Part shown: piece by piece, positions 1 to 64,000 of the stretch | Layout of the letters: each line of letters opens with the position of its first letter | Position numbering within the stretch: position 1 is the stretch's first letter | Assembly: GCA_000004985.1 (NCBI GenBank) | Contig: GG738901.1 | Strand: one strand, 5' to 3' | Length of the DNA stretch: 64,000 nt | Origin: Naegleria gruberi | Lineage: Eukaryota | Made by a program: the position numbers and the translations under genes | The notes under the pieces: model-generated | The model's database searches: none | What the model saw: the letters and a program-made list of their open reading frames with translations, nothing else | What the model was told of the DNA's origin: nothing

Positions 1-722
1 GGTGGTAAAGGTTTTGATTTTGAGATGTTGACCTTTGGCATCCCTGTAGATTCGTGAGCAATTTGATAAATTCCAATTTCATTTCTAAATGGAATTATCA
101 ATTCCTGATTTTCTAGAATTAAAAGTGAACATCCATCCAATTTTATCAATGGTTTGAAATCTTCAACCAAATCACCTGTTTCACAATTAATGAAAGTCAA
201 ATAATCTGTGGTAGCTTCATTAATGACCAAAAAACGTTGTGAGCTTGTTGTGTAAATATCAATGCCATACATATCCATGGTAATTATTTTCTTATCCCAC
301 ACCACACAATCTTGCCACCTATTTGTTCTCATCAATTTACTCAATTTAAACTTCACAACACCTGTCGGTCCAGTTGTGTATAGCTCATCATTATTCTCAT
401 CCAGCAGTGGGACACAAGTCTTGAAAACAATCTGATGAATCAATAAATTACTACTCCTATCCACAAAATAAATCTTGTCATTGGTGAAAATTATAAAACA
501 ATTATATTGGTATGAAATTATGATATCAACAAATTCTGCATCCACATTTTCCACCTTTTCCAAATCAAAAAATCCAGATTTAATAAAATTATAAGAGAAG
601 GGAATTTTGGGATTTCTAAACATTTTCCGAAGCCATCCAAATTCTTTTATTGTAGAATTATCTTCATCATTATACAAGGCTTTGAAATCAATGAGAGAAA
701 GTATCACACAATCATCTGACAT
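1..722 (-). CDS. Hypothetical protein, partial (ATG at 722; ORF runs off the 5' edge of the window)
   Basis: I translated the minus strand from the ATG at 722 (MSDDCVILSLIDFKALYNDEDNSTIKEFGWLRKMF...) down to position 1 with no stop, more than 240 codons. It is absent from the ORF track, probably because it is edge-truncated. I recognise no domain. Confidence 0.5.
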   Translation of the reverse strand, partial: MSDDCVILSLIDFKALYNDEDNSTIKEFGWLRKMFRNPKIPFSYNFIKSGFFDLEKVENVDAEFVDIIISYQYNCFIIFTNDKIYFVDRSSNLLIHQIVFKTCVPLLDENNDELYTTGPTGVVKFKLSKLMRTNRWQDCVVWDKKIITMDMYGIDIYTTSSQRFLVINEATTDYLTFINCETGDLVEDFKPLIKLDGCSLLILENQELIIPFRNEIGIYQIAHESTGMPKVNISKSKPLP

Positions 723-943
723 TTTTTATATAAAATTAGAAGTTTTGAACTTTTTTTTGTTTTCTTTTTTTTGTTTTAAAAAATACTGAGATTCAGGGTG
801 GACTTCGTCTTTGTTGATTAACTTTATGTGTGTGTCAAGAGAATGATCCATCTTTTCATAATAGAAGGAAAACTTAATAGAGAAGATATTCTAATTAAAA
901 AATAATGATAAGTCAGAAAGCGAAAAGAAGAAGAAACAAAAGC

Positions 944-1023
944 TGCAGAAGGTGGGATTTGAACCCACGAAGCTTGCGCAGTAGAACTTGAGTCTACCCC
1001 CTTTGACCACTCGGGAACCCTGC
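944..1023 (-). tRNA. tRNA-Leu (anticodon CAA), type II with long variable arm; possible pseudogene
   Basis: The reverse complement reads GCAGGGTTCCCGAGTGGTCAAAGGGGGTAGACTCAAGTTCTACTGCGCAAGCTTCGTGGGTTCAAATCCCACCTTCTGCA. The anticodon stem is GTAGA/TCTAC and the loop CTCAAGT gives anticodon CAA. The T-arm is GTGGGTTCAAATCCCAC. The acceptor stem has two G-U pairs and one 7-66 mismatch. Confidence 0.6.
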
Positions 1024-1143
1024 TTGACATTCATTATGAAAATAGTCCATATTTATATAAGATACGTGCTAACTCGTTACCCATACATTTATTTACTTTT
1101 GTTTTAGTGATACAAGGAAAGACATGTTGTGATTAAAGTTGTT

Positions 1144-2415
1144 TTATTCTTGATTATGATCTTCTGTATGATGAGCAAGCATTGCCTCAATGAATTTATC
1201 TGGATTTCCATCACAAAGACATGAATTGAGATAGTATTCTGTTTGTTGTGCTGCACCTTTTGATCTTTCAAACATTTTAGCTTCAAAACTTGCAATTACT
1301 CCATTCCAATCTAATACTTCTGATTGAGTCTCACTTGCTATTCCATCCCTTCCATGAATTAAAAATTGAGCGAGGTCATGAGCATCTAGGAGGGCAAGAT
1401 TTGCACCTAATCCAGCAAATGGTGTCATTACGTGAGCAGCATCTCCAATAATTGTAACTCCTGGTTGAGTTTTCCAATCCCATTCAGGAGGAAGTGAATA
1501 AAGAGGTCTCTTGATGAATGAAAAGTCGTCATTACATTCAATAACTCTAATGAAATCCAATAGTGAATCATCCCAACCATTGAATAATTCTAATAATTGC
1601 TGCTTTACAACTTCAGGGCCCTTCTCAAAGTGAATAGTTTGCTCAACCAATTCTTTATCCATTCTGAGGCAATAGTAGAAACGAATATGATTTGAATTTC
1701 TCTGTGCTAACAGACCCTTGTTATTGTACAATGAAAAGAGACTTCCTTTTCCGGTCATTTCAATGACCTTTCTTGCCAAATCATCATTTCTATCTAATTG
1801 CAATTTTGATTCGATAAAGTAAACACCAGAATAGGTTGGTTTAGTTTGTGTGAAAGCGGATCTCACCTTTGACCAAGCTCCGTCACATCCAACCAATAAA
1901 TCAGTCACATGACTACTTCCATCCTTGAAGTTAATTTGGTATTGACCTTCAGAGGATTCAATCTTCTTAATACAGTCAACTGCCTTATTCCATTCTACAG
2001 TTCCAGGACTCAATGCATTGAGGAATAAATTTCTCAAATCCATTCTATCAATTTCCGGTTTGGAAAAGGCATCTTCATTCTCTGTTGTGGAATCTTGTGC
2101 AGAACCATCTTCGAAGAGAAGTTTCAAAGTGGTTGATTCGAGAATTTTAGTGGCCTCTCCTTCAACTCTTGACATTTTCAAAAACTCTTCATATAATCCA
2201 GCACCTTTAATGGCAATTTGTCCATAATCTGAGTGCATATCTAAAGAACCGCCCTGATCTCTTCCTAAAGTGATAGAATCTCTCTCAAAAACACTCACTT
2301 GAATGTTTGCTTGTTGGAGAAGGGTTGCAAGACAGAGTCCAGAAGGACCAGCACCGATAATTGTTACTTTCTTATTGAACATTGTTGTTTCTTTTTTTTG
2401 TTTGTTTGATTCCAT
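1144..2415 (-). CDS. FAD-dependent (group A flavin) monooxygenase
   Basis: The N-terminal Rossmann motif is KVTIIGAGPSGLCLATLL. LVGCDGAWSKVR is the conserved GD/DG FAD-binding motif of aromatic hydroxylases and TetX-like monooxygenases. A DAAH motif lies near the C-terminus. The ORF-track start at 2433 is TTG; in-frame ATGs sit at 2415 and 2382. Confidence 0.8.
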   Translation of the reverse strand: MESNKQKKETTMFNKKVTIIGAGPSGLCLATLLQQANIQVSVFERDSITLGRDQGGSLDMHSDYGQIAIKGAGLYEEFLKMSRVEGEATKILESTTLKLLFEDGSAQDSTTENEDAFSKPEIDRMDLRNLFLNALSPGTVEWNKAVDCIKKIESSEGQYQINFKDGSSHVTDLLVGCDGAWSKVRSAFTQTKPTYSGVYFIESKLQLDRNDDLARKVIEMTGKGSLFSLYNNKGLLAQRNSNHIRFYYCLRMDKELVEQTIHFEKGPEVVKQQLLELFNGWDDSLLDFIRVIECNDDFSFIKRPLYSLPPEWDWKTQPGVTIIGDAAHVMTPFAGLGANLALLDAHDLAQFLIHGRDGIASETQSEVLDWNGVIASFEAKMFERSKGAAQQTEYYLNSCLCDGNPDKFIEAMLAHHTEDHNQE

Positions 2416-2647
2416 CGATTGATGTGATTTCAACTATTTATATCAAAAAGCTCACAGTTATTGAAATGTGCGTTGGTTGATTGTCTAGTGTTGTCCACTC
2501 CGCTGTGTCGTCTATAAAATTCCATCATCTTGAAAGGTCCGCTAGTTGGGTTAGCAAAAATACCGCCCAGCCAATAGATTTCAAGAATTTGGCATTCAGT
2601 CCTGGGAGTGTCTTCATCACCATGGCATAGTTTGATGAAACAGTACA

Positions 2648-5600
2648 CTACTGTTTGAGGGAGTTTTTCAATCCTTGCATGTCTATCAAATACCACAAAT
2701 CTTGTTGGTGCTTGATGAGAATATTATCTTGTTGATTGAGTTTTTGAAGGAATTTAACGTTGTGTTTCAATCGATAGGAGGCATGAGCAATCTGGTGAAC
2801 ATCTAACTCGATGGCTGCAGTTGCAATTTCCTCATCATTTTGGAGTTTATGTTCAAGGTGAGCGAAAAGTTTTGGATTTTTCTTGACTGCTTGAAGAATA
2901 AATTCTCTGTCAGTTCTTAATTGATATGAGGCATGTAATAATGACTCTGGATGTGATGTAGTAGCAGCCAAAACAATTTCCTTATCATTTCTGAGATCTT
3001 CATCAAGTGCAGTCAATGCTTCTCCTGAATTGGTGACAGCTGCCATTACAACTTGTCTGTCAATCTTTAAATCATCAGATGCTCTATTAAGAATATTCCC
3101 CTTATTCATTACTGCTTTGATAACAATTTCCTTGTCAGATTGGAAATGAGGCACAGCATCAAGTAGTTGACCGTTCTTTTCAATATTCTCCAAAATAAAA
3201 TCTCGATCCATTCTAAGTTCCTTTGATAAAAAGTAAAATGATGTACATGTTGGAATAGCTGCTGAAACTACTTGTCTATCATTTTGTAAAGGTTTTGATG
3301 CAAACTTGATAGCATCCCCTGTCTGTTTTACAGCAACAAGCACAATTTCCTTATCATTTCTAAAATCCAATGAGACATATCTCAAATTCATTCCATTCTT
3401 GCTCATGGCATTCAAAACTATCTCCTTATTGTTTCTTAAATTTTCTGGAATCCAAAAAAGATTTGCTATGTGTTTGGATATTTCTAGTATAAATCCATAA
3501 TCATTTCTCAAACGATCTGAAATATGAGGGAGACAGTCTAATGTTGGCTCTTCATTTGATTTCATAGCATGAAGTACCAATTCCTTATCATCTTTCAACT
3601 CCTCTGATGCAAGTACCAATAGATGTGAATTATTTGTAACAACATTAAACATAAATTCGAAATCACTTCTGAAAGAAACGTCACAACCAAAGATGCAATA
3701 GCCATCATTTTTGGAAGCCAATAAAACTATTTCTCTATCTCCACTAAAGTGATCCAAAACAACTCCATATTTAGCAGATAATAAAGCAAATTCTCTATCT
3801 CTGGAAAATTCATTTCTAAAGAATGAAAGACTACTAGGATGTTTTCTTAGTACTTCTTCCAAAAAATCCATATCCATTCTCCAATCAAGTTTGACCAAAA
3901 CAGGGTTATAGTTGCTTATTGCCAAAAAAGATAATGCCTTATCAGATCTGAGACGCTTAGAGGCCAATTCAATGAGTTTACCATCTCTTTTTACGCATTC
4001 GTACACTATTTCTCTGTCATCCGAGTATAGCTCTGGAATATAGTTTGGTAAATTTTTCGAATATTCTAAAACCAACTCCCTATCACGCTTCATTTCAGAG
4101 GATTCTAGTCTAAATCCATACGTTTTTACTTGTGTAAGATACAGCTTTCTATCATTCAACATTGATTCAGGAATTTCAGGATGCCCAAAATAATTAAAAG
4201 CCTCCTCCAATATTTCTCTATCATTTTGGAAAGCTATAGGAATGCAACTCACATATCCTCCACATCTAATGGCTTTTAGCACAAAATCTCTATCATTCTG
4301 GAATTTTTCATCGACTGAATTTATATTTCCACCATACTGAGATATTGCTTTGATTACAATATACTTATCATTAATCAGTTCATCAGATGTGGCATATTCT
4401 AAAATGTCTGCTCCATAGTGAAGAGCTTTTAAAACACATTCCCTGTCGTTCTTCAAATCCTCTCCTGCAAAGTATAACGAACGAGGGTTACTTTCAATTA
4501 ATTTCATTATTAAATCCTTATCATTCAACAATTCAGTATTTCGAACATAATCAATTACTGTCTGATCTATTTCCAAAAGCTCCAAACAGAATTCCTTGTC
4601 CAATAATAACTCCTCAGAAACTGTTCGCATTATAGAGAATGCAGAATAGTCAATAAGCGCAGTCTTGACAATTTCTTTGTCTTTTTTTGAGTTTTTTCCA
4701 ACCATTTCCATTGCATCAAATTCACGCATATACAAAGTAAGTAAAACTATGTCTCTATCATCCTTTAGCTCTGGTGAAATATGTTTGAAAGTGGAGCTAT
4801 TTGTTCTAATTTGTTCCATAATAAATTGTTTGTCATTTTTTAAACATTCTGGAGCGTACTGAAATAGTTCACTATTCAACTTAATAGCCATTCGCATGAA
4901 TTCTACATCATTTTTCAAATCTGAAGAAATCACTGGCTGATAATTATTTCGTTTGATAGCCTCCAATATAATCTCCTTGTCGTTTTGTAATTCTGGACAA
5001 GTAAAACTAAAACAGTTAGGATATCTTTTGATTGTTTCCAAAACAATATTTCTGTCGTTTCTAAATTGATCTGGTAAATGTTGGAATCCATATGGACATA
5101 TTTCGAGTGCTTTTTTAACAATTTCATCATCATTCCTCAATTCTTCAGAAGCAAACTCAAGTACGCTTGTTCCCTTTGCTGACACAAGTGTCATAACAAA
5201 ATCTCTGTCTTTCAAGAGATCGGGATCAACGTACTTCAGTGCATGCTCATGCTTACAGGCAGCAAGATAAACAATTTCTCTATCGGCTCGTAATTTCTCC
5301 GAAGCATACTGAATGGATTGTCCACTGCTCATCACAGCAATTTTAACCAGAGTCTTGTCATTCTTTAATTCATCAGGTATTCTACTCAAATAATCTCCAT
5401 CCTTTCGTAAATATTTACATAGAATTAATCTATTACTCTCCAATAGTGGTGGTGAAGCTCTCCTGTGCCAAATTCTACCAAAGGAAGTCATTTCTGTTTG
5501 TATCCTCTCATACAGTTCATCATTGTCATGAATAACTTTCTCCCGAGCTTCTTGGAATTGGCTCATCAAGGAAAATGATTTTATTTGTCCGTACATATCA

Positions 5601-5650
5601 ATTTCTTCATCTGTGACACAGACAACTACCACATCACTCAGTGAAATCAT
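2648..5650 (-). CDS. DUF4116-type tandem-repeat protein (about 1000 aa)
   Basis: The ORF is uninterrupted and built of about 25 copies of a roughly 38-aa unit with consensus L(K/R)NDKEIVL.A(V/I)K.NG.AL.YAS.EL. The ORF-track start at 5665 is TTG; the first ATG is at 5650 (MISLSD...). Confidence 0.75.
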   Translation of the reverse strand: MISLSDVVVVCVTDEEIDMYGQIKSFSLMSQFQEAREKVIHDNDELYERIQTEMTSFGRIWHRRASPPLLESNRLILCKYLRKDGDYLSRIPDELKNDKTLVKIAVMSSGQSIQYASEKLRADREIVYLAACKHEHALKYVDPDLLKDRDFVMTLVSAKGTSVLEFASEELRNDDEIVKKALEICPYGFQHLPDQFRNDRNIVLETIKRYPNCFSFTCPELQNDKEIILEAIKRNNYQPVISSDLKNDVEFMRMAIKLNSELFQYAPECLKNDKQFIMEQIRTNSSTFKHISPELKDDRDIVLLTLYMREFDAMEMVGKNSKKDKEIVKTALIDYSAFSIMRTVSEELLLDKEFCLELLEIDQTVIDYVRNTELLNDKDLIMKLIESNPRSLYFAGEDLKNDRECVLKALHYGADILEYATSDELINDKYIVIKAISQYGGNINSVDEKFQNDRDFVLKAIRCGGYVSCIPIAFQNDREILEEAFNYFGHPEIPESMLNDRKLYLTQVKTYGFRLESSEMKRDRELVLEYSKNLPNYIPELYSDDREIVYECVKRDGKLIELASKRLRSDKALSFLAISNYNPVLVKLDWRMDMDFLEEVLRKHPSSLSFFRNEFSRDREFALLSAKYGVVLDHFSGDREIVLLASKNDGYCIFGCDVSFRSDFEFMFNVVTNNSHLLVLASEELKDDKELVLHAMKSNEEPTLDCLPHISDRLRNDYGFILEISKHIANLFWIPENLRNNKEIVLNAMSKNGMNLRYVSLDFRNDKEIVLVAVKQTGDAIKFASKPLQNDRQVVSAAIPTCTSFYFLSKELRMDRDFILENIEKNGQLLDAVPHFQSDKEIVIKAVMNKGNILNRASDDLKIDRQVVMAAVTNSGEALTALDEDLRNDKEIVLAATTSHPESLLHASYQLRTDREFILQAVKKNPKLFAHLEHKLQNDEEIATAAIELDVHQIAHASYRLKHNVKFLQKLNQQDNILIKHQQDLWYLIDMQGLKNSLKQ

Positions 5651-5774
5651 TTTTTTAATAAACAATTTAATAATATTAAAATCAAATTAATAATTGATTC
5701 TAGATTATGAAATTTCCAAATAATTAAGTGGACTGTTCGGAGTTAACTAGTATAATCTTTCCATTGAAAAAAAA

Positions 5775-6548
5775 ATGGCTCGATCACTGCTTGCAATCTC
5801 GTTGATGGTCATTGTGTCCATGATTATGATGATGGACATGATGATTATTAAAACAGCCCAAGCTAAAATAATATTGGACACCAATGCTGGAAGAAACAAA
5901 TATGATAACAATCAACGTTTCAAAGAACGAACAATGCAATTGAAGCAATCTCAACTACCAATCACAAGATTCAAAGCAGTGAATAAAGATTCAAGAAATA
6001 TTGAAAGAGATTTCTTGGCCAAGTTTTACAATGCCACAGGAGGAAGATCTTGGATGAAAAACGAAGGATGGAATACTATGGGAACAAGAGATGAAACTGA
6101 CTATTGTACTTGGTATGGAGTGGAATGTGAAAGAAGTGGACACTATGTGATTGCATTGCAATTGATTAATAACAATTTGACTGGATCATTACCAACTGGA
6201 ATTGTGGATGGATTGCAAAGTTTGATGGTATTTGAGATTGCTCTTAATGGACTGAGAGGGGAAATTCCAGAAGAGTATGGGCACACAACCATAACAGATA
6301 TTGATCTCAGTTACAATCAATTTGAAGGTATTCTTCCACATGGAATTTGTAATATTATTACATGCAGTGCTCACAATAATCCACGATTGAAATGTCCAAA
6401 AGATAATTGCAATGAAAATCATTGTGTGATGGATGTTTGTAATTGTGGAAAGTATTCTATTTGTCAAAATGAAGTTGATTGTGCTGGAAAGTTGTGTTCA
6501 AAATGTGTTCCTTCATCCTATTCTCCTTACATTAAAGTTTGTAGATAA
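5775..6548 (+). CDS. Secreted leucine-rich-repeat protein (plant-type LRR N-terminal cap) with Cys-rich C-terminal tail
   Basis: It has a hydrophobic signal peptide, a CTWYGVEC cap motif, LRR units (LQLINNNLTGSLP, LSYNQFEGILP) and a C-terminal segment with more than 20 Cys. Confidence 0.65.
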   Translation: MARSLLAISLMVIVSMIMMMDMMIIKTAQAKIILDTNAGRNKYDNNQRFKERTMQLKQSQLPITRFKAVNKDSRNIERDFLAKFYNATGGRSWMKNEGWNTMGTRDETDYCTWYGVECERSGHYVIALQLINNNLTGSLPTGIVDGLQSLMVFEIALNGLRGEIPEEYGHTTITDIDLSYNQFEGILPHGICNIITCSAHNNPRLKCPKDNCNENHCVMDVCNCGKYSICQNEVDCAGKLCSKCVPSSYSPYIKVCR

Positions 6549-6677
6549 ATCTTTATTCTATTTAAAGAAATAGAATATTCTAAGTAATATTATTATAATA
6601 CATTGGTTTTGAAGTGGGAAAGTTTGGCCATTTCCTAGATTAATGATACAATTTCATTTCTAACACTATTGAACTCT

Positions 6678-7086
6678 TTACAAGAGATGACATTTCTTCT
6701 TCTTTTCATCAGCTGAATTGTCATCAACCCAATCCTTAAACTTGTCTGGATTTCTGGCAATTCTTACAGCCGATTCAAAAACTTCCTTCACACCATATTG
6801 AGTTTTAGCACTACATTCATGATAACGATGAATCTTCCAATCCTTTCTCTTCTTTTCAGCTTCATCTTTTGTAATAGGTGGTCCATCCTTACTCTTTTGC
6901 ATTTCTGGAACTTCTCTCAAATCAACTTTTGTTCCAACTAATAGGATAGGGACCCCAGGAGCATAATGTGTAATTTCTGGAAGCCACCTCACTTGAATAT
7001 TATCAAAAGAGCTTCTGTGGACAATTGAAAAACAGAGAAGGAAAATATTTGTATCTGGATAAGAGAGAGGTCGTAAACGATCATAA
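6678..7086 (-). CDS. Rho-family small GTPase, last exon (YDRLRPLSYP...CHLL CAAX box)
   Basis: It encodes YDRLRPLSYPDTNIFLLCFSIV...WLPEITHYAPGVPILLVGTKVDLR...CHLL. The acceptor AG is at 7087-7088. The reading frame extends upstream of the ORF-track Met. Confidence 0.8.
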
Positions 7087-7274
7087 CTTTTTTTGTGTGA
7101 ATAAATTTCATTGGAAATTATGAGAGGACAACTTACTCTGAAATTGTGTGAGAATTATCATGTATGAATATAATATGTTGATAGATTTAAATATTTACCT
7201 TCCTAATAATATTGATTGATAATTGATGAAAATGATCAGTGATTAGAATATAAATTATATTGTAAATTACTTAC

Positions 7275-7360
7275 TTGTCCTGCTGTATCCCATAAATCTA
7301 TTGTTTGTACTTTAGAATCAACTACCATGTTTGTGCTGTAATTATCAAAGACAGTTGGCA
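7275..7360 (-). CDS. Rho-family small GTPase, exon 2 (VPTVFDNYS...LWDTAGQ)
   Basis: The acceptor CTTTAG is at 7361-7366 and the donor GTAAGT at 7269-7274. It encodes switch I/II, ending in the DTAGQ G3 box. Confidence 0.8.
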
Positions 7361-7532
7361 CTAAAGATTATTGATTATCCGAAATTACAAGACGAAACAT
7401 ATCAAGATCCAATCATAATAATAATAATAACAACATTCCAACAAGATAAATTTTGTATGATGACAATAATATTCGAAATTGATGACAATAACATGATATC
7501 AATCAACTCTTTCCAATACAAAAAAAACCTAC

Positions 7533-7632
7533 CGTAATCTTCAGGAAACTTATCCTCTACAAAACTAACCAGTAAACAAGTTTTTCCGACAGCACCATCT
7601 CCACAAACTACACATTTTACAGCCTTGTCCAT
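7533..7632 (-). CDS. Rho-family small GTPase, exon 1 ([22 protein letters not shown]-loop)
   Basis: The ATG is at 7632. The P-loop is GDGAVGKT. The donor is G|GTAGGT at 7527-7532. Intron 1 is about 172 nt. Confidence 0.8.
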
Positions 7633-8343
7633 TATTTCTTCTTAAGTTTCGAATAATATTTAAACTACTATGATTTGACTGTTTCCAATACAGAGAAAAA
7701 TAAATATCGATGAGAGGGAATTTTTTTGATTCTTGAAAAAAAAAATGCCCAAGTTCTCTTTACACTGATGGACAGAAGCCTTCTTTTAAGAGAATAAACG
7801 GAAAAACACTCACGAACAAGGAACCTCCCCATCAAATAAATCAAAACAAAAAGAGCCAAGCAATATATTAATGGATGAGAGGCATCATCATTTGAAAATT
7901 AAGGATTGATTAAAAGACCATCTCATCTTTGTAAGAACCAGTTTTTGTTGTTCTTTTTTAAAGGTCATTGGTGGTTTTGATTATTGCTGCTGAAGAAGAT
8001 CCTTCATGTTGCTAAGAAAATATGTTAGTTAGCTTATTTCAACCAAAATTCGAAATCAACGCTCAATATCATAATGTGCTGCGCACGCACAAACTTACCT
8101 CAAACTTTATTGTGGGTCATCGTGCGCTCTTTCTCTCTCTTCCACACTTGGGTAGAAAACAAAAAAAAGGCTCGAAAACATCTCAGAGTTGCATCATTAC
8201 TCAAATTTTACTGTATTAAAACGTACTTTTATTGTTGCCTTTTCGTTGAATTTTAGCATTGTTTTCGCTTAATATTTTGGAAGATAATTTTGGAGGTTTT
8301 AGTAAAAACAAAACTTCATGAAAAGACTTTAAAAAAAATCAAC

Positions 8344-8658
8344 ATGACAACTCCTAGTGGTACTAACGAATTTAATCCTTTCATTTTGCAAGGAACAACA
8401 CCGTTGGGAATGAATGATAGTGTTTCCTCTCTTTTTCAGGATTTACTTGGCAACATGTTGGATATGAATAATAATTTTACATCGCCACCATCCTTTTTAT
8501 CTTCTCAACAAGCACAACAAACAATTTATAACCAACAACCAGTGGTGATAGACAATTCGGAAGTTGATGATTTTAATTTTGACGCTCCAGACGAAGGTTT
8601 GATAAATCCTAATTTACATTCCATTGCATGTTTGCAATGTAGAAAGCTACACAGAAAA
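8344..8658 (+). CDS. Zn(II)2Cys6 fungal-type transcription factor A, exon 1
   Basis: It ends with IACLQCRKLHRK, the first three Cys of the binuclear cluster. The donor GTAGGT is at 8659. The ORF-track start at 8290 is upstream; the first ATG is at 8344. Confidence 0.75.
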
Positions 8659-8703
8659 GTAGGTAATATTATTACCATGTTGATTTGCTAATTTGTCAAT
8701 TAG

Positions 8704-10569
8704 TGTGACAAGAAATATCCTTCATGTTCTGAATGTTTGGAAAGAGGAAAGGAATGTTGCTATAGAACCCCTAAAAAGAAGGGAAGAACAAAAGGTAGTA
8801 AGAACAAACCAAAACCTACTCAACCACCTCTTCAAGAAAAGGTCAAGAAAACACTTGTAGTGGTTTCTTCTTCATCTTCTTCGTCATCTTCATCATCGTC
8901 TTCCGATTCAGACAATAATTTATCACCTCCATCACACAGTGGTTCACCACCTTTGGAGGGATATACACAACAACCAAGAACAACAACATTGGCAACAGCT
9001 AGAAAAATTGCACAACCATATGCTCTTTCAAATCAACAATTGTTAAATGAAATGCTCAAAAGGAAGACTATTGACATGTATTATGACATTATTGGTATGG
9101 GATGTAGTGTTGTTCCAAAACCAAAGATGGAAAGATTGGCATTTGAGTATCTCAATGATGATGAACCAAGTGGTGAAGACCATTTTTATGACTCTCGTTC
9201 CTACAGACTTTCATCTACAAAATCTAGTATAAGAGCTCTTCTCTTTTCAATGCAGGCATTGTGTGAACAAAGAAGAGGATTTTCTGAATCGGCCAATGCT
9301 GCATATAGGGAAGCTAAAAGAAATTTAGCTAATTCTTTTGATGATTTGGATAATCCATATATTAAATTGACATATGGTAACCTATCTTCATTTCTCGCTG
9401 GTGAGGGTGATGACGTTACATCTCAATTTTACTTGAATAATCTGAAATATGCATTGGATAAACCATCTGATAAGGCATTTAAAAGAGATATTGGAACAGC
9501 TAGCGATTTATCAGAGGATGATGACGATAAAATGATTAGGGCATTCATGATGAAATGCTCACTATGCTCGAAATATGATAACGTGGATAATTTGAATATT
9601 TGGGATAGTTTCAACACGCTGTACAACATCAAAACCCAAAAACAGCCGCCATACTCTTTAGAAAGCATTCTCAAGAATGGAATTACACCTTCGGATGTTC
9701 CCAAGTTGATGAGTCTTTCAGAACTCATCAAATCTATTTTGGAGAATTATGCTGTTCACAGCAGATTTTCCACCATTCAGTCAACACTTTCAATGTTGAT
9801 GAAGGAAATTATTTACATTTCCTCAAAAGTTACCATCTTACTCTCTGTTGGAATATATGAAGGAGAAATGTTGGAATCTCTTGCTGATCAAATTACTGTT
9901 ATCACAGAGCATGATTTGTTTGGAATGTTACCTTGCAGTTTGACACATTTCATTATAATTCCAATATCAGTTCATATCAAGATTTTCCCAAAGGTTGAAA
10001 AGATGATTTTGGAACGGCTGGATATGGGTAAAAGCCTATTGACAATTTTAGAAGAACCTTATGTGAAGAAATATTTTGAGAATATTGCAAAAGATTTAAG
10101 GGCTATGCAAATGCTCAAATTGAGATATAAGAGAATTGACAAGTATTATTCGAGAGTAATTGCTGATTTGGAGAAGATTAACAAGTGGAAATTGGAGAAA
10201 CAATTTGATTTGATTGAGAGTTTCGAGTTTGGCAAATCACCTGTAAATTCTGATCCTACAAAAAAGAACGAGCACTTTCCATTCAAATCAGCATTCCAAT
10301 CGACATTTATCAGCACCCATCCTTTTGATCCTAGTCTGAGATATGAGAGTAAAACTCCTGAGCAAGAGCAACAAGGAAAGCCTCAACCAAAATCAGGTAA
10401 AGATGTTGAGCCAGTGGGAAGTTCTCCTGTTGATTCAACCGCTACCTTCCGAGCTAACCATCAACCAATCCAATCATCTGATTTATTTGATGTTTCGAAT
10501 GACGATCTTTTCCCTTTCGAAATGGATACTGTAAATACTGATATTTTTGCTAATATTGACGAATTCTAA
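8704..10569 (+). CDS. Zn(II)2Cys6 fungal-type transcription factor A, exon 2
   Basis: The acceptor TTAG is at 8700-8703. The exon starts CDKKYPSCSECLERGKECCY, completing the Cys6 cluster. A poly-Ser tract and a long C-terminal region follow. The 45-nt intron 8659..8703 is phase 0 and carries a stop codon. Confidence 0.75.
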   Translation, partial: CDKKYPSCSECLERGKECCYRTPKKKGRTKGSKNKPKPTQPPLQEKVKKTLVVVSSSSSSSSSSSSSDSDNNLSPPSHSGSPPLEGYTQQPRTTTLATARKIAQPYALSNQQLLNEMLKRKTIDMYYDIIGMGCSVVPKPKMERLAFEYLNDDEPSGEDHFYDSRSYRLSSTKSSIRALLFSMQALCEQRRGFSESANAAYREAKRNLANSFDDLDNPYIKLTYGNLSSFLAGEGDDVTSQFYLNNLKYALDKPSDKAFKRDIGTASDLSEDDDDKMIRAFMMKCSLCSKYDNVDNLNIWDSFNTLYNIKTQKQPPYSLESILKNGITPSDVPKLMSLSELIKSILENYAVHSRFSTIQSTLSMLMKEIIYISSKVTILLSVGIYEGEMLESLADQITVITEHDLFGMLPCSLTHFIIIPISVHIKIFPKVEKMILERLDMGKSLLTILEEPYVKKYFENIAKDLRAMQMLKLRYKRIDKYYSRVIADLEKINKWKLEKQFDLIESFEFGKSPVNSDPTKKNEHFPFKSAFQSTFISTHPFDPSLRYESKTPEQEQQGKPQPKSGKDVEPVGSSPVDSTATFRANHQPIQSSDLFDVSNDDLFPFEMDTVNTDIFANIDEF

Positions 10570-10649
10570 TGTACATATTAAACTTTTATTCTCTAACTGG
10601 TTTATTCTTTGATTTTTCTACAATATAGCATAATAATTGAGAAATAGTC

Positions 10650-10751
10650 CTAGTTGAATGTATCATAGATATTCTTCAGAGTTCTATCCTTAATAGAATA
10701 AGGAATATCCAAAAATCCTCTCAAAACCTTGAGCAAGTCAATTCCCATTGT
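10650..10751 (-). CDS. DEG/ENaC/ASIC-like channel A, exon 3 (end of TM2 and C-tail)
   Basis: It encodes TMGIDLLKVLRGFLDIPYSIKDRTLKNIYDTFN*, which aligns with the C-terminus of paralog B (GLEILKVLRGCLWIPKSIKKKTAKYIWEEFNR). The preceding intron 10752..10796 runs GTAAGT...GAATAG. Confidence 0.7.
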   Translation of the reverse strand, partial: TMGIDLLKVLRGFLDIPYSIKDRTLKNIYDTFN

Positions 10752-10796
10752 CTATTCAAAATATTGCAATTAAATATTAAAATGTTTAAAACTTAC

Positions 10797-11404
10797 CAAA
10801 CCTAGAATACCAGCAATATCTCCTAATAAACCTTCAATTGTTCCAGTAATAATTTCAACAATATTATTTTGAACGAGTGATGAATAAGCAATAGTAATAT
10901 AAACTCCATCATCATCATTACCAACAATTTCAATGTTGGTATACTTTGAATCCCACCTAGTTTCTTCCAATTTGGGATTTTCAATGGATGGTTTCAATCT
11001 CTTTGTGTAAACCTTTGTCAACATGAATACATTATCCATATCAGGCATTGCATAATTGGTTTCAGCTAATAAATCAGGATCGGTTCCTGGCTCATGGAAT
11101 GAGATTTGAAGCCCAATTCTAGCCCCTGTAACATCTTCGTCTGGTCTAGTAATTGTAAAGTAGAGTTGTATGGATCCCATATATCCAGTTTTGTGTGTTG
11201 AAAATGGGTCCGTGGTACTATTATTAATGACATAACAATTAAAATCCGATCCCAATTGATTAATTCTCTTTTCTTCAATAAGTCTACCAGTTTCATTATA
11301 GGAAACATCTGAACCATCTACGTTCATTAAGCTCATATATTTAAATTTAATATCGCAATATTCACAATCTTCACCTCCAGAATTCCAATTACAAATTGTC
11401 ATTG
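10797..11404 (-). CDS. DEG/ENaC/ASIC-like channel A, exon 2 (extracellular domain and start of TM2)
   Basis: It encodes ..MTICNWN..ISFHEPGTDP..LLGDIAGILGL. The post-TM1 FP.(V/M)T.CN motif is split by the 46-nt intron 11405..11450 (GTAAGT...GAAAG). Confidence 0.7.
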
Positions 11405-11450
11405 CTTTCAAATGTGTTTACTTCGTTAAAGCACAGTTGTCTCAACTTAC

Positions 11451-11826
11451 TTGGAAAAGCCATTGGCAATTTTGCTACATAGGATAATGAAGTAGTTGGA
11501 TTTGCAAGTGTTTCATAGTAATTAATAGTAGAATTATAAATATACCAAATGCAAAATCCAATCATTACGACCCATCCTACCAGAGTAATAATGTGATACC
11601 ATTTTGTTGGTAATTTACAGCAGTGTTTCACCTTTTTCTTCTTCTTCTTATCCTTTTTATCCTTCTTATCCTTCTTCTTTTCTGCCTTATTCTTATCTTC
11701 TTGCATCTCGACAATCGTTTGGTCTCCCGATGATTTACCTCCACCCTGATGTGAGTGATGTTGTTTCTGTTGCTGTTCTATCAGTTCCATTGACGATGAA
11801 GGAACTGGCTGCTGTGATTGTTGCAT
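11451..11826 (-). CDS. DEG/ENaC/ASIC-like channel A, exon 1 (N-terminus, Lys-rich tract, TM1)
   Basis: The ATG is at 11826 (MQQSQQ...). A KKDKKDKK tract is followed by the TM1 helix ITLVGWVVMIGFCIWYIY and then ..AKLPMAFP plus the donor. Confidence 0.7.
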
Positions 11827-11992
11827 TATTTTGTTATTAAGGGAAAATAAAAAGCTTTTCAAACCAAATACAAGTTCACGCCATCTTAATTGTAGATACC
11901 TGCTGCATCTAGGAGAGAAATACAACACGCGCTTTCTAACGACGCCAACGAAGTCGTATAAAAGCATACAAAACACACAAGAGAGAGAAAAA
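11827..11992. promoter_or_regulatory. Putative shared bidirectional promoter of the head-to-head DEG/ENaC-like gene pair
   Basis: This is the 166-bp interval between the divergent ATGs at 11826 (-) and 11993 (+). I could define no motif. Confidence 0.35.
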
Positions 11993-13042
11993 ATGAAAAT
12001 ATCTTCTCCTGAATCGACCAATAATCAAGTCTTTCCATCAGCGATGGAATTAAGGAAGGAAAATGAGCCAAAGGTTAATGATGAAGAAGAACATTCCGAT
12101 GATCATTCATCATCGGAGGGCTCTGTTGATTCATTCTTTGGTTCAGATCCATTGAAAAAACGTATAGGATATAGTATTAAGGACCTTATCACATTATTGG
12201 GTTGGATTGCATGTACAGGAGTATTCATTTGGTACTTTTACTCTTCAATAACACAAACTGTGGAGGCTTTTCAAAATCCTGCCACCACAGTTTCCTACAA
12301 AGCCAAGACGCCAATGTATTTCCCTGCAGTGACTTTGTGTAATTGGAATCCTGATGATGAGGAAGGAGGAAATAAGGGGAGTAAATTTGAAGCTGTTGGA
12401 TGTTATAGAACTGTAGTGTCACCTAATAATGTGAGCTATGTACCATGTGAATTTCCCTATTATGAGAAGACAATATTCTCTGGAGTGTACTATATGAATT
12501 GTATTGTTTTTAACAATGATACAAGTGCACCTGCTGTTGCTTCCCGTACTGGACATACTGGATCGTTGGTTTTTAAGGCAAGGTTTCCTTTTGATTTTTT
12601 TGGTGAGGATGATATGACTGGATTTAGAGCTGGAGCAACTGTTTCATTTCATGAAGTGGGATCAGTGCCCAATCTATCTGATGAAACGAATACAGCATCT
12701 GGAGGATTGGATAATACATTTACCATTCGAAAGATGGTGAACAAACGATTGGTTCCAAATCCAACCACTGAAATCTATTGGGATTCAGATTATTCTGCCA
12801 TTGACATGATTGAGAATAGAACTGATTACATCACTGTAACGGTGGCTTATAACTCATTGAATATTAGAGAGCAGACAGATGTATACACTGTCAATATACT
12901 CCAATTATTGGGTCAGCTTGCAGGTATGACCGGTACATTGTACGGTTTGGAAATTCTCAAAGTTTTGAGAGGATGTTTGTGGATTCCAAAATCAATCAAG
13001 AAGAAGACTGCAAAATATATTTGGGAAGAGTTCAATAGATAA
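11993..13042 (+). CDS. DEG/ENaC/ASIC-like channel B (intronless, 349 aa)
   Basis: TM1 is LLGWIACTGVFIWYFY. The post-TM1 motif is PMYFPAVTLCNWN (ASIC has FPAVTLCN). The palm-like segment is VSFHEVGSVP. The C-terminal stretch NILQLLGQLAGMTGTLYGLEILKVL aligns to the ASIC/ENaC pre-TM2/TM2 sequence [23 protein letters not shown]. Confidence 0.75.
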   Translation: MKISSPESTNNQVFPSAMELRKENEPKVNDEEEHSDDHSSSEGSVDSFFGSDPLKKRIGYSIKDLITLLGWIACTGVFIWYFYSSITQTVEAFQNPATTVSYKAKTPMYFPAVTLCNWNPDDEEGGNKGSKFEAVGCYRTVVSPNNVSYVPCEFPYYEKTIFSGVYYMNCIVFNNDTSAPAVASRTGHTGSLVFKARFPFDFFGEDDMTGFRAGATVSFHEVGSVPNLSDETNTASGGLDNTFTIRKMVNKRLVPNPTTEIYWDSDYSAIDMIENRTDYITVTVAYNSLNIREQTDVYTVNILQLLGQLAGMTGTLYGLEILKVLRGCLWIPKSIKKKTAKYIWEEFNR

Positions 13043-13058
13043 AGAGGTTTGAATTGTA

Positions 13059-13923
13059 TTATATTTTGATGACTTCCATCTTCTTGATAGCTTCCTCATC
13101 AAAATCTGTATTGTTTTGAACTGTTCTGTGTTTGATTGCTTCAACCTTGCTCAATTTTTCACGTTGCTTCTTGTCCTTCCTTTCTCGTTTGGTGAGTTTC
13201 TTTTCTTTTGTCTTGCTACTCGATGTCGAGTCCTCTACTGTTGAGGTACTTGAGGATGATGAACCAATAGTATTAGAATTGGAAGATGGAGGTGGATTAC
13301 TTTCAGAGCCCAACTCTAATAAAATTCCAATAACCATTTCAGTATTGAAATTATTTTGAATAATCATATCCTTCACCATTTCCAAATCAAATCCGCTCTC
13401 ATAACCAATTGTTGACATGACCATATCAAAGCATAAATCCAAATTTCCATCACCTGAAGCAGCTGGTGAAGAGAAGGCTGTGTTCTGTAATTCATGGCTC
13501 TTACTACTTCCTACAGAGCTATTGCTTGACTGGCTCTTTGAATTCTTCTTGCTATTACTACTGGTGCTGGATGCTGATGAGCTCTCAAGGTATTGCATTT
13601 GGCAGAGGAAATCAATTGTTGAGTCCATATCTTGTCCAAAATCTGCCAAAGTATTTCTAATCAATTCCAAATCGGTACATCCAGTAGATTGAATAATTAT
13701 TTGTTCCTTTTTAGAGATTTCACCTGATGATGATTTACCTTCGCTAGCCCTTTGATATAATTCTCGAACACTGTCACTCATGAAATGAACAGAATTGTAA
13801 TGTTCTCCCATATGATAACTGAGTTGAATAAGTCTACTCTCTGGTTGATTATAGTTAACAATATCAAATGATGGCTGTCCTAATTGGTGAACTCGAATAT
13901 TTACATTGAATGCCAGTGAAATA
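13059..13923 (-). CDS. OTU-domain deubiquitinase, exon 2 (His box and UBA-like tail)
   Basis: It encodes ISLAFNVNIRVHQL...LSYHMGEHYNSV, the OTU His motif. The 54-nt intron 13924..13977 runs GTTAGT...TATAG. Confidence 0.75.
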
Positions 13924-13977
13924 CTATAAACAAGATTGAAAACATCAGTCATTAATCAAGTCAAAAAATAAACTAAC

Positions 13978-14477
13978 CTTTGCAAAGTGAGATTATCACC
14001 CCACTCTGTATCCTTCTTCATAGTTTTACAATAATCTTCAAATGGTTCATCACAAACAAATGGAGAAAACATATCCGGATTGGTAATCATATATTCCACA
14101 GCTCCTTGTCTAATTTTTTGGTACTGAGTTTGATCTCCATACAATTGATCACTCACAGACCTAAACTGACAATTTCCATCACCAGTAACCTTCTTCAAAT
14201 ACAATCCATAAGGTTCCAATTGTTGATTCATTTTCTGGAAATCTTCATCCTCCAATTTTATTCCGCCCCCTCGCTTTTTCTTTTTTCTATCCTTCTTATT
14301 GTTATAAATTTCTGGATCATCATATTCGGATTGTTTCATGGTGGATGCTTTTTTAGAGAAGGGATCTTCTTCATCGGCACTTCTCCCACCATGATGAGAT
14401 TTCTTCTTTGATTGTTCGTAGGCTTGTTTTCCGCTGAGTTTGCTACTATTCTTCTGTTTGCCCATTTTTTTTTGCAT
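13978..14477 (-). CDS. OTU-domain deubiquitinase, exon 1 (catalytic Cys box)
   Basis: GDGNCQFRSVSDQLYG is the OTU Cys motif. The ATG is at 14477. Confidence 0.75.
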
Positions 14478-14558
14478 CTAAAAATAAAATTTTTGTGATT
14501 TTTGAAAAATGAATTTTCAATTTACAAATTGAGCGTAAAATTGTTGAGATAAATATTA

Positions 14559-16201
14559 TTATTTGAGTTGTTTATTGATTTTGATGCATAATCTTTCTGC
14601 CATTGATAATGGTCGAGTTGTGGTAGAAGATGACAAGCTGCCACTTGAGAAACATGAAGAATATTGACACACATCACCAAAACTTCCAACACTGCACGAG
14701 CAAAAATCAAATCCTGTGCAAGATCCTTTTCCTCCACAAACTGTTGGGTTTGTTGCTTCAATTCCAAAACATGTTGGAGCTATTTCACATTTAGCTCCAC
14801 TGTAACTTGTTGGACATGAGCAATTTCCAGTCTCAGGAATGCAACTTCCTCCATTCAAACATGGGCTAACTGTACAGTTAGTATATTGACACTCACTGCC
14901 AAAAAAACCTTCTTGACAAGCACAAGTGTCAAAATTCACACAATTTCCTCTTTTGGAACAAACTTCACTTCCAATTTTTTCATAGCATTTGATTAAGCAT
15001 AGAGATCCATCCTGTTTCAGGGCATAGTTTGAGCTGTCACAAACAGGTGTCAATCTTCTTATTAAATTGGTAGATGCATCCGACAAGTAAATTTGTCCAG
15101 TCAATTCGTCCAATATAATTTGTTCAATACCTATTAATCTTGCTGATCGTGCATCAATATCTTCTCCATTTTCAATGATTCCGTCCCTATTTAAACTACC
15201 AGCAATTGTTTCAATTTGTAAGGTGGAACTGTCAACTCTTCTAATGGTTCTTCTTTGAGCAATAAATAAGTCACCACTCTTTTTTGAAACTGCAATTGAG
15301 ACAGGTTTGACAATATTAGCATCAAGTGCTGAGCCACCATCTCCAGAAGTCCATTGGCCTCCTACAACACCAGCATATCTTGTAATATTTACAAAATTTG
15401 CATTAATCTTTCTAATAACTGAATTTTGATAATCACAAACAAATAAATCTCCATTCGAATTGAAAGAAAGATCGTATGGAAGATTCAATTTAGCAATTGT
15501 TGGGTCTCCACCATCTCCTGAATAATCCCCAGCTCCTCCTTGTCCTGCAACTAGATCAATAGTTGCCATTTGTGTCATGTTAAATTTTCTAACTTGGTTG
15601 TAAAAGGTTGTAAAGTAAAAGGTATCACGATTATTTGGAGCAAATGCAAATGATCTAACTCCTTGATATTGGCTTTCAAAAATTGGAAGAGCAAAGTCAG
15701 AAACTGTTCTTGAACTCGTGTCCAATATTCTATGTTTGAAACTGTCATATATCAAAAATACATTTGGACCCAGGACAGTATCTCCTATTAAGGCAGTGGG
15801 ATGAGTGAAAGAGGCTGTCGAAGCAGCACCATTATCATAACCAATATCACCACTTCCTGCCATAGTTTGAACTAAATTGGTGTGCAAATCAATTTTTCGA
15901 ATTCGATAATTGAGACTATCCAAAAATATTAAACTAGTATCTTCTCCATTTCGTCTCAGAAACAAGTCTGTTGCGTTGTTAAAGACTGCCTCATTACCAT
16001 TCACATTATCTTTAAAATTTTCATCAATACCTGCAATGGTTATTACGTTATTTACACCATTAGAGTTCATTGTAATCTTTCTTAATCGCCTATTTCCAGA
16101 ATCGTTAACAATCATTGAGTATTCACTAGTGTTTGGATCATAGTAATATAGCATTGTACTTGGGTTGTTGAATTGTGCAACCTTGGCATCTCCTCCATCA
16201 C
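14559..16201 (-). CDS. Secreted NHL-repeat protein with C-terminal EGF-like Cys-rich repeats, exon 2
   Basis: The 64-nt intron 16202..16265 (GTAAGT...AAAAAG) joins ...GFSG|DGGDAKVAQFNNP in frame. NHL blades are followed by repeated C.C..G..G..C EGF-like modules. Confidence 0.8.
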
Positions 16202-16265
16202 CTTTTTAGATTCAAATTTAGAAAATTTAATATGACCATTATTAAATTATTGAAATGTGACTTAC

Positions 16266-17319
16266 CTGAAAACCCTGGATTTCCAAACACACCAGCAAAT
16301 GGAGATATAATACCAGTAGTCATATTAATCACCCGAATACACGATGAATCTGAAATATACATTTCATAATCATCAGTTATTGGATTGATTGCCAAATAAA
16401 TTCCATTAATAGTTGAAAAATAAGCTTCCTGCTTATCTGAACCATATCCTGGACCTTTCCCACTCTCTGGGGTTCCTGCAAATACATTGATGAGTTGCAG
16501 TAATGGATTACTATCCAATTTCATGCTGAAAATAGCTGAATATCCTGCGCCATTTACTACCATATATAGGTAACTCCCTGCTTCATCCACAACTAATCTT
16601 GAAACAGCAGAAATTGCAGTTGATGTAGCCAAACTATTGATAGTAGCTCCTAAATCCAAAGAGTTCAGTCCATTTCCTGCTATATTTGTCACTTGTTTTG
16701 AGCTCAGGTCAAATTTTCTAATCTTGTTAAAACCAGTTTCACTGAAGAACAAAGAATTATTGGCATAAGCAGCACCAGTCGGATACAATATGTAAATACT
16801 CAAAGCATCACCATCGATACCCCCTTCTCCACCTCCACCAACAACCATTTCGACTGTTCTATCCGAAAGTGAAATTTTGGAAATTCTGTTCAATCGCTTG
16901 TTTCCAATAAGAAAGGTATTATCATTCGGATTCAATACAAGAGAATAGGCACCAAATAGTGGCCCCTGTGTGGCATCCTCTCCATCGGCCCCAACCACAG
17001 TTTCAAAAAACAGAGTTGACCACAATTCTGGTTTCGTATCTGTATTCATCACGTCCAAACTAATCCTCCTCAATCTCTGCTCTGACAACAAATACAATGA
17101 ATTATTAAAGATGGCCATGTCCTGAACCAGACCAAGTGCTGCAAGTTTTAATGGATTCGTGTCTGTAGTAATATTATATCCAACCACGGTTTTAATTTTA
17201 TAACTTGGACGCATGGATGTGGCCACGGCTGCTTTGGCTTGTGTGAATGGAAGAAAACAGAGACAAATGCCAATGAGAAAGATGACGCAGGACACAATGG
17301 TTTGTCCAACAGTTGTCAT
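16266..17319 (-). CDS. Secreted NHL-repeat protein, exon 1 (signal peptide and NHL blades)
   Basis: The ATG is at 17319. The signal peptide is MTTVGQTIVSCVIFLIGICLCFLPFTQAKA. NHL repeats carry the GDGG motif. Confidence 0.8.
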
Positions 17320-17716
17320 TTTTTTTGAAAGTTTTGGCGTTGGACGAAAGTTGCATAAAATGGCTGTTCAACGTATTTGCATGTTCAAAGAGATCGAAAG
17401 TTGAATCACACATTTCCTTAATTAGATTAGTTCGCATTATATTTTGAAATTTCCTGTGAGATTTAAAATAGTTCACTGATGATGATCATCAAGAAAATAA
17501 ACTCTTCCAATTAGTCCAGACGTTGAAGGGTTCCCAATTCTGCATTTCCAGAACTTTTTGGTTTTCTTAAAGTTCATTGTTTTAACACATTGTAAACCAA
17601 AAATTTGTCTCACTTCCTCAGAGGCAGCATCAGATTTGCGTGACCATTGGAAGAGATATTGAAATTGTAAATTGTAAAGTCATCCAAATCTCATAAAAAA
17701 GTTCATCTCAAAAAAA

Positions 17717-19111
17717 ATGTTTGAAAAACTATTGGGCCGTTTCAGAAGGAACTCTAAAAATTCATCTCCATCATCAAAACCACAAATGAAACCTCTTGAT
17801 TTTGATGATGACGATGATTATGATGAAGAGGGTGAATTAAATTATAAATGTTCCTCAGAGGAAATTCTGGTCATAAAATTGACCTCCGATGAGGCTAGAA
17901 AGTACAGAGATTTGATGAGGATGGAAGATATTAATCATTCGATCACCATGGGGGGTTATTTGCGTTGGAGGGATATTGTGAGTTGTATGAGAGTTTGTAA
18001 GGAATGGAAAGAAATTATTGATTGCAATGCGGCTTATAATATGTTCCTTCAAAAGGTATTGAAAAGCTTGGAAGATTGTTATCCAGTTTGTGTGAACTTG
18101 TCTGGAAATATGAAAAGAAGTCACGTCGTTGGAAAAGGGTTGAAAAGTTTACAAGAGTTTGTGAGCTTTTCCAAATATTCAATGAGATGGCTTGAATCAT
18201 CCCGTTTTGGTTACAACAATGGAATAACACAAAGCTCAACCACAATGTTGTTGGATTTCATGTCAATAGATCCAAAGAAAATAGGACACAAGCAATTTCA
18301 TGAGGACATCAAAGTAATTATTCCAGATCAACTTGCAGAAAAAGATCCATGGTACTCTCTCACTTCCCCTTTATGGAATATTGACGAAGACGAAAGCTTT
18401 GGCATATTTATGGCATTTCAATCCAGATTTCAGTATAGGTTTTCTTTCATTTCTCTAGCTTACCTTAGAGGAGAGTTTTATAAAGCTATTCCACAATCAA
18501 AAGAAATAACCAAGAATATCTCCGTCAAAGGTGAATACGAAGTTGACGAACCAGAGACGCCAATAGGAAGATATAGAGCCAGCTCAAGCAAAGAATTTAG
18601 TGCTAGCTCCGTGTCTCAATTTATTTTGGAAGAATTGACTGAAGATTTTGCGCATGACAGATTTTATGATGAAGAGGAAACAGTAGAGGCAGAAGCAAAG
18701 GTAACTTTGGAATTCAATTCTGGTTTGAGAAAGATGCTGTTCAAGATATGGAAGTCTGGGTTGCTGAACTATGCACCAGTGAGAAATTATGTATTCCAAT
18801 TGCTCTACTTGTTGGAAAACCACAAAATATATGACTTTCATAGATTCCATTTTCACGATAATATGAAGGATACTAACGTGTCTGAAACAGTTCAAGCTTT
18901 CCTTTCTTCTGAAAAAGGAGATTCTGAAACTTTCTATACCTATCTAGATGTTAAGAAACCTTGTTCAGGTTACTCTGGAGGTCAATCAAACACTTTTTAT
19001 TTTGTTGCTCTCACACTGAAACACTCACCAACACATGCTGATGAATGTGAATTTGAATATGCATTGTTGCAATATTACCATTATACTGTTAGAGGAATGG
19101 CTTTAAGTTAA
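17717..19111 (+). CDS. Hypothetical protein with F-box-like N-terminal region
   Basis: It is a continuous 464-aa ORF from a real ATG. The segment ILVIKLTSDEARKYRDLMRM...IVSCMRVCKEWKEII is F-box-like. Confidence 0.5.
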   Translation: MFEKLLGRFRRNSKNSSPSSKPQMKPLDFDDDDDYDEEGELNYKCSSEEILVIKLTSDEARKYRDLMRMEDINHSITMGGYLRWRDIVSCMRVCKEWKEIIDCNAAYNMFLQKVLKSLEDCYPVCVNLSGNMKRSHVVGKGLKSLQEFVSFSKYSMRWLESSRFGYNNGITQSSTTMLLDFMSIDPKKIGHKQFHEDIKVIIPDQLAEKDPWYSLTSPLWNIDEDESFGIFMAFQSRFQYRFSFISLAYLRGEFYKAIPQSKEITKNISVKGEYEVDEPETPIGRYRASSSKEFSASSVSQFILEELTEDFAHDRFYDEEETVEAEAKVTLEFNSGLRKMLFKIWKSGLLNYAPVRNYVFQLLYLLENHKIYDFHRFHFHDNMKDTNVSETVQAFLSSEKGDSETFYTYLDVKKPCSGYSGGQSNTFYFVALTLKHSPTHADECEFEYALLQYYHYTVRGMALS

Positions 19112-19245
19112 ACTACTACGAATGTACATAACATTAAATTTCTGATTTATGAAAGATTAGTGACAAGAATCAATCGAACCAAGGAATCCCTTCTTGGTCT
19201 TTTACTTAAAACGATAGTTCAATAATTAAATCCTTATAAAAAAAA

Positions 19246-20356
19246 ATGTCTTCATGGTGTGGAGAACCTGCTGCTATTACTTTAGATTTTCCACCGTTAA
19301 AGGCTTCATCATCACTCACCAATAAATTACACAATACCAGTCTCTCCCGAGCGAAATATCTTTCCTTAACAAAGACTTTATTTCGATCGAATTTATGCAC
19401 GACGGGCAGTTTGAGACAGGATCAGAATTTTATAATGCAAATGGTAGAGAAGAATTCATACATTCTTGGCCATGCCTATGCTAATGGAAAAAGGTATATT
19501 CATAATCTTTATCGGAATACTCCAGAGAATTATGGAATTGAACAAACTGTGAATCAACAACAAGAGGATGAATCAAAGGAGAGAGCGCTCAAGTTGATAG
19601 AGGAATATTGTGTAAACTATGTAAAACTGAGTGAAACGTTAAAAAACGATATTGATATTTGTTTGGCTTGTTTGAGGAATAATGGATTTTATTATGTTTT
19701 TCAAAATTCACAAAATAGTCAAAATAAGGAGCTTATTGAGAGAGCAGTTAGAGAGATTTCAGAATTAACCTTTTTTATGCAAAGCATTGTGATAAAGCTT
19801 TAGCCAGTACTCCACGTGCTATGAAAAAGAACAAAGATCTAATGGTGAAAGTGATGCAAGTTTCACCAGCATCAGTACTCACATTTATTGATCAATCATT
19901 GGTTCGAAATAAGGAATTCATAGTAGAGTGTATCAATTCTATGGCAAGCAGTGCACTTGAATCTTTAGAAATCTATTTGCCTTATGGTATGTTAAATGAT
20001 ATAGAACTTGTCACTGCCCTTGTTATTCAGTCTCCGAATTGTTATTCTGGTTGCCATGCATTTCTCAGGATAGAGAACTTGTTCTGAGGGTGATCAAGAA
20101 AAGTCCAAGACAATACCAATACGTTTCTGAAGAATTTAAAAATGATAAGGAAATTACTTTGGAAGCAGTCAAACAATCCTATCATTATTTAGCGAATGCA
20201 CCAAGCACTATTAGAATGGATAAGGAGTTTGTGTTGCAATGTATTTTAATAGATACTGAGACAATCAAGTGTACTTATTTACAATATGATGCAGAGTTTG
20301 TTCTGAAATATTGTGGAAATCTTTCGAAAGAAGTAGAAATTGAGGCAGTGAAGTAA
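19246..20356 (+). pseudogene. Fragmented DUF4116-repeat gene (two frameshifts), likely a pseudogene
   Basis: Three consecutive ORFs in three different frames (19246..19803, 19821..20087, 20039..20356) all carry DUF4116-type repeats (KNDKEITLEAVKQSYHYLANA, DRELVLRVIKKSPRQYQY). The shifts fall near a T6 run at about 19771-19776 and at about 20045-20070. I found no plausible intron to bridge them. Confidence 0.45.
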
Positions 20357-20958
20357 AATGGGCTCTATAGACCACGAAATAGTTTTTTCGATAGTTTTGA
20401 TGAAGTGTTGGATTTAAGAATGGAACATGAATATCCAGATCTGTATATCTGAAGAAATTTATTTGGTGCAGTATTCTTTCCATAAAACCGCCAAACTCGA
20501 GTAAGCTGCTTCAAGTTGGTTTGGTCAATTAAGGTCGTCTAATAAGACACAAGCTTCTCATTTTGGTCTTGCACATACCTTCTAGTGTTCAAAAAAAATC
20601 ACATTGAAAAGTTGTTCCAAATCCACAGCCAAATTCCAATACCAACTCTATTGAAAGATGACTTTAGTAGAAATTAATCTCAACGGCAAGTCCAAAGTGA
20701 TTCTATTTCAATAAATTCCAAACAAATACTAACTTCACAGTATAATACTATTATCACTATGATCTGACATGGTGTTTCAAGTGGATTTTCGTTCATTACT
20801 GGTTACACAAACGTTGATACTCATTATTGGAGATTACCAAAGGCAAAGAATCCAATTACAATAGTCCATTTCATTCGAAATTGAATTTTCAACATTTTAA
20901 AAATGTATATTCCAATTCTTTGAATATTCAATTTCATTATTTCACACTCAAAAAAAAA

Positions 20959-22887
20959 ATGCATCAATTTCTTCCTCGTGATATGTGGCTCGAGGTTTTT
21001 TCCTTCCTAAAACCAACACTGATCATTTCACAATGTTCACCACTCTCACACGAATGGCACAATTTAATGGCATCTATAAATTTTGAACTTTCATTCAAGA
21101 TGAAGAATTCTGAAGAGGATGATTACATTGATGATGAGGAAACAGATGAGATTGAATTGTGTAATAAAGTAGGAAAGGAAGGCAGATATGCAGCACTTGA
21201 AAAGGCAATTGTTGGCATGTGTCAGTGCAGTGCTTTGAAAAGTGTCAAAAAATTGAATTTTTCACAAGTTTCACTAAATGATGAGCTTGTTAGAAAGATT
21301 GCCCAATGTGAAAATTTTGCCAATTTGCAATCGTTGAATCTTTACAATAGTGAGATTAGTGTTGCGAGCTTTAAGGCAATTCTGAAAAGTACTTTTGCAA
21401 ATTCTTTGAAAAAACTCAAATTTGAGGGGAAGAATATGGAAAAATCAAATTGTGAAGAAATTGAAAAGTATTTGGAAGAAAATAGTGGTCAACTGAGTAA
21501 TCTTGGTGTGTATTATTTTGAAATGGGAGAAATTATGAAAACTACTCATCATGAATATGCATCGGAACTTTTCAAAAAGGCAGTAGATCACAAGTATTAC
21601 AAAGCCATGTTTACAATTGGTGTCATGTATGATATTGGACCACTTCAATTTCAAGGTGGAGGAGAGGAGGCAATGGAATGGTATTTGAAAGCTCTGAATA
21701 ATGGAATAGCCAAGGCAGCTGTTAATCTTGGAGTTGTTTACAGAGAGGGCATTGTTGTAAAGAAGGATATTTCGAAAACAATCGAATATTATTCAATGGC
21801 TGACAGAATGGGAGGAACTACGGGAATGTTCTATCTTTCCTTATTATATTTCGATGGAGAAGGGGTAGAAGAAGATATCAATAGAGCAATGAAACTACTC
21901 AAGAAGGCAGGATCACTTGGAGACAAAGATGCATTTTGTAGATTAGGCGAAATCTATTTGGAAGGTCATCTCTTTGAGGTTAATAAGGAGAAAGCTTTCT
22001 ACTACTTTAATAAGGCTGCGAAATTAGGAAGTGCCAAAGCAATGCATCATTTGGGTGTCATGTATAGAACAGGTGAGTTTGTAGAGCAAGATAATGAAAA
22101 ATCTTTCAGATACTATCTGAAATCTGCCAAATTAGGACATGCAAGTGCTCAATTGTGTGTTGCAGATTGTTATGAGAATGATAAGGATGACATGGATGAG
22201 GCATTCAAATGGTACTTGAAATCTGCTCTAAATGGTGATACTAGAGCTGCTCTCTATGCAGGTGCCTTATTGGCGAATGGTAAAAAGGTGGAAAGAAATC
22301 TACCACTTGCACTTATGCTCTGTGATAGAGCAGCAAGAAGTGGAAATGTTCATGCCCTCTGTAATGTTGGACGAATATACGAATTTGGAGATGAAACAAT
22401 TCCAGTTGACATACCCAAAGCTATTCAATATTATGAAAATGCAGCAAGTATGGATAGTACAAGGGCTATGTTAAGTCTTGGTGTCCTCCTTTCAGGTAAT
22501 GATATCTACAGAGATATGGAGAAAGCCAAGCAATATTTGTTAAGAGGAAGTGAACTTGGTGATCTGTATTGTAAATTTGCTTTGGCTGAATTATTCTATC
22601 TACTTGAAGATTATGAAAATGCCTTGTTGTGGATTAATGAGGCGATTGAAGAGGGTGATCTCGAGGCCATCTGTACATTAGGAAAGTGGTATAAGGAAGG
22701 TAAAGCTGTGCCATTGGATTATTCGAAAGCAATAGAATTGTTTGAGAGGGCTTCTCTAAGCCTCTGTGATAATGCTGTAGAAGAACTTGCCGAAATGTAT
22801 AGAAATGGTTTGGGAGTGGAAAAGAATGAGGAAAAGGCTAATGAGCTAATGCAATCCATTGGTTGCACAGAACAAGCAGAAGAATAG
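20959..22887 (+). CDS. F-box-like / Sel1-repeat (SLR) protein
   Basis: The ATG is at 20959 (MHQFLPRDMWLEVFSFLK..., F-box-like). At least 10 Sel1 repeats follow, with consensus A..LG..Y..G.GV..D...A..WY.KAA. Confidence 0.75.
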   Translation: MHQFLPRDMWLEVFSFLKPTLIISQCSPLSHEWHNLMASINFELSFKMKNSEEDDYIDDEETDEIELCNKVGKEGRYAALEKAIVGMCQCSALKSVKKLNFSQVSLNDELVRKIAQCENFANLQSLNLYNSEISVASFKAILKSTFANSLKKLKFEGKNMEKSNCEEIEKYLEENSGQLSNLGVYYFEMGEIMKTTHHEYASELFKKAVDHKYYKAMFTIGVMYDIGPLQFQGGGEEAMEWYLKALNNGIAKAAVNLGVVYREGIVVKKDISKTIEYYSMADRMGGTTGMFYLSLLYFDGEGVEEDINRAMKLLKKAGSLGDKDAFCRLGEIYLEGHLFEVNKEKAFYYFNKAAKLGSAKAMHHLGVMYRTGEFVEQDNEKSFRYYLKSAKLGHASAQLCVADCYENDKDDMDEAFKWYLKSALNGDTRAALYAGALLANGKKVERNLPLALMLCDRAARSGNVHALCNVGRIYEFGDETIPVDIPKAIQYYENAASMDSTRAMLSLGVLLSGNDIYRDMEKAKQYLLRGSELGDLYCKFALAELFYLLEDYENALLWINEAIEEGDLEAICTLGKWYKEGKAVPLDYSKAIELFERASLSLCDNAVEELAEMYRNGLGVEKNEEKANELMQSIGCTEQAEE

Positions 22888-22923
22888 GTTATTATTATTG
22901 GAAAGACAAAACAACTTATTAAA

Positions 22924-25110
22924 TTATTTACTACTATACTTTCTGAAACAAATTTCATCCTTGACCTCTGTTGAAAGTCTTGCCAGTGTTTCTCTATTGT
23001 TGAAAAGGTTTTGAATGTTTTCCACTCCAAAGTTGATTAGTCTTTCATAAACTGAATCATTGTAATTTCCTAATTGTTCAAATAATGTGCAAAAATTATC
23101 AATTGTAATTTGTAAATTATTCAAATAGTAATCTATCATTTCCTTTACGTCATAAAGTGCAAAACATTTAAAAAGTGGAAGAGCTTGATTGATTGGAACA
23201 CTGGAAACATCGAAAACTCCATAACAATATTTCAGAACTATCTCATGTAGGTCTTCCGAGAATTCCTCAGTATCAATAACATAAATATCATCCTTCAAGT
23301 CTTGATATTCAAAACCACTATTGAATAGTGCTTCATAGTATGGGCTGTTGGATGCAAGAATTGTTTTGTGTGCATAGAATTCTTTTGTGCCCGTCTTGAT
23401 GGTAATATCGCTTGTTGCTTTGTCGTTGAAGAGTGTTTCAACTGACTTAGTGGTCTTATCTGATGTTTCATCATCATTGATAGTAATTGGATTTATGGTA
23501 GTGGATAGCTTTTTGGCAATCGGCACAAGATGTTTTTGAAATATTGGAATGTCAACTGCGCTTGCCGATTGTTGCATTGTTTTTGCAGCGTGGCCAATAC
23601 AGTAGTCCAGTAATTGGTCTAGCAATGGATTATCAATGAACAAAGGTGCACTGTCTTTAGCTTGTGTAACTTTTTCCAAATTTTTGGAAACTAGTTGAGC
23701 ACAAGATTGACTAAATGATTTTGTAAATTCATCTACCAATTTTCTCTTCAGAGAAGTAAATCCTTTTGACATTCCAAGAATGGCCAAGATATCAACCAAT
23801 TCATACTTGTCAAACCATTCACTATCGTGATATTGTTGGTACATGATTGAATCAATTAAATGTTGAATGATTTCCATTTGAGTGGAAGTTAAGTGTTTCA
23901 ATAAAAAGGAATTGAAAACAATAGATTTAGAGAAATGAGGAGCCAAAATATTAAATACACTCTTACAGCATATCAAGTTAGTTCCATCAACAAGGTCTCT
24001 ATCATACTTTTTCAATTTGAAAGAAAGTGGTTTGAGCAGAGTTGCATGATAGGATCCAACAATTTTCCTAATTCTATTATTTCCAAAATCGCTGAAATAC
24101 ACATCTCCATTCTTTGCATGAACTGCTATTTGACATGGAGAAGAAATCTTTGCATTTATAGCAAGGCCACCATCTCCGTCAAATCCCTTTTCATTGATTC
24201 CACAAACTGTAGTGATTCTTCCATCAATTGGTGAAACTGTACAAATTCTGTTATTGCTTCGATCTGTCACATAGATAATTTGACCTCTAGTGCAAAATGA
24301 AACATCATATGGATAATTCAATTGTGCATCAATACCATCTGAATATCCTGCTTTTCCTGTTCCTGCCAATGTTGTAATGATTCCACTTTTACAATTAACC
24401 TTTCTAACTCTATGATTATTCGAATCCGCAATATAAACATCACCAGTAGTTGGATTAAAATCGAGCCCACTAGGGCCATTAAGTTGAGCATTTGTTGCAA
24501 ATCCACCTTCCCCACAAAATCCAGCAGTTCCATTTCCAGCAAATGTTGAAATAATTCCAGACGAATTAGAAATTCTTCTTATTTTGTTATTAACAAAATC
24601 AATAATATAAATATCAAAAGTTATTGGATGAATCTTGACACACTGTGGAAAATACAATTGAGCAAATAATGCCAACCCACCATCACCTGACGTACCTCCA
24701 GTATTATTACCTGCAACTGTACTTATGGTACCATAGGTTAATGAAATCTTTCTAATTCTATGATTGGAATAATCAGCAATATACAGCTCCTCATTCTTTG
24801 GATGAATTGAAACAGATAATGGACAATTTAATTGAGCATGTAAAGCCAGCCCTCCATCACCTGAATAACCTGCAACTCCAGTACCAGCAATAGTAGTGAT
24901 CTTATTATCCAATGCAGACACTTTACGAATACAATGATTTCTATAATCTGCAATATACACATCATTACTATAGGGATTAACAGCTACACCATATGGAGAG
25001 GAAAGTTTAGCCTCTATTGCTAAACCATTGTCTCCATAGAAACCTTTAATGCCATTACCAGCAATAGTCCAAATTGTTTGTTCCATTCCCTTTGGTGATT
25101 GACGCATCAT
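22924..25110 (-). CDS. NHL-repeat (6-blade) protein with C-terminal BTB/POZ domain
   Basis: The ATG is at 25110. Repeats have the form YGVAVNPYSNDVYIADYRNHCIRKV, typical of NHL. The C-terminal segment DITIKTGTKEFYAHKTILASNSPYYEALF is BTB. Confidence 0.75.
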   Translation of the reverse strand: MMRQSPKGMEQTIWTIAGNGIKGFYGDNGLAIEAKLSSPYGVAVNPYSNDVYIADYRNHCIRKVSALDNKITTIAGTGVAGYSGDGGLALHAQLNCPLSVSIHPKNEELYIADYSNHRIRKISLTYGTISTVAGNNTGGTSGDGGLALFAQLYFPQCVKIHPITFDIYIIDFVNNKIRRISNSSGIISTFAGNGTAGFCGEGGFATNAQLNGPSGLDFNPTTGDVYIADSNNHRVRKVNCKSGIITTLAGTGKAGYSDGIDAQLNYPYDVSFCTRGQIIYVTDRSNNRICTVSPIDGRITTVCGINEKGFDGDGGLAINAKISSPCQIAVHAKNGDVYFSDFGNNRIRKIVGSYHATLLKPLSFKLKKYDRDLVDGTNLICCKSVFNILAPHFSKSIVFNSFLLKHLTSTQMEIIQHLIDSIMYQQYHDSEWFDKYELVDILAILGMSKGFTSLKRKLVDEFTKSFSQSCAQLVSKNLEKVTQAKDSAPLFIDNPLLDQLLDYCIGHAAKTMQQSASAVDIPIFQKHLVPIAKKLSTTINPITINDDETSDKTTKSVETLFNDKATSDITIKTGTKEFYAHKTILASNSPYYEALFNSGFEYQDLKDDIYVIDTEEFSEDLHEIVLKYCYGVFDVSSVPINQALPLFKCFALYDVKEMIDYYLNNLQITIDNFCTLFEQLGNYNDSVYERLINFGVENIQNLFNNRETLARLSTEVKDEICFRKYSSK

Positions 25111-25373
25111 GATGAATAATTCGGAGGATTATTGAGTTATCTTGCTGTTTTTTTTTAAAGATCATAAAATTTTCACTGTAAGCAAAGGCATTACCATTAT
25201 TTTTTTTTAAAATTTAAAAAATTAATTATTTTGATGATGTAAATGATTGCGTCATTGAATCAAATTACACATGCTAATCTTCTTTAGCAGAGAGAAGAAA
25301 GGATATCGTATACTCTTCATAGTATGGATGAACAAAATTTTATTTGAAGTTTTTTTTTTCGAAAAGAAGAAAA

Positions 25374-26489
25374 ATGAGCGAACAACAAGCAACAACTTCA
25401 TCAACAACAACAGCAACAACTCACCAAGTAGTGAATGGTGTTACAGTCGGATGCCAAGATTCATTCATCAGAATGTACCATCATTTTTCTAGAAAATTTG
25501 ATGATAATAACGGAGAAGATATTCAACCATCAGGTTTACTTGTAGGACATCTCAAGCCTGTTTCTGCATTGGATTCTGTTTGTTTTGGTTCTTCGGAGAA
25601 TGCCAAACATCGTATTGTTAGTGGTGGTTGGGATGGTGATGTTAGAGTCTTTGATGCCAACAGTATGGAATGTCTTGTCTTGTTGGAAAATACTTCAAAA
25701 CCACCAGAAGAAATTGAAAGTCCTCATGACACACTCACAGTTAAAGGAAAGGGTCACTCTATGGAAGTTTTAGCTGTTTCTCATGCCAAGTTGGGAGCTG
25801 AAGAAGCATTGTTGGTTACAGGTGGTATGGATTCAACAGTTAGAGTGTGGAAATGGAGAACTACTGAAGATGCTAGAGTTGATGAAATTAATTATGAAAC
25901 AACTTTGAATCATCGTGAAGGAAAGGAAGATATTGGAGTTTGGAGTTTAACTGTTGATACAGGTGCTTCCAATCCAGTTGTTTATTCATCATGTTTACAC
26001 GATGGTATGATTAGAGGATATGATATCACCACACAAAAATTAGTAGCCAAAATGAAATTGCACACCAGTGATGTTCGTCACGTTAAAGTTACTGACCTCC
26101 AATCAAAGGCCACTTTAATTTCATGCTCATCCGATAAGAGTATTAAATGTGTTGATTTGAGAGGTAACAAGGTTTCAATGAGAGCTGAAAATGTTTCAAC
26201 AAATACTGTCATGCACTTTTCTTTGGACGATAATAATAACATGCTCTATTGTGCTGATAATGCTGGATGTATCCGTAGTTTGGACACTAGAATGGGATTA
26301 AAGAAGGTTGATGAAGTTAAGAATGCTCATCGTGGTGGTATTACAAAAATTGTTTACAATAAGGGACTTATTTATACAGGTGGTGGTGCTGATAAGGTTG
26401 TGAGAGTATGGGATGCCAATAAGAGACTTGCTCCTGTTGCTTTTGTTCCAGTTAATGATGCTATTTTCTCCATGGCAAAATTACATTAA
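25374..26489 (+). CDS. WD40-repeat protein
   Basis: Repeated GG.D..VRVWD and TGGMDSTVRVWKW motifs mark WD40 blades. The ATG at 25374 is in the ORF-track frame. Confidence 0.7.
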   Translation: MSEQQATTSSTTTATTHQVVNGVTVGCQDSFIRMYHHFSRKFDDNNGEDIQPSGLLVGHLKPVSALDSVCFGSSENAKHRIVSGGWDGDVRVFDANSMECLVLLENTSKPPEEIESPHDTLTVKGKGHSMEVLAVSHAKLGAEEALLVTGGMDSTVRVWKWRTTEDARVDEINYETTLNHREGKEDIGVWSLTVDTGASNPVVYSSCLHDGMIRGYDITTQKLVAKMKLHTSDVRHVKVTDLQSKATLISCSSDKSIKCVDLRGNKVSMRAENVSTNTVMHFSLDDNNNMLYCADNAGCIRSLDTRMGLKKVDEVKNAHRGGITKIVYNKGLIYTGGGADKVVRVWDANKRLAPVAFVPVNDAIFSMAKLH

Positions 26490-26754
26490 AAACATTTTTG
26501 AAATTTTAAATAATAATTCACTTATTTAATGAGATCTTCCATAGACCTCCTACACCATTTTACAAATTTTAATGAACTCATTGTACAAATCAGATCATTA
26601 AGGAGCCATTTAGTAAAATGATCCTAACCCAACAAGTTGCTACAAAATTACCAAATTAATTCATATTGTCGCCATGTATTCACATTGTACAGTACTCATT
26701 CCCAATATAAATTGTAAAGCCACATACCTTTTAGAAACAAATTCAACAAAAAAA

Positions 26755-28029
26755 ATGTCTTTGCTATTCTACATTCCGATTGGCATACTTTCGGGAATGG
26801 CACTGTGGTCACTCTACCTGCGAATTTTCAAAAAGTTATCCCTCCCTGCACAAATTACACGATTAGTATTTCACTCCTTCCGATTGCAAATGAAATATTG
26901 GAAGGGAGCTAAAACGATGAGAGAAGGTGATTCATCACTGAAGAATTTATCGGAGGAAGAGTTGAGTTTGATGAACATGATGGATACACTGATTGGAAAA
27001 TTCGATTCGGAGGAGAATAAAAATCTTTATGTGGATAATGATTTTATGGATAAGAATAAGAAAAGAGAAGAGATTATTGATGAAATTATCAAATTCAGAA
27101 CAAGCTTGCCTGGAGGAATACATCAATCGAAGGCTGGTCCTTTTTACCTTCCAGATGAAAAGATCTTTTTGAGAGAGACCTTTGAATTACCTAACAAGCA
27201 TCCTAGTATCTATTTCAATTTCCATGATAAACTTGAAGAGAGTAAGAGAAATTCAATTTGTAACAAGTTTGGAAGAGTTGCACTGATTCATTTCCATGGA
27301 GGAGGATACTTGATGGGAGAACCTTCAACTTGCTATACTTTGGAGAATATTTGCTCAACCAATGGATTTGATTTGTTTGGAGTGGATTATAGTTTGTATC
27401 CAGAGCATACTATTGAGGATGCTATCGAGGATGCATTCAAGGCATTCAAGTGGCTAGTTGATGAAAAGGGTGCTAAGCATGTGATTAGTATTGGTGAGAG
27501 CGCTGGAGGACACTTGGCCACAATGTTGGTCGATAGAATAGCTCAGGAAAGACAACAAAATGGATTGGATGACAAGTATAATTGTATTGTAGGAGTTATT
27601 GGATTATCACCTTGGTGTGACGTTACAATGACAAGTCCTGGAATGTGTGATGCAAAACATGTTGATAGAGCCCTTCCAAACAAGGCCCTTAATCAATTCA
27701 AAAAATGGGGAATTCCATTAGGATTTAATCAACTTGAAAGAGGTAAAAATCTATCTCCAAACTATTTCTCAAAGGATAGAATTGATAGAATGAAGGATAT
27801 AACCAATAGATTCCTCTTTTCTTATAGTAGAAATGAACGTTTGACTTTGGAGATTGACAAATTTATTTCAATTTTGAACAAGAATAATTTCAGTGTAGAA
27901 AAGCACGTTGAAACTATTCCTTTCCACTGCTTCCATATCTTTTGTGATTTCATTCCAGCCATCTTCTCAAAGTTGGAATCTCAAATTGTTTCATTCATTG
28001 AAAAAGGAGTTCAACAATCTCAAAAATAA
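26755..28029 (+). CDS. Alpha/beta-hydrolase fold-3 esterase/lipase (AADAC/HSL-like) with N-terminal TM segment
   Basis: HFHGGGYLMG is the oxyanion HGGG motif. GESAGGHLA is the GxSxG nucleophile elbow. The N-terminal helix is hydrophobic. Confidence 0.7.
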   Translation: MSLLFYIPIGILSGMALWSLYLRIFKKLSLPAQITRLVFHSFRLQMKYWKGAKTMREGDSSLKNLSEEELSLMNMMDTLIGKFDSEENKNLYVDNDFMDKNKKREEIIDEIIKFRTSLPGGIHQSKAGPFYLPDEKIFLRETFELPNKHPSIYFNFHDKLEESKRNSICNKFGRVALIHFHGGGYLMGEPSTCYTLENICSTNGFDLFGVDYSLYPEHTIEDAIEDAFKAFKWLVDEKGAKHVISIGESAGGHLATMLVDRIAQERQQNGLDDKYNCIVGVIGLSPWCDVTMTSPGMCDAKHVDRALPNKALNQFKKWGIPLGFNQLERGKNLSPNYFSKDRIDRMKDITNRFLFSYSRNERLTLEIDKFISILNKNNFSVEKHVETIPFHCFHIFCDFIPAIFSKLESQIVSFIEKGVQQSQK

Positions 28030-28891
28030 ATTGTTGCAACGATTAACTGTAAATATTAACAAACTGATTGAAACGGATATATTATTTTTATTCTCAATTC
28101 TCATCTCAATATTGACTGAGCAACACCAATGTCATTGTTTTGATTGAATCTGAATTTAAATTGCAAGTCTACTGAGGCGTTGAAGAAAATTGTTGAATCA
28201 ATGAATCAGCATGACTATTGATGACGTTGCATATCATGTGTGAATAAAAATATAATTTAGTAACTTTACCATTATCATCTTTTCAATCAAAATTGAATCG
28301 GAGTTGAAGAGATTTTCAATGTTGGAAAACCTCATTGTAAAATGCAAACTAGTTTACAATTTCTTTCAAAGATATGTACTGTGTAAAATTGAATGTCAAT
28401 TTAATGGACCAACATTGATCCTTAATTCAATTTCAAAATCAATTTCCATCCTTGTTCAAACTTTCTTGAGAAGTATACACGTGGAATTGCAATAGTAATT
28501 TTCCTCTTGCTTCCACTTCAATTTACAAAACAACGTTGGCCCGCCAAAAAAACAAGTTTAAAAATAAAACTAACGACTAGATCCGCTGATAAAGCCACTT
28601 CGCGCTGGAAAAGTATTTGATTAAAAATCTAAAAAAAAACCTATCAATTCTACTCCTCGATTTGTCAAAGTGCGGAAAGGCCAAACGTTTTTCAAATTCT
28701 CCAGAGCCTTTTCTCCATCATCATCTTTGTTCGGTAAACAACAACGATCATTTTCAGTTTCATTCATTGGTCGCCTCTCTTTTAGTAGTTCTATTTCAAT
28801 ACAATAGTATAGATATTAAAATATATTGAACAACATCCTTTCCCATTCTCTCCCATTCAAATTCTGTCACCCATTTTCCCATAGTTTTATA

Positions 28892-29542
28892 ATGATTTTA
28901 CGTTATCCTCCACTTCAACAACAAACAAATTCATCATCTTGTTCCCTTTTCCCTTCCCAATTTGATTCTCCCTTCCCGGTAATGAATAGCAATACCAATA
29001 ATACCAGTAATTTTATTTCATTTATTCATCACTCAACTGAGATTGAAAATGAAAACAACTCCTCACTAATGAATGACGAACCACCATGCACTCCTTGTTC
29101 TACATGGTTGTCACTAACTTCTCTCCACCAACTCTCTTTCAATTCTAATAATAACCTCAATCCTAATTGTAACACATCTGATATGACTAGTTTATCCTCC
29201 TCCACAACCACCACCACTTCATGTACCATTAGTAGTAATTCTAATGAATCCCAACTTATGCCTCCTCCACCTTCATTCCAATTCCCAACCTCAATTCCCT
29301 CAAACATTTCAGCAAAAGACTTATTTGAAGAAGAGTTTCGTTTGAAATGTAGCAAGTATAGAAAAGTCAATGAAGCCACCAGAAGTGTGAGCTCTCTCAC
29401 TCCTTGCAGTTCTTCCTCAGCTAAATCATTGGATAGCAATGAAAAATCTTCACAAGATATGGAACCATCAACCAGTAATAACAGCCCACAACAACTGAAA
29501 ATATCAATGCAGCAACTGCTACCATTGTATCAAAAGTATTGA
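28892..29542 (+). CDS. Hypothetical S/T/N-rich low-complexity protein
   Basis: The only support is an ORF from an ATG; composition is low-complexity and I recognise no domain. Confidence 0.3.
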   Translation: MILRYPPLQQQTNSSSCSLFPSQFDSPFPVMNSNTNNTSNFISFIHHSTEIENENNSSLMNDEPPCTPCSTWLSLTSLHQLSFNSNNNLNPNCNTSDMTSLSSSTTTTTSCTISSNSNESQLMPPPPSFQFPTSIPSNISAKDLFEEEFRLKCSKYRKVNEATRSVSSLTPCSSSSAKSLDSNEKSSQDMEPSTSNNSPQQLKISMQQLLPLYQKY

Positions 29543-29790
29543 GCAATGTCCTCTCCAAGAGCAGTGAATTGAAACAAAAAAAGATTCAAAAAAGATCAGG
29601 ATTCAAGAGACAGGACATTCCTCGATTGGTTATCCCATCCGACCAATCCTCAGCAATATTTGTTAAACATTGTTCTTTACAAACTGGAAAGAAACAATAA
29701 ATGATTTTACCAAACTTTCTGAAATAATAACTCGTAAATTTATTCAAGTTATATCTCATCTTTAGAGATTATGAAACCAAAATTAAAAAA

Positions 29791-30804
29791 ATGAAACTAA
29801 ATCTTTTAGTAGAAATTCCCTCAGAAGTATTTGAGTTTGTTGTTTGCAAGTTTTTAGATACCAAGACACTCTTCTCCCTAATGAAGATCAACAAGAGGAT
29901 GAGAGATATTCTCCTTTCTTCATCTATTATTTGGGAAAATACACTCCGGTCCATGATCAATAACCAAGAGGAAACTTTTACAGTATCGGAGAAAGAAATG
30001 AATATTGGGAGAGTGCTGAAGAAATTACTCGATGAATTTTTAGATCAAATTAAAGAATTTAAAAACAATGGATTGATCAAGGGAATTTTACATTATTTGA
30101 ATGAGAATGAGTTCAAGACATTGTATGAGGAGCATTGTGAAAATGCCTACTTTTTCTTATATTGTTTGTTTAGAGCCTTTTCATTTGATAAGAGTGGATT
30201 TCCAAAGAGAATACCTCTTAAATCGAGAGAGGATGAAGTTCATTATTCACTTGTTGATTTCACAAATAATGACCACTGCTTTCATTCTTGCCACACGATC
30301 TTGAATGGTGATTGGGAGACTTGTAGAGCTAGAAAGAATTTACTGAAACATTTCAGATATTATTGGGCAATTCACTTAACAAATTACCATGAAGAAGTGT
30401 CGAATGCATGGATAACTCTTGTGGGAGTGGATGGCTTTGAAAATCAGCCTAGAAATCAAGACAGTTACTCTCTACACTATTATCTTGGTTGTGGAAAATC
30501 AAGAGGAAGAGGATATTGTGTTAATACTCACTCCAAACATTCTGATGGAACATGTGCCTATACTATTTCTAATATTAATTCCGAAGGAGATGTAATTGGC
30601 GTGGAATACTTTCAACAAGAGAGAACAATTAGCATGAAATTCTACTCACAATTTGGTAATGTAATTGTATCGTACGAATATGATCTGAAAGAGAGTGAAG
30701 ATATTTCAGATTTCAGACCAGCAGTTTCAATAGTTTCCCGAATATCTGCCTCAATCATTCCTTGGGATGGCTCTATTGAAACTTTACAAAAATTAAAACA
30801 GTAA
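29791..30804 (+). CDS. Hypothetical protein with F-box-like N-terminus
   Basis: The N-terminus reads MKLNLLVEIPSEVFEFVVCKFLDTKTLFSLMKINKRMRDIL. The ORF is continuous. Confidence 0.5.
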   Translation: MKLNLLVEIPSEVFEFVVCKFLDTKTLFSLMKINKRMRDILLSSSIIWENTLRSMINNQEETFTVSEKEMNIGRVLKKLLDEFLDQIKEFKNNGLIKGILHYLNENEFKTLYEEHCENAYFFLYCLFRAFSFDKSGFPKRIPLKSREDEVHYSLVDFTNNDHCFHSCHTILNGDWETCRARKNLLKHFRYYWAIHLTNYHEEVSNAWITLVGVDGFENQPRNQDSYSLHYYLGCGKSRGRGYCVNTHSKHSDGTCAYTISNINSEGDVIGVEYFQQERTISMKFYSQFGNVIVSYEYDLKESEDISDFRPAVSIVSRISASIIPWDGSIETLQKLKQ

Positions 30805-30990
30805 AATAAATAAAAAAACCAAAATAAATTTAAAATTCAACAAGAAAAAATGCAAAAGCCCGTAGAGAAGCTATCTACTCTGTTTCGCATGATGACAAAA
30901 TTCTAATCATGATCGCTGCACAATGACGCAGTAATATTAAAGTTTGAGAACTGAGAGGCTCTTTTTGTTAATCTATTTTGAAGCTTTTTC

Positions 30991-31029
30991 GTTCCGTATC
31001 AATCTAATTTAACTAGATTGATACGGAAC
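30991..31029. repeat. Perfect 16-bp inverted repeat (hairpin) with 7-nt loop in an intergenic region
   Basis: GTTCCGTATCAATCTA / ATTTAAC / TAGATTGATACGGAAC, read directly from the sequence. Confidence 0.6.
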
Positions 31030-31183
31030 CTATTAGGAAGGAGTTTCACTTTGTTTTTGTGAAAGAACAAATCGGTTACGATTGAAGATTTGGATACAAG
31101 TTATTTATGGATGTTCTCCACTGGGAGATGATTTGGATTCGTTGGAGCTGGCACTACACCAATCCAAAGGAAAAAATAAGACA

Positions 31184-34100
31184 ATGGTGCTCATTGTTAG
31201 AAAGATCAACCCTTATGAATCGTGCGGTCAACTTTATGTTTCCAACACAAAAGCACAACCAAAACAGAAGAAGCAAGAGAAGGAAAAGAATTATGATTTG
31301 GTAATTAATGTAAATCCAAATCGTCAATCCTCAAGAGGACGATCGAAAACTGAAACAACAGACACAACCACTCAATCGGAAAATACTCTCACATTTTCGA
31401 GTATGGCTCTGAGTAGAAGAAAGAGACACGAACAAGGACTTGATAGACACGTATTTCAGAACATTCCATATCCATTTCCCAACCCACAAGAGAAACAAAA
31501 GAAACAATCGAAAAATGGATTCATTTCAAGCTTTTTGAAAGGTAGTCGTTCTAAAAGTACGGATGGTGAAATGGAAATAATGTCCATCAAACGAGACAAT
31601 CATTTTCAATCCATGATTGGTATTTTGGCGCAATTAAGGGCTGTTTGTAAAGTTACCATGGAAATTTCTGCAGAGCTTACTACTGAAGTCAATCGAATTG
31701 GTAACAAGATTGTATCCATTAATCACAGATTAGAGGCAGCCAGAAGAAAGACTCTATTCCACACATCAGTGAAGACCAAAACTAATAATACTGAACCAAG
31801 CTCGAGTGAGAGTAGAATTCATAGACTTGCCACTAAGGAGCATGAGCGAGCCAAACAAAATACCTTAGGTCGGTATCCAGATCCACCTCTTCCGAATGCA
31901 TCATCAACCCAAAGGTCAATAATAGGAATACCCGAGGCACTCAAACACAGATACGATAAGAGATGTCACAAGGACCCACAATTCCATTCTTCCTCAGATG
32001 CTCAGCTCATGACAATAACTTCTATTATTTTCAAAGATTACAAGGAGATACCAAGTAATGGACCTTTTTGCTCATTCATGCATGATGTCGAGGTATTGAA
32101 TTGGGTTAAGGCAGGGCACATGACTAAATGTTCCGAGCTCTACTCTTTCCCTAAACTGTTTCAACTGAAATGGAATGAAAGATGTGCCTCTTTGATTCGT
32201 TCTGGTTCCTCAATTGATGAAACTTACGATGAGAGTGAGATTATTCCTGAAACTTCAAAGGAAAGACCAGCACAGATACTTTTATCAAAGAAAGGCAAGG
32301 ATGTACCAAAATTTGTTACCAATTATCTGAACGGAGAAGTGGATGAGGATAAACACTATAGTGTTAATTTCAGTGAGAGTGTACAATTCTTCAAGGAGCT
32401 ATCCTTTGAAAGCTCTTCAACACGAACTAGCAATTCCAGTTGCTCAAATGGTACGATTATTTGCAATAGTCAGAAATATGTATCCCTAATTGAGTTGATT
32501 GAAACTCAAATTCACAGACATGTTGATAATAGTATGGATTGGCAAGTTGATAATGAAAAGAAAAAGCCAAGAAACAAACGAGATAGTCTCCTTTACATTA
32601 ACGAAGAATATTATGCCAAGAAGAGGTGTAGAGATAAGCTGAAGGAGAGCATTAGAAACTATCAAAAGACCAAGAAACTCCTTGAAGAGATCAAGATGAT
32701 GGAATCAGATAATGATGATGAGGGCTCACTTAACAGCGACACTGGGAGTGTTATTAGAATTTCAAAAGCATCATTCTCTGACAGACCTAGACCTTCTAGT
32801 ATTGATACCGTTGCTAGTGCAATCAATATTGAATTTGATGATTCACCACCCAATATAATCAGCAAGAATGCCAGACTCTCTACGATACCTTACTATAACT
32901 ATTTGGTGAATTCAAAACATGGCAATAGGAAATCAGATGATGATAGTGGCGAGTATTCTGATGAGGAGGCTCATACTGAGACTCTAAGTAATCTACCATC
33001 AATATTTAACATTATTGAGGCGAGTAGGAAGAACGTTAAGCATATGGCCCCCCCTGTATTACCTGCCACAAATCAAAGACCCAACAATGATAATAATCGT
33101 ACCAACAACCAAATACATTTCGAGAATAACAGAAGAAGAGCAGTCATTGATATGGATGGCGAGGAGTTGACCATCCTTCATACTCTAAGAAGTGAGAAGG
33201 AGCCTCACCCAATCAATCACAGACTAACCGAAGAAGAAGAAGAGGAGGAGGAGGACCAAACCATGAATATGTCTGAGGTGGCCTTCTCTTTTGGCCCAAT
33301 TACAACTCTCACCCAAGAAGTCATATCAATAGATAAGATTTCAGAAAGAGTTCAAAAATCAAAGCCACTCATTCAATCCCATCTTCACAATACAGGTACA
33401 AATCGTAATATTAATAATTCCAATATTTCAAAGAAGAGAAATATAGATAACAATCATCCTGTTCTTGGTAAGCTTACACAACAACCAAAGATTGTGCACC
33501 CTCATCAAAAAGTACAAGCTCAAGAGGAAGAAGAAACTGAAGAGGAATACTCTTCAACTGAAGAAGAAGAATCAGACACTGATACCATGTCAGATTTTCC
33601 AAGATGTGAAAGAGTACAGCAAGAACCATCTTCGTTCATTAGTGATGCAACCCTTATGGAAGCTAGCCCTCCACCCCCTGTAGTTAGAGTAGAGTCAACC
33701 GCTCCTCCAGTAACACTCATTCCACGAAAGGTAGATCAACAAGACATTCCTAAGATTATTGAACCTAACAAGTCACTATTCAAAGAAGAGGTTGCACAGT
33801 TTAGAAGCTTTAGACCTTCTACTTCTAGTTACTCCTCAGCTCTAAGCTTTGATGAAGGATTCTTAGATTCAGTTGTACCAATAACTCAAGTCTCCACAAC
33901 AAATCCAAAGCCCAAATCCAATAAGCAAAACACAACCAATCGAATCAGCCATCTATCCCCATCCATTGATTTTGATCTTCCCTCTAGTTATGAATATTCA
34001 CTGAAAATTATGGAATTGGAACAGAAGAAACATGTACCACATAGTCATTTCTACCAAGATGGCTCCTCATTTGGTGATGATGATGAAAACTATCCTTACA

Positions 34101-34204
34101 GTGAGGATGAAGAGTATGATGATGGAATGTATCACATCCCAGAAAGTCATCAATCTCGATACATTCCCTCAGACAGTTCTTTTTCAGATATGGATAGTTT
34201 TTAA
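31184..34204 (+). CDS. Large hypothetical protein (about 1000 aa) with N-terminal coiled-coil and acidic, Ser-rich low-complexity regions
   Basis: The ORF is continuous and the first ATG is at 31184. A heptad-like segment reads MIGILAQLRAVCKVTMEISAELTTEVNRIGNKIVSINHRLEAARRK. It resembles a SCAR/WAVE or Abi-type helical region only weakly. Confidence 0.5.
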   Translation: MVLIVRKINPYESCGQLYVSNTKAQPKQKKQEKEKNYDLVINVNPNRQSSRGRSKTETTDTTTQSENTLTFSSMALSRRKRHEQGLDRHVFQNIPYPFPNPQEKQKKQSKNGFISSFLKGSRSKSTDGEMEIMSIKRDNHFQSMIGILAQLRAVCKVTMEISAELTTEVNRIGNKIVSINHRLEAARRKTLFHTSVKTKTNNTEPSSSESRIHRLATKEHERAKQNTLGRYPDPPLPNASSTQRSIIGIPEALKHRYDKRCHKDPQFHSSSDAQLMTITSIIFKDYKEIPSNGPFCSFMHDVEVLNWVKAGHMTKCSELYSFPKLFQLKWNERCASLIRSGSSIDETYDESEIIPETSKERPAQILLSKKGKDVPKFVTNYLNGEVDEDKHYSVNFSESVQFFKELSFESSSTRTSNSSCSNGTIICNSQKYVSLIELIETQIHRHVDNSMDWQVDNEKKKPRNKRDSLLYINEEYYAKKRCRDKLKESIRNYQKTKKLLEEIKMMESDNDDEGSLNSDTGSVIRISKASFSDRPRPSSIDTVASAINIEFDDSPPNIISKNARLSTIPYYNYLVNSKHGNRKSDDDSGEYSDEEAHTETLSNLPSIFNIIEASRKNVKHMAPPVLPATNQRPNNDNNRTNNQIHFENNRRRAVIDMDGEELTILHTLRSEKEPHPINHRLTEEEEEEEEDQTMNMSEVAFSFGPITTLTQEVISIDKISERVQKSKPLIQSHLHNTGTNRNINNSNISKKRNIDNNHPVLGKLTQQPKIVHPHQKVQAQEEEETEEEYSSTEEEESDTDTMSDFPRCERVQQEPSSFISDATLMEASPPPPVVRVESTAPPVTLIPRKVDQQDIPKIIEPNKSLFKEEVAQFRSFRPSTSSYSSALSFDEGFLDSVVPITQVSTTNPKPKSNKQNTTNRISHLSPSIDFDLPSSYEYSLKIMELEQKKHVPHSHFYQDGSSFGDDDENYPYSEDEEYDDGMYHIPESHQSRYIPSDSSFSDMDSF

Positions 34205-34383
34205 ATTGCATCATTTAAAAGTATTTCTAAATCAACTTCGTCTATTCTGCTTCGCTTACAACGAATTTGCTTAGATTTTTTTAGAATTTTTTTCTTAAAA
34301 AGGGAAATTTCGGAGTTCAAAATAAATTGCAAAAACACAACTAATAATGAATATATCAGGAAACAAGATCTCAAAATCATGAA

Positions 34384-34464
34384 GCGGTCTTGACCGAGTG
34401 GTTAAGGTGATTGACTAGAAATCAATTGGGGCGACCCGCACAGGTTCGAATCCTGTAGACCGCG
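34384..34464 (+). tRNA. tRNA-Ser (anticodon AGA), type II
   Basis: The acceptor stem is GCGGTCT/AGACCGC with discriminator G. The anticodon stem is ATTGA/TCAAT and the loop CTAGAAA gives anticodon AGA. A long variable arm is present. The T-arm is CAGGTTCGAATCCTG. Confidence 0.85.
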
Positions 34465-34907
34465 AAATTTTTAACGAATCCAATTAAGTTTGAAATCATC
34501 CCAACAGATTCTGTAATATTGCACAATTCACAAATGCAAGCAATAGCAAGAGCAATAAAAGAGTGTTAAGAAGTTTTGGCATTTTTTTCTTGCAAGTTGT
34601 TGACTCTTCTTAATAAATGACCCCAAAACGATTTTTTTTACATATTCGGTAGTTAAATCTAAAGTGAAAAGAACGTACGGTCAAATACAAATCCACAAAA
34701 GTCAGAACCATTAAAAATATTTAAATTAACTTAACTGGGACAATTATATTCACTCATTCTGTAATTTGTTTCTAGTTTTACAGTGTAGAGGCTTAAATAA
34801 TCACCAACACATTTTAGTGTGAAATTCAAAGTTGTTCCATCAAATGTAGAGTATAGTTTTACAATGAATAATCTCTGAAGAAGATCCCTGAGTTAGGGTT
34901 AGCAAAT

Positions 34908-36380
34908 TTATTCAATGTACGGACAGCCACAACTCAATGATTTACCATCTTGTGAAATGTAAGGTGTACAACCAGTGCAAACATACAAGTAAGAAGTTGT
35001 GTATCTTGTTTGAACTGATTGACCAAATGCCAATTGAATACATTCATCCTTTCCTGTTCTTGATTTGAGAGATACTCCACCAAATGTTTCTAAAACATAA
35101 GAAGTCCATTTACAAACATCCCAGTTATATTGATCACAATCTCCTCTGAGGAAATTGAAATAGAAGGATCCATCCAAATTCTTGTAAATCTTAGGTCTCA
35201 ATCCAATAATGAAAGTTGGATCATCATATGGGAAATTGACTTGGAAAACCATTCTTACAAAGGCATCGATTTCAACAGAGTTTCCATTAGCAATACTCGT
35301 TCTAGAACCAAAATTTTCAATGATAGAATCCTTTCGATCTTGTTTAAAAACAGTGACTGGTTGAAGTTTGGAAGCATCTGCAGCCATCTTTGCATTTAGG
35401 TCATTAATCATTTGATTCACTTGGTCTGCCTTTGATTGGATATAATTATTGTAAATAATCTTCATATTAGCTTGTTTTGGACCATCAGGGAATGCTCTCC
35501 AAATTGGAATAGTTTCGAATTTAACAGGGACTGGATTGGAAGCAAAAGTTGACACTCTTTCTCTTTTTGATGAAATTTGAGGATTTCCACCAACAATGTC
35601 CAATTGAGCTACCTTATGATATCTAATATAACCATTAGGAAGACTGGAGGTATCAGTTTGATCATCAATTGATAATTGTAATTCTAAATCCAAGTAACTC
35701 AACATGCTTGGATCATTGTAACATGACTTGACAGAGGTTGTCAAATCAATAACACCTCCATAAACAATATTTGTGGCAATAGAATCACCAAATGATGTAA
35801 TTACTTGCATGTACAAGTCAGTATCCATTTCATAAGGAAGTAAATCAATAATCATTTGAAATTCATCAGTGACTTGAATTGTAGACAATGAAACAGTATG
35901 TGTGAAATATTGCTTTTGAATATCAGCAATAAACAAATTACCCTCAAAGAATCTTGAAAAGATTAGATCAGTAGCTGCAGATCCATGACTATAAAGTCCA
36001 TTAAAAACTGTCTGACCATCCCTTGGAAACAACATGGAAAAGTACTCTTGAGCGCTTTTCATTGTTTTTACCACAGATTCCTCACCTGATGTTGGAACAC
36101 TGGAGGGAGATTGAAGAATTTGAGGACGAATGGTGTGATCCTCTCTGCTATAACCAACTCCGGCAATAATAGGTAAATGATCATCCATGAGGTTTCTTCT
36201 ACTACTTGTTGTAGGACAATTCAATCCCTTCATTGTTATCAAACATTTGCTTTCCATAACAGTGATTTGTTCCTTCATTTGTGACATGATATTCGGAAGG
36301 GCCCCATCTACCAACACTCCTAACAATAATAAGGAACCAATCACCAATAGGATGAATGCCAATAGGAAGGAAATCTTCAT
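34908..36380 (-). CDS. Secreted hypothetical protein (signal peptide, Cys-rich C-terminus)
   Basis: The ATG is at 36380. The signal peptide is MKISFLLAFILLVIGSLLLLGVLVDG. The ORF is continuous at 490 aa. I considered a MACPF-like assignment but could not support it. Confidence 0.55.
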   Translation of the reverse strand: MKISFLLAFILLVIGSLLLLGVLVDGALPNIMSQMKEQITVMESKCLITMKGLNCPTTSSRRNLMDDHLPIIAGVGYSREDHTIRPQILQSPSSVPTSGEESVVKTMKSAQEYFSMLFPRDGQTVFNGLYSHGSAATDLIFSRFFEGNLFIADIQKQYFTHTVSLSTIQVTDEFQMIIDLLPYEMDTDLYMQVITSFGDSIATNIVYGGVIDLTTSVKSCYNDPSMLSYLDLELQLSIDDQTDTSSLPNGYIRYHKVAQLDIVGGNPQISSKRERVSTFASNPVPVKFETIPIWRAFPDGPKQANMKIIYNNYIQSKADQVNQMINDLNAKMAADASKLQPVTVFKQDRKDSIIENFGSRTSIANGNSVEIDAFVRMVFQVNFPYDDPTFIIGLRPKIYKNLDGSFYFNFLRGDCDQYNWDVCKWTSYVLETFGGVSLKSRTGKDECIQLAFGQSVQTRYTTSYLYVCTGCTPYISQDGKSLSCGCPYIE

Positions 36381-37084
36381 TGGTTAAAGTTATTAAGGAC
36401 ACACACAAGTGAGGAAAATTTGGTGACTTTTTTTTGATAATGATCAGAGAAGCTACTTTCATTACAGTTCTGGGGCCCTTTGTTATTGAACGACTTGAGG
36501 GGCGCTATGCTTATTTCTAGCCAATATATGTTGTAATGATTTGCCGAAGTGTTGTTGTAGGTTAGTGGGATGAAATGTGTTGATCTGAGGAAGATGTTTG
36601 GTCCAAATAATCAAACAAATTTAACAAAATATAGAGAAATAGTCAGCAAGTGTTATTTCAGAACTAGTTCCACACTTCATTAATTAGACTCCCTTGGAAC
36701 AATTCAAAAGCTAAACTTTACACCTTTGACAGCTGTCAAAGTTGCCAGTTCTGTGGAGAGTTTTATTGATATTTAAAAAAAACAAGCTGTTGATTGATTA
36801 CTTCTCAATCCCAATACCCAATCTTTAACAATCACAATTTTCATTATCGCTTCCTTATCTATTTTTTTGGATCTACTGAAGAAAAAAAACCGTTACAAAT
36901 TGTCTCTTGCATGAAACCCTTAAAAAAAAAAGAGACAACATTCAGCAAGGAAATTATTTCTGTTCTCTCTAAGGAATATAAAAACAAGAAGGAAAAACAA
37001 AGTCAATAGTCATTAAACTTTTAGCAGCAAATTTTATTCACTTACTAGTAACGAAAAGAAGAACTAGAATTTAGGCCATTAAGA

Positions 37085-38017
37085 ATGCCTGTCCAATTTT
37101 CATCATCAGTTACTTCATATCCGGCCCTAAGTTCCACTCCTCGAATGATGAAACACCAATCATCATCCTCGAGTTTTGGTAATATATCGGCCGTTGAAGA
37201 TATGTCTCCTCCCGGATTGAATGAAATCAATGAAACTCCAATCCAGAGAAGAACAAGAAGTGAGGGTGTCAGACCTTCTCAACTCTCTGCCTACATGCCT
37301 AACGTAACATCAACTTTTATGACAGAGTTTGATTTTCCACCACCAATGCCAGTTGCTACATCTTCCACTAATTTGCTCGGAAATATGAATTCAATGAATA
37401 ATGTTGGTGGGATTGATATTCATCAATTGACGTACAATAAGCATATTCTCTCTCAGCATGATGTCAAACAAATTTTGAAGGTTTTTGCAAATTATGCCAA
37501 TAAGGATGACCAAACCAAGTTGGAATTGTGGGATTTGAGAAAGGTTTTGAAAGAATTGGAAACTCCCTTCAATGAGGATGAACTCTTCGATTACATTCAA
37601 GGAATTCAGATGGAAGATTTTATAACAATTCAAGAATTGGTTTCACTCATTGAAAATCAAAAGAAGCAAGATAGACCAGTCCATGACAATGAAACTTTGA
37701 GTGCCTTTGTTGCTATGGGAGGTAATTTTGATAGAACTGGTGTTATTAGTACAGAGAAATTGAAAGATGCAGTTATGGAGTTTGGTTTTACGGTAGACAT
37801 TGAGGCAATCATTAGAGAAGTGGATGAAGATGGAAATGGAACGATTGATTTTGATGAATTCTATCTAATGATTAATATGAAAGGAGGTGAGGAAGGTGAT
37901 GACGAGAGTGATATGGAAGATAAGGAAGAGGAAGATATTGTCACTGATGAAAGCAGAGGAGGTTTAACTTTGCAAAATACTCAAAGTCAAGTACAAGAAC
38001 AAACTGAAAATGAGTAA
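37085..38017 (+). CDS. EF-hand domain protein with acidic C-terminus
   Basis: It has a canonical EF-hand loop, DEDGNGTIDFDEF, with paired helix-loop-helix segments upstream. Confidence 0.65.
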   Translation: MPVQFSSSVTSYPALSSTPRMMKHQSSSSSFGNISAVEDMSPPGLNEINETPIQRRTRSEGVRPSQLSAYMPNVTSTFMTEFDFPPPMPVATSSTNLLGNMNSMNNVGGIDIHQLTYNKHILSQHDVKQILKVFANYANKDDQTKLELWDLRKVLKELETPFNEDELFDYIQGIQMEDFITIQELVSLIENQKKQDRPVHDNETLSAFVAMGGNFDRTGVISTEKLKDAVMEFGFTVDIEAIIREVDEDGNGTIDFDEFYLMINMKGGEEGDDESDMEDKEEEDIVTDESRGGLTLQNTQSQVQEQTENE

Positions 38018-38054
38018 TTGATTGACCAATAGTAATAATTTATTATTGGTTGAA

Positions 38055-39020
38055 TTAGCAAATGAGTAATGATTCGTTGACTCTTTCGAGTTTGTCTAAA
38101 AAGTTACAAAGAGATTCTTCCTTGACACAGACATCATACTTGAGTGCCATGGTAATATTCACTTCGGTAATGTTAAATTGTTGGAAATATTTCTTATACC
38201 TTTCGTTAGCAAGTGTTTGACTATGTACACGCTCACTGCAACTAAGGGTTTGTTGAACTGGTACACTTCCATCTTCTTTGACCATGAGTAATTCCATGTC
38301 ATTCATATAGTTGAAGGCATTATCTAAATTAAAAGCATGGAAAATTTGCTTGAATTCATTAACAGCCATATACTTGAAGAAGGTCTTATTGTTGTAGTAG
38401 TTATCTTCGTTGATCTTGGATGAAATCATCAAGCAAACAAAGAAAGTGTAAATAAAGTTAGAAGGTTCAATATTTCCAAAGGCAGACTTTCTTTGGAATT
38501 CATTGATCAAATTAAAGTTATTCTCGTCAGTGATAAAAGTTGGGTTTTGGAGCTTGACCATAAAGAAGAGTGCTGACAAGGTACATCTGAAATCAATATC
38601 AGCTCTGTCACACACAATTGTGATCATTCTCTCCAAGAAGAGAGTTGTTTCAGGACTTCCATTAAGGAAGATCTGATTGATACAATGAGAAACAAGCGAG
38701 ACAGTTGAGATTTGTCTTGATTGTTGTCTAAAACTGAAAAGTTCAACAGAGTCTTCAGAAAACTTAATTCTGTCCTTTGGCTTGTTTCTGGAGAGGAAGA
38801 TTTCCTTCTCAACCATTCTTCTCATCTCCTCAGAGTTGGAAAGAACTCCATCTGGGCTTGAAGAAAGATCAATCTTACCAACTGAGCATGGAGAACCAAA
38901 TGAAGACAAGCTGCACTCCCCAAAACCAATTGAGGATGTCGATATTTCTGAATCAAAGTCGTCATACAAAACCATATCTTCATCATCCTTGAGCTCTTCG
39001 TCGAGAACACTATTGATCAT
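38055..39020 (-). CDS. Cyclin-like protein (PHO80/Pcl-type cyclin box)
   Basis: The cyclin-fold region reads TIVCDRADIDFRCTLSALFFMVKLQNP...FIYTFFVCLMISSKINED. The ATG at 39020 overlaps the stop of the upstream ORF. Confidence 0.5.
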   Translation of the reverse strand: MINSVLDEELKDDEDMVLYDDFDSEISTSSIGFGECSLSSFGSPCSVGKIDLSSSPDGVLSNSEEMRRMVEKEIFLSRNKPKDRIKFSEDSVELFSFRQQSRQISTVSLVSHCINQIFLNGSPETTLFLERMITIVCDRADIDFRCTLSALFFMVKLQNPTFITDENNFNLINEFQRKSAFGNIEPSNFIYTFFVCLMISSKINEDNYYNNKTFFKYMAVNEFKQIFHAFNLDNAFNYMNDMELLMVKEDGSVPVQQTLSCSERVHSQTLANERYKKYFQQFNITEVNITMALKYDVCVKEESLCNFLDKLERVNESLLIC

Positions 39021-40837
39021 TGAATCAACAATGTATCTATTGTTACCACCAGAGATTGATATTGGTTGAGCAGACTTATAGTAGAAGAGGCATAGTTGAT
39101 TGGAGATAACAAGGTGCCCTCAGAACTGGAAGAGGAGCTCAAACTGTGATTGCTTTCTTGTTTTTGAGAGGACTTTCTGATAGAGTCAATGTTAAAGTCC
39201 ATATCTTCGCTCAAACTTGGAGGGAAAACAATTGGAGGAAGATAAAAGCTATCAATCTTATCCTTTTGTTGTTGCATGGAAGATGTCAAGGTTTGGGATT
39301 TGAATGCGGTTGGTCTACTTCTAATTGAATCAGAGTCGTGACTGTCAGAGAGTTGAGGAGCCTTCTTTGGAGCTGGTCTTGTATTTTGGAAGGTACTCTC
39401 ATCAGTTTGCATGCAAGCATCGTGCTTATTGTTTGTTGAGGTAGTTGGAGGAACAGAGTTGATAATTGAATTAATTCTGAGAGTTGCCTCATTGTAACGT
39501 TGTTGAATCTTGGCAAAAATTTCTTCATCTTCATCATCTTCTGAACTAGATGGTGAGAGAAGGACACTCATGATTTGTCTCTTGGTTCTTTCTTGTGCTC
39601 TTTGAATCTTAGTTGGTGACCACATCCAAGCAGCTGAGCGATTTTGAGATAAGGTCTTGTAGCTAGCTTCTTGATCATCATGTTCGACCATTGTTGGTTC
39701 GAGAGCCTTTGATGGCTTTCTTTCTACAACTTCACTCTTTTTTTCAGAAGGGTTAGTATTCGATGGTTGATTAGAACTTGGTGTAAAACTGCTCCAAGAT
39801 CTTGTTCTCGATTCTAAAGTAGAACCTGAATTTTGAGGCATTTGGCGTTGTTCTGACAAATAGTCATGCTCAGAAACATCGCTCATGTTGCTCAAAATAC
39901 TTGTGTTGGTACTCAATCTTGAAACGTTAGAGGCTGCTGAACCAATTGAGCTAATGGATGAGTTAACAGAGGTATTGTTAGCGTTCAAAACGTGATGCAT
40001 TATTGTCTTTTCCGAGGTATTGGAAGGGTAGTGGTGGTGATAATGCTTATGAACTTGATTGTTAGTGGTAGCGGTAGTAGTACTGGAATACATTGAGTCG
40101 TTACTGGTTTGAGGATTTCTTGTAACAGTTTGTTGTTGTCTCATCAATGGCTTGGTTGTAGCAGCATAGCTCTTGTGTTGGTTGATTGGGATTGGTTGTT
40201 GCATAGCCATGTTTTGATTGGAATTGGCTGGATATCTGTGTTGGTAAGCTTGTTGTTGTTGGTTGGTATTGGTTGTCATCATTGGTTGTGAGTTGTTTGA
40301 ATTAGAGTAGTTTCTGTTTTGTGTTGTATTAATGGAAGGGATTGAGGTCGATGATTTCATTCCACCCTTATATGTTTGCTTGACATAGGTTTGTTGTTGT
40401 GGTTGACTGTTTGAATATTGTACAGAGCTATTGTTTGTGTAAATTACAGTTGGAACTGAAGCGTTAGAAATTGTTTGTTGTGAGCTTGGGTGATAAACAT
40501 TATTCATGACACCAGAATTTGCCAATAACTTGGGCGAGAGGTATCTATTCATGATTGGAGAAGTCTTCTTTGGTTTTTGTATTTTGGAAGGGGAATATCT
40601 AGAGCTTGGATTTCCATAGGTAATCATTGAAGGATTAGAATAGTATTGGGTAGCTGGCATATTGTTGTACACTGGACCACTATTGGTTGGTGGTTGATTA
40701 TAGAATGAATTTGAAATGAATTGAGAAGGTTGAGCTCTGTAATAGTTTGGATATGGTTGAACAAATTGTTGGGAAAATTGATAATTGTTGGTGTTGCTCG
40801 TCGAGGCTAATGGTTGTTGTTGGTGTACTTTTCTCAT
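39017..40837 (-). CDS. N/Q/S/T-rich low-complexity protein, possibly the N-terminal part of the downstream cyclin gene
   Basis: The ORF is long. The first ATG is at 40837 (MRKVHQQQ); the ORF-track start at 40921 is TTG. It ends in ATGA, overlapping the cyclin ORF's ATG. Confidence 0.45.
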   Translation of the reverse strand: MRKVHQQQPLASTSNTNNYQFSQQFVQPYPNYYRAQPSQFISNSFYNQPPTNSGPVYNNMPATQYYSNPSMITYGNPSSRYSPSKIQKPKKTSPIMNRYLSPKLLANSGVMNNVYHPSSQQTISNASVPTVIYTNNSSVQYSNSQPQQQTYVKQTYKGGMKSSTSIPSINTTQNRNYSNSNNSQPMMTTNTNQQQQAYQHRYPANSNQNMAMQQPIPINQHKSYAATTKPLMRQQQTVTRNPQTSNDSMYSSTTTATTNNQVHKHYHHHYPSNTSEKTIMHHVLNANNTSVNSSISSIGSAASNVSRLSTNTSILSNMSDVSEHDYLSEQRQMPQNSGSTLESRTRSWSSFTPSSNQPSNTNPSEKKSEVVERKPSKALEPTMVEHDDQEASYKTLSQNRSAAWMWSPTKIQRAQERTKRQIMSVLLSPSSSEDDEDEEIFAKIQQRYNEATLRINSIINSVPPTTSTNNKHDACMQTDESTFQNTRPAPKKAPQLSDSHDSDSIRSRPTAFKSQTLTSSMQQQKDKIDSFYLPPIVFPPSLSEDMDFNIDSIRKSSQKQESNHSLSSSSSSEGTLLSPINYASSTISLLNQYQSLVVTIDTLLIQ

Positions 40838-42920
40838 ATTGAAAAATGGTGTGTGTATTGAATACTCGTTGTTGTTATTGTTAGATTCTGAATCTCTAAC
40901 TAATTTGATCAAACTAAACAATATTGGAGATTGGGTAAAGAACAGCAGATGATGCCTATTATCTTTGGATCAGCCTATTTACTATTGAAGATGCTTCTTT
41001 CAGATTTCTCTTCTCGAAAGAGTCTAGTAGTGTTTGTTGATGTATTCTGAAAAAAGGCTTGTTTCTGATCACTACGCGTAGTATAATAACGTGGTTTTGA
41101 GAGTGGAATCTTGGCGCTTTTTTTTGATAATAATGTAATACTACACTGAGCGAAGTTTTTACTTTGTGTTCATTCTGATTCAGAATCTTTGTTGGCTCAA
41201 CTTGATTTTGTGATAATAATTGTGGGCGAATCATCCCAATACAAAACATTGTCATTTGGCATCAAGAGTGATTGAATCTCTTAAGAAAATTTAATTGGTT
41301 TTTTAACTTGCTTTTTTGGCATGACATTCGATAGCAAGTATTTAAATGGTGAAAAACCTTCCTGCATAGAATTAATGTTACACGTTGAGGATTTACATGA
41401 AATTGATTCAAAAATTAATTAATTGGTTGGAATAAATTCTATCAGGAATCAAACGAGTCAATTATGGAGGTGTTGAACAAAATATGCTTTCATATGGACT
41501 ATCAATAACCATTTACAATATTTTCATCAATTTGAAATGATGATGGAGAATGAGAATACAATAATAAGGAGATATGCAGAGTGCTGTATTTTGTATAATC
41601 AAATTCCGATCATTACGAAAGGAGAGAATATCAATTGGTGTCATTTCAAAACACATTGCAGCAATTCAGTTTGGAACCCTTTAGCTTTTCATTCTTTTTT
41701 TTTGATTTACAGTTTTTCAAACCTTTCTTTGGGTTTCAGAATTTGTACAATGGCTATTGATTCAAGGTTTGAAGAAATATTGAGGGAAGCGTTCTTAAAT
41801 TCTTGATTGGATTTGAAAGTGTAATAAACTTCAAACTTCAGTTTTTTGAAAATGGTCCCTTTATAATATGAATATCTACCTCCTTTTTCAATACTATTTA
41901 ATTTCAACACCCAATGTATCACCAACACAAAATGAATACTTTACAACAATTATGAACTTGTTCAGAGAATCAATACTGTAATTTTATCTTATTATTTGGC
42001 ACTGAGGCCAGTTACCTGCGGAACTGGTAATATCAATTAGTTTGTTCAAGAACCATTGACTAATAACTTGGCGATATTTACCCCTTACCAGCAAAGAACC
42101 TTTGGATGAATTCTTGCTTAAATTCTTTGTATTTTGACTGAAACCAAGATTAATCTATTTTAATAAAAACTTCCATTTTTCCTCTGTGTGAGGTCTTTAT
42201 CTTGCCGAATCAACAAGATCGTACTCATTACAAGCTGGTTTTCATATACTCCTCGATTGGAGTAATTTTTTCAATTGATGTTATTCTTTCTTATCAATTT
42301 CCTGTAAAAACTTTGCAGTGAAGTCAGAACGTGACGGTAAGAAGAAGGTGAATCTTTTTAAGAATAAAAAACAAAAGTTTGCGATTCACGCAAAAAAAAT
42401 AACTAGAAAAAGGTTCGTACCGCTTGCCCTTTGAGTTTTGCTTAATATTCTCTGCTGTTATTTGTTGTTATTGTTGTTTTGTTGTGTATTTTAAATGTGT
42501 TGATGTTACTATGATGTTGTTTTATGTGATTTTTTACTTGTTATTTTGTTGTTGGATTGATGATCTAATTATTTAATATACTATTGATGATTAATCCCCT
42601 TGTTGTGGATTTTACTATTTGATAACCTACCACTTTGCCACCAACATAATCACTACATTATATTTACTACTCTCTTCATCAAATCTACTCCTACTAACAA
42701 CTTGTAACCGCTAAAATAACTATAATTATAACCACCAACACACAATCAACAACATCTATCTGTTCAATATCCGATCTGTTGATAATATTATTATTGTTCC
42801 ATACAAATTGTATAATTGGTGAATATTTTCAAACTCATCAATTTTCCCACTTGTTATTTTTGTTATTATTGGATGGCCATCCATCTTGATGATGATCAAA
42901 TTGTATACAATTAATAACAG

Positions 42921-43458
42921 ATGGGTCTTAGACACGCCGTTCCAACCAAGGATACTCACTATGATGAATCCGAAGATATCTACTGTGTTTGTGTAGGTAT
43001 GCAAGGAAGCAGACCAGAAATGGAAGATGCTCACTGCTTGAGACTTGATATTCAAAACGATTTGAAGACACTCAAACAAAAGCCACACCAATACAAATCA
43101 TTGAACTTCTTTGGTGTATTTGACGGTCACGCTGGAGCTGAAGCCTCCAAGTTCTGTGCTGATAATATTCTTAGTGTTGTTGATGAACATTTGGAAAAGT
43201 CATCAAACTTGGAACTCTCAGACGAATTGATTACTGCTGCCTACTTGGCCCTTGATGAAAAGTTAAAAACTTATATGGAAAAGGTTCAAGGAATTAGCCC
43301 ATTCAATGGAAGTGGTTCAACTGGTATAACTTGTTTTGTCAAGGTTGCCGATTGTGATGTTGAAGCAATTTGTGCCAACGTTGGTGACTCTCGTTGTATC
43401 ATGTACCACAATGGAAAGACTATTGAAATGTCTTTCGATCAAAAGCCAATGAACGAAA
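42921..43458 (+). CDS. PP2C-family Ser/Thr phosphatase, exon 1
   Basis: It contains the EDAH motif, FFGVFDGHAG and the G1 box VGDSR. The donor GTAAGT is at 43459. Confidence 0.85.
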
Positions 43459-43498
43459 GTAAGTTTAAAATTCTCACAATAATACTAAATAATAATAG

Positions 43499-44211
43499 TT
43501 GAAAAGAAGAGAATTGAAGCTGCTGATTGTACTGTCACTATGAATCGTGTTAATGGTAATCTTGCTGTTGCACGTGCTTTTGGTGATTTCCGTTATAAGG
43601 GTAATGAAAAGAAGAAGGCTGAAGATCAAGCTGTTTGTTGTGTTCCAGAAATTATCAGACAAAAGATGGACGGATTCACTAAAGGAAATAAGACTTCTCC
43701 AAGTTTCTTGATCTTGGCTTGTGATGGTTTGTGGGATAAATTCACAAATGAAGAAGCTGCTTTATATGTCAAACAACAATTGGAAAAGTATGATATTTTC
43801 AATGAAACTGAAATTTCTAGTGATTTGATGCAACCAATTAAGATTACCTGGTTGAACAAGAAGGTTGACGAATGGGATGCTGCTGATGTTGAAGGATGGA
43901 TTGAAAGTTTAGGTGTACCATATAACAATTATTTCTTAAGCAAGTTCAGAAATGGTACTGACCTTAAGCAAATCATGTTACAAGAAGATAAGTTCAATCG
44001 TTTGAAGGAAACTTTAAGACATGTTTCAAACTTTGTAGATGAATTCAGAAAGAAGTTCATGGAAAGAAATGAAATACAAGAAAAGCCAAAGACAGTGCCA
44101 AAGACAACTCGTGAAAAGTTGATCCATTTGACTGAACGTATGGTTGACTATGCAGTTTTTGAAAAGAGAAGTGATGACAACGTTTCCGTGGCCATTATTT
44201 TGTTCAAGTAA
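43499..44211 (+). CDS. PP2C-family Ser/Thr phosphatase, exon 2
   Basis: The 40-nt intron 43459..43498 is followed by ..RVNGNLAVARAFGD..ACDGLWD..DNVSVAIILF, the conserved PP2C motifs. Confidence 0.85.
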
Positions 44212-45148
44212 ATTCCCTCCCTCTATAAATTTATTTAAAATTTCTCCTTACTAGTCCTTTGATTGTTATCTTTGAAATGAACTGTGCATTTCGACGGAAG
44301 GTCCATTACTGTTATTCAATTTATTATTTGATAAATATTTAAAATTGGCAATAGATAGAAAGAAATGGAATTGTGCGTAAGTTAAGATTTTTTGACCTCC
44401 TTCAAGTACAGCTACTACTGTTCGAATAGAACTCGAAGTAATATTGTAAATCATTTAGATGTTGTTTCTAAACAAAGAGTTTTTACAATTTCACGTGACT
44501 TGCGCCCTGCAATCCTTTAATTCATGGATTAAAAATCTCAGAAAACGAATTTGAAAATGCTTCCCAAATACAGAGAAGAAATCTTAAAGATTTGATTCAT
44601 CTCTATTATCATCTCACCAATAATGAAACACATGAATGTTCTGATTGTTCTCTATATATTTGAATGAACACTTTTACAATTCATCTACAGTTTGTTTCAT
44701 TAAGAATCCATTAAACAAATGCATGAAATAACATGTTTGGCAACAAGCTCACCTTTCGATTCAGAACTCAGAAACCTGGTACGAGATATTGCCATATCAA
44801 TACCATCCACATACAATGAACCACGTACATTCGATATTCAAAGCAGTTCACGACTCACACGACAAGTAACCAAACTCTCATGCTTTCATAAAAATTAAAC
44901 ATTGTTACTTATTGCCGAAACAATAAACCTTTCCATTTATTTATCTTACCTTCTAAAAAATGTTTAATATTGACTCTTGGCTAGAAATCTTCCTGGTTAA
45001 ATGGATGAATTTCATCGGGAGCTCTGACGTCTGTCAATCATGTCTTATAATATGGCCAACACCGAGCATTCCACTAAATGTGCGTTAGAAATACAATTTG
45101 AGAAGGAGGTAAACTTCATAGGACCAATTCACAACTAAGAAATAATAC

Positions 45149-45727
45149 ATGCTTTATGATTCAACAGGTTTTTCACATTCAAAACAAATACAACAATTAA
45201 ATTATTCCAAATATCTATTCGAAAGTATGACCTTCACAATTATTACACAATTTGAAAGTGATAGAACATTTGCTACTGTCACAGAAACAGTTGATTCGCA
45301 AGAAGAATCCGTGCAGAGCCAGGATTCTTTTGACCTTTCTAATAACTTTGCCTTGTCATCTAATAATGTTTCCAATAACCACACCTATAGCCAACAAGAA
45401 CAATCTGAAAATGCATCATCGCCTTCGTCTCCAAGAGGTATCACCAAGAAGAAGCGAAAGAATTCAAAGAATTCTGTGGTGGTTGATTTTCCATCAGTAA
45501 TCACAACTGTTTCGAATAACAATAATTCAACCAACACCACTCCAACACAACAAACTTCTTCCTCCTCCTCACAATACCAAGACGATATGTGGATGCAAGG
45601 TGTTTTATTCCAATTCAAAAACTCTTGTCTCTGTTCTTCATATTCGTCCAGTTATTCGATAAAACAAACAAAGAAACCAAGTAGCAATCCAACATCGGTG
45701 CTCGTTTCGAATAGAAGAACAATTTAA
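45149..45727 (+). CDS. Hypothetical Ser/Asn-rich protein
   Basis: The only support is an ORF from an ATG; composition is low-complexity. Confidence 0.25.
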   Translation: MLYDSTGFSHSKQIQQLNYSKYLFESMTFTIITQFESDRTFATVTETVDSQEESVQSQDSFDLSNNFALSSNNVSNNHTYSQQEQSENASSPSSPRGITKKKRKNSKNSVVVDFPSVITTVSNNNNSTNTTPTQQTSSSSSQYQDDMWMQGVLFQFKNSCLCSSYSSSYSIKQTKKPSSNPTSVLVSNRRTI

Positions 45728-46029
45728 TAATAATCGGTTGAAATCCTACTTTAAAATTTAGCAAAATAGAGCTTTACGAGTCAACGAGCTCTAAAATTAT
45801 TCACATTCACACAAACTACTACTACTACTATTAGAAAATAAACATTTCTATTAGAATTCTTCAAAATTGATGTTGTGAGAGTTTTGTAATGGATTGGCGG
45901 TATCTTAATATTCAAAATTGATCATGTAGAAAATCTTCTTTGTTGTGTATTTGTTGTAAGGTAAGGTCTTTAAATATTTAAAGAAAAATAAGAAAAATTC
46001 AAGAAAAAAATTGAAAAATTTAAAAAAAA

Positions 46030-47208
46030 ATGAAAAGAAAAATCGATCAACTTTTAAGCGTATTCTCAAAAAAGAAGAAAAAGGAAGAAAAATCATCGGA
46101 CGAACAAGCAAATTCATCAACAGGAAGCAATGAATTAAGATTTGAAGCCAATAATTACGAGAGTTGTATCGGAACACTTTGCGATACGAAAATTGTTTTG
46201 AATATCATGAAGTTTTTGGAGGTGAATGAAATTTTGTTTAATATTTGTTGTACTTCTCAGAGTAAGGATAATAGTAGAGAGGAATATAATTTGGATATTA
46301 AACCATTATATTTGGTTTGCAAATTTTGGTTCAAAATTATTCAATCGGAGGAATTTTCAAGAAATTACTTGTTAATTTATCATAATTTGGTGAATCATCG
46401 AAGAATTAAATTGTTTAATATGAGTGAGATGGATCTTACATTGGAAAAGATTGAGAATGTTTATAAACAAGCTCGATTGACTCTGATTCAAGACGGAGAC
46501 GAACCAATTTCACAAGATTTCTATCAAAGATTAATGATGCTGAGAGGAAGATTGATTCTTCACAATTCGAATGAATATTTGGAATATTTAACAAGAAAGG
46601 TTGCTGATATTACTAGGAGAAACAAGATTACTGCCAAGAAGAATGTTAAAGATTGGACAGAACCTTTCGATGATTTGAACGAATTTATAGAAATGATTTC
46701 ACAAAATTCACATAATAATCATGCAAGAATGAGTTTTGCAAGTAATCTCTACACTCAATTTCTCAATTTAGGATATGCAGGAGATTGTGAAAATCCAATT
46801 GAAGATCCAGAAGTGCAACAAATATTCAAACATTTAAGAAAGTGGAAACTCTCATGTTTGATAACACAGTCATCAAGGGAAATTTTGGAAATGAGATTTT
46901 CAAATTCCTTGTTTTGTACCTTTGAAAATGATAATTTGAGAGAATATGTTTTATTCAGAGATGATGGAGAGCCTTTAAAGTTGACCTCTAACAATGAAGG
47001 AATTATGATTAATGAAGTTTTCCTATTGAAAGTTGTGGAGGATAGAAAGGAAGGAGAGGACATGTTCTATCTCAACAAGTCATTCCCATACAATGATTTT
47101 CTAGGCTACACTCCAAACCAAGACGAAAAGGAATTCATTTTGAGCTTTTTCACATTCTTTGCCACAAATGGCCTTGTTTCTAATGGTGATGAAGATGAAA
47201 GTGATTAA
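46030..47208 (+). CDS. Hypothetical protein with F-box-like region
   Basis: The ATG is at 46030. The segment IVLNIMKFLEVNEILFNICCTSQ...LVCKFWFKIIQSEEF is F-box-like. Confidence 0.5.
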   Translation: MKRKIDQLLSVFSKKKKKEEKSSDEQANSSTGSNELRFEANNYESCIGTLCDTKIVLNIMKFLEVNEILFNICCTSQSKDNSREEYNLDIKPLYLVCKFWFKIIQSEEFSRNYLLIYHNLVNHRRIKLFNMSEMDLTLEKIENVYKQARLTLIQDGDEPISQDFYQRLMMLRGRLILHNSNEYLEYLTRKVADITRRNKITAKKNVKDWTEPFDDLNEFIEMISQNSHNNHARMSFASNLYTQFLNLGYAGDCENPIEDPEVQQIFKHLRKWKLSCLITQSSREILEMRFSNSLFCTFENDNLREYVLFRDDGEPLKLTSNNEGIMINEVFLLKVVEDRKEGEDMFYLNKSFPYNDFLGYTPNQDEKEFILSFFTFFATNGLVSNGDEDESD

Positions 47209-47279
47209 AATCTTGATGTTCTTTCAAAATTCTTTCCAATATTCTTTCAACTGACAAAAAACAAATGAGAAATAATTAT

Positions 47280-47559
47280 TTATTTTAACAAGGAAGAGTC
47301 ATACTGATCTCTAGTTTCTAAAATCTTGTACTTATTTTCTAGAGGACATTCGCCTCCACTTACAGTATCCAAAGAGAATCGATGGATGTAACCATCAAAG
47401 CTTACTACTACAAGTGCATCATTATTTGGAGTAATTCCACAAATATTTCTTGTTTCGTTTTCTGGTAATTTTACAGAAGCATGAGCAAAGTTACGGACAC
47501 TATCCCACATGTTGTGAAGAGTGTCACTAATTGATCCAACATTTTGTGTTCTCTTCTTT
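47280..47559 (-). CDS. WIPI/Atg18-family PROPPIN (WD40), exon 3
   Basis: The 47-nt intron 47560..47606 (GTAAGT...TTCAG) joins ...NQNQEKD|EKKRTQNVG... in frame. Confidence 0.8.
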
Positions 47560-47606
47560 CTGAATAATAAATTAAATATTTAAATATATTATCATGCAAA
47601 ACTTAC

Positions 47607-48285
47607 TCGTCCTTTTCTTGATTTTGATTCAATTTAAAAACGTGAACGGTTCCCTTGTCACTTGAAACACAAACCATTGAAGAATCTGAAGAAAATGAAA
47701 TACTATAAATACGAGCTGCTGTTGAACCTCTTCTCAAGGTATGCAATAGTTCACATCCTGGAATTGAGAAAATTCTAATCACAGTACCCTTTCCTGATGC
47801 TGTTGCAAGCATGGTACCATCTTGATTGAATTGTATTATTGATACGTCACTCTTATGGGCTTTGATAAAGTTGACTTGTTTAGGGTTGATGGCATCGTAG
47901 AGAATAACATCTCCGGACTCTGTTGGTGATGGATATGCCATATAACTAACGTCATTCTTTCCTCCACTGACTCCTGTTGGTGTAGATGAAGGTATGCTAG
48001 AAAGTACACACAATCCTAAATTGTTTTTTGTTTCAATTGTCCTGAGAATTTTCATAGATGAAATATCAAAGATATGAATCTTATCTTGAAGTACAACTAC
48101 AAGTCTTCTCTTTGATACTTTAACATTTAAAATTGTACTAGTAAAGTTTAGTTCACAAATTGCCTTGTTCTCACTCGAGTTGAAAAGTTGAAGTCTTCTA
48201 GGACTTAAACTTGCTTGATGTCCGGCACCAACAAGAGCTAATAAACTAGAGCTATATAACATTTGTACAAGACTCATTCCTCCAG
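47607..48285 (-). CDS. WIPI/Atg18-family PROPPIN, exon 2 (contains LRRG phosphoinositide-binding motif)
   Basis: CELLHTLRRGSTAARIYSISFS corresponds to the FRRG/LRRG motif of PROPPINs. An acceptor TAG precedes 48285. Confidence 0.8.
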
Positions 48286-48466
48286 CTACATGAATAGTAA
48301 ATTAATAATTAATATATTAGAATATTGGAATGATGATGTGATATATATCATAGTCCATTATTATCATCGTCATCACGATGAGTATGCAAATAATAATAAT
48401 AATACCATCAAATATTAATAATAATAATATGATTAATTAATATCAAAGGAATAATAAAACACGTAC

Positions 48467-48614
48467 GTTGGGAATAGCATTTCTTCAACGGATCCAATGT
48501 AAAGATTTTATATGAACAATCGGTACCAACACTCACACAACTGCAATCTTGATTAAAAGCAGCAAACAAAATCTTCTCCGATCCTCCAGAAATATGATCT
48601 GTTGATGTACTCAT
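48467..48614 (-). CDS. WIPI/Atg18-family PROPPIN, exon 1
   Basis: The ATG is at 48614; the ORF-track start at 48626 is TTG. The donor is C|GTACGT. Intron 1, 48286..48466, is about 181 nt. Confidence 0.75.
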
Positions 48615-49290
48615 ATTTTCGATCAAAATTTAAATTATATATATAAATGAATACTTCTATTAATTACTCTATCAAGCTGTACAAATTCTCCAACAAAAAA
48701 GAAGCACCTCTTAGAGTTGTGTTTTTTAAAATTGTTCAAAGATTGGAACGTTCAAAGTAGAAGCGAAAACCAAGCTTGTGCAAGACTTTGAAATTTTTTA
48801 AAGATTTTGTGAGGAAATGTGATGATTTTGGACGACAAGCGAAATAAAAAGAACAAGAGTTAGTGTGTTGACTGGAAACGTGAGGAAGCCGAAATTGTGT
48901 TAAGGTTCATGAGTCTTAATATTGCTCAATAATTGGTCAGCTTGATGATGATTTGAAATAATAATTTTAAAAAATTGAAATATTTATTATAATAATTGTA
49001 AATTGTGTTGATTATTATAAAGCTTATTAACCATTCGGAGATGAGAATGGAGAAATGAAGAAGATTAACACTTTCGGATGAAATAATTGTATCGTGATGG
49101 GTAAGAAAAGATTTTTTGGTAAGGCAAATAATTGTTTCTTTTCAAATATTGATTTTGTCGCATCATTAAAAACAAAAAGCCTTCTCATCATCAACTCATG
49201 ACAGTTGACCTTTTCTAAATCTTTGGATATTCCTCTACCCTAACATTATCTTTTTTGCTTTTATCAATACTACTTCGGAGGAGAGAGAAG

Positions 49291-50273
49291 ATGAATTTTC
49301 ATATCGTTCTCTTACTCTTGTTGGTCATCATTAATTTGATGATATTTTCATCATCGGCTCTTGCAACGCTTTCCCTTGGACCAGAAGAAGCAAATGAAAA
49401 AGCAACAAGAACATCATTCATTCCAAATAATAATAATAATAATAACAACTTTGCTAGAGAACAACAGCTGAAACAACGTAGAAGGTTTCTTATTAACAAT
49501 GATCCAATTTATGGGAAATTAAATTCATATTTCCATGAGGAGGAAACAAGAGCCTTGGCGACTACTAGATATTCAACAACAACAACTTCAGTGAATGGAG
49601 AGTTCTTTTCGAATATTAGAGAAGAGCAAGAACAGTCGTCTGGTGTTCTCTCATCATCAGCAACACGGAATGTTCATAAAGAAAATAATGTAAATAATCA
49701 AACAAGAGGTTATGATAGAAGATTCGCTAGGGAACAATTGATGGTCGAAGAAGTATCTGCTACTGTATCATTATATGATTCGGCTGCTGTGACTGCTAAA
49801 GCAAGCATTCCTACAGTTTATCTATTCGAAAGTTTGGATGAGACAAGTGAAAATAATACATGCACAAGTGTGAATTCTCCTTGTAAGAATTGGACCATGG
49901 CTGTGAATAAGGTATTCTCTTTGTGTGAAGCCTCTGTTAGCAAATTGCCCTCTAAAACTGTTAACAGTTGTGAGGCAAAAATTGAATTATTAAGTGGAGT
50001 GAATAGTTGTGAAGGAGTTATTCCACAACTTTTATTATATCAAATCAAAATTTCAATTTATAGTAGTACAGCTCAATATAAGATGATATGTGGAGGAAAT
50101 ACCTTGTCACTTTTTGGAAATTTATTGACTGGTGTTTCAGATGCCTCAAATGTTTCACTCTCATTCAATAATATTGGCTTGACAAATGTGGTTTTTATAT
50201 TTTCTTCATTTGGAGAAGTTTCTTTCAATGGAACTAAACTAGATGGTGTGTTTTTCAATACCACTATCATTTC
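49291..50273 (+). CDS. Receptor-like protein kinase, exon 1 (signal peptide, N-terminal ectodomain)
   Basis: The ATG is at 49291 (MNFHIVLLLLLVIINLMIFSSSALA). The donor GTAAGT is at 50274. The 62-nt intron ends CCTTAG at 50335. Confidence 0.75.
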
Positions 50274-50335
50274 GTAAGTTTTCTTTCAGTATATATGAAT
50301 TGCAACTTATTTCTTGATAATTTAAATAACCTTAG

Positions 50336-52292
50336 AAGGTTCACCCTCAGCAAATCTTACGCTTCAGATTTGTACTTGGCTCAATTTTTTACCAAATTCT
50401 CACCAATTTCAACAGATTTTCTAACACTACAACAATCAATTTTGGAATATTGCTATTTTTCTGTAACATCAAGGGCAATAGATATAAAATCAAATACCAT
50501 GACCAATATTCGGATGACTTTTGATGCTCTTAGTAGAGTAGTAATAAGAGATAGCTCATTTTCTGATAGTACAGTACTCATTTCATCGAGTGATTTGTTG
50601 ATTGGTACAGGTTTTGCAGAATTTTCATTCTATATCGTAAATATTAGCTTTTCGAGATCGAGCTTAATTGTCACCTATTATAGAAATGGAAGAGCTCTTG
50701 TCTCTTCAAAACTTTATGTGATTGGATGCAATTTTTCTGGAAAAGCGCCATATTATCAAGTATCAGTAGTTGACTTTACAACAATAACTATTGATAATTG
50801 TATATTTAATGGACTCAATACCTATTCAGAATATAGTGCCCTCTCAATCAAGTCATACTATTCTAAAACTGAGGCAGAAATAACCAGTACAACTTTTAGC
50901 AATTATTATTCAAAAGCCTCAGGTGCAGCTCTTAATATTTATGGTGTTGAAATTGGATACATAGCCGATTGTATATTCAAGAATAACACAGCCCTCGATA
51001 ATGGTAAGTATGAAATTGTAATTAATAATATTAATTGTGCTTTTAATATAGGCGGAGCACTAACAATTGACAGAGTTGGATTAGCAACTGTTCAATACTG
51101 TAAATTTGTGGAAAACAAGTTTGAGAGTAAGAGAGAAAGTCAATTCTTTTCATATGGTGGAGGTGCATTATATGTTTACAAGTCATTTATTGAATTAACC
51201 AAGAATTTATTCACTAAAAATTCAGCTAATGGACTAGGTGGTGCTATCATTGTAAATACAGCCTGTAGTGTCAAGACATCAAATGATGTGTTTGATGATA
51301 ATTATTCACTCTATGGAGGAGCTATTGCTTACACAGATTATCAATTGAACGATTGTAGTAATGTAGTTTTCTTTACTTATAATTCTACTTTCATTAATAA
51401 TAAGGCAAAGTATTTTGGAGGATTCTTCTTTGGGAGAAAGTTACCAGTCATGTACTTTGATACTTTTACCAGCTTTAGACTCAATTCAGCACAATTGAGC
51501 GGAGGAGGAATTTATTATTTGGAAAAACCTGCTGCTAAGAAGGTTATTAATGGAGATCCTGAAAAGCTTGGTTTTGGTAATACAGGCATGTACACTAGCT
51601 CAAATATTGAATCATTCCCAACTCGAATGGAGGTATACTCCAAGAGTAGCATGGAATCTCAGAGTGGCGTTCTAACTAATATGCACTTGTTGCTATTGGA
51701 TGAAAACAACCAAACAACTCCATACTTCCCTGGAATGATGGACTTGGAGTTACAAGCTGATGGACTATCTTTTATTGTGACAAAGTTTACTTTTTCCAAC
51801 ACTAGTAGAACTCTCAAGTTGGACTATACTTTTTATTCCAAAACCGCTGAATTTCCATTCCAAAGCAATCTACTATTAATTTTGAGATTGAAAGAATTTG
51901 ATATTGCTCAATATTTTGAGTTCACTGCGACAACATGTAATATTGGTTATTATGTCATTAGAGATGAGGACAATGAAACATTGTACAAGTGTAGCCTTAC
52001 TCTTACGATCACCCTGTCAGCAACTATTGCTGGAATCTTATTGTTATTTATTGGATTTTTAGTAGGATTCTTCTTTTTAAGAATGATTAGAAGAATTACT
52101 ACAATAGTAATGGATTACAAGAAGAAGGAGCTAGCTGAAAAGGAGTTGACTGAAAGATTGATGAGCTATCAAGTCTTATTCGAACATGGAGACGTAGAAT
52201 TGGATGGCTATAAGCAGTGGATGATTCCAGTGAAAGATTTGGAGATTATTTCCAAGATTGGAGAAGGAGCTTACGGAACAGTTTACAAGGCA
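50336..52292 (+). CDS. Receptor-like protein kinase, exon 2 (beta-helix-like repeat ectodomain, TM helix, kinase subdomain I)
   Basis: Repeated GGA(L/I).. and N..A..GGAI motifs suggest parallel beta-helix or polymorphic-membrane-protein-like repeats. The TM helix is TIAGILLLFIGFLVGFFFL. IGEGAYGTVYKA is the Gly-rich loop. Confidence 0.75.
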
Positions 52293-52342
52293 GTATGTTA
52301 TTTTTTATTCTTTCAATGATTATTTAATATTATTTATAATAG

Positions 52343-52659
52343 TTGTGGAAGACCAATGTAGAAGTGGCCATAAAATCCATCAAAGTTGATGAAGATTCAA
52401 TCTCTACTTTTGAACATGAAGCATCTTTATTGAGTAGTTGTAGACACTTGAATATTGTTACATTTTATGGATGTACAATAACTGGAGAAACTAATTATCT
52501 GGTTGAGGAATATATGAGTGGAGGTGGATTAGACAAGATGCTATATCGTGTTGGTAAAGGGCTAATTGCAATGAGTCTCAAACAAAAACTAAGAATTTTG
52601 ATTGATGTGTCTTGTGGAATGAGCTATCTCAATGAACTCAAACCTCCAATTATTCACAG
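52343..52659 (+). CDS. Receptor-like protein kinase, exon 3 (VAIK, hinge, up to HR)
   Basis: It contains VEVAIKSIK and LVEEYMSGGGL and ends in IIHR plus a GTACGT donor. Confidence 0.8.
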
Positions 52660-52704
52660 GTACGTTCAACATTTCAATATTTTAATTTAACAAATTCTAA
52701 TCAG

Positions 52705-52838
52705 AGATTTGAAACCTGAGAATATCCTTCTTACAAGGGACATGGTAGCTAAGGTTTCTGATTTTGGCTTATCTACCATTTCAAATCCTCAGAGAACAAT
52801 GACATGCCAAATTGGCAGTTTATTCTATATGGCTCCAG
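52705..52838 (+). CDS. Receptor-like protein kinase, exon 4 (catalytic loop HRDLKPEN, DFG)
   Basis: It encodes (R)DLKPENILLTRDMVAKVSDFGLS...YMAP. Both flanking introns are 45-47 nt. Confidence 0.8.
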
Positions 52839-52885
52839 GTAAGTTTATTCTTTGGATTATTCATCATTACTGAACTCAAAACCAG

Positions 52886-53346
52886 AACTTTTCAACAGCA
52901 ATTATTACAATGAGAAGTGTGATGTCTACTCCTTCTCAATTGTCATGTGGGAATTATTCTTTGGAACTCGTTATTCATCCTTTGGAGGTGATGCCAATGA
53001 TCGATTCAAATTTTTACTCACAAGAGAACAAATTTTGGAACTTTCCACACTCGCAACCAGTTCAATTGCCTTTGTGTTGAAGAAGGTTGCTGAGGGAACA
53101 AGACTTCCACTCCCAAACAGTACATCTAGTCACCTCAAATGGATTAGAGCTTTCATGCCTGAACATTCCAGTAATGATGAACATTGTAAAGTTATTGTAA
53201 AGGTGGTAGAGAAGTATTTTACTCTGATGGTAGAATGTTGGGATAACGATCACAGCAAGCGTCCTGGATTCAGAGATATTATGTATAGATTGAAGGAAAT
53301 GGTGGATTTGCTTTATTTTGATGAGTGTACAGTGAGAACTTTGTAA
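52886..53346 (+). CDS. Receptor-like protein kinase, exon 5 (APE, C-lobe)
   Basis: It starts (AP)ELFNS..CDVYSFSIVMWELFFG and ends at a stop. Confidence 0.8.
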
Positions 53347-53591
53347 ATTTTGATCATCATCATTAGCCATTGTTGTGGATTATTATACACTGTGAAATCC
53401 AGTTTATCGTGTTATCTCTTGGTTGCTGTTTAGTGATTGGGTTGCTTTCTGTACATTATTCGTTTTCCAAATATGGAAATCAGATAACAGTAACATAGAT
53501 TGTGGTCGACTGGACGCTCGCATTCTTTTGCTTCAATACTCCTCAAAACGCACCGATTATCGTTAACATCACCTCAAAAAAAGTTCGAATA

Positions 53592-54749
53592 ATGAGTGCA
53601 CCATCAACTACCAATAATTTCCTTGCAAATGTTTTGCAAACGCTTTCGAATAACTTTTTTGCAGACCTCAATAATACCAGCATCAGCACTCCAACCCTGA
53701 ATATCCTTTCCAATGAAACTGTACCAAATACAAGTCCTCCAACACCAACTCTTCATCCTCTTTCATACCCTTCTCTGGTAGCAAGTTTCAATAATTTTGA
53801 TAATTCTTCCATGTCTATGCGATCAGAGAGAGGAAACATGACTATTCGAAGAATGGTGAGTCCTCCAACTACAGATCCAGCACAAAACAATACCATTACA
53901 CCTCCACCAACAGTTGCCATACCAATTGTTCCTCCAGTGTTGGCTGGAGGTGCTCATCCACCTCCTGCTCACTTGTTGGGTGGAGCAGCTGCTAATGCTC
54001 CATTCACACCAGATAGTTTGCCTTGCATTCAATTTACCACTAATCTTTCGAATAGTTATTCAACCATTGTATCGACTAGACATAGCCGAACAATTGAGAC
54101 TCACTCCTGTGGAGCTTCTACTCAACCAAACACCTCGGTTGAATACATTTTTTATACGAAACACACTCATCCTCAATACACTTATTTTGAGGTAAAGCTG
54201 GCAGATAAACTCTTTTCTAATGCGCAGTCATCTGCTCCTGAAGTAGCTCTTGGTTTTGCACCTTTTGGATACAAGGGAATGGTCGGTTGGATGAAAAACT
54301 CAATTGGTTTCCATGTTGATAATGGACGAGTTTATGACGAGAGAGATGCAACAAACGGTATTGCAGATCGTGTATATTTAGGAAGTGTCAGTAGAGGAGA
54401 TGTCATTGGATGTTTGCTCAATCACAAGAATGGAGAATTTTTGGTTGTAAAGAATGGTCAAGAATTGCACAATCTTTCACATGGAACTGTCTTTAAGCAT
54501 GACCACTTTAAACAATCTCATCAATTTTTGCCAACCATTTCATGTTCAGATATTCACTTGGAAATGGAGGTGAATTTGGGATTGGACATGGTACGAAAAC
54601 CATTCCTCTATCCAAGAGTTGTTCACTTTAGACAATTGGACAGATTATTGGCCATGGTCATTTCAGAAGATCAACAAGTAACTTGTTCGAGTTTTAATTT
54701 CACAGATTTGAAAATCACCACACAAACCAATATTGTGCAATTTGATTAA
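53592..54749 (+). CDS. SPRY (B30.2-like) domain protein with Pro/Thr-rich N-terminal region
   Basis: YFEVKLADK...ALGFAPFGYKGMVGWMKNSIGFHVDNGRVYD...VIGCLLNHKNGEFLVVKNG is a SPRY fold resembling RanBP9/SSH4-type. The first ATG is at 53592. Confidence 0.65.
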   Translation: MSAPSTTNNFLANVLQTLSNNFFADLNNTSISTPTLNILSNETVPNTSPPTPTLHPLSYPSLVASFNNFDNSSMSMRSERGNMTIRRMVSPPTTDPAQNNTITPPPTVAIPIVPPVLAGGAHPPPAHLLGGAAANAPFTPDSLPCIQFTTNLSNSYSTIVSTRHSRTIETHSCGASTQPNTSVEYIFYTKHTHPQYTYFEVKLADKLFSNAQSSAPEVALGFAPFGYKGMVGWMKNSIGFHVDNGRVYDERDATNGIADRVYLGSVSRGDVIGCLLNHKNGEFLVVKNGQELHNLSHGTVFKHDHFKQSHQFLPTISCSDIHLEMEVNLGLDMVRKPFLYPRVVHFRQLDRLLAMVISEDQQVTCSSFNFTDLKITTQTNIVQFD

Positions 54750-54880
54750 TATTTCTCTGTTCAATTGAAATAATAAAAATGTAAATATTTAAAATACTTT
54801 CCTTTTTATTGATGATTTGTTGTATCAAAATTCAAATCTAAGATGACGTTTGTATTACATACAGATACCAAAAAGTCAAC

Positions 54881-54953
54881 CGCCCCACGTGGGGCTCGAA
54901 CCCACGACCGTTGGATTAAAAGTCCAACGCTCTACCGACTGAGCTAGCGGGGC
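54881..54953 (-). tRNA. tRNA-Lys (anticodon UUU)
   Basis: The reverse complement reads GCCCCGCTAGCTCAGTCGGTAGAGCGTTGGACTTTTAATCCAACGGTCGTGGGTTCGAGCCCCACGTGGGGCG. The anticodon loop CTTTTAA gives UUU. The cloverleaf is canonical. Confidence 0.85.
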
Positions 54954-55146
54954 TGCTCATTATCTGTCCTATCAAGTTAAATTTCCGATGGTTGATTTTA
55001 TTTACGTCTTGTTGGTACTATCAATGTAACTGCAGATTGCACTTATTCCTTCATACTTTAATTCCTTCATAATAAGGTTTCAAATTGGGTTCACTGTTGA
55101 TTGAATGCTTCAATGCTTTAATTAATTTAAATATTATTTAAAAAAA

Positions 55147-56157
55147 ATGAAACAACTTGTCTTGGCTATTTTCCTCTTGTTTTTCCTTGCTTTATTAACA
55201 ACAATGGAAGGAAAATCAATGAAAAACAACATGAATAATCGACCAGTGATTGGAATTTTAGCACAACCTACACTTACCGGAAAGATATCAATTTATGGAA
55301 AGTATTATATTGATGCAGCCTATGTAAAGTTTGTAGAGAGTTCGGGTGCTCGAGTTGTTCCTCTGAGGTTTGATTTACCTCGTGATGAGATGAGAAGTTA
55401 TTTTGATCAGTTGAATGGAATTTTGTTTGCTGGAGGTGGAGTTGATTTGGTGGAGAAGAATGGAGATTTGACTCCCTATATGAAATCACAACAAATGTTG
55501 GTAAATTGGGCTATTGAAGCCTATGAGAAGAATGGTGATTATATGCCAATGTGGGGAACTTGTTTGGGATTTCAGGGATTGGCTATTGCTTTGGCTAATG
55601 ATAGCTCTGTAATGCAAAGTGGATTTGATTCAGAGAATATGGCCATTCCATTGGATTTTACAATGCCAGAGTCAAAAATTATAGAATCAACAAGATTATT
55701 CAATCCTAAAGAGGTGGACTCTGTTCAAATGAGGGATATTGTCTATTTGTTAGGAAATAAGAATGTTACTTTCAATGCTCACCATGATGGTATTCCAATA
55801 GATAGATGGATCAGTAATTCAAATTTAAACAAACAAGTAAGACTCATATCAACAAATCTCGATAGAAATGGAAGGAAATATGCTAGTCTTTTGGAACATT
55901 CCAAATACCCAATTTATGGAAGTCAATTCCATCCTGAAAAGAGCATGTTTGAGTGGAATCCAAATGAAGTCATTAATCACTCTTTAGAAAGCGTTAAGGT
56001 CAATTCATATTTTGGAAAATTCTTTATTAATGAATGCAGAAAGAACTCTCACACCTTCAAATCTGAACAATTTTTAGAAAAGTCTCTCATTTACCAATTC
56101 ACCCCAGTTTACACTTATCCACTCGTAAATGATTTTGAGCAATGCTACTTTGTATAA
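55147..56157 (+). CDS. Gamma-glutamyl hydrolase (peptidase C26), secreted
   Basis: It has a signal peptide, GILFAGGG, the catalytic Cys in PMWGTCLGFQ and the His in GSQFHPEKS. Confidence 0.8.
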   Translation: MKQLVLAIFLLFFLALLTTMEGKSMKNNMNNRPVIGILAQPTLTGKISIYGKYYIDAAYVKFVESSGARVVPLRFDLPRDEMRSYFDQLNGILFAGGGVDLVEKNGDLTPYMKSQQMLVNWAIEAYEKNGDYMPMWGTCLGFQGLAIALANDSSVMQSGFDSENMAIPLDFTMPESKIIESTRLFNPKEVDSVQMRDIVYLLGNKNVTFNAHHDGIPIDRWISNSNLNKQVRLISTNLDRNGRKYASLLEHSKYPIYGSQFHPEKSMFEWNPNEVINHSLESVKVNSYFGKFFINECRKNSHTFKSEQFLEKSLIYQFTPVYTYPLVNDFEQCYFV

Positions 56158-56219
56158 TATTTATTAACAAGTTATTATTTATTTGAAATATGTTAGTGAG
56201 AGTTGTTGTTGGACCTGTT

Positions 56220-57812
56220 TCAAAATTGGTTTAATATCTCAAAATCTATTTGAAGATTTGACGAGTTATTGTTAGTGGAATTCTCCCATTCTTTCATGAC
56301 CTCGTGTGGATTGATAGGCCTTAAAGGCAAAAATTGATCATCGTCGTTTCTTTCATGATCATCATTCCCTGAAAGGAAGAAGTTATCCATGTCTGTAATT
56401 AATGATTGATCTTGTTCTTTATCTTCTTCCTTATAAAAGAATGATAGAGGTGAAGATGGAGCATTGGATTGTGGGGGAGGATTATTATTTACATTATCAA
56501 ATGAAAGATCACCGACGTCTTCATTGAGAAGAGAATCAAGCATGTCATCAAAATCAGATTGGCCATTCATATTATTATTATTGGCAGATTGTTGAGGAGT
56601 ATTGTTAGGATAGGAGGTTGACATTTGTTGAAATACTCCTGGCTCTGAATTCTGGGCAAAGATACTATTAAAGAGAGCTTGTTGATGAAATTCTTGAAGT
56701 TCTGGAGTACTTTGGGCCATAATGCCATTTTGATGGGCTGTTCTATTGTACAATAATTGTTGATTGGCATCAGGGTTCAATACTGTATGTCCACTCGTAT
56801 TCATATTAACAGGTTGATTACTGTACAATGCATTTCCAATACCCATCAAGAATTTCTGATTCTCCACACTCATATCTGTCTCACTATATGAAAGACTGAA
56901 CTTTTTGTTACCGACTTCTTGAAGTTGCTGATTGGGTTGAATATTGATATTATTCTGACTCAAAGCTGCAGCCAATGAATGACGATCCAAATTGAGCATG
57001 GAATTCTTCTTTGAAAAGCTGGGAGATTTTTCAATACCTCTTCTAGGAGACATATTTGGTGGAATTCCATTTGGACCCATTCCATTCATCATTGATTGAG
57101 CATGTAGTGAATTGGAATCACTCAAATCTAAATTATTCTTTGAACAACCAGCTTTTGGTTTCTTCTTCATTTCCAGTTCAAAGTAGTTTGCCTTGAAATT
57201 TCCCAAACCAGAGTGTTTCTTCATTCTCAAACTTGTGGTATTGTGAAGAGTGGAGGCTGAATTGTGCTTTTTCAGAGAGGGTGGACTCTTCAAGTGAGAT
57301 AAAAGAGGAGAATTAAGATTCGAATAATTATTAGGTGGAGTAGAGTAATGACTATTCATCTTGCTATTCCTTGTTGGAGTAGATGGTGCATTTAAATCAA
57401 AAGTTGGAATAGTACCTCTATTGAGAACGTCAGCTGTTGTCTCATTAATGAACATTAATGTGTTTGATGGTGGAGCTTGATTGACTTGTGAATGATGAGA
57501 ACCACTGCCACTGCCACTACTATGACCTACACTACTATGATTACTAGAATGTCCGTTAGAAGATTGAGAAATTGGAGAAACAACCTGTTGCTGCTGTTGT
57601 TGCTGTTGCTGTTGCTGTTGTTGATATAAATTATTAATGTCTTGTTGATTGAGTAAGGAATTATAGAGTTGAGCTTGAGACGAAAGTTGTTGTTGTTGTT
57701 GTTGCATTAGCATATTTTGAAATCCTTGAGGATTAGTTTGAGGAGAAAGTGCTGCACCTCGGCTTGATGCATTTAAAACTTGCAAAATGTTTGTCGAGTT
57801 TGATGCCATCAT
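56220..57812 (-). CDS. Gln-rich low-complexity protein (poly-Q tracts)
   Basis: The ATG is at 57812 (MMASNSTNILQ...). It has poly-Q runs encoded by a (CAA/CAG)n microsatellite and a Ser/Asn-rich region. I recognise no domain. Confidence 0.5.
   Translation of the reverse strand: MMASNSTNILQVLNASSRGAALSPQTNPQGFQNMLMQQQQQQLSSQAQLYNSLLNQQDINNLYQQQQQQQQQQQQQVVSPISQSSNGHSSNHSSVGHSSGSGSGSHHSQVNQAPPSNTLMFINETTADVLNRGTIPTFDLNAPSTPTRNSKMNSHYSTPPNNYSNLNSPLLSHLKSPPSLKKHNSASTLHNTTSLRMKKHSGLGNFKANYFELEMKKKPKAGCSKNNLDLSDSNSLHAQSMMNGMGPNGIPPNMSPRRGIEKSPSFSKKNSMLNLDRHSLAAALSQNNINIQPNQQLQEVGNKKFSLSYSETDMSVENQKFLMGIGNALYSNQPVNMNTSGHTVLNPDANQQLLYNRTAHQNGIMAQSTPELQEFHQQALFNSIFAQNSEPGVFQQMSTSYPNNTPQQSANNNNMNGQSDFDDMLDSLLNEDVGDLSFDNVNNNPPPQSNAPSSPLSFFYKEEDKEQDQSLITDMDNFFLSGNDDHERNDDDQFLPLRPINPHEVMKEWENSTNNNSSNLQIDFEILNQF
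57589..57628. repeat. (CTG/TTG)n trinucleotide microsatellite, (CAG/CAA)n on the coding strand, encoding poly-Gln
   Basis: ctgctgttgttgctgttgctgttgctgttgttg, read directly. It lies inside the Q-rich CDS. Confidence 0.6.
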
Positions 57813-58535
57813 GGATGTTTGGCAGATATTTTTACAGTTAGGAAAATTAATTGTTGCGTGATGGAGGTTCGAATATTTGGAGGACCTCAGTAGGGAAAGT
57901 AAACTAGGAAACCGTAGACTAATTAATCTATTTTTAGAGATTCGAATTGTTGAAAAAGTTCCTATTCGAAAGTGATTGTTTTTCGAGTTCAATATTATGC
58001 TCTCGTAAATAATTGATAAAGAGAAAATTGTTTGCCTTTGTTTTTCAAATAACAGATGTAGAGACCTTTTTTTTAACTCACCAATTCTATCTCTGTTACA
58101 AAATCGTGGTTGGTGAGAGGACAAAACGAGAGGTAAAATTTTGGTGTTGACTGAAGTTGAGATATCAAACATTTTGCCTACCAACAAACAATTCGGAAGA
58201 GGACTCGATATTTGATATTGTGCATAGGTAAAGATTGTTTGAGGTGTTGTGATGGACTGGAAAAAGGCGCCAAAAAAAAACCTCAACTAGAGTCAAGAGT
58301 ATTAGCTGAGAGATGATAATTTAAATTTGGGGGCCTTGTTGAGGGTGAAGAGATTAATATAGGAGAGATTGCATATTTTGAGTAATATAATAATTAAATG
58401 TTAATTATTATGATATTCTTATTTCCAATATGAAAGAAAAGTTCATTAAAGAATTAAATAATCAAATGATATGGAATTCATTGGTTTATTCATTCTCATT
58501 GGAATAAATTCCTTTCTCAGAAGACGAAGAAAAAA

Positions 58536-60623
58536 ATGGCAGATTTCGAACTGGAGATTGGTGAACCTGTCCATGACGTGGCTGAGCTCATTGCATGGAT
58601 AGATGCGTGTGATCTCATCAATGATGATGAAGAGGAATCAACAAATGCTCCGAACGATCATTTACAGCACTCATCAAGTGTTCAAAATTATGATTTTCTC
58701 TTGATTGGCTCGAAAGCATTGAAGAGTCATTGGCAAGAATTAAATAATTCAACAATGATGGTGATGAAGGAATCTTTGGCCAAACATTCTGGATTTGGAA
58801 AGAAAATTATCAAGAATCATGTTGATCACCGTTTTGAGAAGGACTCGGATTGGGATTTAGTTTGTCTGAATAAGAAAGCACTGATGGAATTCTTGAAGAA
58901 TGAAGAGATTGAGGAGATTTGTGTTAATTATATTGTACAATTGGAGGATTTTGAAGTGAGTGAGAATGATTATTGTGAATGGATGAACATTGGTGGTCAA
59001 CCAACGAGATGGAAAGAGTTTTCGCTTCGTTTAGAAATGAAGAATGGATTAATTATTGAGATTGAATACTGCACTCATCAATATCACCTGTTAAAGTATT
59101 TGAATTCAAAGAAGATTAATAATGTGAAAGTTCCATTCATGAATGAGTTCAATTGTGCTCTTGCTCCTCTCGAATTGTTGGAAATTATCAAAAGATCTCA
59201 TTTATTCTTTAATATTCTTAACGATTCCTGGTTGAAGCACTTTCTTGATATAGAAATGATTCATTTGATTCAAAAAGTATCGGAAACTCACGATGTCTTA
59301 TACTTGGGCACAGCTTTTGAAGATAACGAGCTCATTTGGTTAGTTTATTACGACAGGCTTACAAAACGAATTGTAAAAATGGCTCAAGATGAACAGGATT
59401 CGTATGATAATTATATTGACATATACTGTTTCAATATAAGGGAGGAAGAGATCCGTCATGTTGCTCGTGATGGTTATTCAGAAAGTTTATTTTCTGTTTT
59501 TGGAGTGAATGAAATTCAATTAAATCCATCATTTTTGGGAGACAGCTCCCAATCTATTGAGTACATGTCTCAAGCTATAGCTGGAAACATTCTCAAAACA
59601 AGTATATTCCGTGTGGTCAACTCTGAAGAATTGGAAAAGTTGATCCTCAAATCAATGCAAAAAGCACTTGATTATAATTACAAGACCTATCTGTTTATGA
59701 TTATTATTGAAGTGTATTGGAAGATTTCTGAGAGAATATTTGACATGCTCCATCAACCCGAAAGACTTGAAGCATTATTTAACACTAAGACTGAAATGTT
59801 AGAATTTAAATTCAAGAATTATCCAATTGATTTGGAGAAGGATGATGTGAAGGATATTTCACATCTGAATGGTCTCTATATTTGCAGTCATTACTTGCCA
59901 ATTCATTTAATTATGAATATCATATCATATTCCCATTCAGCTAGTGATATTATCCATCTTACTCAATTGGACAAGAGTTGGAATCAAATTTTTGAAATTC
60001 AGGATGTCTGGAAGTATTTGTATTTCAGCAGATATCCTACTCCATCCCAATACTATTCTGTGAAATCTACTTTCCAAGCAAAGAGTTGGAAATTGCAAGT
60101 CCTAGCCAGATCCAAATTGAATAGAATTCCACTACTGTCCAGTCAAGGATGTAAGGGACTTGCCGAAGTATTCAAGAGCAAGTTTATTGGAAAATCAGAA
60201 GCTTTCAAACAATTCATTTCTGATTTTTATGCAAACACTTACATTGTGAGCAAGAAGGAAGTTAATAATTCTTCTGATGAATCCAAAACCTTAAAAGCAA
60301 CTTTAATGATTTTCTGGCCAAGACAAGCTCCACTCCAGGTTGACTTGGAAGTTTATCTTGATTATGCTGAGTACAGATCTGGAGATAGTAAAGGAGGTTT
60401 CGGTAGCAGAGAGAAGGTCACAGTTAGATACTTGGGAGGAAAGAGCTCATATTATTCAAATCAACCTTTAATTCTCAGGTCAATCACCAACCCTGAAGAC
60501 TTTATTGGAAGGTACTATCTTTCAATATTGAGTCAACAACAATATGCTTCTCTATTTTCAACTTTGGCAGTTTTAGGATTTGGAAAGAATTGGACAAGTG
60601 AAGTGTTGGGTTATTCGTGGTAG
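58536..60623 (+). CDS. Hypothetical 695-aa protein with internal F-box-like motif
   Basis: The ORF is continuous from the ATG at 58536. The segment LPIHLIMNIISYSHSASDIIHLTQLDKSWNQIFEIQDVWKYLYF is F-box-like. Confidence 0.55.
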   Translation: MADFELEIGEPVHDVAELIAWIDACDLINDDEEESTNAPNDHLQHSSSVQNYDFLLIGSKALKSHWQELNNSTMMVMKESLAKHSGFGKKIIKNHVDHRFEKDSDWDLVCLNKKALMEFLKNEEIEEICVNYIVQLEDFEVSENDYCEWMNIGGQPTRWKEFSLRLEMKNGLIIEIEYCTHQYHLLKYLNSKKINNVKVPFMNEFNCALAPLELLEIIKRSHLFFNILNDSWLKHFLDIEMIHLIQKVSETHDVLYLGTAFEDNELIWLVYYDRLTKRIVKMAQDEQDSYDNYIDIYCFNIREEEIRHVARDGYSESLFSVFGVNEIQLNPSFLGDSSQSIEYMSQAIAGNILKTSIFRVVNSEELEKLILKSMQKALDYNYKTYLFMIIIEVYWKISERIFDMLHQPERLEALFNTKTEMLEFKFKNYPIDLEKDDVKDISHLNGLYICSHYLPIHLIMNIISYSHSASDIIHLTQLDKSWNQIFEIQDVWKYLYFSRYPTPSQYYSVKSTFQAKSWKLQVLARSKLNRIPLLSSQGCKGLAEVFKSKFIGKSEAFKQFISDFYANTYIVSKKEVNNSSDESKTLKATLMIFWPRQAPLQVDLEVYLDYAEYRSGDSKGGFGSREKVTVRYLGGKSSYYSNQPLILRSITNPEDFIGRYYLSILSQQQYASLFSTLAVLGFGKNWTSEVLGYSW

Positions 60624-60643
60624 ATTAATTTTCAAAATATTAT

Positions 60644-61401
60644 TTAATTAAATTCATCATTCAATTCGTTATCATCATACCCATCTTCTTCCTTTGGCAA
60701 ATTCAAAGTCTTAAAGTTAATTCCTGACAGATTTTGAGATGCTGATGATACTTGTAATTGTCCTTCCAACCCTATATCTGGGAGAACTGTTTCCAATGCT
60801 TGCTGATTACTAAGGAGGCATGTGTCGAAAGCATCTTGCTTTTCCTTGAAAATGACCTTGTGTTGAGCAAGTGAATCCAAGAATTGAAGTGGAGGAGTCA
60901 TTGTTTGTTGGTATTGAATAAAATTGTTCATCCATTCCATCTCTTCAATTCTTCTTCTCATTTCAGTTTCTCTTGAGAGTAACTCACTCATCTTTAATTG
61001 TGAAATGTCGTGCAAGGACACCAATGCACGCTTGTATTGTTCTTTGAGTTGAGTTTCCATTTCAACAACATTGGAGACAATCATTTGTCTTCTTTCCTCA
61101 ATAGCAGCCAATTCTTGATCTGCTTGCTTGAATTGCTGCATTTGTGTGAACACTTCAGGAAGAAGAATGGTCTCATCGGTGGGAGGATTCATGGTTTGTT
61201 CTACAAAGTTCAAAGCCTTTCTGTAGGCCTTTCCAATAATCTTGTCACTTGTTTTGAAAAAGTCACGATAATGTTGAAGAGTTTGATTTCTCAATCTCTC
61301 ATCGCCCATATTGTCAAACTCAACAATACAAACAAAATCGCAAAAGATGTGAGCTGGATTGAGCATTATAAATTCGTGATGGAATTCTGGATCTTGTTCC
61401 T
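60644..61401 (-). CDS. Hypothetical coiled-coil protein, exon 2
   Basis: The 53-nt intron 61402..61454 (GTAGGT...TGTAG) joins ...QPG|EEQDPEFHHEF... in frame. A heptad-rich coiled coil follows. Confidence 0.6.
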
Positions 61402-61454
61402 CTACATTTTGAAAGATTGATATTTAAACATATGATAACCTTACAATAACCTAC

Positions 61455-62346
61455 CAGGTTGATAATAAACACTGTCATAACCTTGTGGAATTGAAACAGG
61501 TCCAGTAGTTTTTTTTTCAATACAGAACGATTTTCCTGGATAGAACAAACAGTGCATGAGACGATAGAATTTTTGACGAGATCCTGAACTTTCTTCGTAA
61601 TTGGCTCTAGAGTGCTCTTGAGGTGGTATAAGAGAGGTGCTGAATTGTTGGGTTTCTGGACTCAAGTTAACTCGTCCAACAGATAGTTTGATACCAGCTT
61701 CTGGAACATTGAAACCGTCACAAACAATATTTTCCAAAGTATTCTGAGATCCAATAGCTTCCAAATCGTTCAGGTTAATCCAAACATCCATCAAACCACC
61801 GTCTCCAATTGTAGATCTAAACTGATGATATTCAGAAGACTCCTTCAAACTGTAAATTCTAAAAGCAGTACTTGAAACAGAACCAACAGCCAATCTCAAT
61901 GAATATTCCAAATAGTTATAGAATGGATCTTGTCTTGGTATTTGCTTTGTTTTCATATTGAGAATTTGAAGCTTTTCATTGTTGTACATTGGTAAATCTT
62001 CAGTATTGTCCTCACTCGAATTCATTCTAGGAGAACCGTAGTGTGCTTGTTGATTCATCATGAGCTGCTGTTGTTGAGGTGGAAACTGTCTGTACATGAG
62101 ATTGTTGTGGTGTGGAAAAACCTGTGGTTGTTGATTCATCATTTGTTGATGTTCATTATACAGATTTCTTCTAAAGCTTGCTGCTGGCTGATAACCTCCA
62201 CTTCCCCCACCTGGATAACCAAGGGAATTAGAACCACCTCCCATACTACTTCCTCCATAGCCATTATTATGATTATTATTATAAGTATTATATTGATGCA
62301 TCATCGATGATGATGAGGGCATGCCCGACGATGAGGTATTGTACAT
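61455..62346 (-). CDS. Hypothetical protein, exon 1 (N/Q/G-rich N-terminus and conserved globular segment)
   Basis: The ATG is at 62346 (MYNTSSSGMP...); the ORF-track start at 62412 is upstream and non-ATG. Confidence 0.6.
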
Positions 62347-62761
62347 TTTTTTAATGTAAAAAAACAGCCTTAATTCTTTTTTAACGGTTTTATTTTTTTG
62401 GCGGGCCAACAAGAGCCTCTCTTAAAAGATTCTTCTCATTCCTCCATGAAAACGAAAATCATAATCTGATAATGAAGAAAGTTTGTGAATATATTATTAA
62501 TAAGCTTTTGTTGAAAAATAGTAATTGATAACAAATAATGCGGAACACCAAACCAAGACAATTTTTGAAAATATTTTCCAATTAAAAAAATTTCAATTAC
62601 TGCGCGCTTTTTTTTCTTCTCTTCGTTCAACTAGAAATTTTCCATCTTCAATTACCAGAAGCAGATAACTTGTTAGCAATTCAGATTAAAGTTGCAACAC
62701 AAGAACAAGAACACATTGCGGAAGAATATAGAGAGAGAATTTATTTGCATAAAACTCCAAT

Positions 62762-63532
62762 ATGTATTCACATAGTAGTAGCAATAATAATAACAATGTT
62801 AATGGGGGTGGTAGTTTGTTTTCTCCGAATAGTGTAGCATCATCAACACCTACAACACCATCTTCTCCTTCCATCATGATGAGTCCACCACCATCATCAT
62901 CACATCATCAACAACACCATCAGCATCACCATAATCATCATCATCTTCACCATTCAACTCTTCCACCATTAAATTCATTTCATAATTATACTGCTGGAGT
63001 GATGCAACATTTTGATGGTTTTCATGGAGGTTCTGCAACCTCTCCTTATGGTTCTCCTTCGTTCTCTCTACCTACAACACCTACATCAAACTATGGCCTT
63101 GGAAATGGTCAATCATCGGTAGGCATTGCATCACCTCTTCCAAATGTATTGCATTCGCCTTCTTCAGTGGGGACATCTCCACAACTCAACAATGGATCGA
63201 ATGTCATGGTCAACAAACCATCAACTTCAGCCTTTGGTAAAGTTTCTACAGCTCCAACCCCTAGTGAAATTGTACCAAATTTTGTCATTGACCAAGTGAG
63301 TAAAATTACGAATAGAGATGAATATGAACCAATCAGTCACGAGAATTTAATGTCAATAAGAAAGAGCAAGATTATTTCACCAAATAATGATATTTCTAAA
63401 AGTAAGAATCAATCTACTTCAGAGGATGAGGACTATGATGATGATGGATCAGATTCTGCACAAAAAACAAAATCCGATAAGAAGAAGTACCACCCTATTG
63501 CCTGTGTGCAGTGCAGGTCTTTACACAAAAAG
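62762..63532 (+). CDS. Zn(II)2Cys6 fungal-type transcription factor B, exon 1
   Basis: It ends ..IACVQCRSLHKK plus a GTTTGT donor. The position and sequence are paralogous to gene A (IACLQCRKLHRK). Confidence 0.7.
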
Positions 63533-63572
63533 GTTTGTTTAGTTTCGAATAATGCATTCTAACTCGGAAAAG

Positions 63573-63629
63573 TGTGACAAGAAATTACCTTCATGCTCAA
63601 AATGTATTTCTAGAGGTGTGGAATGTACA
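63573..63629 (+). CDS. Zn(II)2Cys6 transcription factor B, exon 2
   Basis: It encodes CDKKLPSCSKCISRGVECT, completing the Cys6 cluster. It is flanked by a 40-nt intron (63533..63572) and a 54-nt intron (63630..63683, GTATGT...AATAG). Confidence 0.7.
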
Positions 63630-63683
63630 GTATGTAGTTATATTGTTTTGGATTTATTGGAATTTCTAATCAATTGATAATAG

Positions 63684-64000
63684 TATAATACCCCAAGAAA
63701 GAGAGGAAAAGTCTCTAGAAAGGACACTGATAAAACTGATGTAAATAATGTTAATAACAATACTAATAATAACATGAATGGAAACTCATCCATGAACCAA
63801 TCAGGTATTCCACCTTTTGTGAGGACTGAAAAACCAAATAACCATCTTCCTCCACCATCAGTGATTGATTCATACTTTGCAGTTTTATGTGGTGGCCATC
63901 CAGCCATTGAAAAGAAAAAGCTAGAATATACTGTTCAAAATAATTACTCCTATATTAATGCACTCCTAGTGACGAATGACTACAATGTGAGGTTACCAAT
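63684..64000 (+). CDS. Zn(II)2Cys6 transcription factor B, exon 3 (partial, runs off window)
   Basis: The frame stays open to the window end (YNTPRKRGKVSRK...). Confidence 0.65.

Follow-up and report, generated by a model that had tools for sequence, protein, structure and literature searches.

Exons of a single nucleotide test the limits of the splicing machinery, and very few have been documented (APC11 and VPS55 in plants, CYP621A in Fusarium). In Arabidopsis APC11 a one-nucleotide exon lying between AG and GT is spliced accurately, and its authors proposed sequential removal of the two flanking introns, a recursive-splicing model being also mentioned (Guo and Liu 2015, PMC4674806). Land plants as a whole have kept the one-nucleotide micro-exons of their APC11 and VPS55 genes (PMC8831610), and a further one-nucleotide exon was reported from the CYP621A P450 genes of Fusarium (Nelson and Syed 2026, PMC12940212). 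The known examples share the form AG/N/GT, were missed by gene finders and came to light through a mismatch of frame or phase within a conserved motif (PMC4674806, PMC8831610, PMC12940212). Among somewhat larger micro-exons, a constitutive 4-bp exon is known from human MPC1 (PMC9929638), and adjacent micro-exons of 5 and 12 nt from rice (PMC8831610).

The locus considered here is a Rho/Rac-family GTPase gene of Naegleria gruberi NEG-M, on the minus strand of the window (the whole 64-kb stretch of DNA that was analyzed). We consider it highly probable that this gene is intact, and that the Glu and Asp codons of its switch II region are spread over two constitutive exons, GAAG and A, that are set off by three GT-AG introns. 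What is new is the prediction of a one-nucleotide exon from Heterolobosea, such exons as a class being known from plants and Fusarium, and a literature search returned no paper linking Naegleria with micro-exons. If the reading is correct, this would be the first one-nucleotide exon that we found reported outside plants and fungi, and an extreme form of the phenomenon, with tandem exons of 4 and 1 nt and three introns crowded into 188 nt, in a genome where introns are few (1.7 exons per gene; intron statistics from PMC8296547).

The resemblance to the plant cases is close in several respects. As in Arabidopsis APC11, the exon base is an A that lies between an AG acceptor and a GT donor, is essential for the frame and was missed by annotation; as in plant VPS55, the base is followed by a strong donor (GTRAGT there, GTAAGT here); and the stepwise removal of the flanking introns that was proposed for plant APC11 would apply to N. 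gruberi as well. However, the plant APC11 and VPS55 exons have been proven by cDNA, RNA-seq and mutagenesis, whereas the N. gruberi exon is predicted and seemingly confined to one lineage. Its flanking introns are 61 and 50 nt long, as compared with 333 nt upstream in Arabidopsis APC11, a second micro-exon (4 nt) is located only 61 nt upstream, and the gene belongs to an intron-poor heterolobosean amoeba.

The Fusarium CYP621A exon likewise corresponds to a phase mismatch in a conserved motif and to an AG/N/GT site inside an over-long 'intron', with short flanking introns typical of the genome and with support from a homologue that lacks these introns. It differs in being a G (AGGGT) found in 20 or more species and seen in SRA reads, while the N. 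gruberi exon is an A (AGAGT) deduced from the sequence of one species, and in lacking the accompanying 4-nt exon. The latter exon, GAAG, resembles that of human MPC1 in its length, its strong flanks and the constant need for its inclusion to keep the frame, and the presence of two neighboring micro-exons recalls the 5-nt and 12-nt pair of rice; unlike in MPC1 and rice, the N. gruberi pair totals only 5 nt and has a one-nucleotide member, and the genes and lineages are different.

A ratchet point is a zero-length exon, in which AG abuts GT and no base is left, inside a very long intron. Such points are said to have been described in the long introns of Drosophila, Ubx among them, by Hatton in 1998, Burnette in 2005 and Duff in 2015. 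The N. gruberi site shares with them a 3' splice site followed by a regenerated consensus donor (YYCAG, GTAAGT) and the sequential removal that would follow, but one coding base is retained rather than none, and the introns are of 50-61 nt rather than tens of kilobases. The site is thus not a recursive splice site or ratchet point, and the term 'recursive site', offered in the initial annotation, applies as an analogy only, while the AG/A/GT site that it described is present.

Gene structure

The gene extends from an ATG at 7632 to a stop codon at 6678. Exon 1 (7533..7632, 100 nt) encodes 33 residues and the first base of a Val codon; its N-terminus agrees with those of the orthologues, and its junction with exon 2 agrees with a transcript of a related species (L001, see below). 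It is followed by intron 1 (7361..7532, 172 nt, GTAGGT...TTTAG, phase 1), the position of which is common to N. gruberi, N. fowleri, Willaertia and a further relative represented by an ENA metagenome contig (L004). Exon 2 (7275..7360, 86 nt) ends in phase 0 with TGG GAT ACA GCA GGA CAA (LWDTAGQ). The last exon, exon 3 (6678..7086, 409 nt with its TAA stop at 6680-6678), begins with T TAT GAT CGT TTA CGA CCT (YDRLRP) and encodes a C-terminal CAAX box, CHLL.

Exons 2 and 3 are separated by a gap of 188 nt (7274-7087), which is divided in the preferred model into three introns of 72, 61 and 50 nt. Intron A (7203..7274) runs from GTAAGT to TATTAG, with its donor at 7274-7269. The 4-nt micro-exon GAAG (7199..7202), flanked by TATTAG and GTAAAT, would supply a Glu codon and the first base of an Asp codon. 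Intron B (7138..7198) runs from GTAAAT to TTTCAG and is followed by the one-nucleotide exon A (7137..7137), the predicted middle base of the Asp codon GAT, in the context TTTCAG/A/GTAAGT (7143-7131). Intron C (7087..7136) extends from GTAAGT to AAAAAAAG and interrupts the Asp codon in phase 2. The initial annotation had proposed the phase-0 end of exon 2 at LWDTAGQ with GTAAGT at 7269-7274, a 4-nt exon between TTAG and GTAAAT and a single A between TTTCAG and GTAAGT, and on the minus strand each of these positions proved accurate to the base.

The mature mRNA would then read GGA CAA/GAA G/A/T TAT GAT, encoding DTAGQEDYDRLRP, the predicted nucleotide sequence across the junction being CAAGAAGATTATGATCG (as a 26-mer, ACAGCAGGACAAGAAGATTATGATCG; in a shorter form, CAAGAAGATTATGA). 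With both small pieces the coding sequence is 600 nt long and specifies 199 aa, and its product matches Pfam Ras with an E-value of 2.4e-50. The product has the hallmarks of a Rho/Rac small GTPase, namely the P-loop GDGAVGKT, switch II DTAGQEDYDRLRP, TKxD, SAK and the C-terminal CAAX, and its best named database matches are Rho/Rac proteins. Joining exon 2 straight to exon 3 gives ...GGACAATTATGA, which is translated as ...DTAGQL followed by a stop, and use of GAAG and A restores QEDYDRLRP through CAA GAA GAT TAT (QEDY).

Uniqueness of the micro-exon route

The enumeration covered all paths from exon 2 to exon 3 with up to three introns, each of the GT-AG or GC-AG type and no shorter than 30 nt. 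Among the 94 paths that remain open to the native stop, a single one (7274-7203, 7198-7138 and 7136-7087) yields QEDYDRLRP, which bears out the claim of the initial annotation that GAAG and A offer the only way to restore this motif. The other open paths that keep DTAGQ and YDRLRP give QVRSY, QSNY, QVNY, QSKFY or QFY by way of weak donors, and no open path with QEDYDRLRP omits GAAG.

The base at 7137 thus has the sequence features of a one-nucleotide exon: it is a single base with a canonical AG acceptor immediately before it and a GT donor immediately after it, and it is needed for QEDYDRLRP, as judged against homologues without the interruption. Similarly, GAAG has the properties of a constitutive micro-exon (15 nt or shorter), having canonical flanks and being indispensable for the frame. 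Skipping of either GAAG or A would cause a frameshift into an early stop.

The probability of such an arrangement arising by chance was estimated for an ordered GA(A/G)GA split into up to three AG/x/GT pieces with introns of at least 30 nt; bare AG and GT sufficed in this test, whereas the real sites also have the extended consensus (GTAAGT, GTAAAT, TTTCAG). When the 188 nt were shuffled 200,000 times with their composition preserved, it appeared twice (about 1e-5). Among all slices of 188 nt taken from the window its frequency was 0.24%, a figure in which slices overlapping the real site are counted.

Comparison with orthologous genes

The best match of the predicted protein is a 199-aa protein from the Logan assembly of run SRR26109364 (90% identical), followed by proteins of N. 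fowleri (about 85%) and Willaertia magna (about 75%), and then by Rho/Rac proteins of eukaryotes in general. When the N. gruberi prediction was aligned with its homologues, the Logan, N. fowleri and Willaertia proteins among them, QEDYDRLRP proved invariant. The Logan contig, L001, is 974 nt long and intron-free, with an uninterrupted ORF of 600 nt. Its exon 1/exon 2 junction falls where predicted for N. gruberi, and together with the uninterrupted ORF this marks L001 as a spliced transcript from a related species. A deletion of four residues relative to the other three proteins is common to N. gruberi and L001, which makes the L001 species the nearest of the available relatives. Across the critical junction L001 reads GGTCAAGAAGATTATGATCG, base for base what is predicted for N. 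gruberi, GAAGAT included.

In the N. fowleri genomic locus the corresponding region is CAAGAAGA/GTAAGT...498 nt...AACAG/CTACGAT, with one intron in phase 2 of the Asp codon, and in L004 it is CAAGAAGA/GTAAGT...59 nt...AATAG/TTACGAT, in the same phase as intron C. Intron C is hence the older intron, shared with N. fowleri and L004. Because its position, phase and GTAAGT donor are those found in the relatives, the A at 7137 is the positional homologue of the base that closes exon 2 in N. fowleri and L004, and thus the last base of the ancestral exon 2. Willaertia has no intron at this position. The intron C acceptor is an AAG that follows an A-rich rather than a pyrimidine tract, and the orthologous acceptors are also A-rich (AAAACAG, GAAAATAG).

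In contrast to intron C, introns A and B are absent from all three orthologous genomic loci (N. fowleri, L004 and Willaertia), so that the micro-exons are not conserved in these orthologues and the support from comparison does not extend to the two additional introns themselves. Conservation is usual among the known one-nucleotide exons of plants (PMC8831610) and Fusarium (PMC12940212), but the definition does not require it. Comparison with orthologous Rho genes had been suggested as a check at the outset, and it came out in favor of the reading with a 4-nt and a 1-nt exon: exon 2 of N. fowleri and L004 ends in GAAGA/GTAAGT, Glu-Asp is kept in all aligned homologues, the L001 junction is identical, and intron C corresponds to the only intron that the relatives have there.

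Intron positions in the orthologous gene differ strongly among heteroloboseans (L002, 3001-4363; L003, 2001-2888; L004, 638-1477), and the phase-1 intron after EDY is the only one common to all four loci. L004 and Willaertia have further introns of their own (41-88 nt), and two introns of N. fowleri are long, at 253 and 498 nt. The varied positions suggest active intron turnover in heteroloboseans. A scan of JGI metagenomes for WDTAGQ followed by GTAAGT returned 13 contigs (L006-L018), all of them Rab genes of unrelated eukaryotes and none from a Naegleria relative. In these 13 Rab genes an intron in phase 0 immediately follows the Gln of WDTAGQ, as intron A does in N. gruberi, and introns seem to have occupied this position repeatedly in the Ras superfamily.

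Selective constraint and alternative explanations

One rival reading is that of a dead or unproductively spliced gene. The 188 nt would then be excised as a single intron, of a length close to the mean for the genome (203 bp, PMC8296547), or be retained, the outcome would be a truncated product of 63-74 aa or nonsense-mediated decay, and GAAG and A would be coincidental. The direct join does end in Gln-Leu and a stop, and neither a protein model nor a transcript fragment of N. gruberi was found for the gene. Nevertheless, dN/dS relative to L001 is 0.085 at a dS of 0.83, and low in both halves of the gene (0.056 for exons 1-2, 0.101 for exon 3), and exon 3 is open for 136 codons in a genome of 33% GC. 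When amino-acid changes were polarized with N. fowleri, seven fell on the N. gruberi branch and six on the L001 branch; evolution of the N. gruberi copy has accordingly not accelerated. These substitution patterns show that the gene has been under constraint, for which some way of restoring the reading frame is required. Moreover, the exact five bases that are missing occur in the right order between canonical flanks, which is hardly expected by chance (see above), and A/GTAAGT is homologous to the end of the ancestral exon. A dead gene is thus very unlikely.

A functional gene might also use another in-frame route that dispenses with the one-nucleotide exon. The enumeration left the QVRSY, QSNY, QSKFY and QFY paths open, and two introns suffice; for example, exon 2 extended by GTAA (donor GTAATT at 7270), followed by GAAG and then by a 112-nt intron (7198-7087), would give Q-V-R-S-Y with the junction ...CAAGTAAGAAGTTATGA. 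Such a route would replace the switch II Glu and Asp, which are invariant in every homologue aligned and are encoded by GAAGAT in L001. It would also depend on the weaker donors GTAATT, GTTGTC or GTCCTC, some of which overlap or adjoin a perfect GTAAGT, and would ignore TTTCAG/A/GTAAGT, whose donor is conserved; we therefore regard it as highly improbable. Less credible still is the loss of GAAGA through a sequencing or assembly error, or its compensation by RNA editing, a non-canonical acceptor or ribosomal frameshifting. The initial annotation had named an indel error and a non-canonical splice as alternatives, and no direct support for any explanation of this kind was found. A 502-nt contig (L005) from the unrelated ENA metagenome assembly ERR1078381 is identical to the window over the last 17 nt of intron A, GAAG, intron B, the single A and intron C, and the agreement continues in exon 3, where there is one synonymous C/T difference. 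An assembly error between GAAG and exon 3 is accordingly unlikely; L005 stops short of exon 2 and of the first 55 nt of intron A, so that the exon 2/intron A boundary is that of one assembly. Canonical sites explain the whole arrangement without any special mechanism, which makes a non-canonical splice superfluous, and a shifted AA acceptor would give QEGY instead of QEDY.

Proposed splicing of the micro-exons

Splicing through GAAG and A in N. gruberi, as we infer it from the sequence, would make use of the canonical signals that flank both exons, the A/GTAAGT donor being homologous to the ancestral one. Only a single base separates the intron B acceptor from the intron C donor, and their simultaneous occupation is not plausible; stepwise removal of introns B and C would follow from this, most likely one after the other by intron definition. 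The order of removal may be either, both being chemically possible. If intron B were removed first, AGA/GTAAGT would be rebuilt, which is the exon context that the donor already has: GAAG and intron B both end in AG, and hence positions -3 to -1 of the donor read AGA before and after the removal of intron B. If intron C were removed first, TTTCAG/ATTATG would be left.

L004 has introns of 41 nt, and a minimum intron length of 30 nt was used by workers on N. fowleri (PMC8296547), so it is plausible that introns of 50-72 nt fit the group. A rough scan of the window for ORF continuity suggested other putative introns of 40-64 nt with GTAAGT donors. Candidates of 45-64 nt in other genes of the window have GTAAGT, GTATGT or GTACGT donors; three of them lie within 600 nt on the plus strand (52293-52342, 52660-52704 and 52839-52898), and others are located on the minus strand (47606-47560, 16265-16202 and 11450-11405).

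Several other types of element were considered for the region. A fold of 7290-7070 gave no signal of an RNA structure that would bring the splice sites together (z = +0.6), and a 16-nt imperfect inverted repeat around the one-nucleotide exon was indistinguishable from chance. No Rfam match was obtained on either strand of the region, and no meaningful ORF crosses it on the plus strand. In a stwintron, as described in fungi by Flipphi and colleagues, an internal intron interrupts the donor, branch point or acceptor of an outer intron. The present arrangement is of another kind, with three introns that each have a complete GT...AG and with the GTAAGT at 7136-7131 uninterrupted.

Origin of introns A and B

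As the N. fowleri and L004 loci show, the predicted one-nucleotide exon is the last base of an old exon, cut off by an intron that is absent from these relatives. Two further introns in the N. gruberi lineage would interrupt the end of the old exon 2, one after CAA and the other after GAAG, and the last base of that exon would thereby be stranded as a one-nucleotide exon in front of the old GTAAGT donor. Given the distribution of introns among the loci compared, two gains in the N. gruberi lineage would be the most parsimonious explanation, with loss in the other lineages as the alternative, and the origin of introns A and B is apparently recent and lineage-specific.

Tandem duplication or intron copying was considered as a source, a similarity between introns A and B and between A and C having been hinted at by local alignments against simple shuffles. 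Against dinucleotide-preserving shuffles and control introns, the similarities among introns A, B and C were not significant (z of 1.4, 0.1 and -0.1), and this source was discarded. As regards introner-type repeats, the 64-kb window contains no other copies of introns A, B or C.

A more specific scenario, which we consider rather doubtful, is that the N. gruberi lineage acquired two new spliceosomal introns at distances of 5 nt and 1 nt ahead of a 5' splice site that was already there, after the split from N. fowleri and possibly very recently. If this were true, intron gain could be targeted to the vicinity of an active splice site, for instance through reverse splicing where the spliceosome assembles, and the exons GAAG and A would be a by-product of such targeted gain. 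The locus would then provide a dated and tractable natural example of how new introns arise.

Annotation status and additional observations

The predicted 199-aa protein is absent from a collection of 15 billion proteins by exact look-up, and so are the products of ten alternative models (read-through, direct join, QVRSY, QSNY, QVNY, QSKFY, QFY and starts in exon 3 only). A junction-centered protein search found no N. gruberi fragment and returned only other Rho/Rac proteins, of at most 71% identity. The public protein set of N. gruberi appears to lack a conserved Rho GTPase; the probable reason is that exons of 4 nt and 1 nt are beyond what gene finders can handle, and similar cases could be hidden in other protist genomes. 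By contrast, four long ORFs elsewhere in the window correspond exactly to XP_ proteins of N. gruberi (NAEGRDRAFT_72989, _72994, _52565 and _59331), all from one 309-kb scaffold, which identifies the window as NEG-M.

Two further features were observed around the gene. Contig L005 matches the window perfectly up to ...CAATATGGT (window position about 6792, minus strand), apart from the C/T difference given above, and its last approximately 70 nt (L005 431-502) are fully divergent; the end of the contig could be chimeric, or another strain could carry a structural variant here. Approximately 400-450 nt upstream of the Rho start codon there is a candidate 87-nt intron, GAG/GTAAGT...TTTTCTTAG/C (8098-8012, minus strand), which could be a 5'UTR intron of the Rho gene or part of something else.

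What the first reader, a model, noticed from the sequence alone, without database searches (positions are those of the whole stretch)
10650..13042. Head-to-head pair of miniature DEG/ENaC/ASIC-like channel genes in an otherwise fungal-looking genome
Two divergently transcribed paralogs, with ATGs 166 bp apart, encode about 350-360-aa proteins with two TM helices. Both carry the diagnostic post-TM1 motif: B has PMYFPAVTLCNWN, nearly identical to ASIC's FPAVTLCN, and A has ..MAFP|TMTICNWN. Both have a palm-like ..SFHE(V/P)G..P strand. Their pre-TM2/TM2 segments (LLGQLAGMTGTLYGLEILKVL and LLGDIAGILGL|TMGIDLLKVL) align to the ASIC/ENaC stretch [23 protein letters not shown]. However, the G-x-S selectivity-filter serine is replaced (GLE / GID).

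The extracellular domain is only about 250 aa, so it lacks the Cys-rich thumb/finger of animal channels. These would be unusually small family members.

The same window carries two Zn2Cys6 transcription factors and a PHO80-like cyclin, which suggests a fungal host. DEG/ENaC genes are not, to my knowledge, an established fungal family. This is therefore either a novel lineage-specific acquisition or an overlooked ancient clade.

Gene A has two short introns, one splitting the FP.VT.C motif. Gene B is intronless. That is compatible with retroposed or duplicated origin.
Basis: partly seen in the sequence, partly recalled or inferred. Interest (0 to 1): 0.85.

Follow-up and report, generated by a model that had tools for sequence, protein, structure and literature searches.

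The report
Mini DEG/ENaC channel gene pair, Naegleria
Two back-to-back genes in the amoeba Naegleria gruberi (not a fungus) encode stripped-down relatives of animal sodium channels (ENaC/ASIC). They belong to an uncharacterised protist family whose sequences also resemble the vertebrate acid-activated chloride channel PAC.

Summary
Gene A (10650..11826, minus strand, two 45-46 nt GTAAGT..AG introns, 361 aa) and gene B (11993..13042, plus strand, intronless, 349 aa) are divergent paralogs with ATGs 166 nt apart.

- **Family:** both pass Pfam ASC (PF00858) at about 48 bits against a cut-off of 23.6.
- **Host:** it is Naegleria gruberi (Discoba), not a fungus. The reference annotation fuses gene A into a chimeric 1563-aa model and does not call gene B.
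- **Architecture:** this is a "mini" clade, about 100 representative clusters, found in Naegleria species, a malawimonad, Ancoracysta and metagenomes. It has only two TM helices and the beta core. It lacks the HG motif and the finger and thumb. G-(L/I)-(D/E)-x-x-K replaces the GxS filter.
- **Pairing:** A-type and B-type genes lie next to each other at several loci, which suggests co-expressed heteromers.
- **PAC link:** the mini profile matches canonical DEG/ENaC (HHalign 99.7%) and PAC (86-90%). Canonical DEG/ENaC against PAC gives 1%.

An ENaC/degenerin homolog in N. gruberi was, as I recall, noted in 2011. This is therefore a new variant of a known kind, not a new fungal family.

The parts
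11451..11826 (-). Gene A exon 1: ATG at 11826, Lys-rich cytoplasmic N-terminus, TM1 (about 11533..11604), ends ...LPMAFP plus 1 nt
   Evidence: ORF and splice reconstruction; hydropathy peak at residues about 75-97; tblastn of the spliced protein
11405..11450 (-). Gene A intron 1 (46 nt, GTAAGT..AG, phase 1). It splits the FP|TMTICNWN post-TM1 motif
   Evidence: Only this splice gives an open frame. The junction is colinear with the uninterrupted paralog 64420
10797..11404 (-). Gene A exon 2: the beta-rich ectodomain (CNWN, FNCYVINN, TGYMGS, GLQISFHEPG, ETNYA, ITIAYSSL) up to LLGDIAGILGL (start of TM2)
   Evidence: Pfam ASC best stretch at residues 178-264
10752..10796 (-). Gene A intron 2 (45 nt, GTAAGT..AG, phase 0), inside the TM2-coding region
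   Evidence: A comparable intron lies 2 codons downstream in N. fowleri FDP41_006660, and apparently in the L004 A-type gene
10650..10751 (-). Gene A exon 3: TMGIDLLKVLRGFLDIPYSIKDRTLKNIYDTFN plus the stop codon (10650-10652). G-I-D-L-L-K, in place of the selectivity filter, is at 10728..10745
   Evidence: family motif statistics
11827..11992 (.). 166-nt intergenic spacer between the two divergent ATGs; presumed shared bidirectional promoter
   Evidence: Coordinates. The same head-to-head A-type/B-type layout has a 102-nt spacer in L003 and a 74-nt spacer in L006. The promoter function is inferred. No sequence conservation with the L003 spacer was seen
11993..13042 (+). Gene B, intronless CDS, 349 aa plus stop. 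Not present in the NCBI N. gruberi protein set as far as the look-ups show; its only exact database record is a gene call on an ENA metagenome contig
   Evidence: It lies inside an 'intron' of the chimeric model NAEGRDRAFT_81362 on the other strand
12176..12274 (+). Gene B TM1 helix (residues 62-94)
   Evidence: AlphaFold2 model: helix 62-94, pLDDT above 90; hydropathy
12320..12349 (+). Gene B FPAVTLCNWN: the post-TM1 beta1 motif shared with ASIC/ENaC
   Evidence: Sequence; aligned with FPAVTxCN of ASIC5, ASIC1 and FaNaC by hmmsearch and HHalign
12896..12979 (+). Gene B TM2 helix (residues 302-329). It includes LLGQLAG (pre-TM2/degenerin region) and G318-L-E320-I-L-K323 (12944..12961) at the place of the G-A-S belt, then R326
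   Evidence: Model helix 302-329; alignment to ASIC TM2; G318 invariant and K323 at least 90% conserved in 36 family members

Best explanation
Genes A and B are two paralogous subunit genes (A-type and B-type) of a protist 'mini' branch of the DEG/ENaC channel superfamily. They are native to the Naegleria gruberi genome. Each protein has a cytoplasmic N-terminus, TM1, an ectodomain of about 210 aa that is only the beta-sheet palm/beta-ball core, TM2 and a short cytoplasmic tail ending in ..FN. By analogy with every solved relative (ASIC, ENaC, FaNaC, PAC), three subunits should assemble around a central pore lined by TM2 and open in response to an extracellular stimulus sensed by the beta core. 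The stimulus is unknown; pH, ionic strength or membrane tension are candidates. The pore is non-canonical. The Na+-selective G-x-S belt is G-(L/I)-(D/E). A near-invariant Lys follows three residues later. In the Naegleria subgroup an Arg sits where ASIC1a has the selectivity glutamate E18'. The pre-TM1 HG re-entrant motif is absent. I therefore expect a channel that is not ENaC-like in Na+ selectivity, either poorly selective or anion-permeable. A-type and B-type genes lie next to each other at several independent loci, three of them head-to-head with spacers of 74-166 nt. This suggests that the two are co-transcribed from a shared bidirectional promoter and may form heterotrimers, as ENaC alpha/beta/gamma do. 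Shown here: gene structures, family membership by sequence, fold, missing domains, the motif substitutions, the gene pairing and the host identity. Inferred: trimer formation, channel activity, selectivity, heteromer formation and the shared promoter.
For: - Membership by sequence: Pfam ASC is above threshold for A and B and for 36 of 36 family members. The mini-family profile against the PDB gives ASIC5 7e-12, FaNaC 3e-11, ASIC1 5e-10 and ENaC alpha 7e-8. HHalign of the mini profile against canonical DEG/ENaC gives 99.7%, E 1e-26, 268 colinear columns from TM1 to TM2.
- Missing parts: two large canonical insertions (finger; Cys-rich thumb) are absent in the HHalign alignment. HG before TM1 is found in 0 of 30 minis against 16 of 19 canonical sequences.
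- Pore motif: G-(L/I)-D-x-x-K occurs in about 48 of 62 hits with a recognisable TM2. Canonical sequences have G-x-S-x-x-T..E.
- Native gene: the exons of XP_002672040 (N. gruberi, 309-kb scaffold) map to the window. GC content is uniform at about 34%. Paralogs exist in N. gruberi (64420, 64421, 66414), N. fowleri (FDP41_006660/1) and N. lovaniensis.
- Pairing: gene A groups with 64420 and gene B with 64421 in the NJ tree. Head-to-head A/B pairs occur in the window, in L003 (102 nt) and in L006/L007 (74 nt). Tandem pairs occur in L004 and in N. fowleri.
Against: - There is no functional, expression or oligomer evidence. All of the mechanism is by analogy.
- Three features usually treated as hallmarks of functional DEG/ENaC pores are missing: HG, GxS and the Cys-rich domains. 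A non-channel role is therefore possible.
- B-type subunits vary at the filter (E in B and P0009, G in 64421). They could be modulatory or degenerate.
- Gene adjacency can arise from local duplication without any functional coupling. The N. fowleri pair is tandem, not divergent. The intergenic spacers show no conserved sequence.
- B's TM2 is only weakly hydrophobic: no 19-residue window reaches KD above 1.3.
- The structure is a monomer prediction from a 36-sequence alignment.
Confidence: 0.72

Rival explanations
1. They work like PAC/TMEM206 (ASOR): minimal trimeric, acid-activated, anion-permeable channels, not cation channels. They would be closer in function, and perhaps in descent, to PAC than to ENaC/ASIC.
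For: - Same size and same minimal 'beta core plus 2 TM' build as PAC. Foldseek's best hits are PAC/ASOR (7sqg_A E 5.5e-14, TM-score 0.65 on the target).
- The mini profile hits Xenopus PAC at E 2.9e-7 and human PAC at 8e-5 in a PDB-wide hmmsearch.
- HHalign of mini against PAC gives 86% (Naegleria subgroup 90%), colinear over about 259 columns. Reversed and shuffled controls give at most 1.2%.
- A PAC profile ranks 25 real family members above the first reversed decoy.
- TM2 carries net positive charge (K15', R18'). A (D/E)-x-x-K motif aligns with PAC (D/E)322-x-x-K325.
- In PAC, a TM2 lysine sets anion selectivity, and an acidic residue one turn above it makes the channel non-selective (PMC7904269).
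Against: - No Pfam TMEM206 (PF15122) hit for A, for B or for any of 36 members, whereas all 36 hit ASC.
- The PAC selectivity lysine K319 aligns to a gap, not to the conserved Lys.
- The DEG/ENaC signature motifs FPAVTxCNWN and LLGDxAG are present.
- HHalign probabilities below 95% are not decisive.
Confidence: 0.2
2. They are channel-derived membrane proteins that no longer conduct ions, for example extracellular sensors, adhesion or trafficking proteins. They would keep the DEG/ENaC fold but have lost the pore determinants.
For: The HG motif is absent, the GxS filter is replaced, and charged D/E, K and R residues lie inside TM2. B-type members even lose the acidic residue (64421 has GFG).
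Against: - TM2 and the pre-TM2 LLGDxAG segment are the most conserved parts of the family. G318 is invariant and K323 at least 90% conserved over sequences that are only 19-36% identical overall. That argues for selection on a pore-like element.
- PAC conducts ions with a comparably simple TM2 and no HG loop (PMC7904269).
Confidence: 0.1
3. The genes are recent imports from animals (horizontal transfer), or the contig is a contaminant, or the host is a fungus.
For: DEG/ENaC is overwhelmingly an animal family. A recent survey found no candidates in Discoba or Fungi by BLAST with animal queries (PMC10507113). Two Zn2Cys6 'fungal-type' factors lie in the window.
Against: - The window matches an N. 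gruberi scaffold of 309 kb and its gene models.
- Composition is uniform. Gene A has short GTAAGT introns of the same kind as the intron seen in its N. fowleri relative.
- Paralogs exist in independent assemblies of N. fowleri and N. lovaniensis.
- In a distance tree the mini proteins form their own deep groups, not nested among canonical animal-type sequences.
- They lack every animal-specific elaboration.
Confidence: 0.03

Closest known systems
Metazoan DEG/ENaC/ASIC channels (Pfam ASC, PF00858; e.g. chicken ASIC1 6ave, human ENaC 6wth, FaNaC 7yvb)
   Same: - Significant sequence homology (Pfam about 48 bits; HHalign 99.7%).
- Two TM helices flanking a beta-rich ectodomain.
- The post-TM1 FPAVT(I/L)CN(W)N strand.
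- Palm strands (..SFHE.G..P, ..AY..LN).
- The pre-TM2 LLGDxxG segment and a glycine-rich TM2a.
   Different: - About 350 aa instead of 450-800.
- No finger, thumb or knuckle insertions, and only 4-6 ectodomain cysteines.
- No HG motif before TM1 (0 of 30).
- G-(L/I)-(D/E)-x-x-K instead of G-x-S-x-x-T.
- Arg or a neutral residue at the ASIC E18' position.
- A conserved C-terminal ..FN(G) end.
- Found in protists, not animals.
PAC / TMEM206 / ASOR proton-activated chloride channel (Pfam PF15122; 7jna, 7sqg, 8h8d)
   Same: - About 350 aa with the same minimal architecture: a roughly 12-stranded beta core plus 2 TM helices and no large insertions.
- Weak but control-tested sequence similarity (hmmsearch E 3e-7; HHalign 86-90%).
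- A shared (D/E)-x-x-K in lower TM2.
   Different: - No PF15122 hit.
- Only 9-10% structure-based identity.
- The PAC anion-filter Lys319 has no aligned counterpart.
- PAC lacks the FPAVTxCNWN and LLGD motifs.
- PAC was described as vertebrate-conserved and 'unrelated in amino acid sequence' to ENaC/DEG (PMC7904269).
Previously reported non-animal DEG/ENaC homologs (Tunicaraptor unikontum, Cafeteria roenbergensis, Symbiodinium; PMC10507113). Also the N. gruberi ENaC/degenerin homolog of Studer et al. 2011 (PMID 21558422), which I cite from memory because the text is not held.
   Same: DEG/ENaC-related genes in unicellular eukaryotes. The Naegleria report presumably concerns one of the paralogs found here (NAEGRDRAFT_64420, 64421 or 66414).
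   Different: [quoted passage not shown] The proteins here form a separate miniature clade that such BLAST searches of Discoba, Malawimonadidae and Fungi did not pick up. Their architecture, pore motif, gene pairing and PAC similarity have not, as far as I could find, been described.

Membership tests
DEG/ENaC (Pfam ASC PF00858) | Sequence match to the family model above the curated threshold | tested here: met
   A 47.5 bits, B 48.8 bits, cut-off 23.6. 36 of 36 family members match, best E 1.3e-16. HHalign against canonical members gives 99.7%, E 1e-26.
DEG/ENaC (Pfam ASC PF00858) | Two TM helices flanking a large extracellular loop built on the palm/beta-ball beta core | tested here: met
DEG/ENaC (Pfam ASC PF00858) | Post-TM1 FPAVT(I/L)CN motif and pre-TM2 LLGDxGG-like segment | tested here: met
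   B: FPAVTLCNWN and LLGQLAG. A: FPTMTICNWN and LLGDIAG. Both align to the ASIC and FaNaC motifs.
DEG/ENaC (Pfam ASC PF00858) | Conserved His-Gly (HG) motif in the pre-TM1 re-entrant loop | tested here: not met
   0 of 30 mini-family members have HG within 45 residues before TM1, against 16 of 19 canonical sequences.
DEG/ENaC (Pfam ASC PF00858) | G/S-x-S selectivity filter (the GAS belt) in TM2 | tested here: not met
   GLE in B, GID in A. G-(L/I)-D-x-x-K in about 48 of 62 family TM2 segments, whereas canonical hits have G-x-S.
DEG/ENaC (Pfam ASC PF00858) | Cys-rich thumb plus finger and knuckle helical subdomains | tested here: not met
   In HHalign both large canonical insertions are gaps in the mini profile. 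The model has no helical subdomain in the ectodomain. There are 4 ectodomain Cys in A and in B.
DEG/ENaC (Pfam ASC PF00858) | Trimeric assembly forming an amiloride-sensitive, Na+-preferring pore | not testable with these tools
   Only monomer prediction is available; no electrophysiology.
PAC / TMEM206 (Pfam PF15122) | Sequence match to the TMEM206 family model | tested here: not met
   No PF15122 hit for A or B at E up to 10, nor for 36 members at E up to 0.01.
PAC / TMEM206 (Pfam PF15122) | Minimal trimeric-channel subunit fold (beta core plus 2 TM, about 350 aa) | tested here: met
PAC / TMEM206 (Pfam PF15122) | Remote sequence homology to PAC orthologs | tested here: inconclusive
   hmmsearch E 2.9e-7 (TM1/wrist region only). 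HHalign 86.4%, or 90.4% for the Naegleria subgroup, colinear over about 259 columns; controls give at most 1.2%. A PAC profile ranks 25 targets before the first decoy, but the best score is only 16.6 bits.
PAC / TMEM206 (Pfam PF15122) | Anion-selectivity lysine near the cytoplasmic end of TM2 (human K319) | tested here: inconclusive
   K319 aligns to a gap just before the invariant Gly. The family's conserved Lys aligns with PAC K325. The alignment register within TM2 is uncertain.

The most novel reading that the evidence does not exclude
The protist mini proteins are surviving representatives of the ancestral core from which both animal DEG/ENaC cation channels and vertebrate PAC/TMEM206 anion channels descend. 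On this reading, PAC and DEG/ENaC are divergent homologs rather than a case of 'structural convergence'. The superfamily would predate animals and perhaps date to early eukaryotes, given members in Discoba, Malawimonada and Provora. The D/E-x-x-K pore would mark a third selectivity type in the family.
Probability: 0.4. Interest if true: 0.8.

Novelty: new variant of a known kind. Interest (0 to 1): 0.6.

Why it matters
DEG/ENaC channels (ENaC, ASICs, degenerins, peptide-gated channels) are usually treated as an animal invention. PAC/TMEM206 has been described as a sequence-unrelated, structurally convergent look-alike.

A distinct, widespread protist clade consists of just the shared beta core and two TM helices. 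It is clearly DEG/ENaC by sequence, yet it also scores against PAC where canonical DEG/ENaC does not. That gives a concrete set of intermediate sequences for testing two questions: whether the two channel classes share an ancestor, and when the family arose.

The clade also offers a minimal scaffold for asking which parts of these channels are needed for gating and selectivity. It has no thumb, finger or HG loop, and it has an acidic/lysine pore motif.

The same family is present in Naegleria fowleri, the brain-eating amoeba, as surface-exposed proteins with no close human ortholog.

In practical terms, the reference annotation at this locus is wrong. It has a chimeric 1563-aa model and, as far as the look-ups show, does not call gene B.

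Tried and rejected
- **Word-indexed homolog search.** With B and with a 36-sequence alignment it returned only B's own metagenome copy and one other protein. Family members came from the exhaustive HMMER search instead.
- A was therefore not folded. Its exons were used as separate rows.
- **afdb50 fold library.** It was unavailable, so organism names for structural relatives could not be obtained that way.
- **Literature.** Studer et al. 2011 and the Hanukoglu 2016 review are not held. Searches combining Naegleria with ENaC, degenerin, epithelial sodium channel or acid-sensing ion channel, and ENaC with Heterolobosea, Gefionella or Ancoracysta, found no paper that describes these proteins.
- **Fungal host:** rejected.
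- **Animal contaminant or recent transfer:** rejected.
- **Retroposed origin of gene B:** rejected.
- **Conserved bidirectional promoter motif.** Aligning the 166-nt spacer with the 102-nt spacer of the second N. gruberi pair showed nothing convincing.
- **Zn2Cys6 regex.** A strict regex found nothing because an intron splits the domain in both genes. A looser search plus Pfam confirmed both domains.
- **HHalign against a single PAC sequence.** It gave only 29%. A 16-ortholog PAC alignment was needed.
- **Exact-match locus look-ups.** Those for NAEGRDRAFT_64421 and 66414 failed, so it is unknown whether 66414 has a partner gene.
Full report
**1. What is in the sequence**

Gene B is an uninterrupted ORF with its ATG at 11993 and its stop codon ending at 13042. 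It encodes 349 aa.

Gene A lies on the other strand with its ATG at 11826. Scanning all AG acceptors downstream of the two GTAAGT donors gave a single open product of 361 aa.
- The exons are 11826..11451, 11404..10797 and 10751..10650.
- The introns are 11405..11450 (46 nt) and 10752..10796 (45 nt).

The two ATGs are 166 nt apart. A and B are 35% identical over their full length (BLASTP E 1e-62). Both splice junctions of A are colinear, without indels, with the paralog NAEGRDRAFT_64420, which is called as one uninterrupted ORF.

**2. Family membership**

- Both proteins match Pfam ASC (PF00858) at 47.5 and 48.8 bits. The gathering score is 23.6.
- An exhaustive HMMER search of 1.84 billion representative proteins, using a profile of B plus the A exons, found 131 clusters at E up to 1e-3, of which 74 were below 1e-10. 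Most encode proteins of 250-400 aa. Canonical 450-800 aa DEG/ENaC proteins appear only in the weak tail.
- All 36 full-length members I aligned (A3) hit ASC on their own. None hits the PAC family model.
- The A3 profile against all PDB sequences gives ASIC5 7e-12, FaNaC 3e-11, ASIC1 5e-10 and ENaC alpha 7e-8.
- Profile-profile comparison of A3 with 19 canonical members (A6) gives 99.7%, E 1e-26, colinear from TM1 to TM2.

**3. Fold**

An AlphaFold2 model of B built on A3 has mean pLDDT 83.4 and pTM 0.72. It shows a helix at 62-94, thirteen strands between 97 and 297, a helix at 302-329 and two short C-terminal helices.

| Search | Hit | Score |
|---|---|---|
| Foldseek | PAC/ASOR and ASIC, all of the top 50 | E about 1e-13 |

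Both are passed.

**4. How the proteins differ from canonical channels**

- In the HHalign alignment, the two large canonical insertions are simply absent. These are the finger, after the CNxN strand, and the Cys-rich thumb.
- None of 30 members has the pre-TM1 HG motif. It is present in 16 of 19 canonical sequences.
- At the G-A-S belt the family has G-(L/I)-(D/E)-x-x-K. The Gly is invariant and the Lys is at least 90% conserved in A3. About 48 of 62 hits with a recognisable TM2 have G-x-D-x-x-K, while canonical hits have G-x-S-x-x-T...E.
- In ASIC1a pore numbering (D433 = 0', my own knowledge of the convention) this gives D/E12' and K15'. In the Naegleria subgroup there is also R18', where ASIC1a has a glutamate implicated in Na+ selectivity.
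- B's TM2 is consequently only weakly hydrophobic.

**5. The host is not a fungus**

The best non-self hit, P0002, is XP_002672040 / NAEGRDRAFT_81362 of Naegleria gruberi, on a 309-kb scaffold. Its 1563 residues map to window 17118..13074, 11844..11419 and 11318..10653.

It is therefore a chimeric model. It fuses an NHL/EGF gene, the ORF at 13059..13952 and gene A. It splices out the 30 residues that carry TMTICNWN, and it jumps over gene B on the other strand.

An exact copy of gene B was found only as a gene call on an ENA metagenome contig. The look-ups found no NCBI N. gruberi record for it.

The neighbouring genes are DUF4116 x20, NHL/EGF teneurin-like, BTB-NHL, Sel1, MACPF, SPRY and F-box. 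GC content is a uniform 32-38%. N. gruberi belongs to Discoba, Heterolobosea.

Each has an intron inside the zinc cluster. They show that this domain is not restricted to fungi.

**6. Distribution**

- Named relatives are N. gruberi 64420, 64421 and 66414, N. fowleri FDP41_006660 and 006661, and N. lovaniensis C9374_010561.
- More distant named relatives are Gefionella okellyi (Malawimonada) and Ancoracysta twista (Provora), both from EukProt transcriptomes, and a TARA Oceans cluster.
- The remaining members looked up come from metagenome or metatranscriptome contigs.
- In a rough neighbour-joining tree the canonical proteins form one group and the minis form several deep groups. Gene A pairs with 64420 and gene B with 64421.
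- This fits an old, overlooked clade better than a recent acquisition. However, the tree is only a distance tree, and the two transcriptome records could include prey sequences.

**7. Gene pairing**

| Locus | Arrangement | Spacer |
|---|---|---|
| Window, N. gruberi | A-type (-) / B-type (+), head-to-head | 166 nt |
| L003, second N. gruberi pair (64420/64421-like) | A-type (-) / B-type (+), head-to-head | 102 nt |
| L006 / L007, metagenomic | A-type 338-aa gene (-) / B-related P0014 (+), head-to-head | 74 nt |
| L004, metagenomic | B-type P0009, then an A-type gene, tandem | not applicable |
| N. fowleri | 006660 and 006661, tandem | not applicable |

The A/B pair therefore seems to have been duplicated as a unit. 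This is the basis for proposing co-expression and heteromers. It is suggestive only. The spacers share no clear motif.

**8. The PAC connection**

Deng et al. describe TMEM206/PAC as closely resembling ENaC/DEG in core structure while being "unrelated in amino acid sequence". They discuss this under the heading "structural convergence". They also note a TM2 lysine as the anion filter, and that an acidic residue one turn above it makes the channel non-selective (PMC7904269).

- The mini profile hits Xenopus PAC at E 2.9e-7 and human PAC at 8e-5 in the PDB-wide search, over TM1 and the following strand.
- I verified the human PAC sequence against 7jna, collected orthologs and aligned 16 of them (A5).

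| HHalign comparison | Probability | Detail |
|---|---|---|
| mini vs PAC | 86.4% | E 4.7e-6, 259 colinear columns from pre-TM1 to the C-terminus |
| canonical DEG/ENaC vs PAC | 1.1% | 26 columns |
| mini vs reversed PAC | 0.3% | control |
| reversed mini vs PAC | 0.5% | control |
| mini vs 20 column shuffles of PAC | at most 0.6% | score at most 19.5, against 49.6 for the real alignment |
| Naegleria-type subgroup vs PAC | 90.4% | |
| Gefionella group vs PAC | 68.5% | |
| TARA/Ancoracysta group vs PAC | 21.7% | |
| FNG-type subgroup (metagenome-only clade whose proteins end in ..FNG) vs PAC | 9.8% | |

Every subgroup scores above 99% against canonical DEG/ENaC.

A PAC profile ranks 25 real family members, nearly all minis, ahead of the first reversed decoy. 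The best score is only 16.6 bits.

In the TM2 alignment the mini G-L-D-x-x-K lines up with PAC A-A-(D/E)322-F-A-K325. PAC K319 falls at a gap.

My reading is that the minis are clearly on the DEG/ENaC side and also carry a real but weak PAC signal. They behave as intermediate sequences. This is suggestive of common ancestry, not proof.

**9. Mechanism**

Most likely these are subunits of trimeric, ligand-, pH- or mechanically gated channels with a non-canonical pore, possibly A/B heteromers.
- Shown: gene structure, homology, fold, missing domains, motif replacement, pairing and host.
- Inferred: trimer formation, conduction, selectivity, heteromer formation and the shared promoter.

**10. Prior knowledge and novelty**

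From memory, Studer et al. 2011 (PMID 21558422; its citation was seen) reported an ENaC/degenerin homolog in N. gruberi. I could not read the paper.

A 2023 survey lists only Tunicaraptor, Cafeteria and Symbiodinium outside animals. It found nothing in Discoba, Malawimonadidae or Fungi (PMC10507113).

No paper in the searchable library describes the mini architecture, the D/E-x-x-K pore, the gene pairs or the PAC link.

Verdict: the finding is real and correctly classified as DEG/ENaC-like, but the host was misidentified. It is a new variant of a known kind, of moderate to high interest.

Noticed in passing
window 10653..17118 (minus strand): The reference model NAEGRDRAFT_81362 / XP_002672040 (1563 aa) is chimeric. 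It joins an NHL/EGF teneurin-like gene (about 14559..17118), the ORF at 13059..13952 and gene A. It removes the 30 residues of A that carry the TMTICNWN motif. It spans gene B as if it were an intron, and the look-ups found no NCBI record for gene B.
   Followed up: yes
window about 8640..10569 (+) and about 63480..63700 (+): Two Zn2Cys6 (GAL4-type) zinc-cluster genes in Naegleria. Each has an intron at the same place inside the zinc cluster (..CxxCRxLHxK | CDKKxPSCSxC..). Pfam Zn_clus gives E 5.6e-10 and 1.7e-12 after splicing.
   Followed up: partly
window 10752..10796; L002 (N. fowleri FDP41_006660); L004 2600..3208: An intron interrupts the TM2-coding segment at nearly the same place in gene A (after ..GILGL) and in N. 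fowleri 006660 (after ..GTLM, two codons later), and apparently in the L004 A-type gene. The paralog 64420 is called as one uninterrupted ORF. This suggests an old intron with sliding and loss.
   Followed up: partly
L001, L003 (ENA ERZ929261, PRJEB11402): Contigs labelled 'metagenome' match N. gruberi genes closely: gene B at 100% aa identity, the 64421-like protein at 98% and the 64420-like protein at 96%. The sample evidently contains N. gruberi or a very close strain.
   Followed up: no
window 2648..5665 (-): A 1005-aa ORF consisting of about 20 DUF4116 repeats (Pfam E 1.4e-184).
   Followed up: no
window 14559..16154 (-), 22924..25110 (-), 34908..36380 (-): Animal-like extracellular and immune-type domains in an amoeba: NHL plus EGF (teneurin-like), BTB plus NHL, and a MACPF/perforin-domain ORF.
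   Followed up: no
L002 3269..5815 (N. fowleri): In N. fowleri the tandem mini-channel pair lies directly downstream of a hybrid histidine kinase gene (HisKA, HATPase_c, Response_reg). I did not test whether this adjacency means anything.
   Followed up: no
   Followed up: no

Follow-up and report, generated by a model that had tools for sequence, protein, structure and literature searches.

Introduction

According to a published survey (PMC10463195), protists commonly possess single-pass transmembrane (TM) Ser/Thr/Tyr kinases whose ectodomains are specific to a lineage. Protist, plant and animal receptor kinases of this type, such as the plant RLK/Pelle proteins, the Entamoeba TMKs and the oomycete LRR-TMKs, all join a signal peptide and a lineage-specific ectodomain through a single TM helix to a cytoplasmic kinase of the Ser/Thr/Tyr superfamily. 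The sampling given in the survey leaves out Heterolobosea, and its main text makes no mention of an ectodomain built as a parallel beta-helix of polymorphic-membrane-protein (PMP) repeats. Our literature searches found no paper describing a receptor kinase with PMP repeats or a beta-helix, and nothing specific on the Naegleria kinome, DUF4116 or the metagenome project PRJEB11402.

Here, we describe such a gene in a stretch of 64,000 nucleotides from contig GG738901.1 of the Naegleria gruberi assembly GCA_000004985.1 (hereafter, the window; all coordinates are window positions on the plus strand). With a probability of roughly 85%, the locus is one real, intact gene of six exons encoding a 1267-aa type I single-pass receptor-like protein kinase. 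Its layout of signal peptide, lineage-specific ectodomain, single TM helix and cytoplasmic kinase is that of the receptor-like kinases named above and is thus already known; it is the PMP beta-helix ectodomain that is new. The kinase itself differs from the plant proteins in being of the MLK/Raf-like TKL type, not RLK/Pelle.

Results

A single spliced open reading frame, running from the ATG at 49291 to the TAA at 53344-53346, encodes the 1267-aa protein within 49291-53346. A preliminary description of the locus, made from the sequence alone, had delimited the same spliced frame with five exons and four introns; we find six and five, the 48-nt intron 2 having been read through. The preliminary description had also treated the host as a fungus. 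Six open reading frames of the window are identical to RefSeq proteins of N. gruberi NEG-M (Heterolobosea), encoded on a 309-kb scaffold, so that the rarity of receptor kinases in fungi, which it had stressed, is irrelevant here.

Exon 1 (49291-50273, within the open frame 49255-50277) was delimited from the spliced model and hydropathy; it provides aa 1-327 plus 2 nt and encodes the signal peptide (49291-49365), a low-complexity region rich in N, T, E and Q, a Cys-containing N-cap motif NNTCTSVNSPCKNW and the first coils of the beta-helix. Intron 1 (50274-50335, 62 nt, GTAAGT..TTAG, phase 2, 23% GC) is followed by exon 2 (50336-51003), which carries degenerate beta-helix coils and the first PMP-type coils. 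Intron 2 (51004-51051, GTAAGT..ATAG, 17% GC) is in frame and free of stop codons, and could be retained in some transcripts. Its excision restores the PMP register (NNTALDNGGALTI) and removes a gap of 16 aa in the alignment with a Willaertia magna homologue, the junction ALDNGGALTI now facing ISELGGGAISI of the latter without a gap. Exon 3 (51052-52292) encodes PMP coils, the stalk, the TM helix, the juxtamembrane helix and the kinase Gly-loop GEGAYGTVYKA. Across intron 3 (52293-52342, 50 nt, GTATGT..ATAG, phase 0, 12% GC), the junction YKA|LWKTN again aligns with Willaertia without a gap. Exon 4 (52343-52659) extends the kinase N-lobe up to HR, and intron 4 (52660-52704, 45 nt, GTACGT..TCAG, phase 2) splits the Arg codon of HRD (AG|A), just as the preliminary description had noted. 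Exon 5 (52705-52838) contains DLKPEN and the DFG activation loop as far as YMAP; intron 5 (52839-52885, 47 nt, GTAAGT..CCAG, phase 1) separates it from exon 6 (52886-53346), which encodes the kinase C-lobe with two inserts and the CWDNDHSKRPGF motif, and ends with the stop codon. All five introns are bounded by GT..AG, measure 45-62 nt and contain 12-30% GC vs. 33-38% in the exons. The splice junctions were placed by consensus signals, homology and selection. A search for paralogues within the 64-kb window found none.

The open reading frame 50295-52319 covers PMP coils, the TM helix and the kinase Gly-loop as one uninterrupted frame, and this bears directly on whether the locus yields one product or two, namely an ectodomain-only membrane protein and a cytosolic kinase transcribed from an internal start. 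An intron does separate exons 4-6, with the bulk of the kinase, from exon 3, and ORF callers applied to a metagenome contig call these exons apart. Nevertheless, the Gly-loop and the beta1-beta2 region (GEGAYGTVYKA) lie in the exon 3 frame, downstream of the TM helix, so that a start in exon 4 would give a kinase devoid of its ATP-binding loop; moreover, the same fusion is annotated in Willaertia. We therefore consider two products extremely improbable, and separate ectodomain and kinase genes, which the preliminary description had envisaged as a possible refutation, are not borne out by the gene sequence.

The public annotation presents the locus differently. The model XP_002671972.1 (P0334 in our set, UniProt D2VVF6), a "SPRY domain-containing protein" of 1136 aa, maps to 49291-49881, 50418-52016, 52706-52837 and 53664-54746; it likewise reads through intron 2. 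If this model were right, the gene would encode a secreted beta-helix protein fused to SPRY, and the TM and kinase stretches would be introns. The model stands in both RefSeq and UniProt, and all its exons are drawn from the open frames. However, its "introns" measure about 536, 689 and 826 nt, 10 times the length of the five short, AT-rich ones described above, and they harbour long open frames for the TM helix and for a kinase that is complete and conserved. Of that kinase, the public model retains just 44 aa (DLKPEN...YMAP), a fragment unable to fold alone. Furthermore, the model crosses a stop codon, an intergenic gap and the ATG of the downstream SPRY gene, which is a separate gene (53592-54749; SPRY by Pfam), and the Willaertia homologue has the receptor-kinase architecture without a SPRY domain. 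The public reading is thus very improbable: XP_002671972.1 is a chimera that omits the TM helix together with the greater part of the kinase and is spliced into the SPRY gene downstream. The architecture put forward in the preliminary description is right in this respect and better than the public annotation. The reference genome should accordingly be corrected by splitting XP_002671972.1 (D2VVF6) into the 1267-aa receptor kinase, whose exact sequence is absent from the protein collection, and a SPRY protein.

Hydropathy reveals exactly two hydrophobic segments in the 1267-aa protein, one N-terminal and one internal. The first has a hydrophobic core at aa 5-24 and a putative cleavage site ...SSALA|T, in agreement with the signal peptide proposed earlier; both this call and that of the TM helix were made by hydropathy and the -3/-1 rule. 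The signal peptide and the Cys-containing cap motif, the latter conserved in Willaertia (NNCTFINYPCKNF), are separated by a low-complexity stretch of about 160 aa. The second segment is the single TM helix (52008-52079, aa 870-893, ITLSATIAGILLLFIGFLVGFFFL), with a Kyte-Doolittle maximum of 2.66, directly followed by RMIRR as a positive-inside flank on the cytoplasmic side; the one helix expected from the preliminary description is thus present.

Between the two segments, the protein is predicted to fold into a right-handed parallel beta-helix of about 16 coils (50146-51518, aa ~286-706, ~420 aa, across introns 1 and 2), the last seven or so being of the Chlamydia PMP type with the consensus GGA[ILV] plus FxxN (50922-51518, aa 524-706). 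The GGA-type motifs are located at aa 524, 551, 587, 613, 639, 673 and 701, and the FxxN motifs at aa 542, 604, 631, 664 and 692; in an alignment of 20 PMP segments, the G, F and N columns vary little or not at all. Pfam detects Chlam_PMP (PF02415) with 30.4 bits vs. a cutoff of 20.6 (E 3.2e-7). The AF2 model, with pLDDT mostly above 85 over aa ~466-706, shows a three-stranded right-handed parallel beta-helix. This substantiates the repeats recognized earlier and narrows their extent, which had been put at about 600 aa. The confidence of the model is low over the N-terminal ~285 aa and over the stalk (51519-52007, aa 707-869, ~160 aa, collinear with Willaertia). Two stalk cysteines, Cys846 and Cys864 (C-x-IG ... 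Y-x-C-S-x-TLTI), are conserved, and both are also found in Willaertia.

Right-handed beta-helices with GGA[ILV]/FxxN coils of a 26-30 aa period are shared with the Chlamydia Pmps (PF02415) and with the adhesin/autotransporter beta-helices of Vag8, PfbA, TibA and Ag43. Pfam finds no C-terminal autotransporter beta-barrel, the C-terminus being formed by the TM helix and the kinase. Because an autotransporter domain is absent, the protein has the repeat and the fold in common with the PMP family, yet is not a Pmp autotransporter; it differs from the Chlamydia proteins in its lack of a barrel, its eukaryotic TM anchor, its coupling to a kinase and its mere seven or so consensus coils. A search with the ectodomain alone yielded only a metagenome ORF (P0056) and one weak PMP protein. 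Of the 149 best ectodomain relatives, just two possess a kinase, which, as far as tested, supports the earlier view of the combination of a beta-helix ectodomain with a kinase as unusual.

The kinase domain (52242-53283, aa 948-1247) extends across introns 3-5 and is of the RD type. Pfam scores it with PF07714 (PK_Tyr_Ser-Thr) at 179.9 bits (cutoff 23.1, E 7.6e-53), higher than with PF00069 at 161.7 bits (cutoff 31.7). The closest solved relatives rank as CTR1, followed by TAK1, ZAK, TNNI3K and B-Raf (E 6e-38 to 1e-28), and tyrosine kinases interleave slightly lower in this PDB ranking. As read from the profile scores and the ranking of relatives, the kinase is assigned to the TKL group. CTR1, a plant Raf-like kinase, and the animal MLK-family MAP3Ks TAK1, ZAK, TNNI3K and B-Raf share with it the Ser/Thr-type catalytic loop HRDLK..N; unlike it, they are cytosolic and have no ectodomain, TM helix or two C-lobe inserts. 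All catalytic motifs are intact and kept in Willaertia: GEGAYG, the VAIK Lys, FEHEA with the alphaC Glu, HRDLKPEN, DFG, APE and SKRPGF with the subdomain XI Arg. The complete Ser/Thr, TKL-like kinase of the preliminary description is hereby recovered in full.

The homologue from Willaertia magna is the hypothetical protein KAL9657575.1 (ABK040_001002, 1145 aa), which aligns over aa 188-1254 at 31% identity (E 5e-113) and at about 43% over the TM-plus-kinase region. The two proteins are collinear over some 1070 residues, sharing the N-cap motif, GGA/FxxN coils, the stalk Cys pair, the TM helix, a juxtamembrane AE(K/R)ELT helix and both C-lobe inserts of the kinase. All exon junctions of the six-exon model are gap-free in this alignment. 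The Willaertia protein, which is uncharacterised, differs in having a shorter N-terminal region, and a Pfam scan of it at E <= 1e-3 gives no Chlam_PMP match. Its gene has three introns, which, with the possible exception of intron 1, are placed elsewhere; since the positions differ, intron conservation lends no support to the gene model.

For selection, the N. gruberi gene was compared with one metagenome contig that is 99.35% identical and represents an environmental strain. Of 17 exon substitutions, 13 fall at codon position 3, and 10 are synonymous vs. 7 nonsynonymous; the three exon indels are all 3 nt long. With omega of about 0.19 over the whole coding sequence (P = 8.5e-4), the receptor-kinase gene is under purifying selection. 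The kinase domain has no nonsynonymous change, the changes being too few to test it alone, and the only replacement at the kinase end, D1255A, sits in the C-terminal tail.

These data bear on whether the protein might be a membrane-anchored adhesin or enzyme, with the kinase serving as a pseudokinase scaffold, or with the beta-helix acting as a polysaccharide lyase or epimerase and not as a sensor. Against a pseudokinase stand the catalytic residues, every one of them intact and conserved with Willaertia, together with the coding-sequence-wide omega and the unchanged kinase domain, the changes being few. As for a lyase or epimerase, Pfam detects in the ectodomain only Chlam_PMP and no catalytic signature of such families. 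We regard either version as improbable.

Discussion

A receptor Ser/Thr kinase activated by a ligand, sensing glycan or a cell surface, is the most likely function of the protein. Pectin-lyase-fold and PMP-type domains generally bind extended or particulate ligands, and the beta-helix would face outward and bind such a ligand, most plausibly a polysaccharide or the surface of another cell. Ligand-driven clustering may then bring the kinase domains together for trans-phosphorylation of the activation loop, a step that we propose because the kinase is of the RD type with Ser/Thr in this loop. Subsequent signalling by the kinase would be that of a MAP3K-like TKL enzyme. Naegleria hunts bacteria and can live as an amoeba, a flagellate or a cyst, which makes a surface beta-helix wired to a MAP3K-like kinase a candidate sensor of such cues. 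The gene adds a receptor-type kinase to the signalling repertoire of Naegleria, one that would probably escape a survey by domain content of the present gene models. It also adds the pectin-lyase/PMP beta-helix to the ectodomain folds taken up by receptor kinases.

A broader and rather doubtful proposal is that Heterolobosea (Naegleria and Willaertia) possess a family of receptor kinases in which an MLK/Raf-like kinase has the PMP beta-helix as its ligand-binding ectodomain, that this family is an independent invention of Discoba, and that it is broken apart in the N. gruberi annotation. If true, such a family perhaps senses bacterial prey or cell-surface glycans, and the broken annotation would probably hide it from domain-based kinase surveys that start from the current gene models.

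Searches beyond Willaertia place the kinase among a few relatives. A full-length search gave only generic kinases among the matches listed, and a metagenome scan with an alignment of the window protein and its Willaertia homologue (two peptide patterns) brought no new family member to light, yielding 64 generic TKL kinases with identities of about 30%. Among named relatives, those matching the kinase domain best are N. gruberi P0059, Acrasis kona AKO1_015812 (P0060) and the metagenome ORFs P0058 and P0062, at 34-39% identity. The two C-lobe inserts are common to the closest relatives (three heterolobosean proteins and two metagenome ORFs). Most of the four proteins just named have, as here, the insert that lies between G.RP.IP and YF.L...CW and contains a conserved Trp. 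P0060 and P0062 also resemble our protein in a single TM helix upstream of the kinase. The heterolobosean TKL relatives differ in their ectodomains, which are short and devoid of PMP coils (P0058 ends at a contig edge). P0059 possesses a signal peptide together with a C..PC cap like the one described here; it lacks a TM helix and may be another broken gene model of a similarly truncated paralogue.

Gene transfer of the PMP module from bacterial symbionts or prey, with a chlamydial origin, was considered and is unsupported, the best-scoring PMP array that was traced belonging to a eukaryote-like contig, possibly animal. A 1630-aa protein with a Hanks-type kinase from a bacterial contig (P0211) was also considered in this connection and set aside as an unrelated bacterial fusion. 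It does combine, as here, a kinase and Chlam_PMP repeats in one polypeptide, but in the reversed order, with the kinase N-terminal and the repeats C-terminal, and with no TM segment detected. Its kinase shows no more than a distant relationship (55 bits), and the two modules were thus joined independently.

Gene Structure and Conservation

In the ORF listing, read over 48800-53900, four consecutive open frames were found on the plus strand (49255-50277, 50295-52319, 52343-52690 and 52709-52873/52852-53346), separated by short, AT-rich gaps with GT..AG ends. Six exons (49291-50273, 50336-51003, 51052-52292, 52343-52659, 52705-52838 and 52886-53346, all +) were joined into a 3804-nt frame that encodes 1267 aa and ends with the TAA at 53344-53346. 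The five introns (62, 48, 50, 45 and 47 nt) start with GTAAGT, GTATGT or GTACGT and end with AG, their GC content being 12-30% vs. 33-38% in the exons. The open frames and the spliced model confirm the limits of the gene (49291-53346), its start and its stop as proposed in the preliminary description, and likewise the 45-nt intron splitting the Arg codon of the HRD motif. That description counted five exons because intron 2 (51004-51051) was overlooked. Being 48 nt long, in frame and devoid of stops, intron 2 could be read through.

Exon 3 alone encodes, in a single ORF, the coils of the Chlamydia polymorphic membrane protein (PMP) type, the stalk, the TM helix, the juxtamembrane segment and the Gly-loop of the kinase. 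Since one ORF spans the coils and the Gly-loop, the predicted fusion of the ectodomain to the kinase cannot have arisen from the way the exons were joined; that the locus yields two separate products instead is improbable.

The ectodomain served as the query of an exhaustive HMMER search, and screening the matches for kinases revealed a homologue in Willaertia magna (KAL9657575.1), collinear with aa 188-1254 of the model (E 5e-113). The alignment is gap-free at all five exon junctions, and keeping intron 2 would produce a 16-aa insertion relative to the Willaertia protein. As judged from this alignment, the receptor-kinase variant is conserved in Naegleria and Willaertia at least.

Furthermore, a 5.5-kb metagenome contig from an environmental sample (L001; ENA ERZ929261, run ERR1078381, PRJEB11402, 1-5517) is 99.35% identical to window 49030-54560, thus indicating that a very close Naegleria strain was present in the sample. 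Prokaryotic gene callers break the receptor-kinase gene into separate ORFs on this contig. Most exon substitutions (13 of 17) fall in codon position 3; ten of the exon changes are synonymous and seven nonsynonymous, and all three exon indels are of 3 nt. The comparison of NEG-M with L001 gave an omega of 0.19 for the exons, with a significant nonsynonymous deficit (P = 8.5e-4), and shows purifying selection on the gene. Taken together, homology, population data and internal logic provide three independent lines of support for the predicted six-exon model. The receptor-kinase gene is real, as the preliminary description had recognized.

The Public Model and the Adjacent SPRY Gene

The metagenome ORF P0056 falls in a 90% cluster that also includes the public model XP_002671972.1 (EFC39228.1, D2VVF6_NAEGR), named a 'SPRY domain-containing protein', of 1136 aa. 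On the window it maps to 49291-49881, 50418-52016, 52706-52837 and 53664-54746 (+). It lacks about 160 aa of the ectodomain, leaves intron 2 in, and passes over everything from the TM helix through the juxtamembrane segment to the kinase N-lobe, with only a 44-aa fragment of the kinase retained. It then jumps over the entire C-lobe together with the stop codon and the intergenic gap and splices into the next gene, which encodes a SPRY protein and has its own ATG at 53592. These faults identify XP_002671972.1 as a chimera, and the locus is wrongly annotated in the reference genome; the alternative, that the public model is correct as annotated and the SPRY part belongs to the same product, has little probability. 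The SPRY gene (53592-54749, +) should be treated as encoding a separate protein of ~385 aa. Compared with the public model, the earlier reconstruction was nearer the truth in architecture; this does not extend to the exon count.

Protein Architecture

Hydropathy analysis gave only two hydrophobic segments, aa 5-24 and aa 870-893. The former is followed by a plausible cleavage site between A-L-A and T, and the latter by RMIRR, which predicts a type I protein whose kinase lies on the cytoplasmic side. A low-complexity stretch with N, T and E/Q runs extends from aa 25 to ~185; relative to the L001 strain, every one of the three indels lies in it, as do three of the seven replacements. The cap motif NNTCTSVNSPCKNW is common to Willaertia (NNCTFINYPCKNF) and to a kinase relative in N. 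gruberi, P0059. In the AlphaFold2 model, built from an input alignment of 20 rows, the ectodomain appears as a three-stranded beta-helix, with moderate confidence at aa ~286-416 and high confidence at aa ~466-706 (pLDDT mostly >85). GGA[ILV] occurs in seven coils, five of which also bear FxxN, and the Pfam Chlam_PMP match (PF02415) exceeds the gathering score. A Foldseek search with the ectodomain model returned matches of the same fold class, none of them significant. For the stalk (aa 707-869) the model is poor; two Cys residues of this region are kept in Willaertia.

The kinase domain (aa 948-1247; PF07714, E 7.6e-53) has a complete set of catalytic residues, and its nearest solved relatives, CTR1, TAK1, ZAK, TNNI3K and B-Raf, all belong to the TKL group. 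The domain order and the intact catalytic motifs are thus shown; we consider it unlikely that the kinase is a pseudokinase or that the ectodomain, with its beta-helical coils, is an enzyme.

Kinase Relatives

The best named relatives of the kinase come from N. gruberi and Acrasis kona. The C-lobe bears two inserts, one with a conserved Trp, and both are common to Willaertia, N. gruberi P0059 and the metagenome ORFs P0058 and P0062, and partly to Acrasis. The Acrasis protein (P0060, AKO1_015812) and P0062 have a TM helix and no PMP coils, which suggests a putative heterolobosean kinase subfamily paired with different ectodomains. P0059, a 519-aa 'predicted protein', is a paralogous kinase of the same subfamily; it has a signal peptide and a C..PC motif resembling the cap, after which the juxtamembrane segment follows directly and a TM helix is lacking. 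Its gene model looks like that of another receptor kinase from which the ectodomain and TM exons were left out.

Rarity of the Architecture

The ectodomain search gave 1281 proteins at E <= 1e-3, the match being limited to the PMP zone in nearly all of them. Among the 149 best matches a kinase is present in two, the Willaertia homologue and P0211, a protein encoded on a clearly bacterial contig (L069) next to two FHA-kinase genes. In P0211, however, the order is reversed: an N-terminal Hanks kinase precedes C-terminal PMP repeats, and there is no TM helix. Eukaryotic membrane proteins with PMP-type beta-helices are not rare in themselves. Other fusions with such a helix occur on ENA and NCBI contigs (P0327/P0201); in P0327, an example of this kind of membrane protein, the helix is joined to a multi-pass domain at the C-terminus, which has seven hydrophobic segments.

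According to a cross-kingdom survey (PMC10463195), the predominant TM kinases in most protists are single-pass Ser/Thr/Tyr kinases; ~40% of their non-kinase regions have no Pfam annotation, and those domains that are annotated are for the most part specific to a lineage. Fungi possess very few such kinases (54 in 18 species), the sampling is without Heterolobosea, and the main text mentions no PMP or beta-helix ectodomain (PMC10463195). Our literature search for a PMP or beta-helix receptor kinase found no description. The kind of receptor-like kinase is thus known, while the variant with a PMP/beta-helix ectodomain and its occurrence in Discoba appear to be undescribed. The architecture is not surprising in principle, because protists freely recombine ectodomains with kinases; the finding is of use to genome curation and to the study of signalling in Naegleria.

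Proposed Mechanism

Binding or processing of polysaccharides, or a role as adhesins, is known from PMP proteins and from many proteins with the pectin-lyase fold. RD kinases require phosphorylation of the activation loop, and a MAP3K role is typical of MLK/Raf-like TKLs. By analogy, we infer that the outward beta-helix may bind an extended ligand, a glycan or else the surface of a cell or of prey, and that this binding would cluster the receptors, such that the cytoplasmic kinases would trans-phosphorylate each other and begin a kinase cascade.

Neighbouring Genes

Six ORFs of the window exactly match N. gruberi NEG-M proteins encoded on one 309,005-nt scaffold (XP_002671961, XP_002671967, XP_002671968, XP_002671971, XP_002671974 and XP_002672042). 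The organism is thereby settled as N. gruberi, and the fungal framing of the preliminary description is abandoned. The context genes (DUF4116, NHL+BTB, Sel1, teneurin-like EGF/NHL, an amiloride-sensitive-channel homologue and MACPF) do not look fungal either. The DUF4116 ORF (2648-5665, -; 1005 aa) consists almost entirely of repeats, with 19 matched stretches (E 1.4e-184). The ORF at 11831-13042 (+) matches Pfam ASC (amiloride-sensitive sodium channel, ENaC/degenerin; E 1.5e-10), a family otherwise mostly animal. The window also encodes two NHL-repeat proteins (14559-16154 and 22924-25110, both -), one with teneurin-type EGF domains and the other with a C-terminal BTB/POZ domain, and a Sel1-repeat protein (20827-22887, +). 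A 490-aa ORF (34908-36380, -), identical to XP_002672042.1, has a weak MACPF (perforin-like) match and thus may encode a pore-forming protein. A PROPPIN (Atg18/WIPI-like) gene (47603-48626, -), apparently divided into two or more exons (ORFs 47603-48277 and 48408-48626), adjoins the receptor-kinase gene upstream on the opposite strand. The tRNA genes for Leu(CAA) (944-1023, -), Ser(AGA) (34384-34464, +) and Lys(UUU) (54881-54953, -) lie amid the protein genes.
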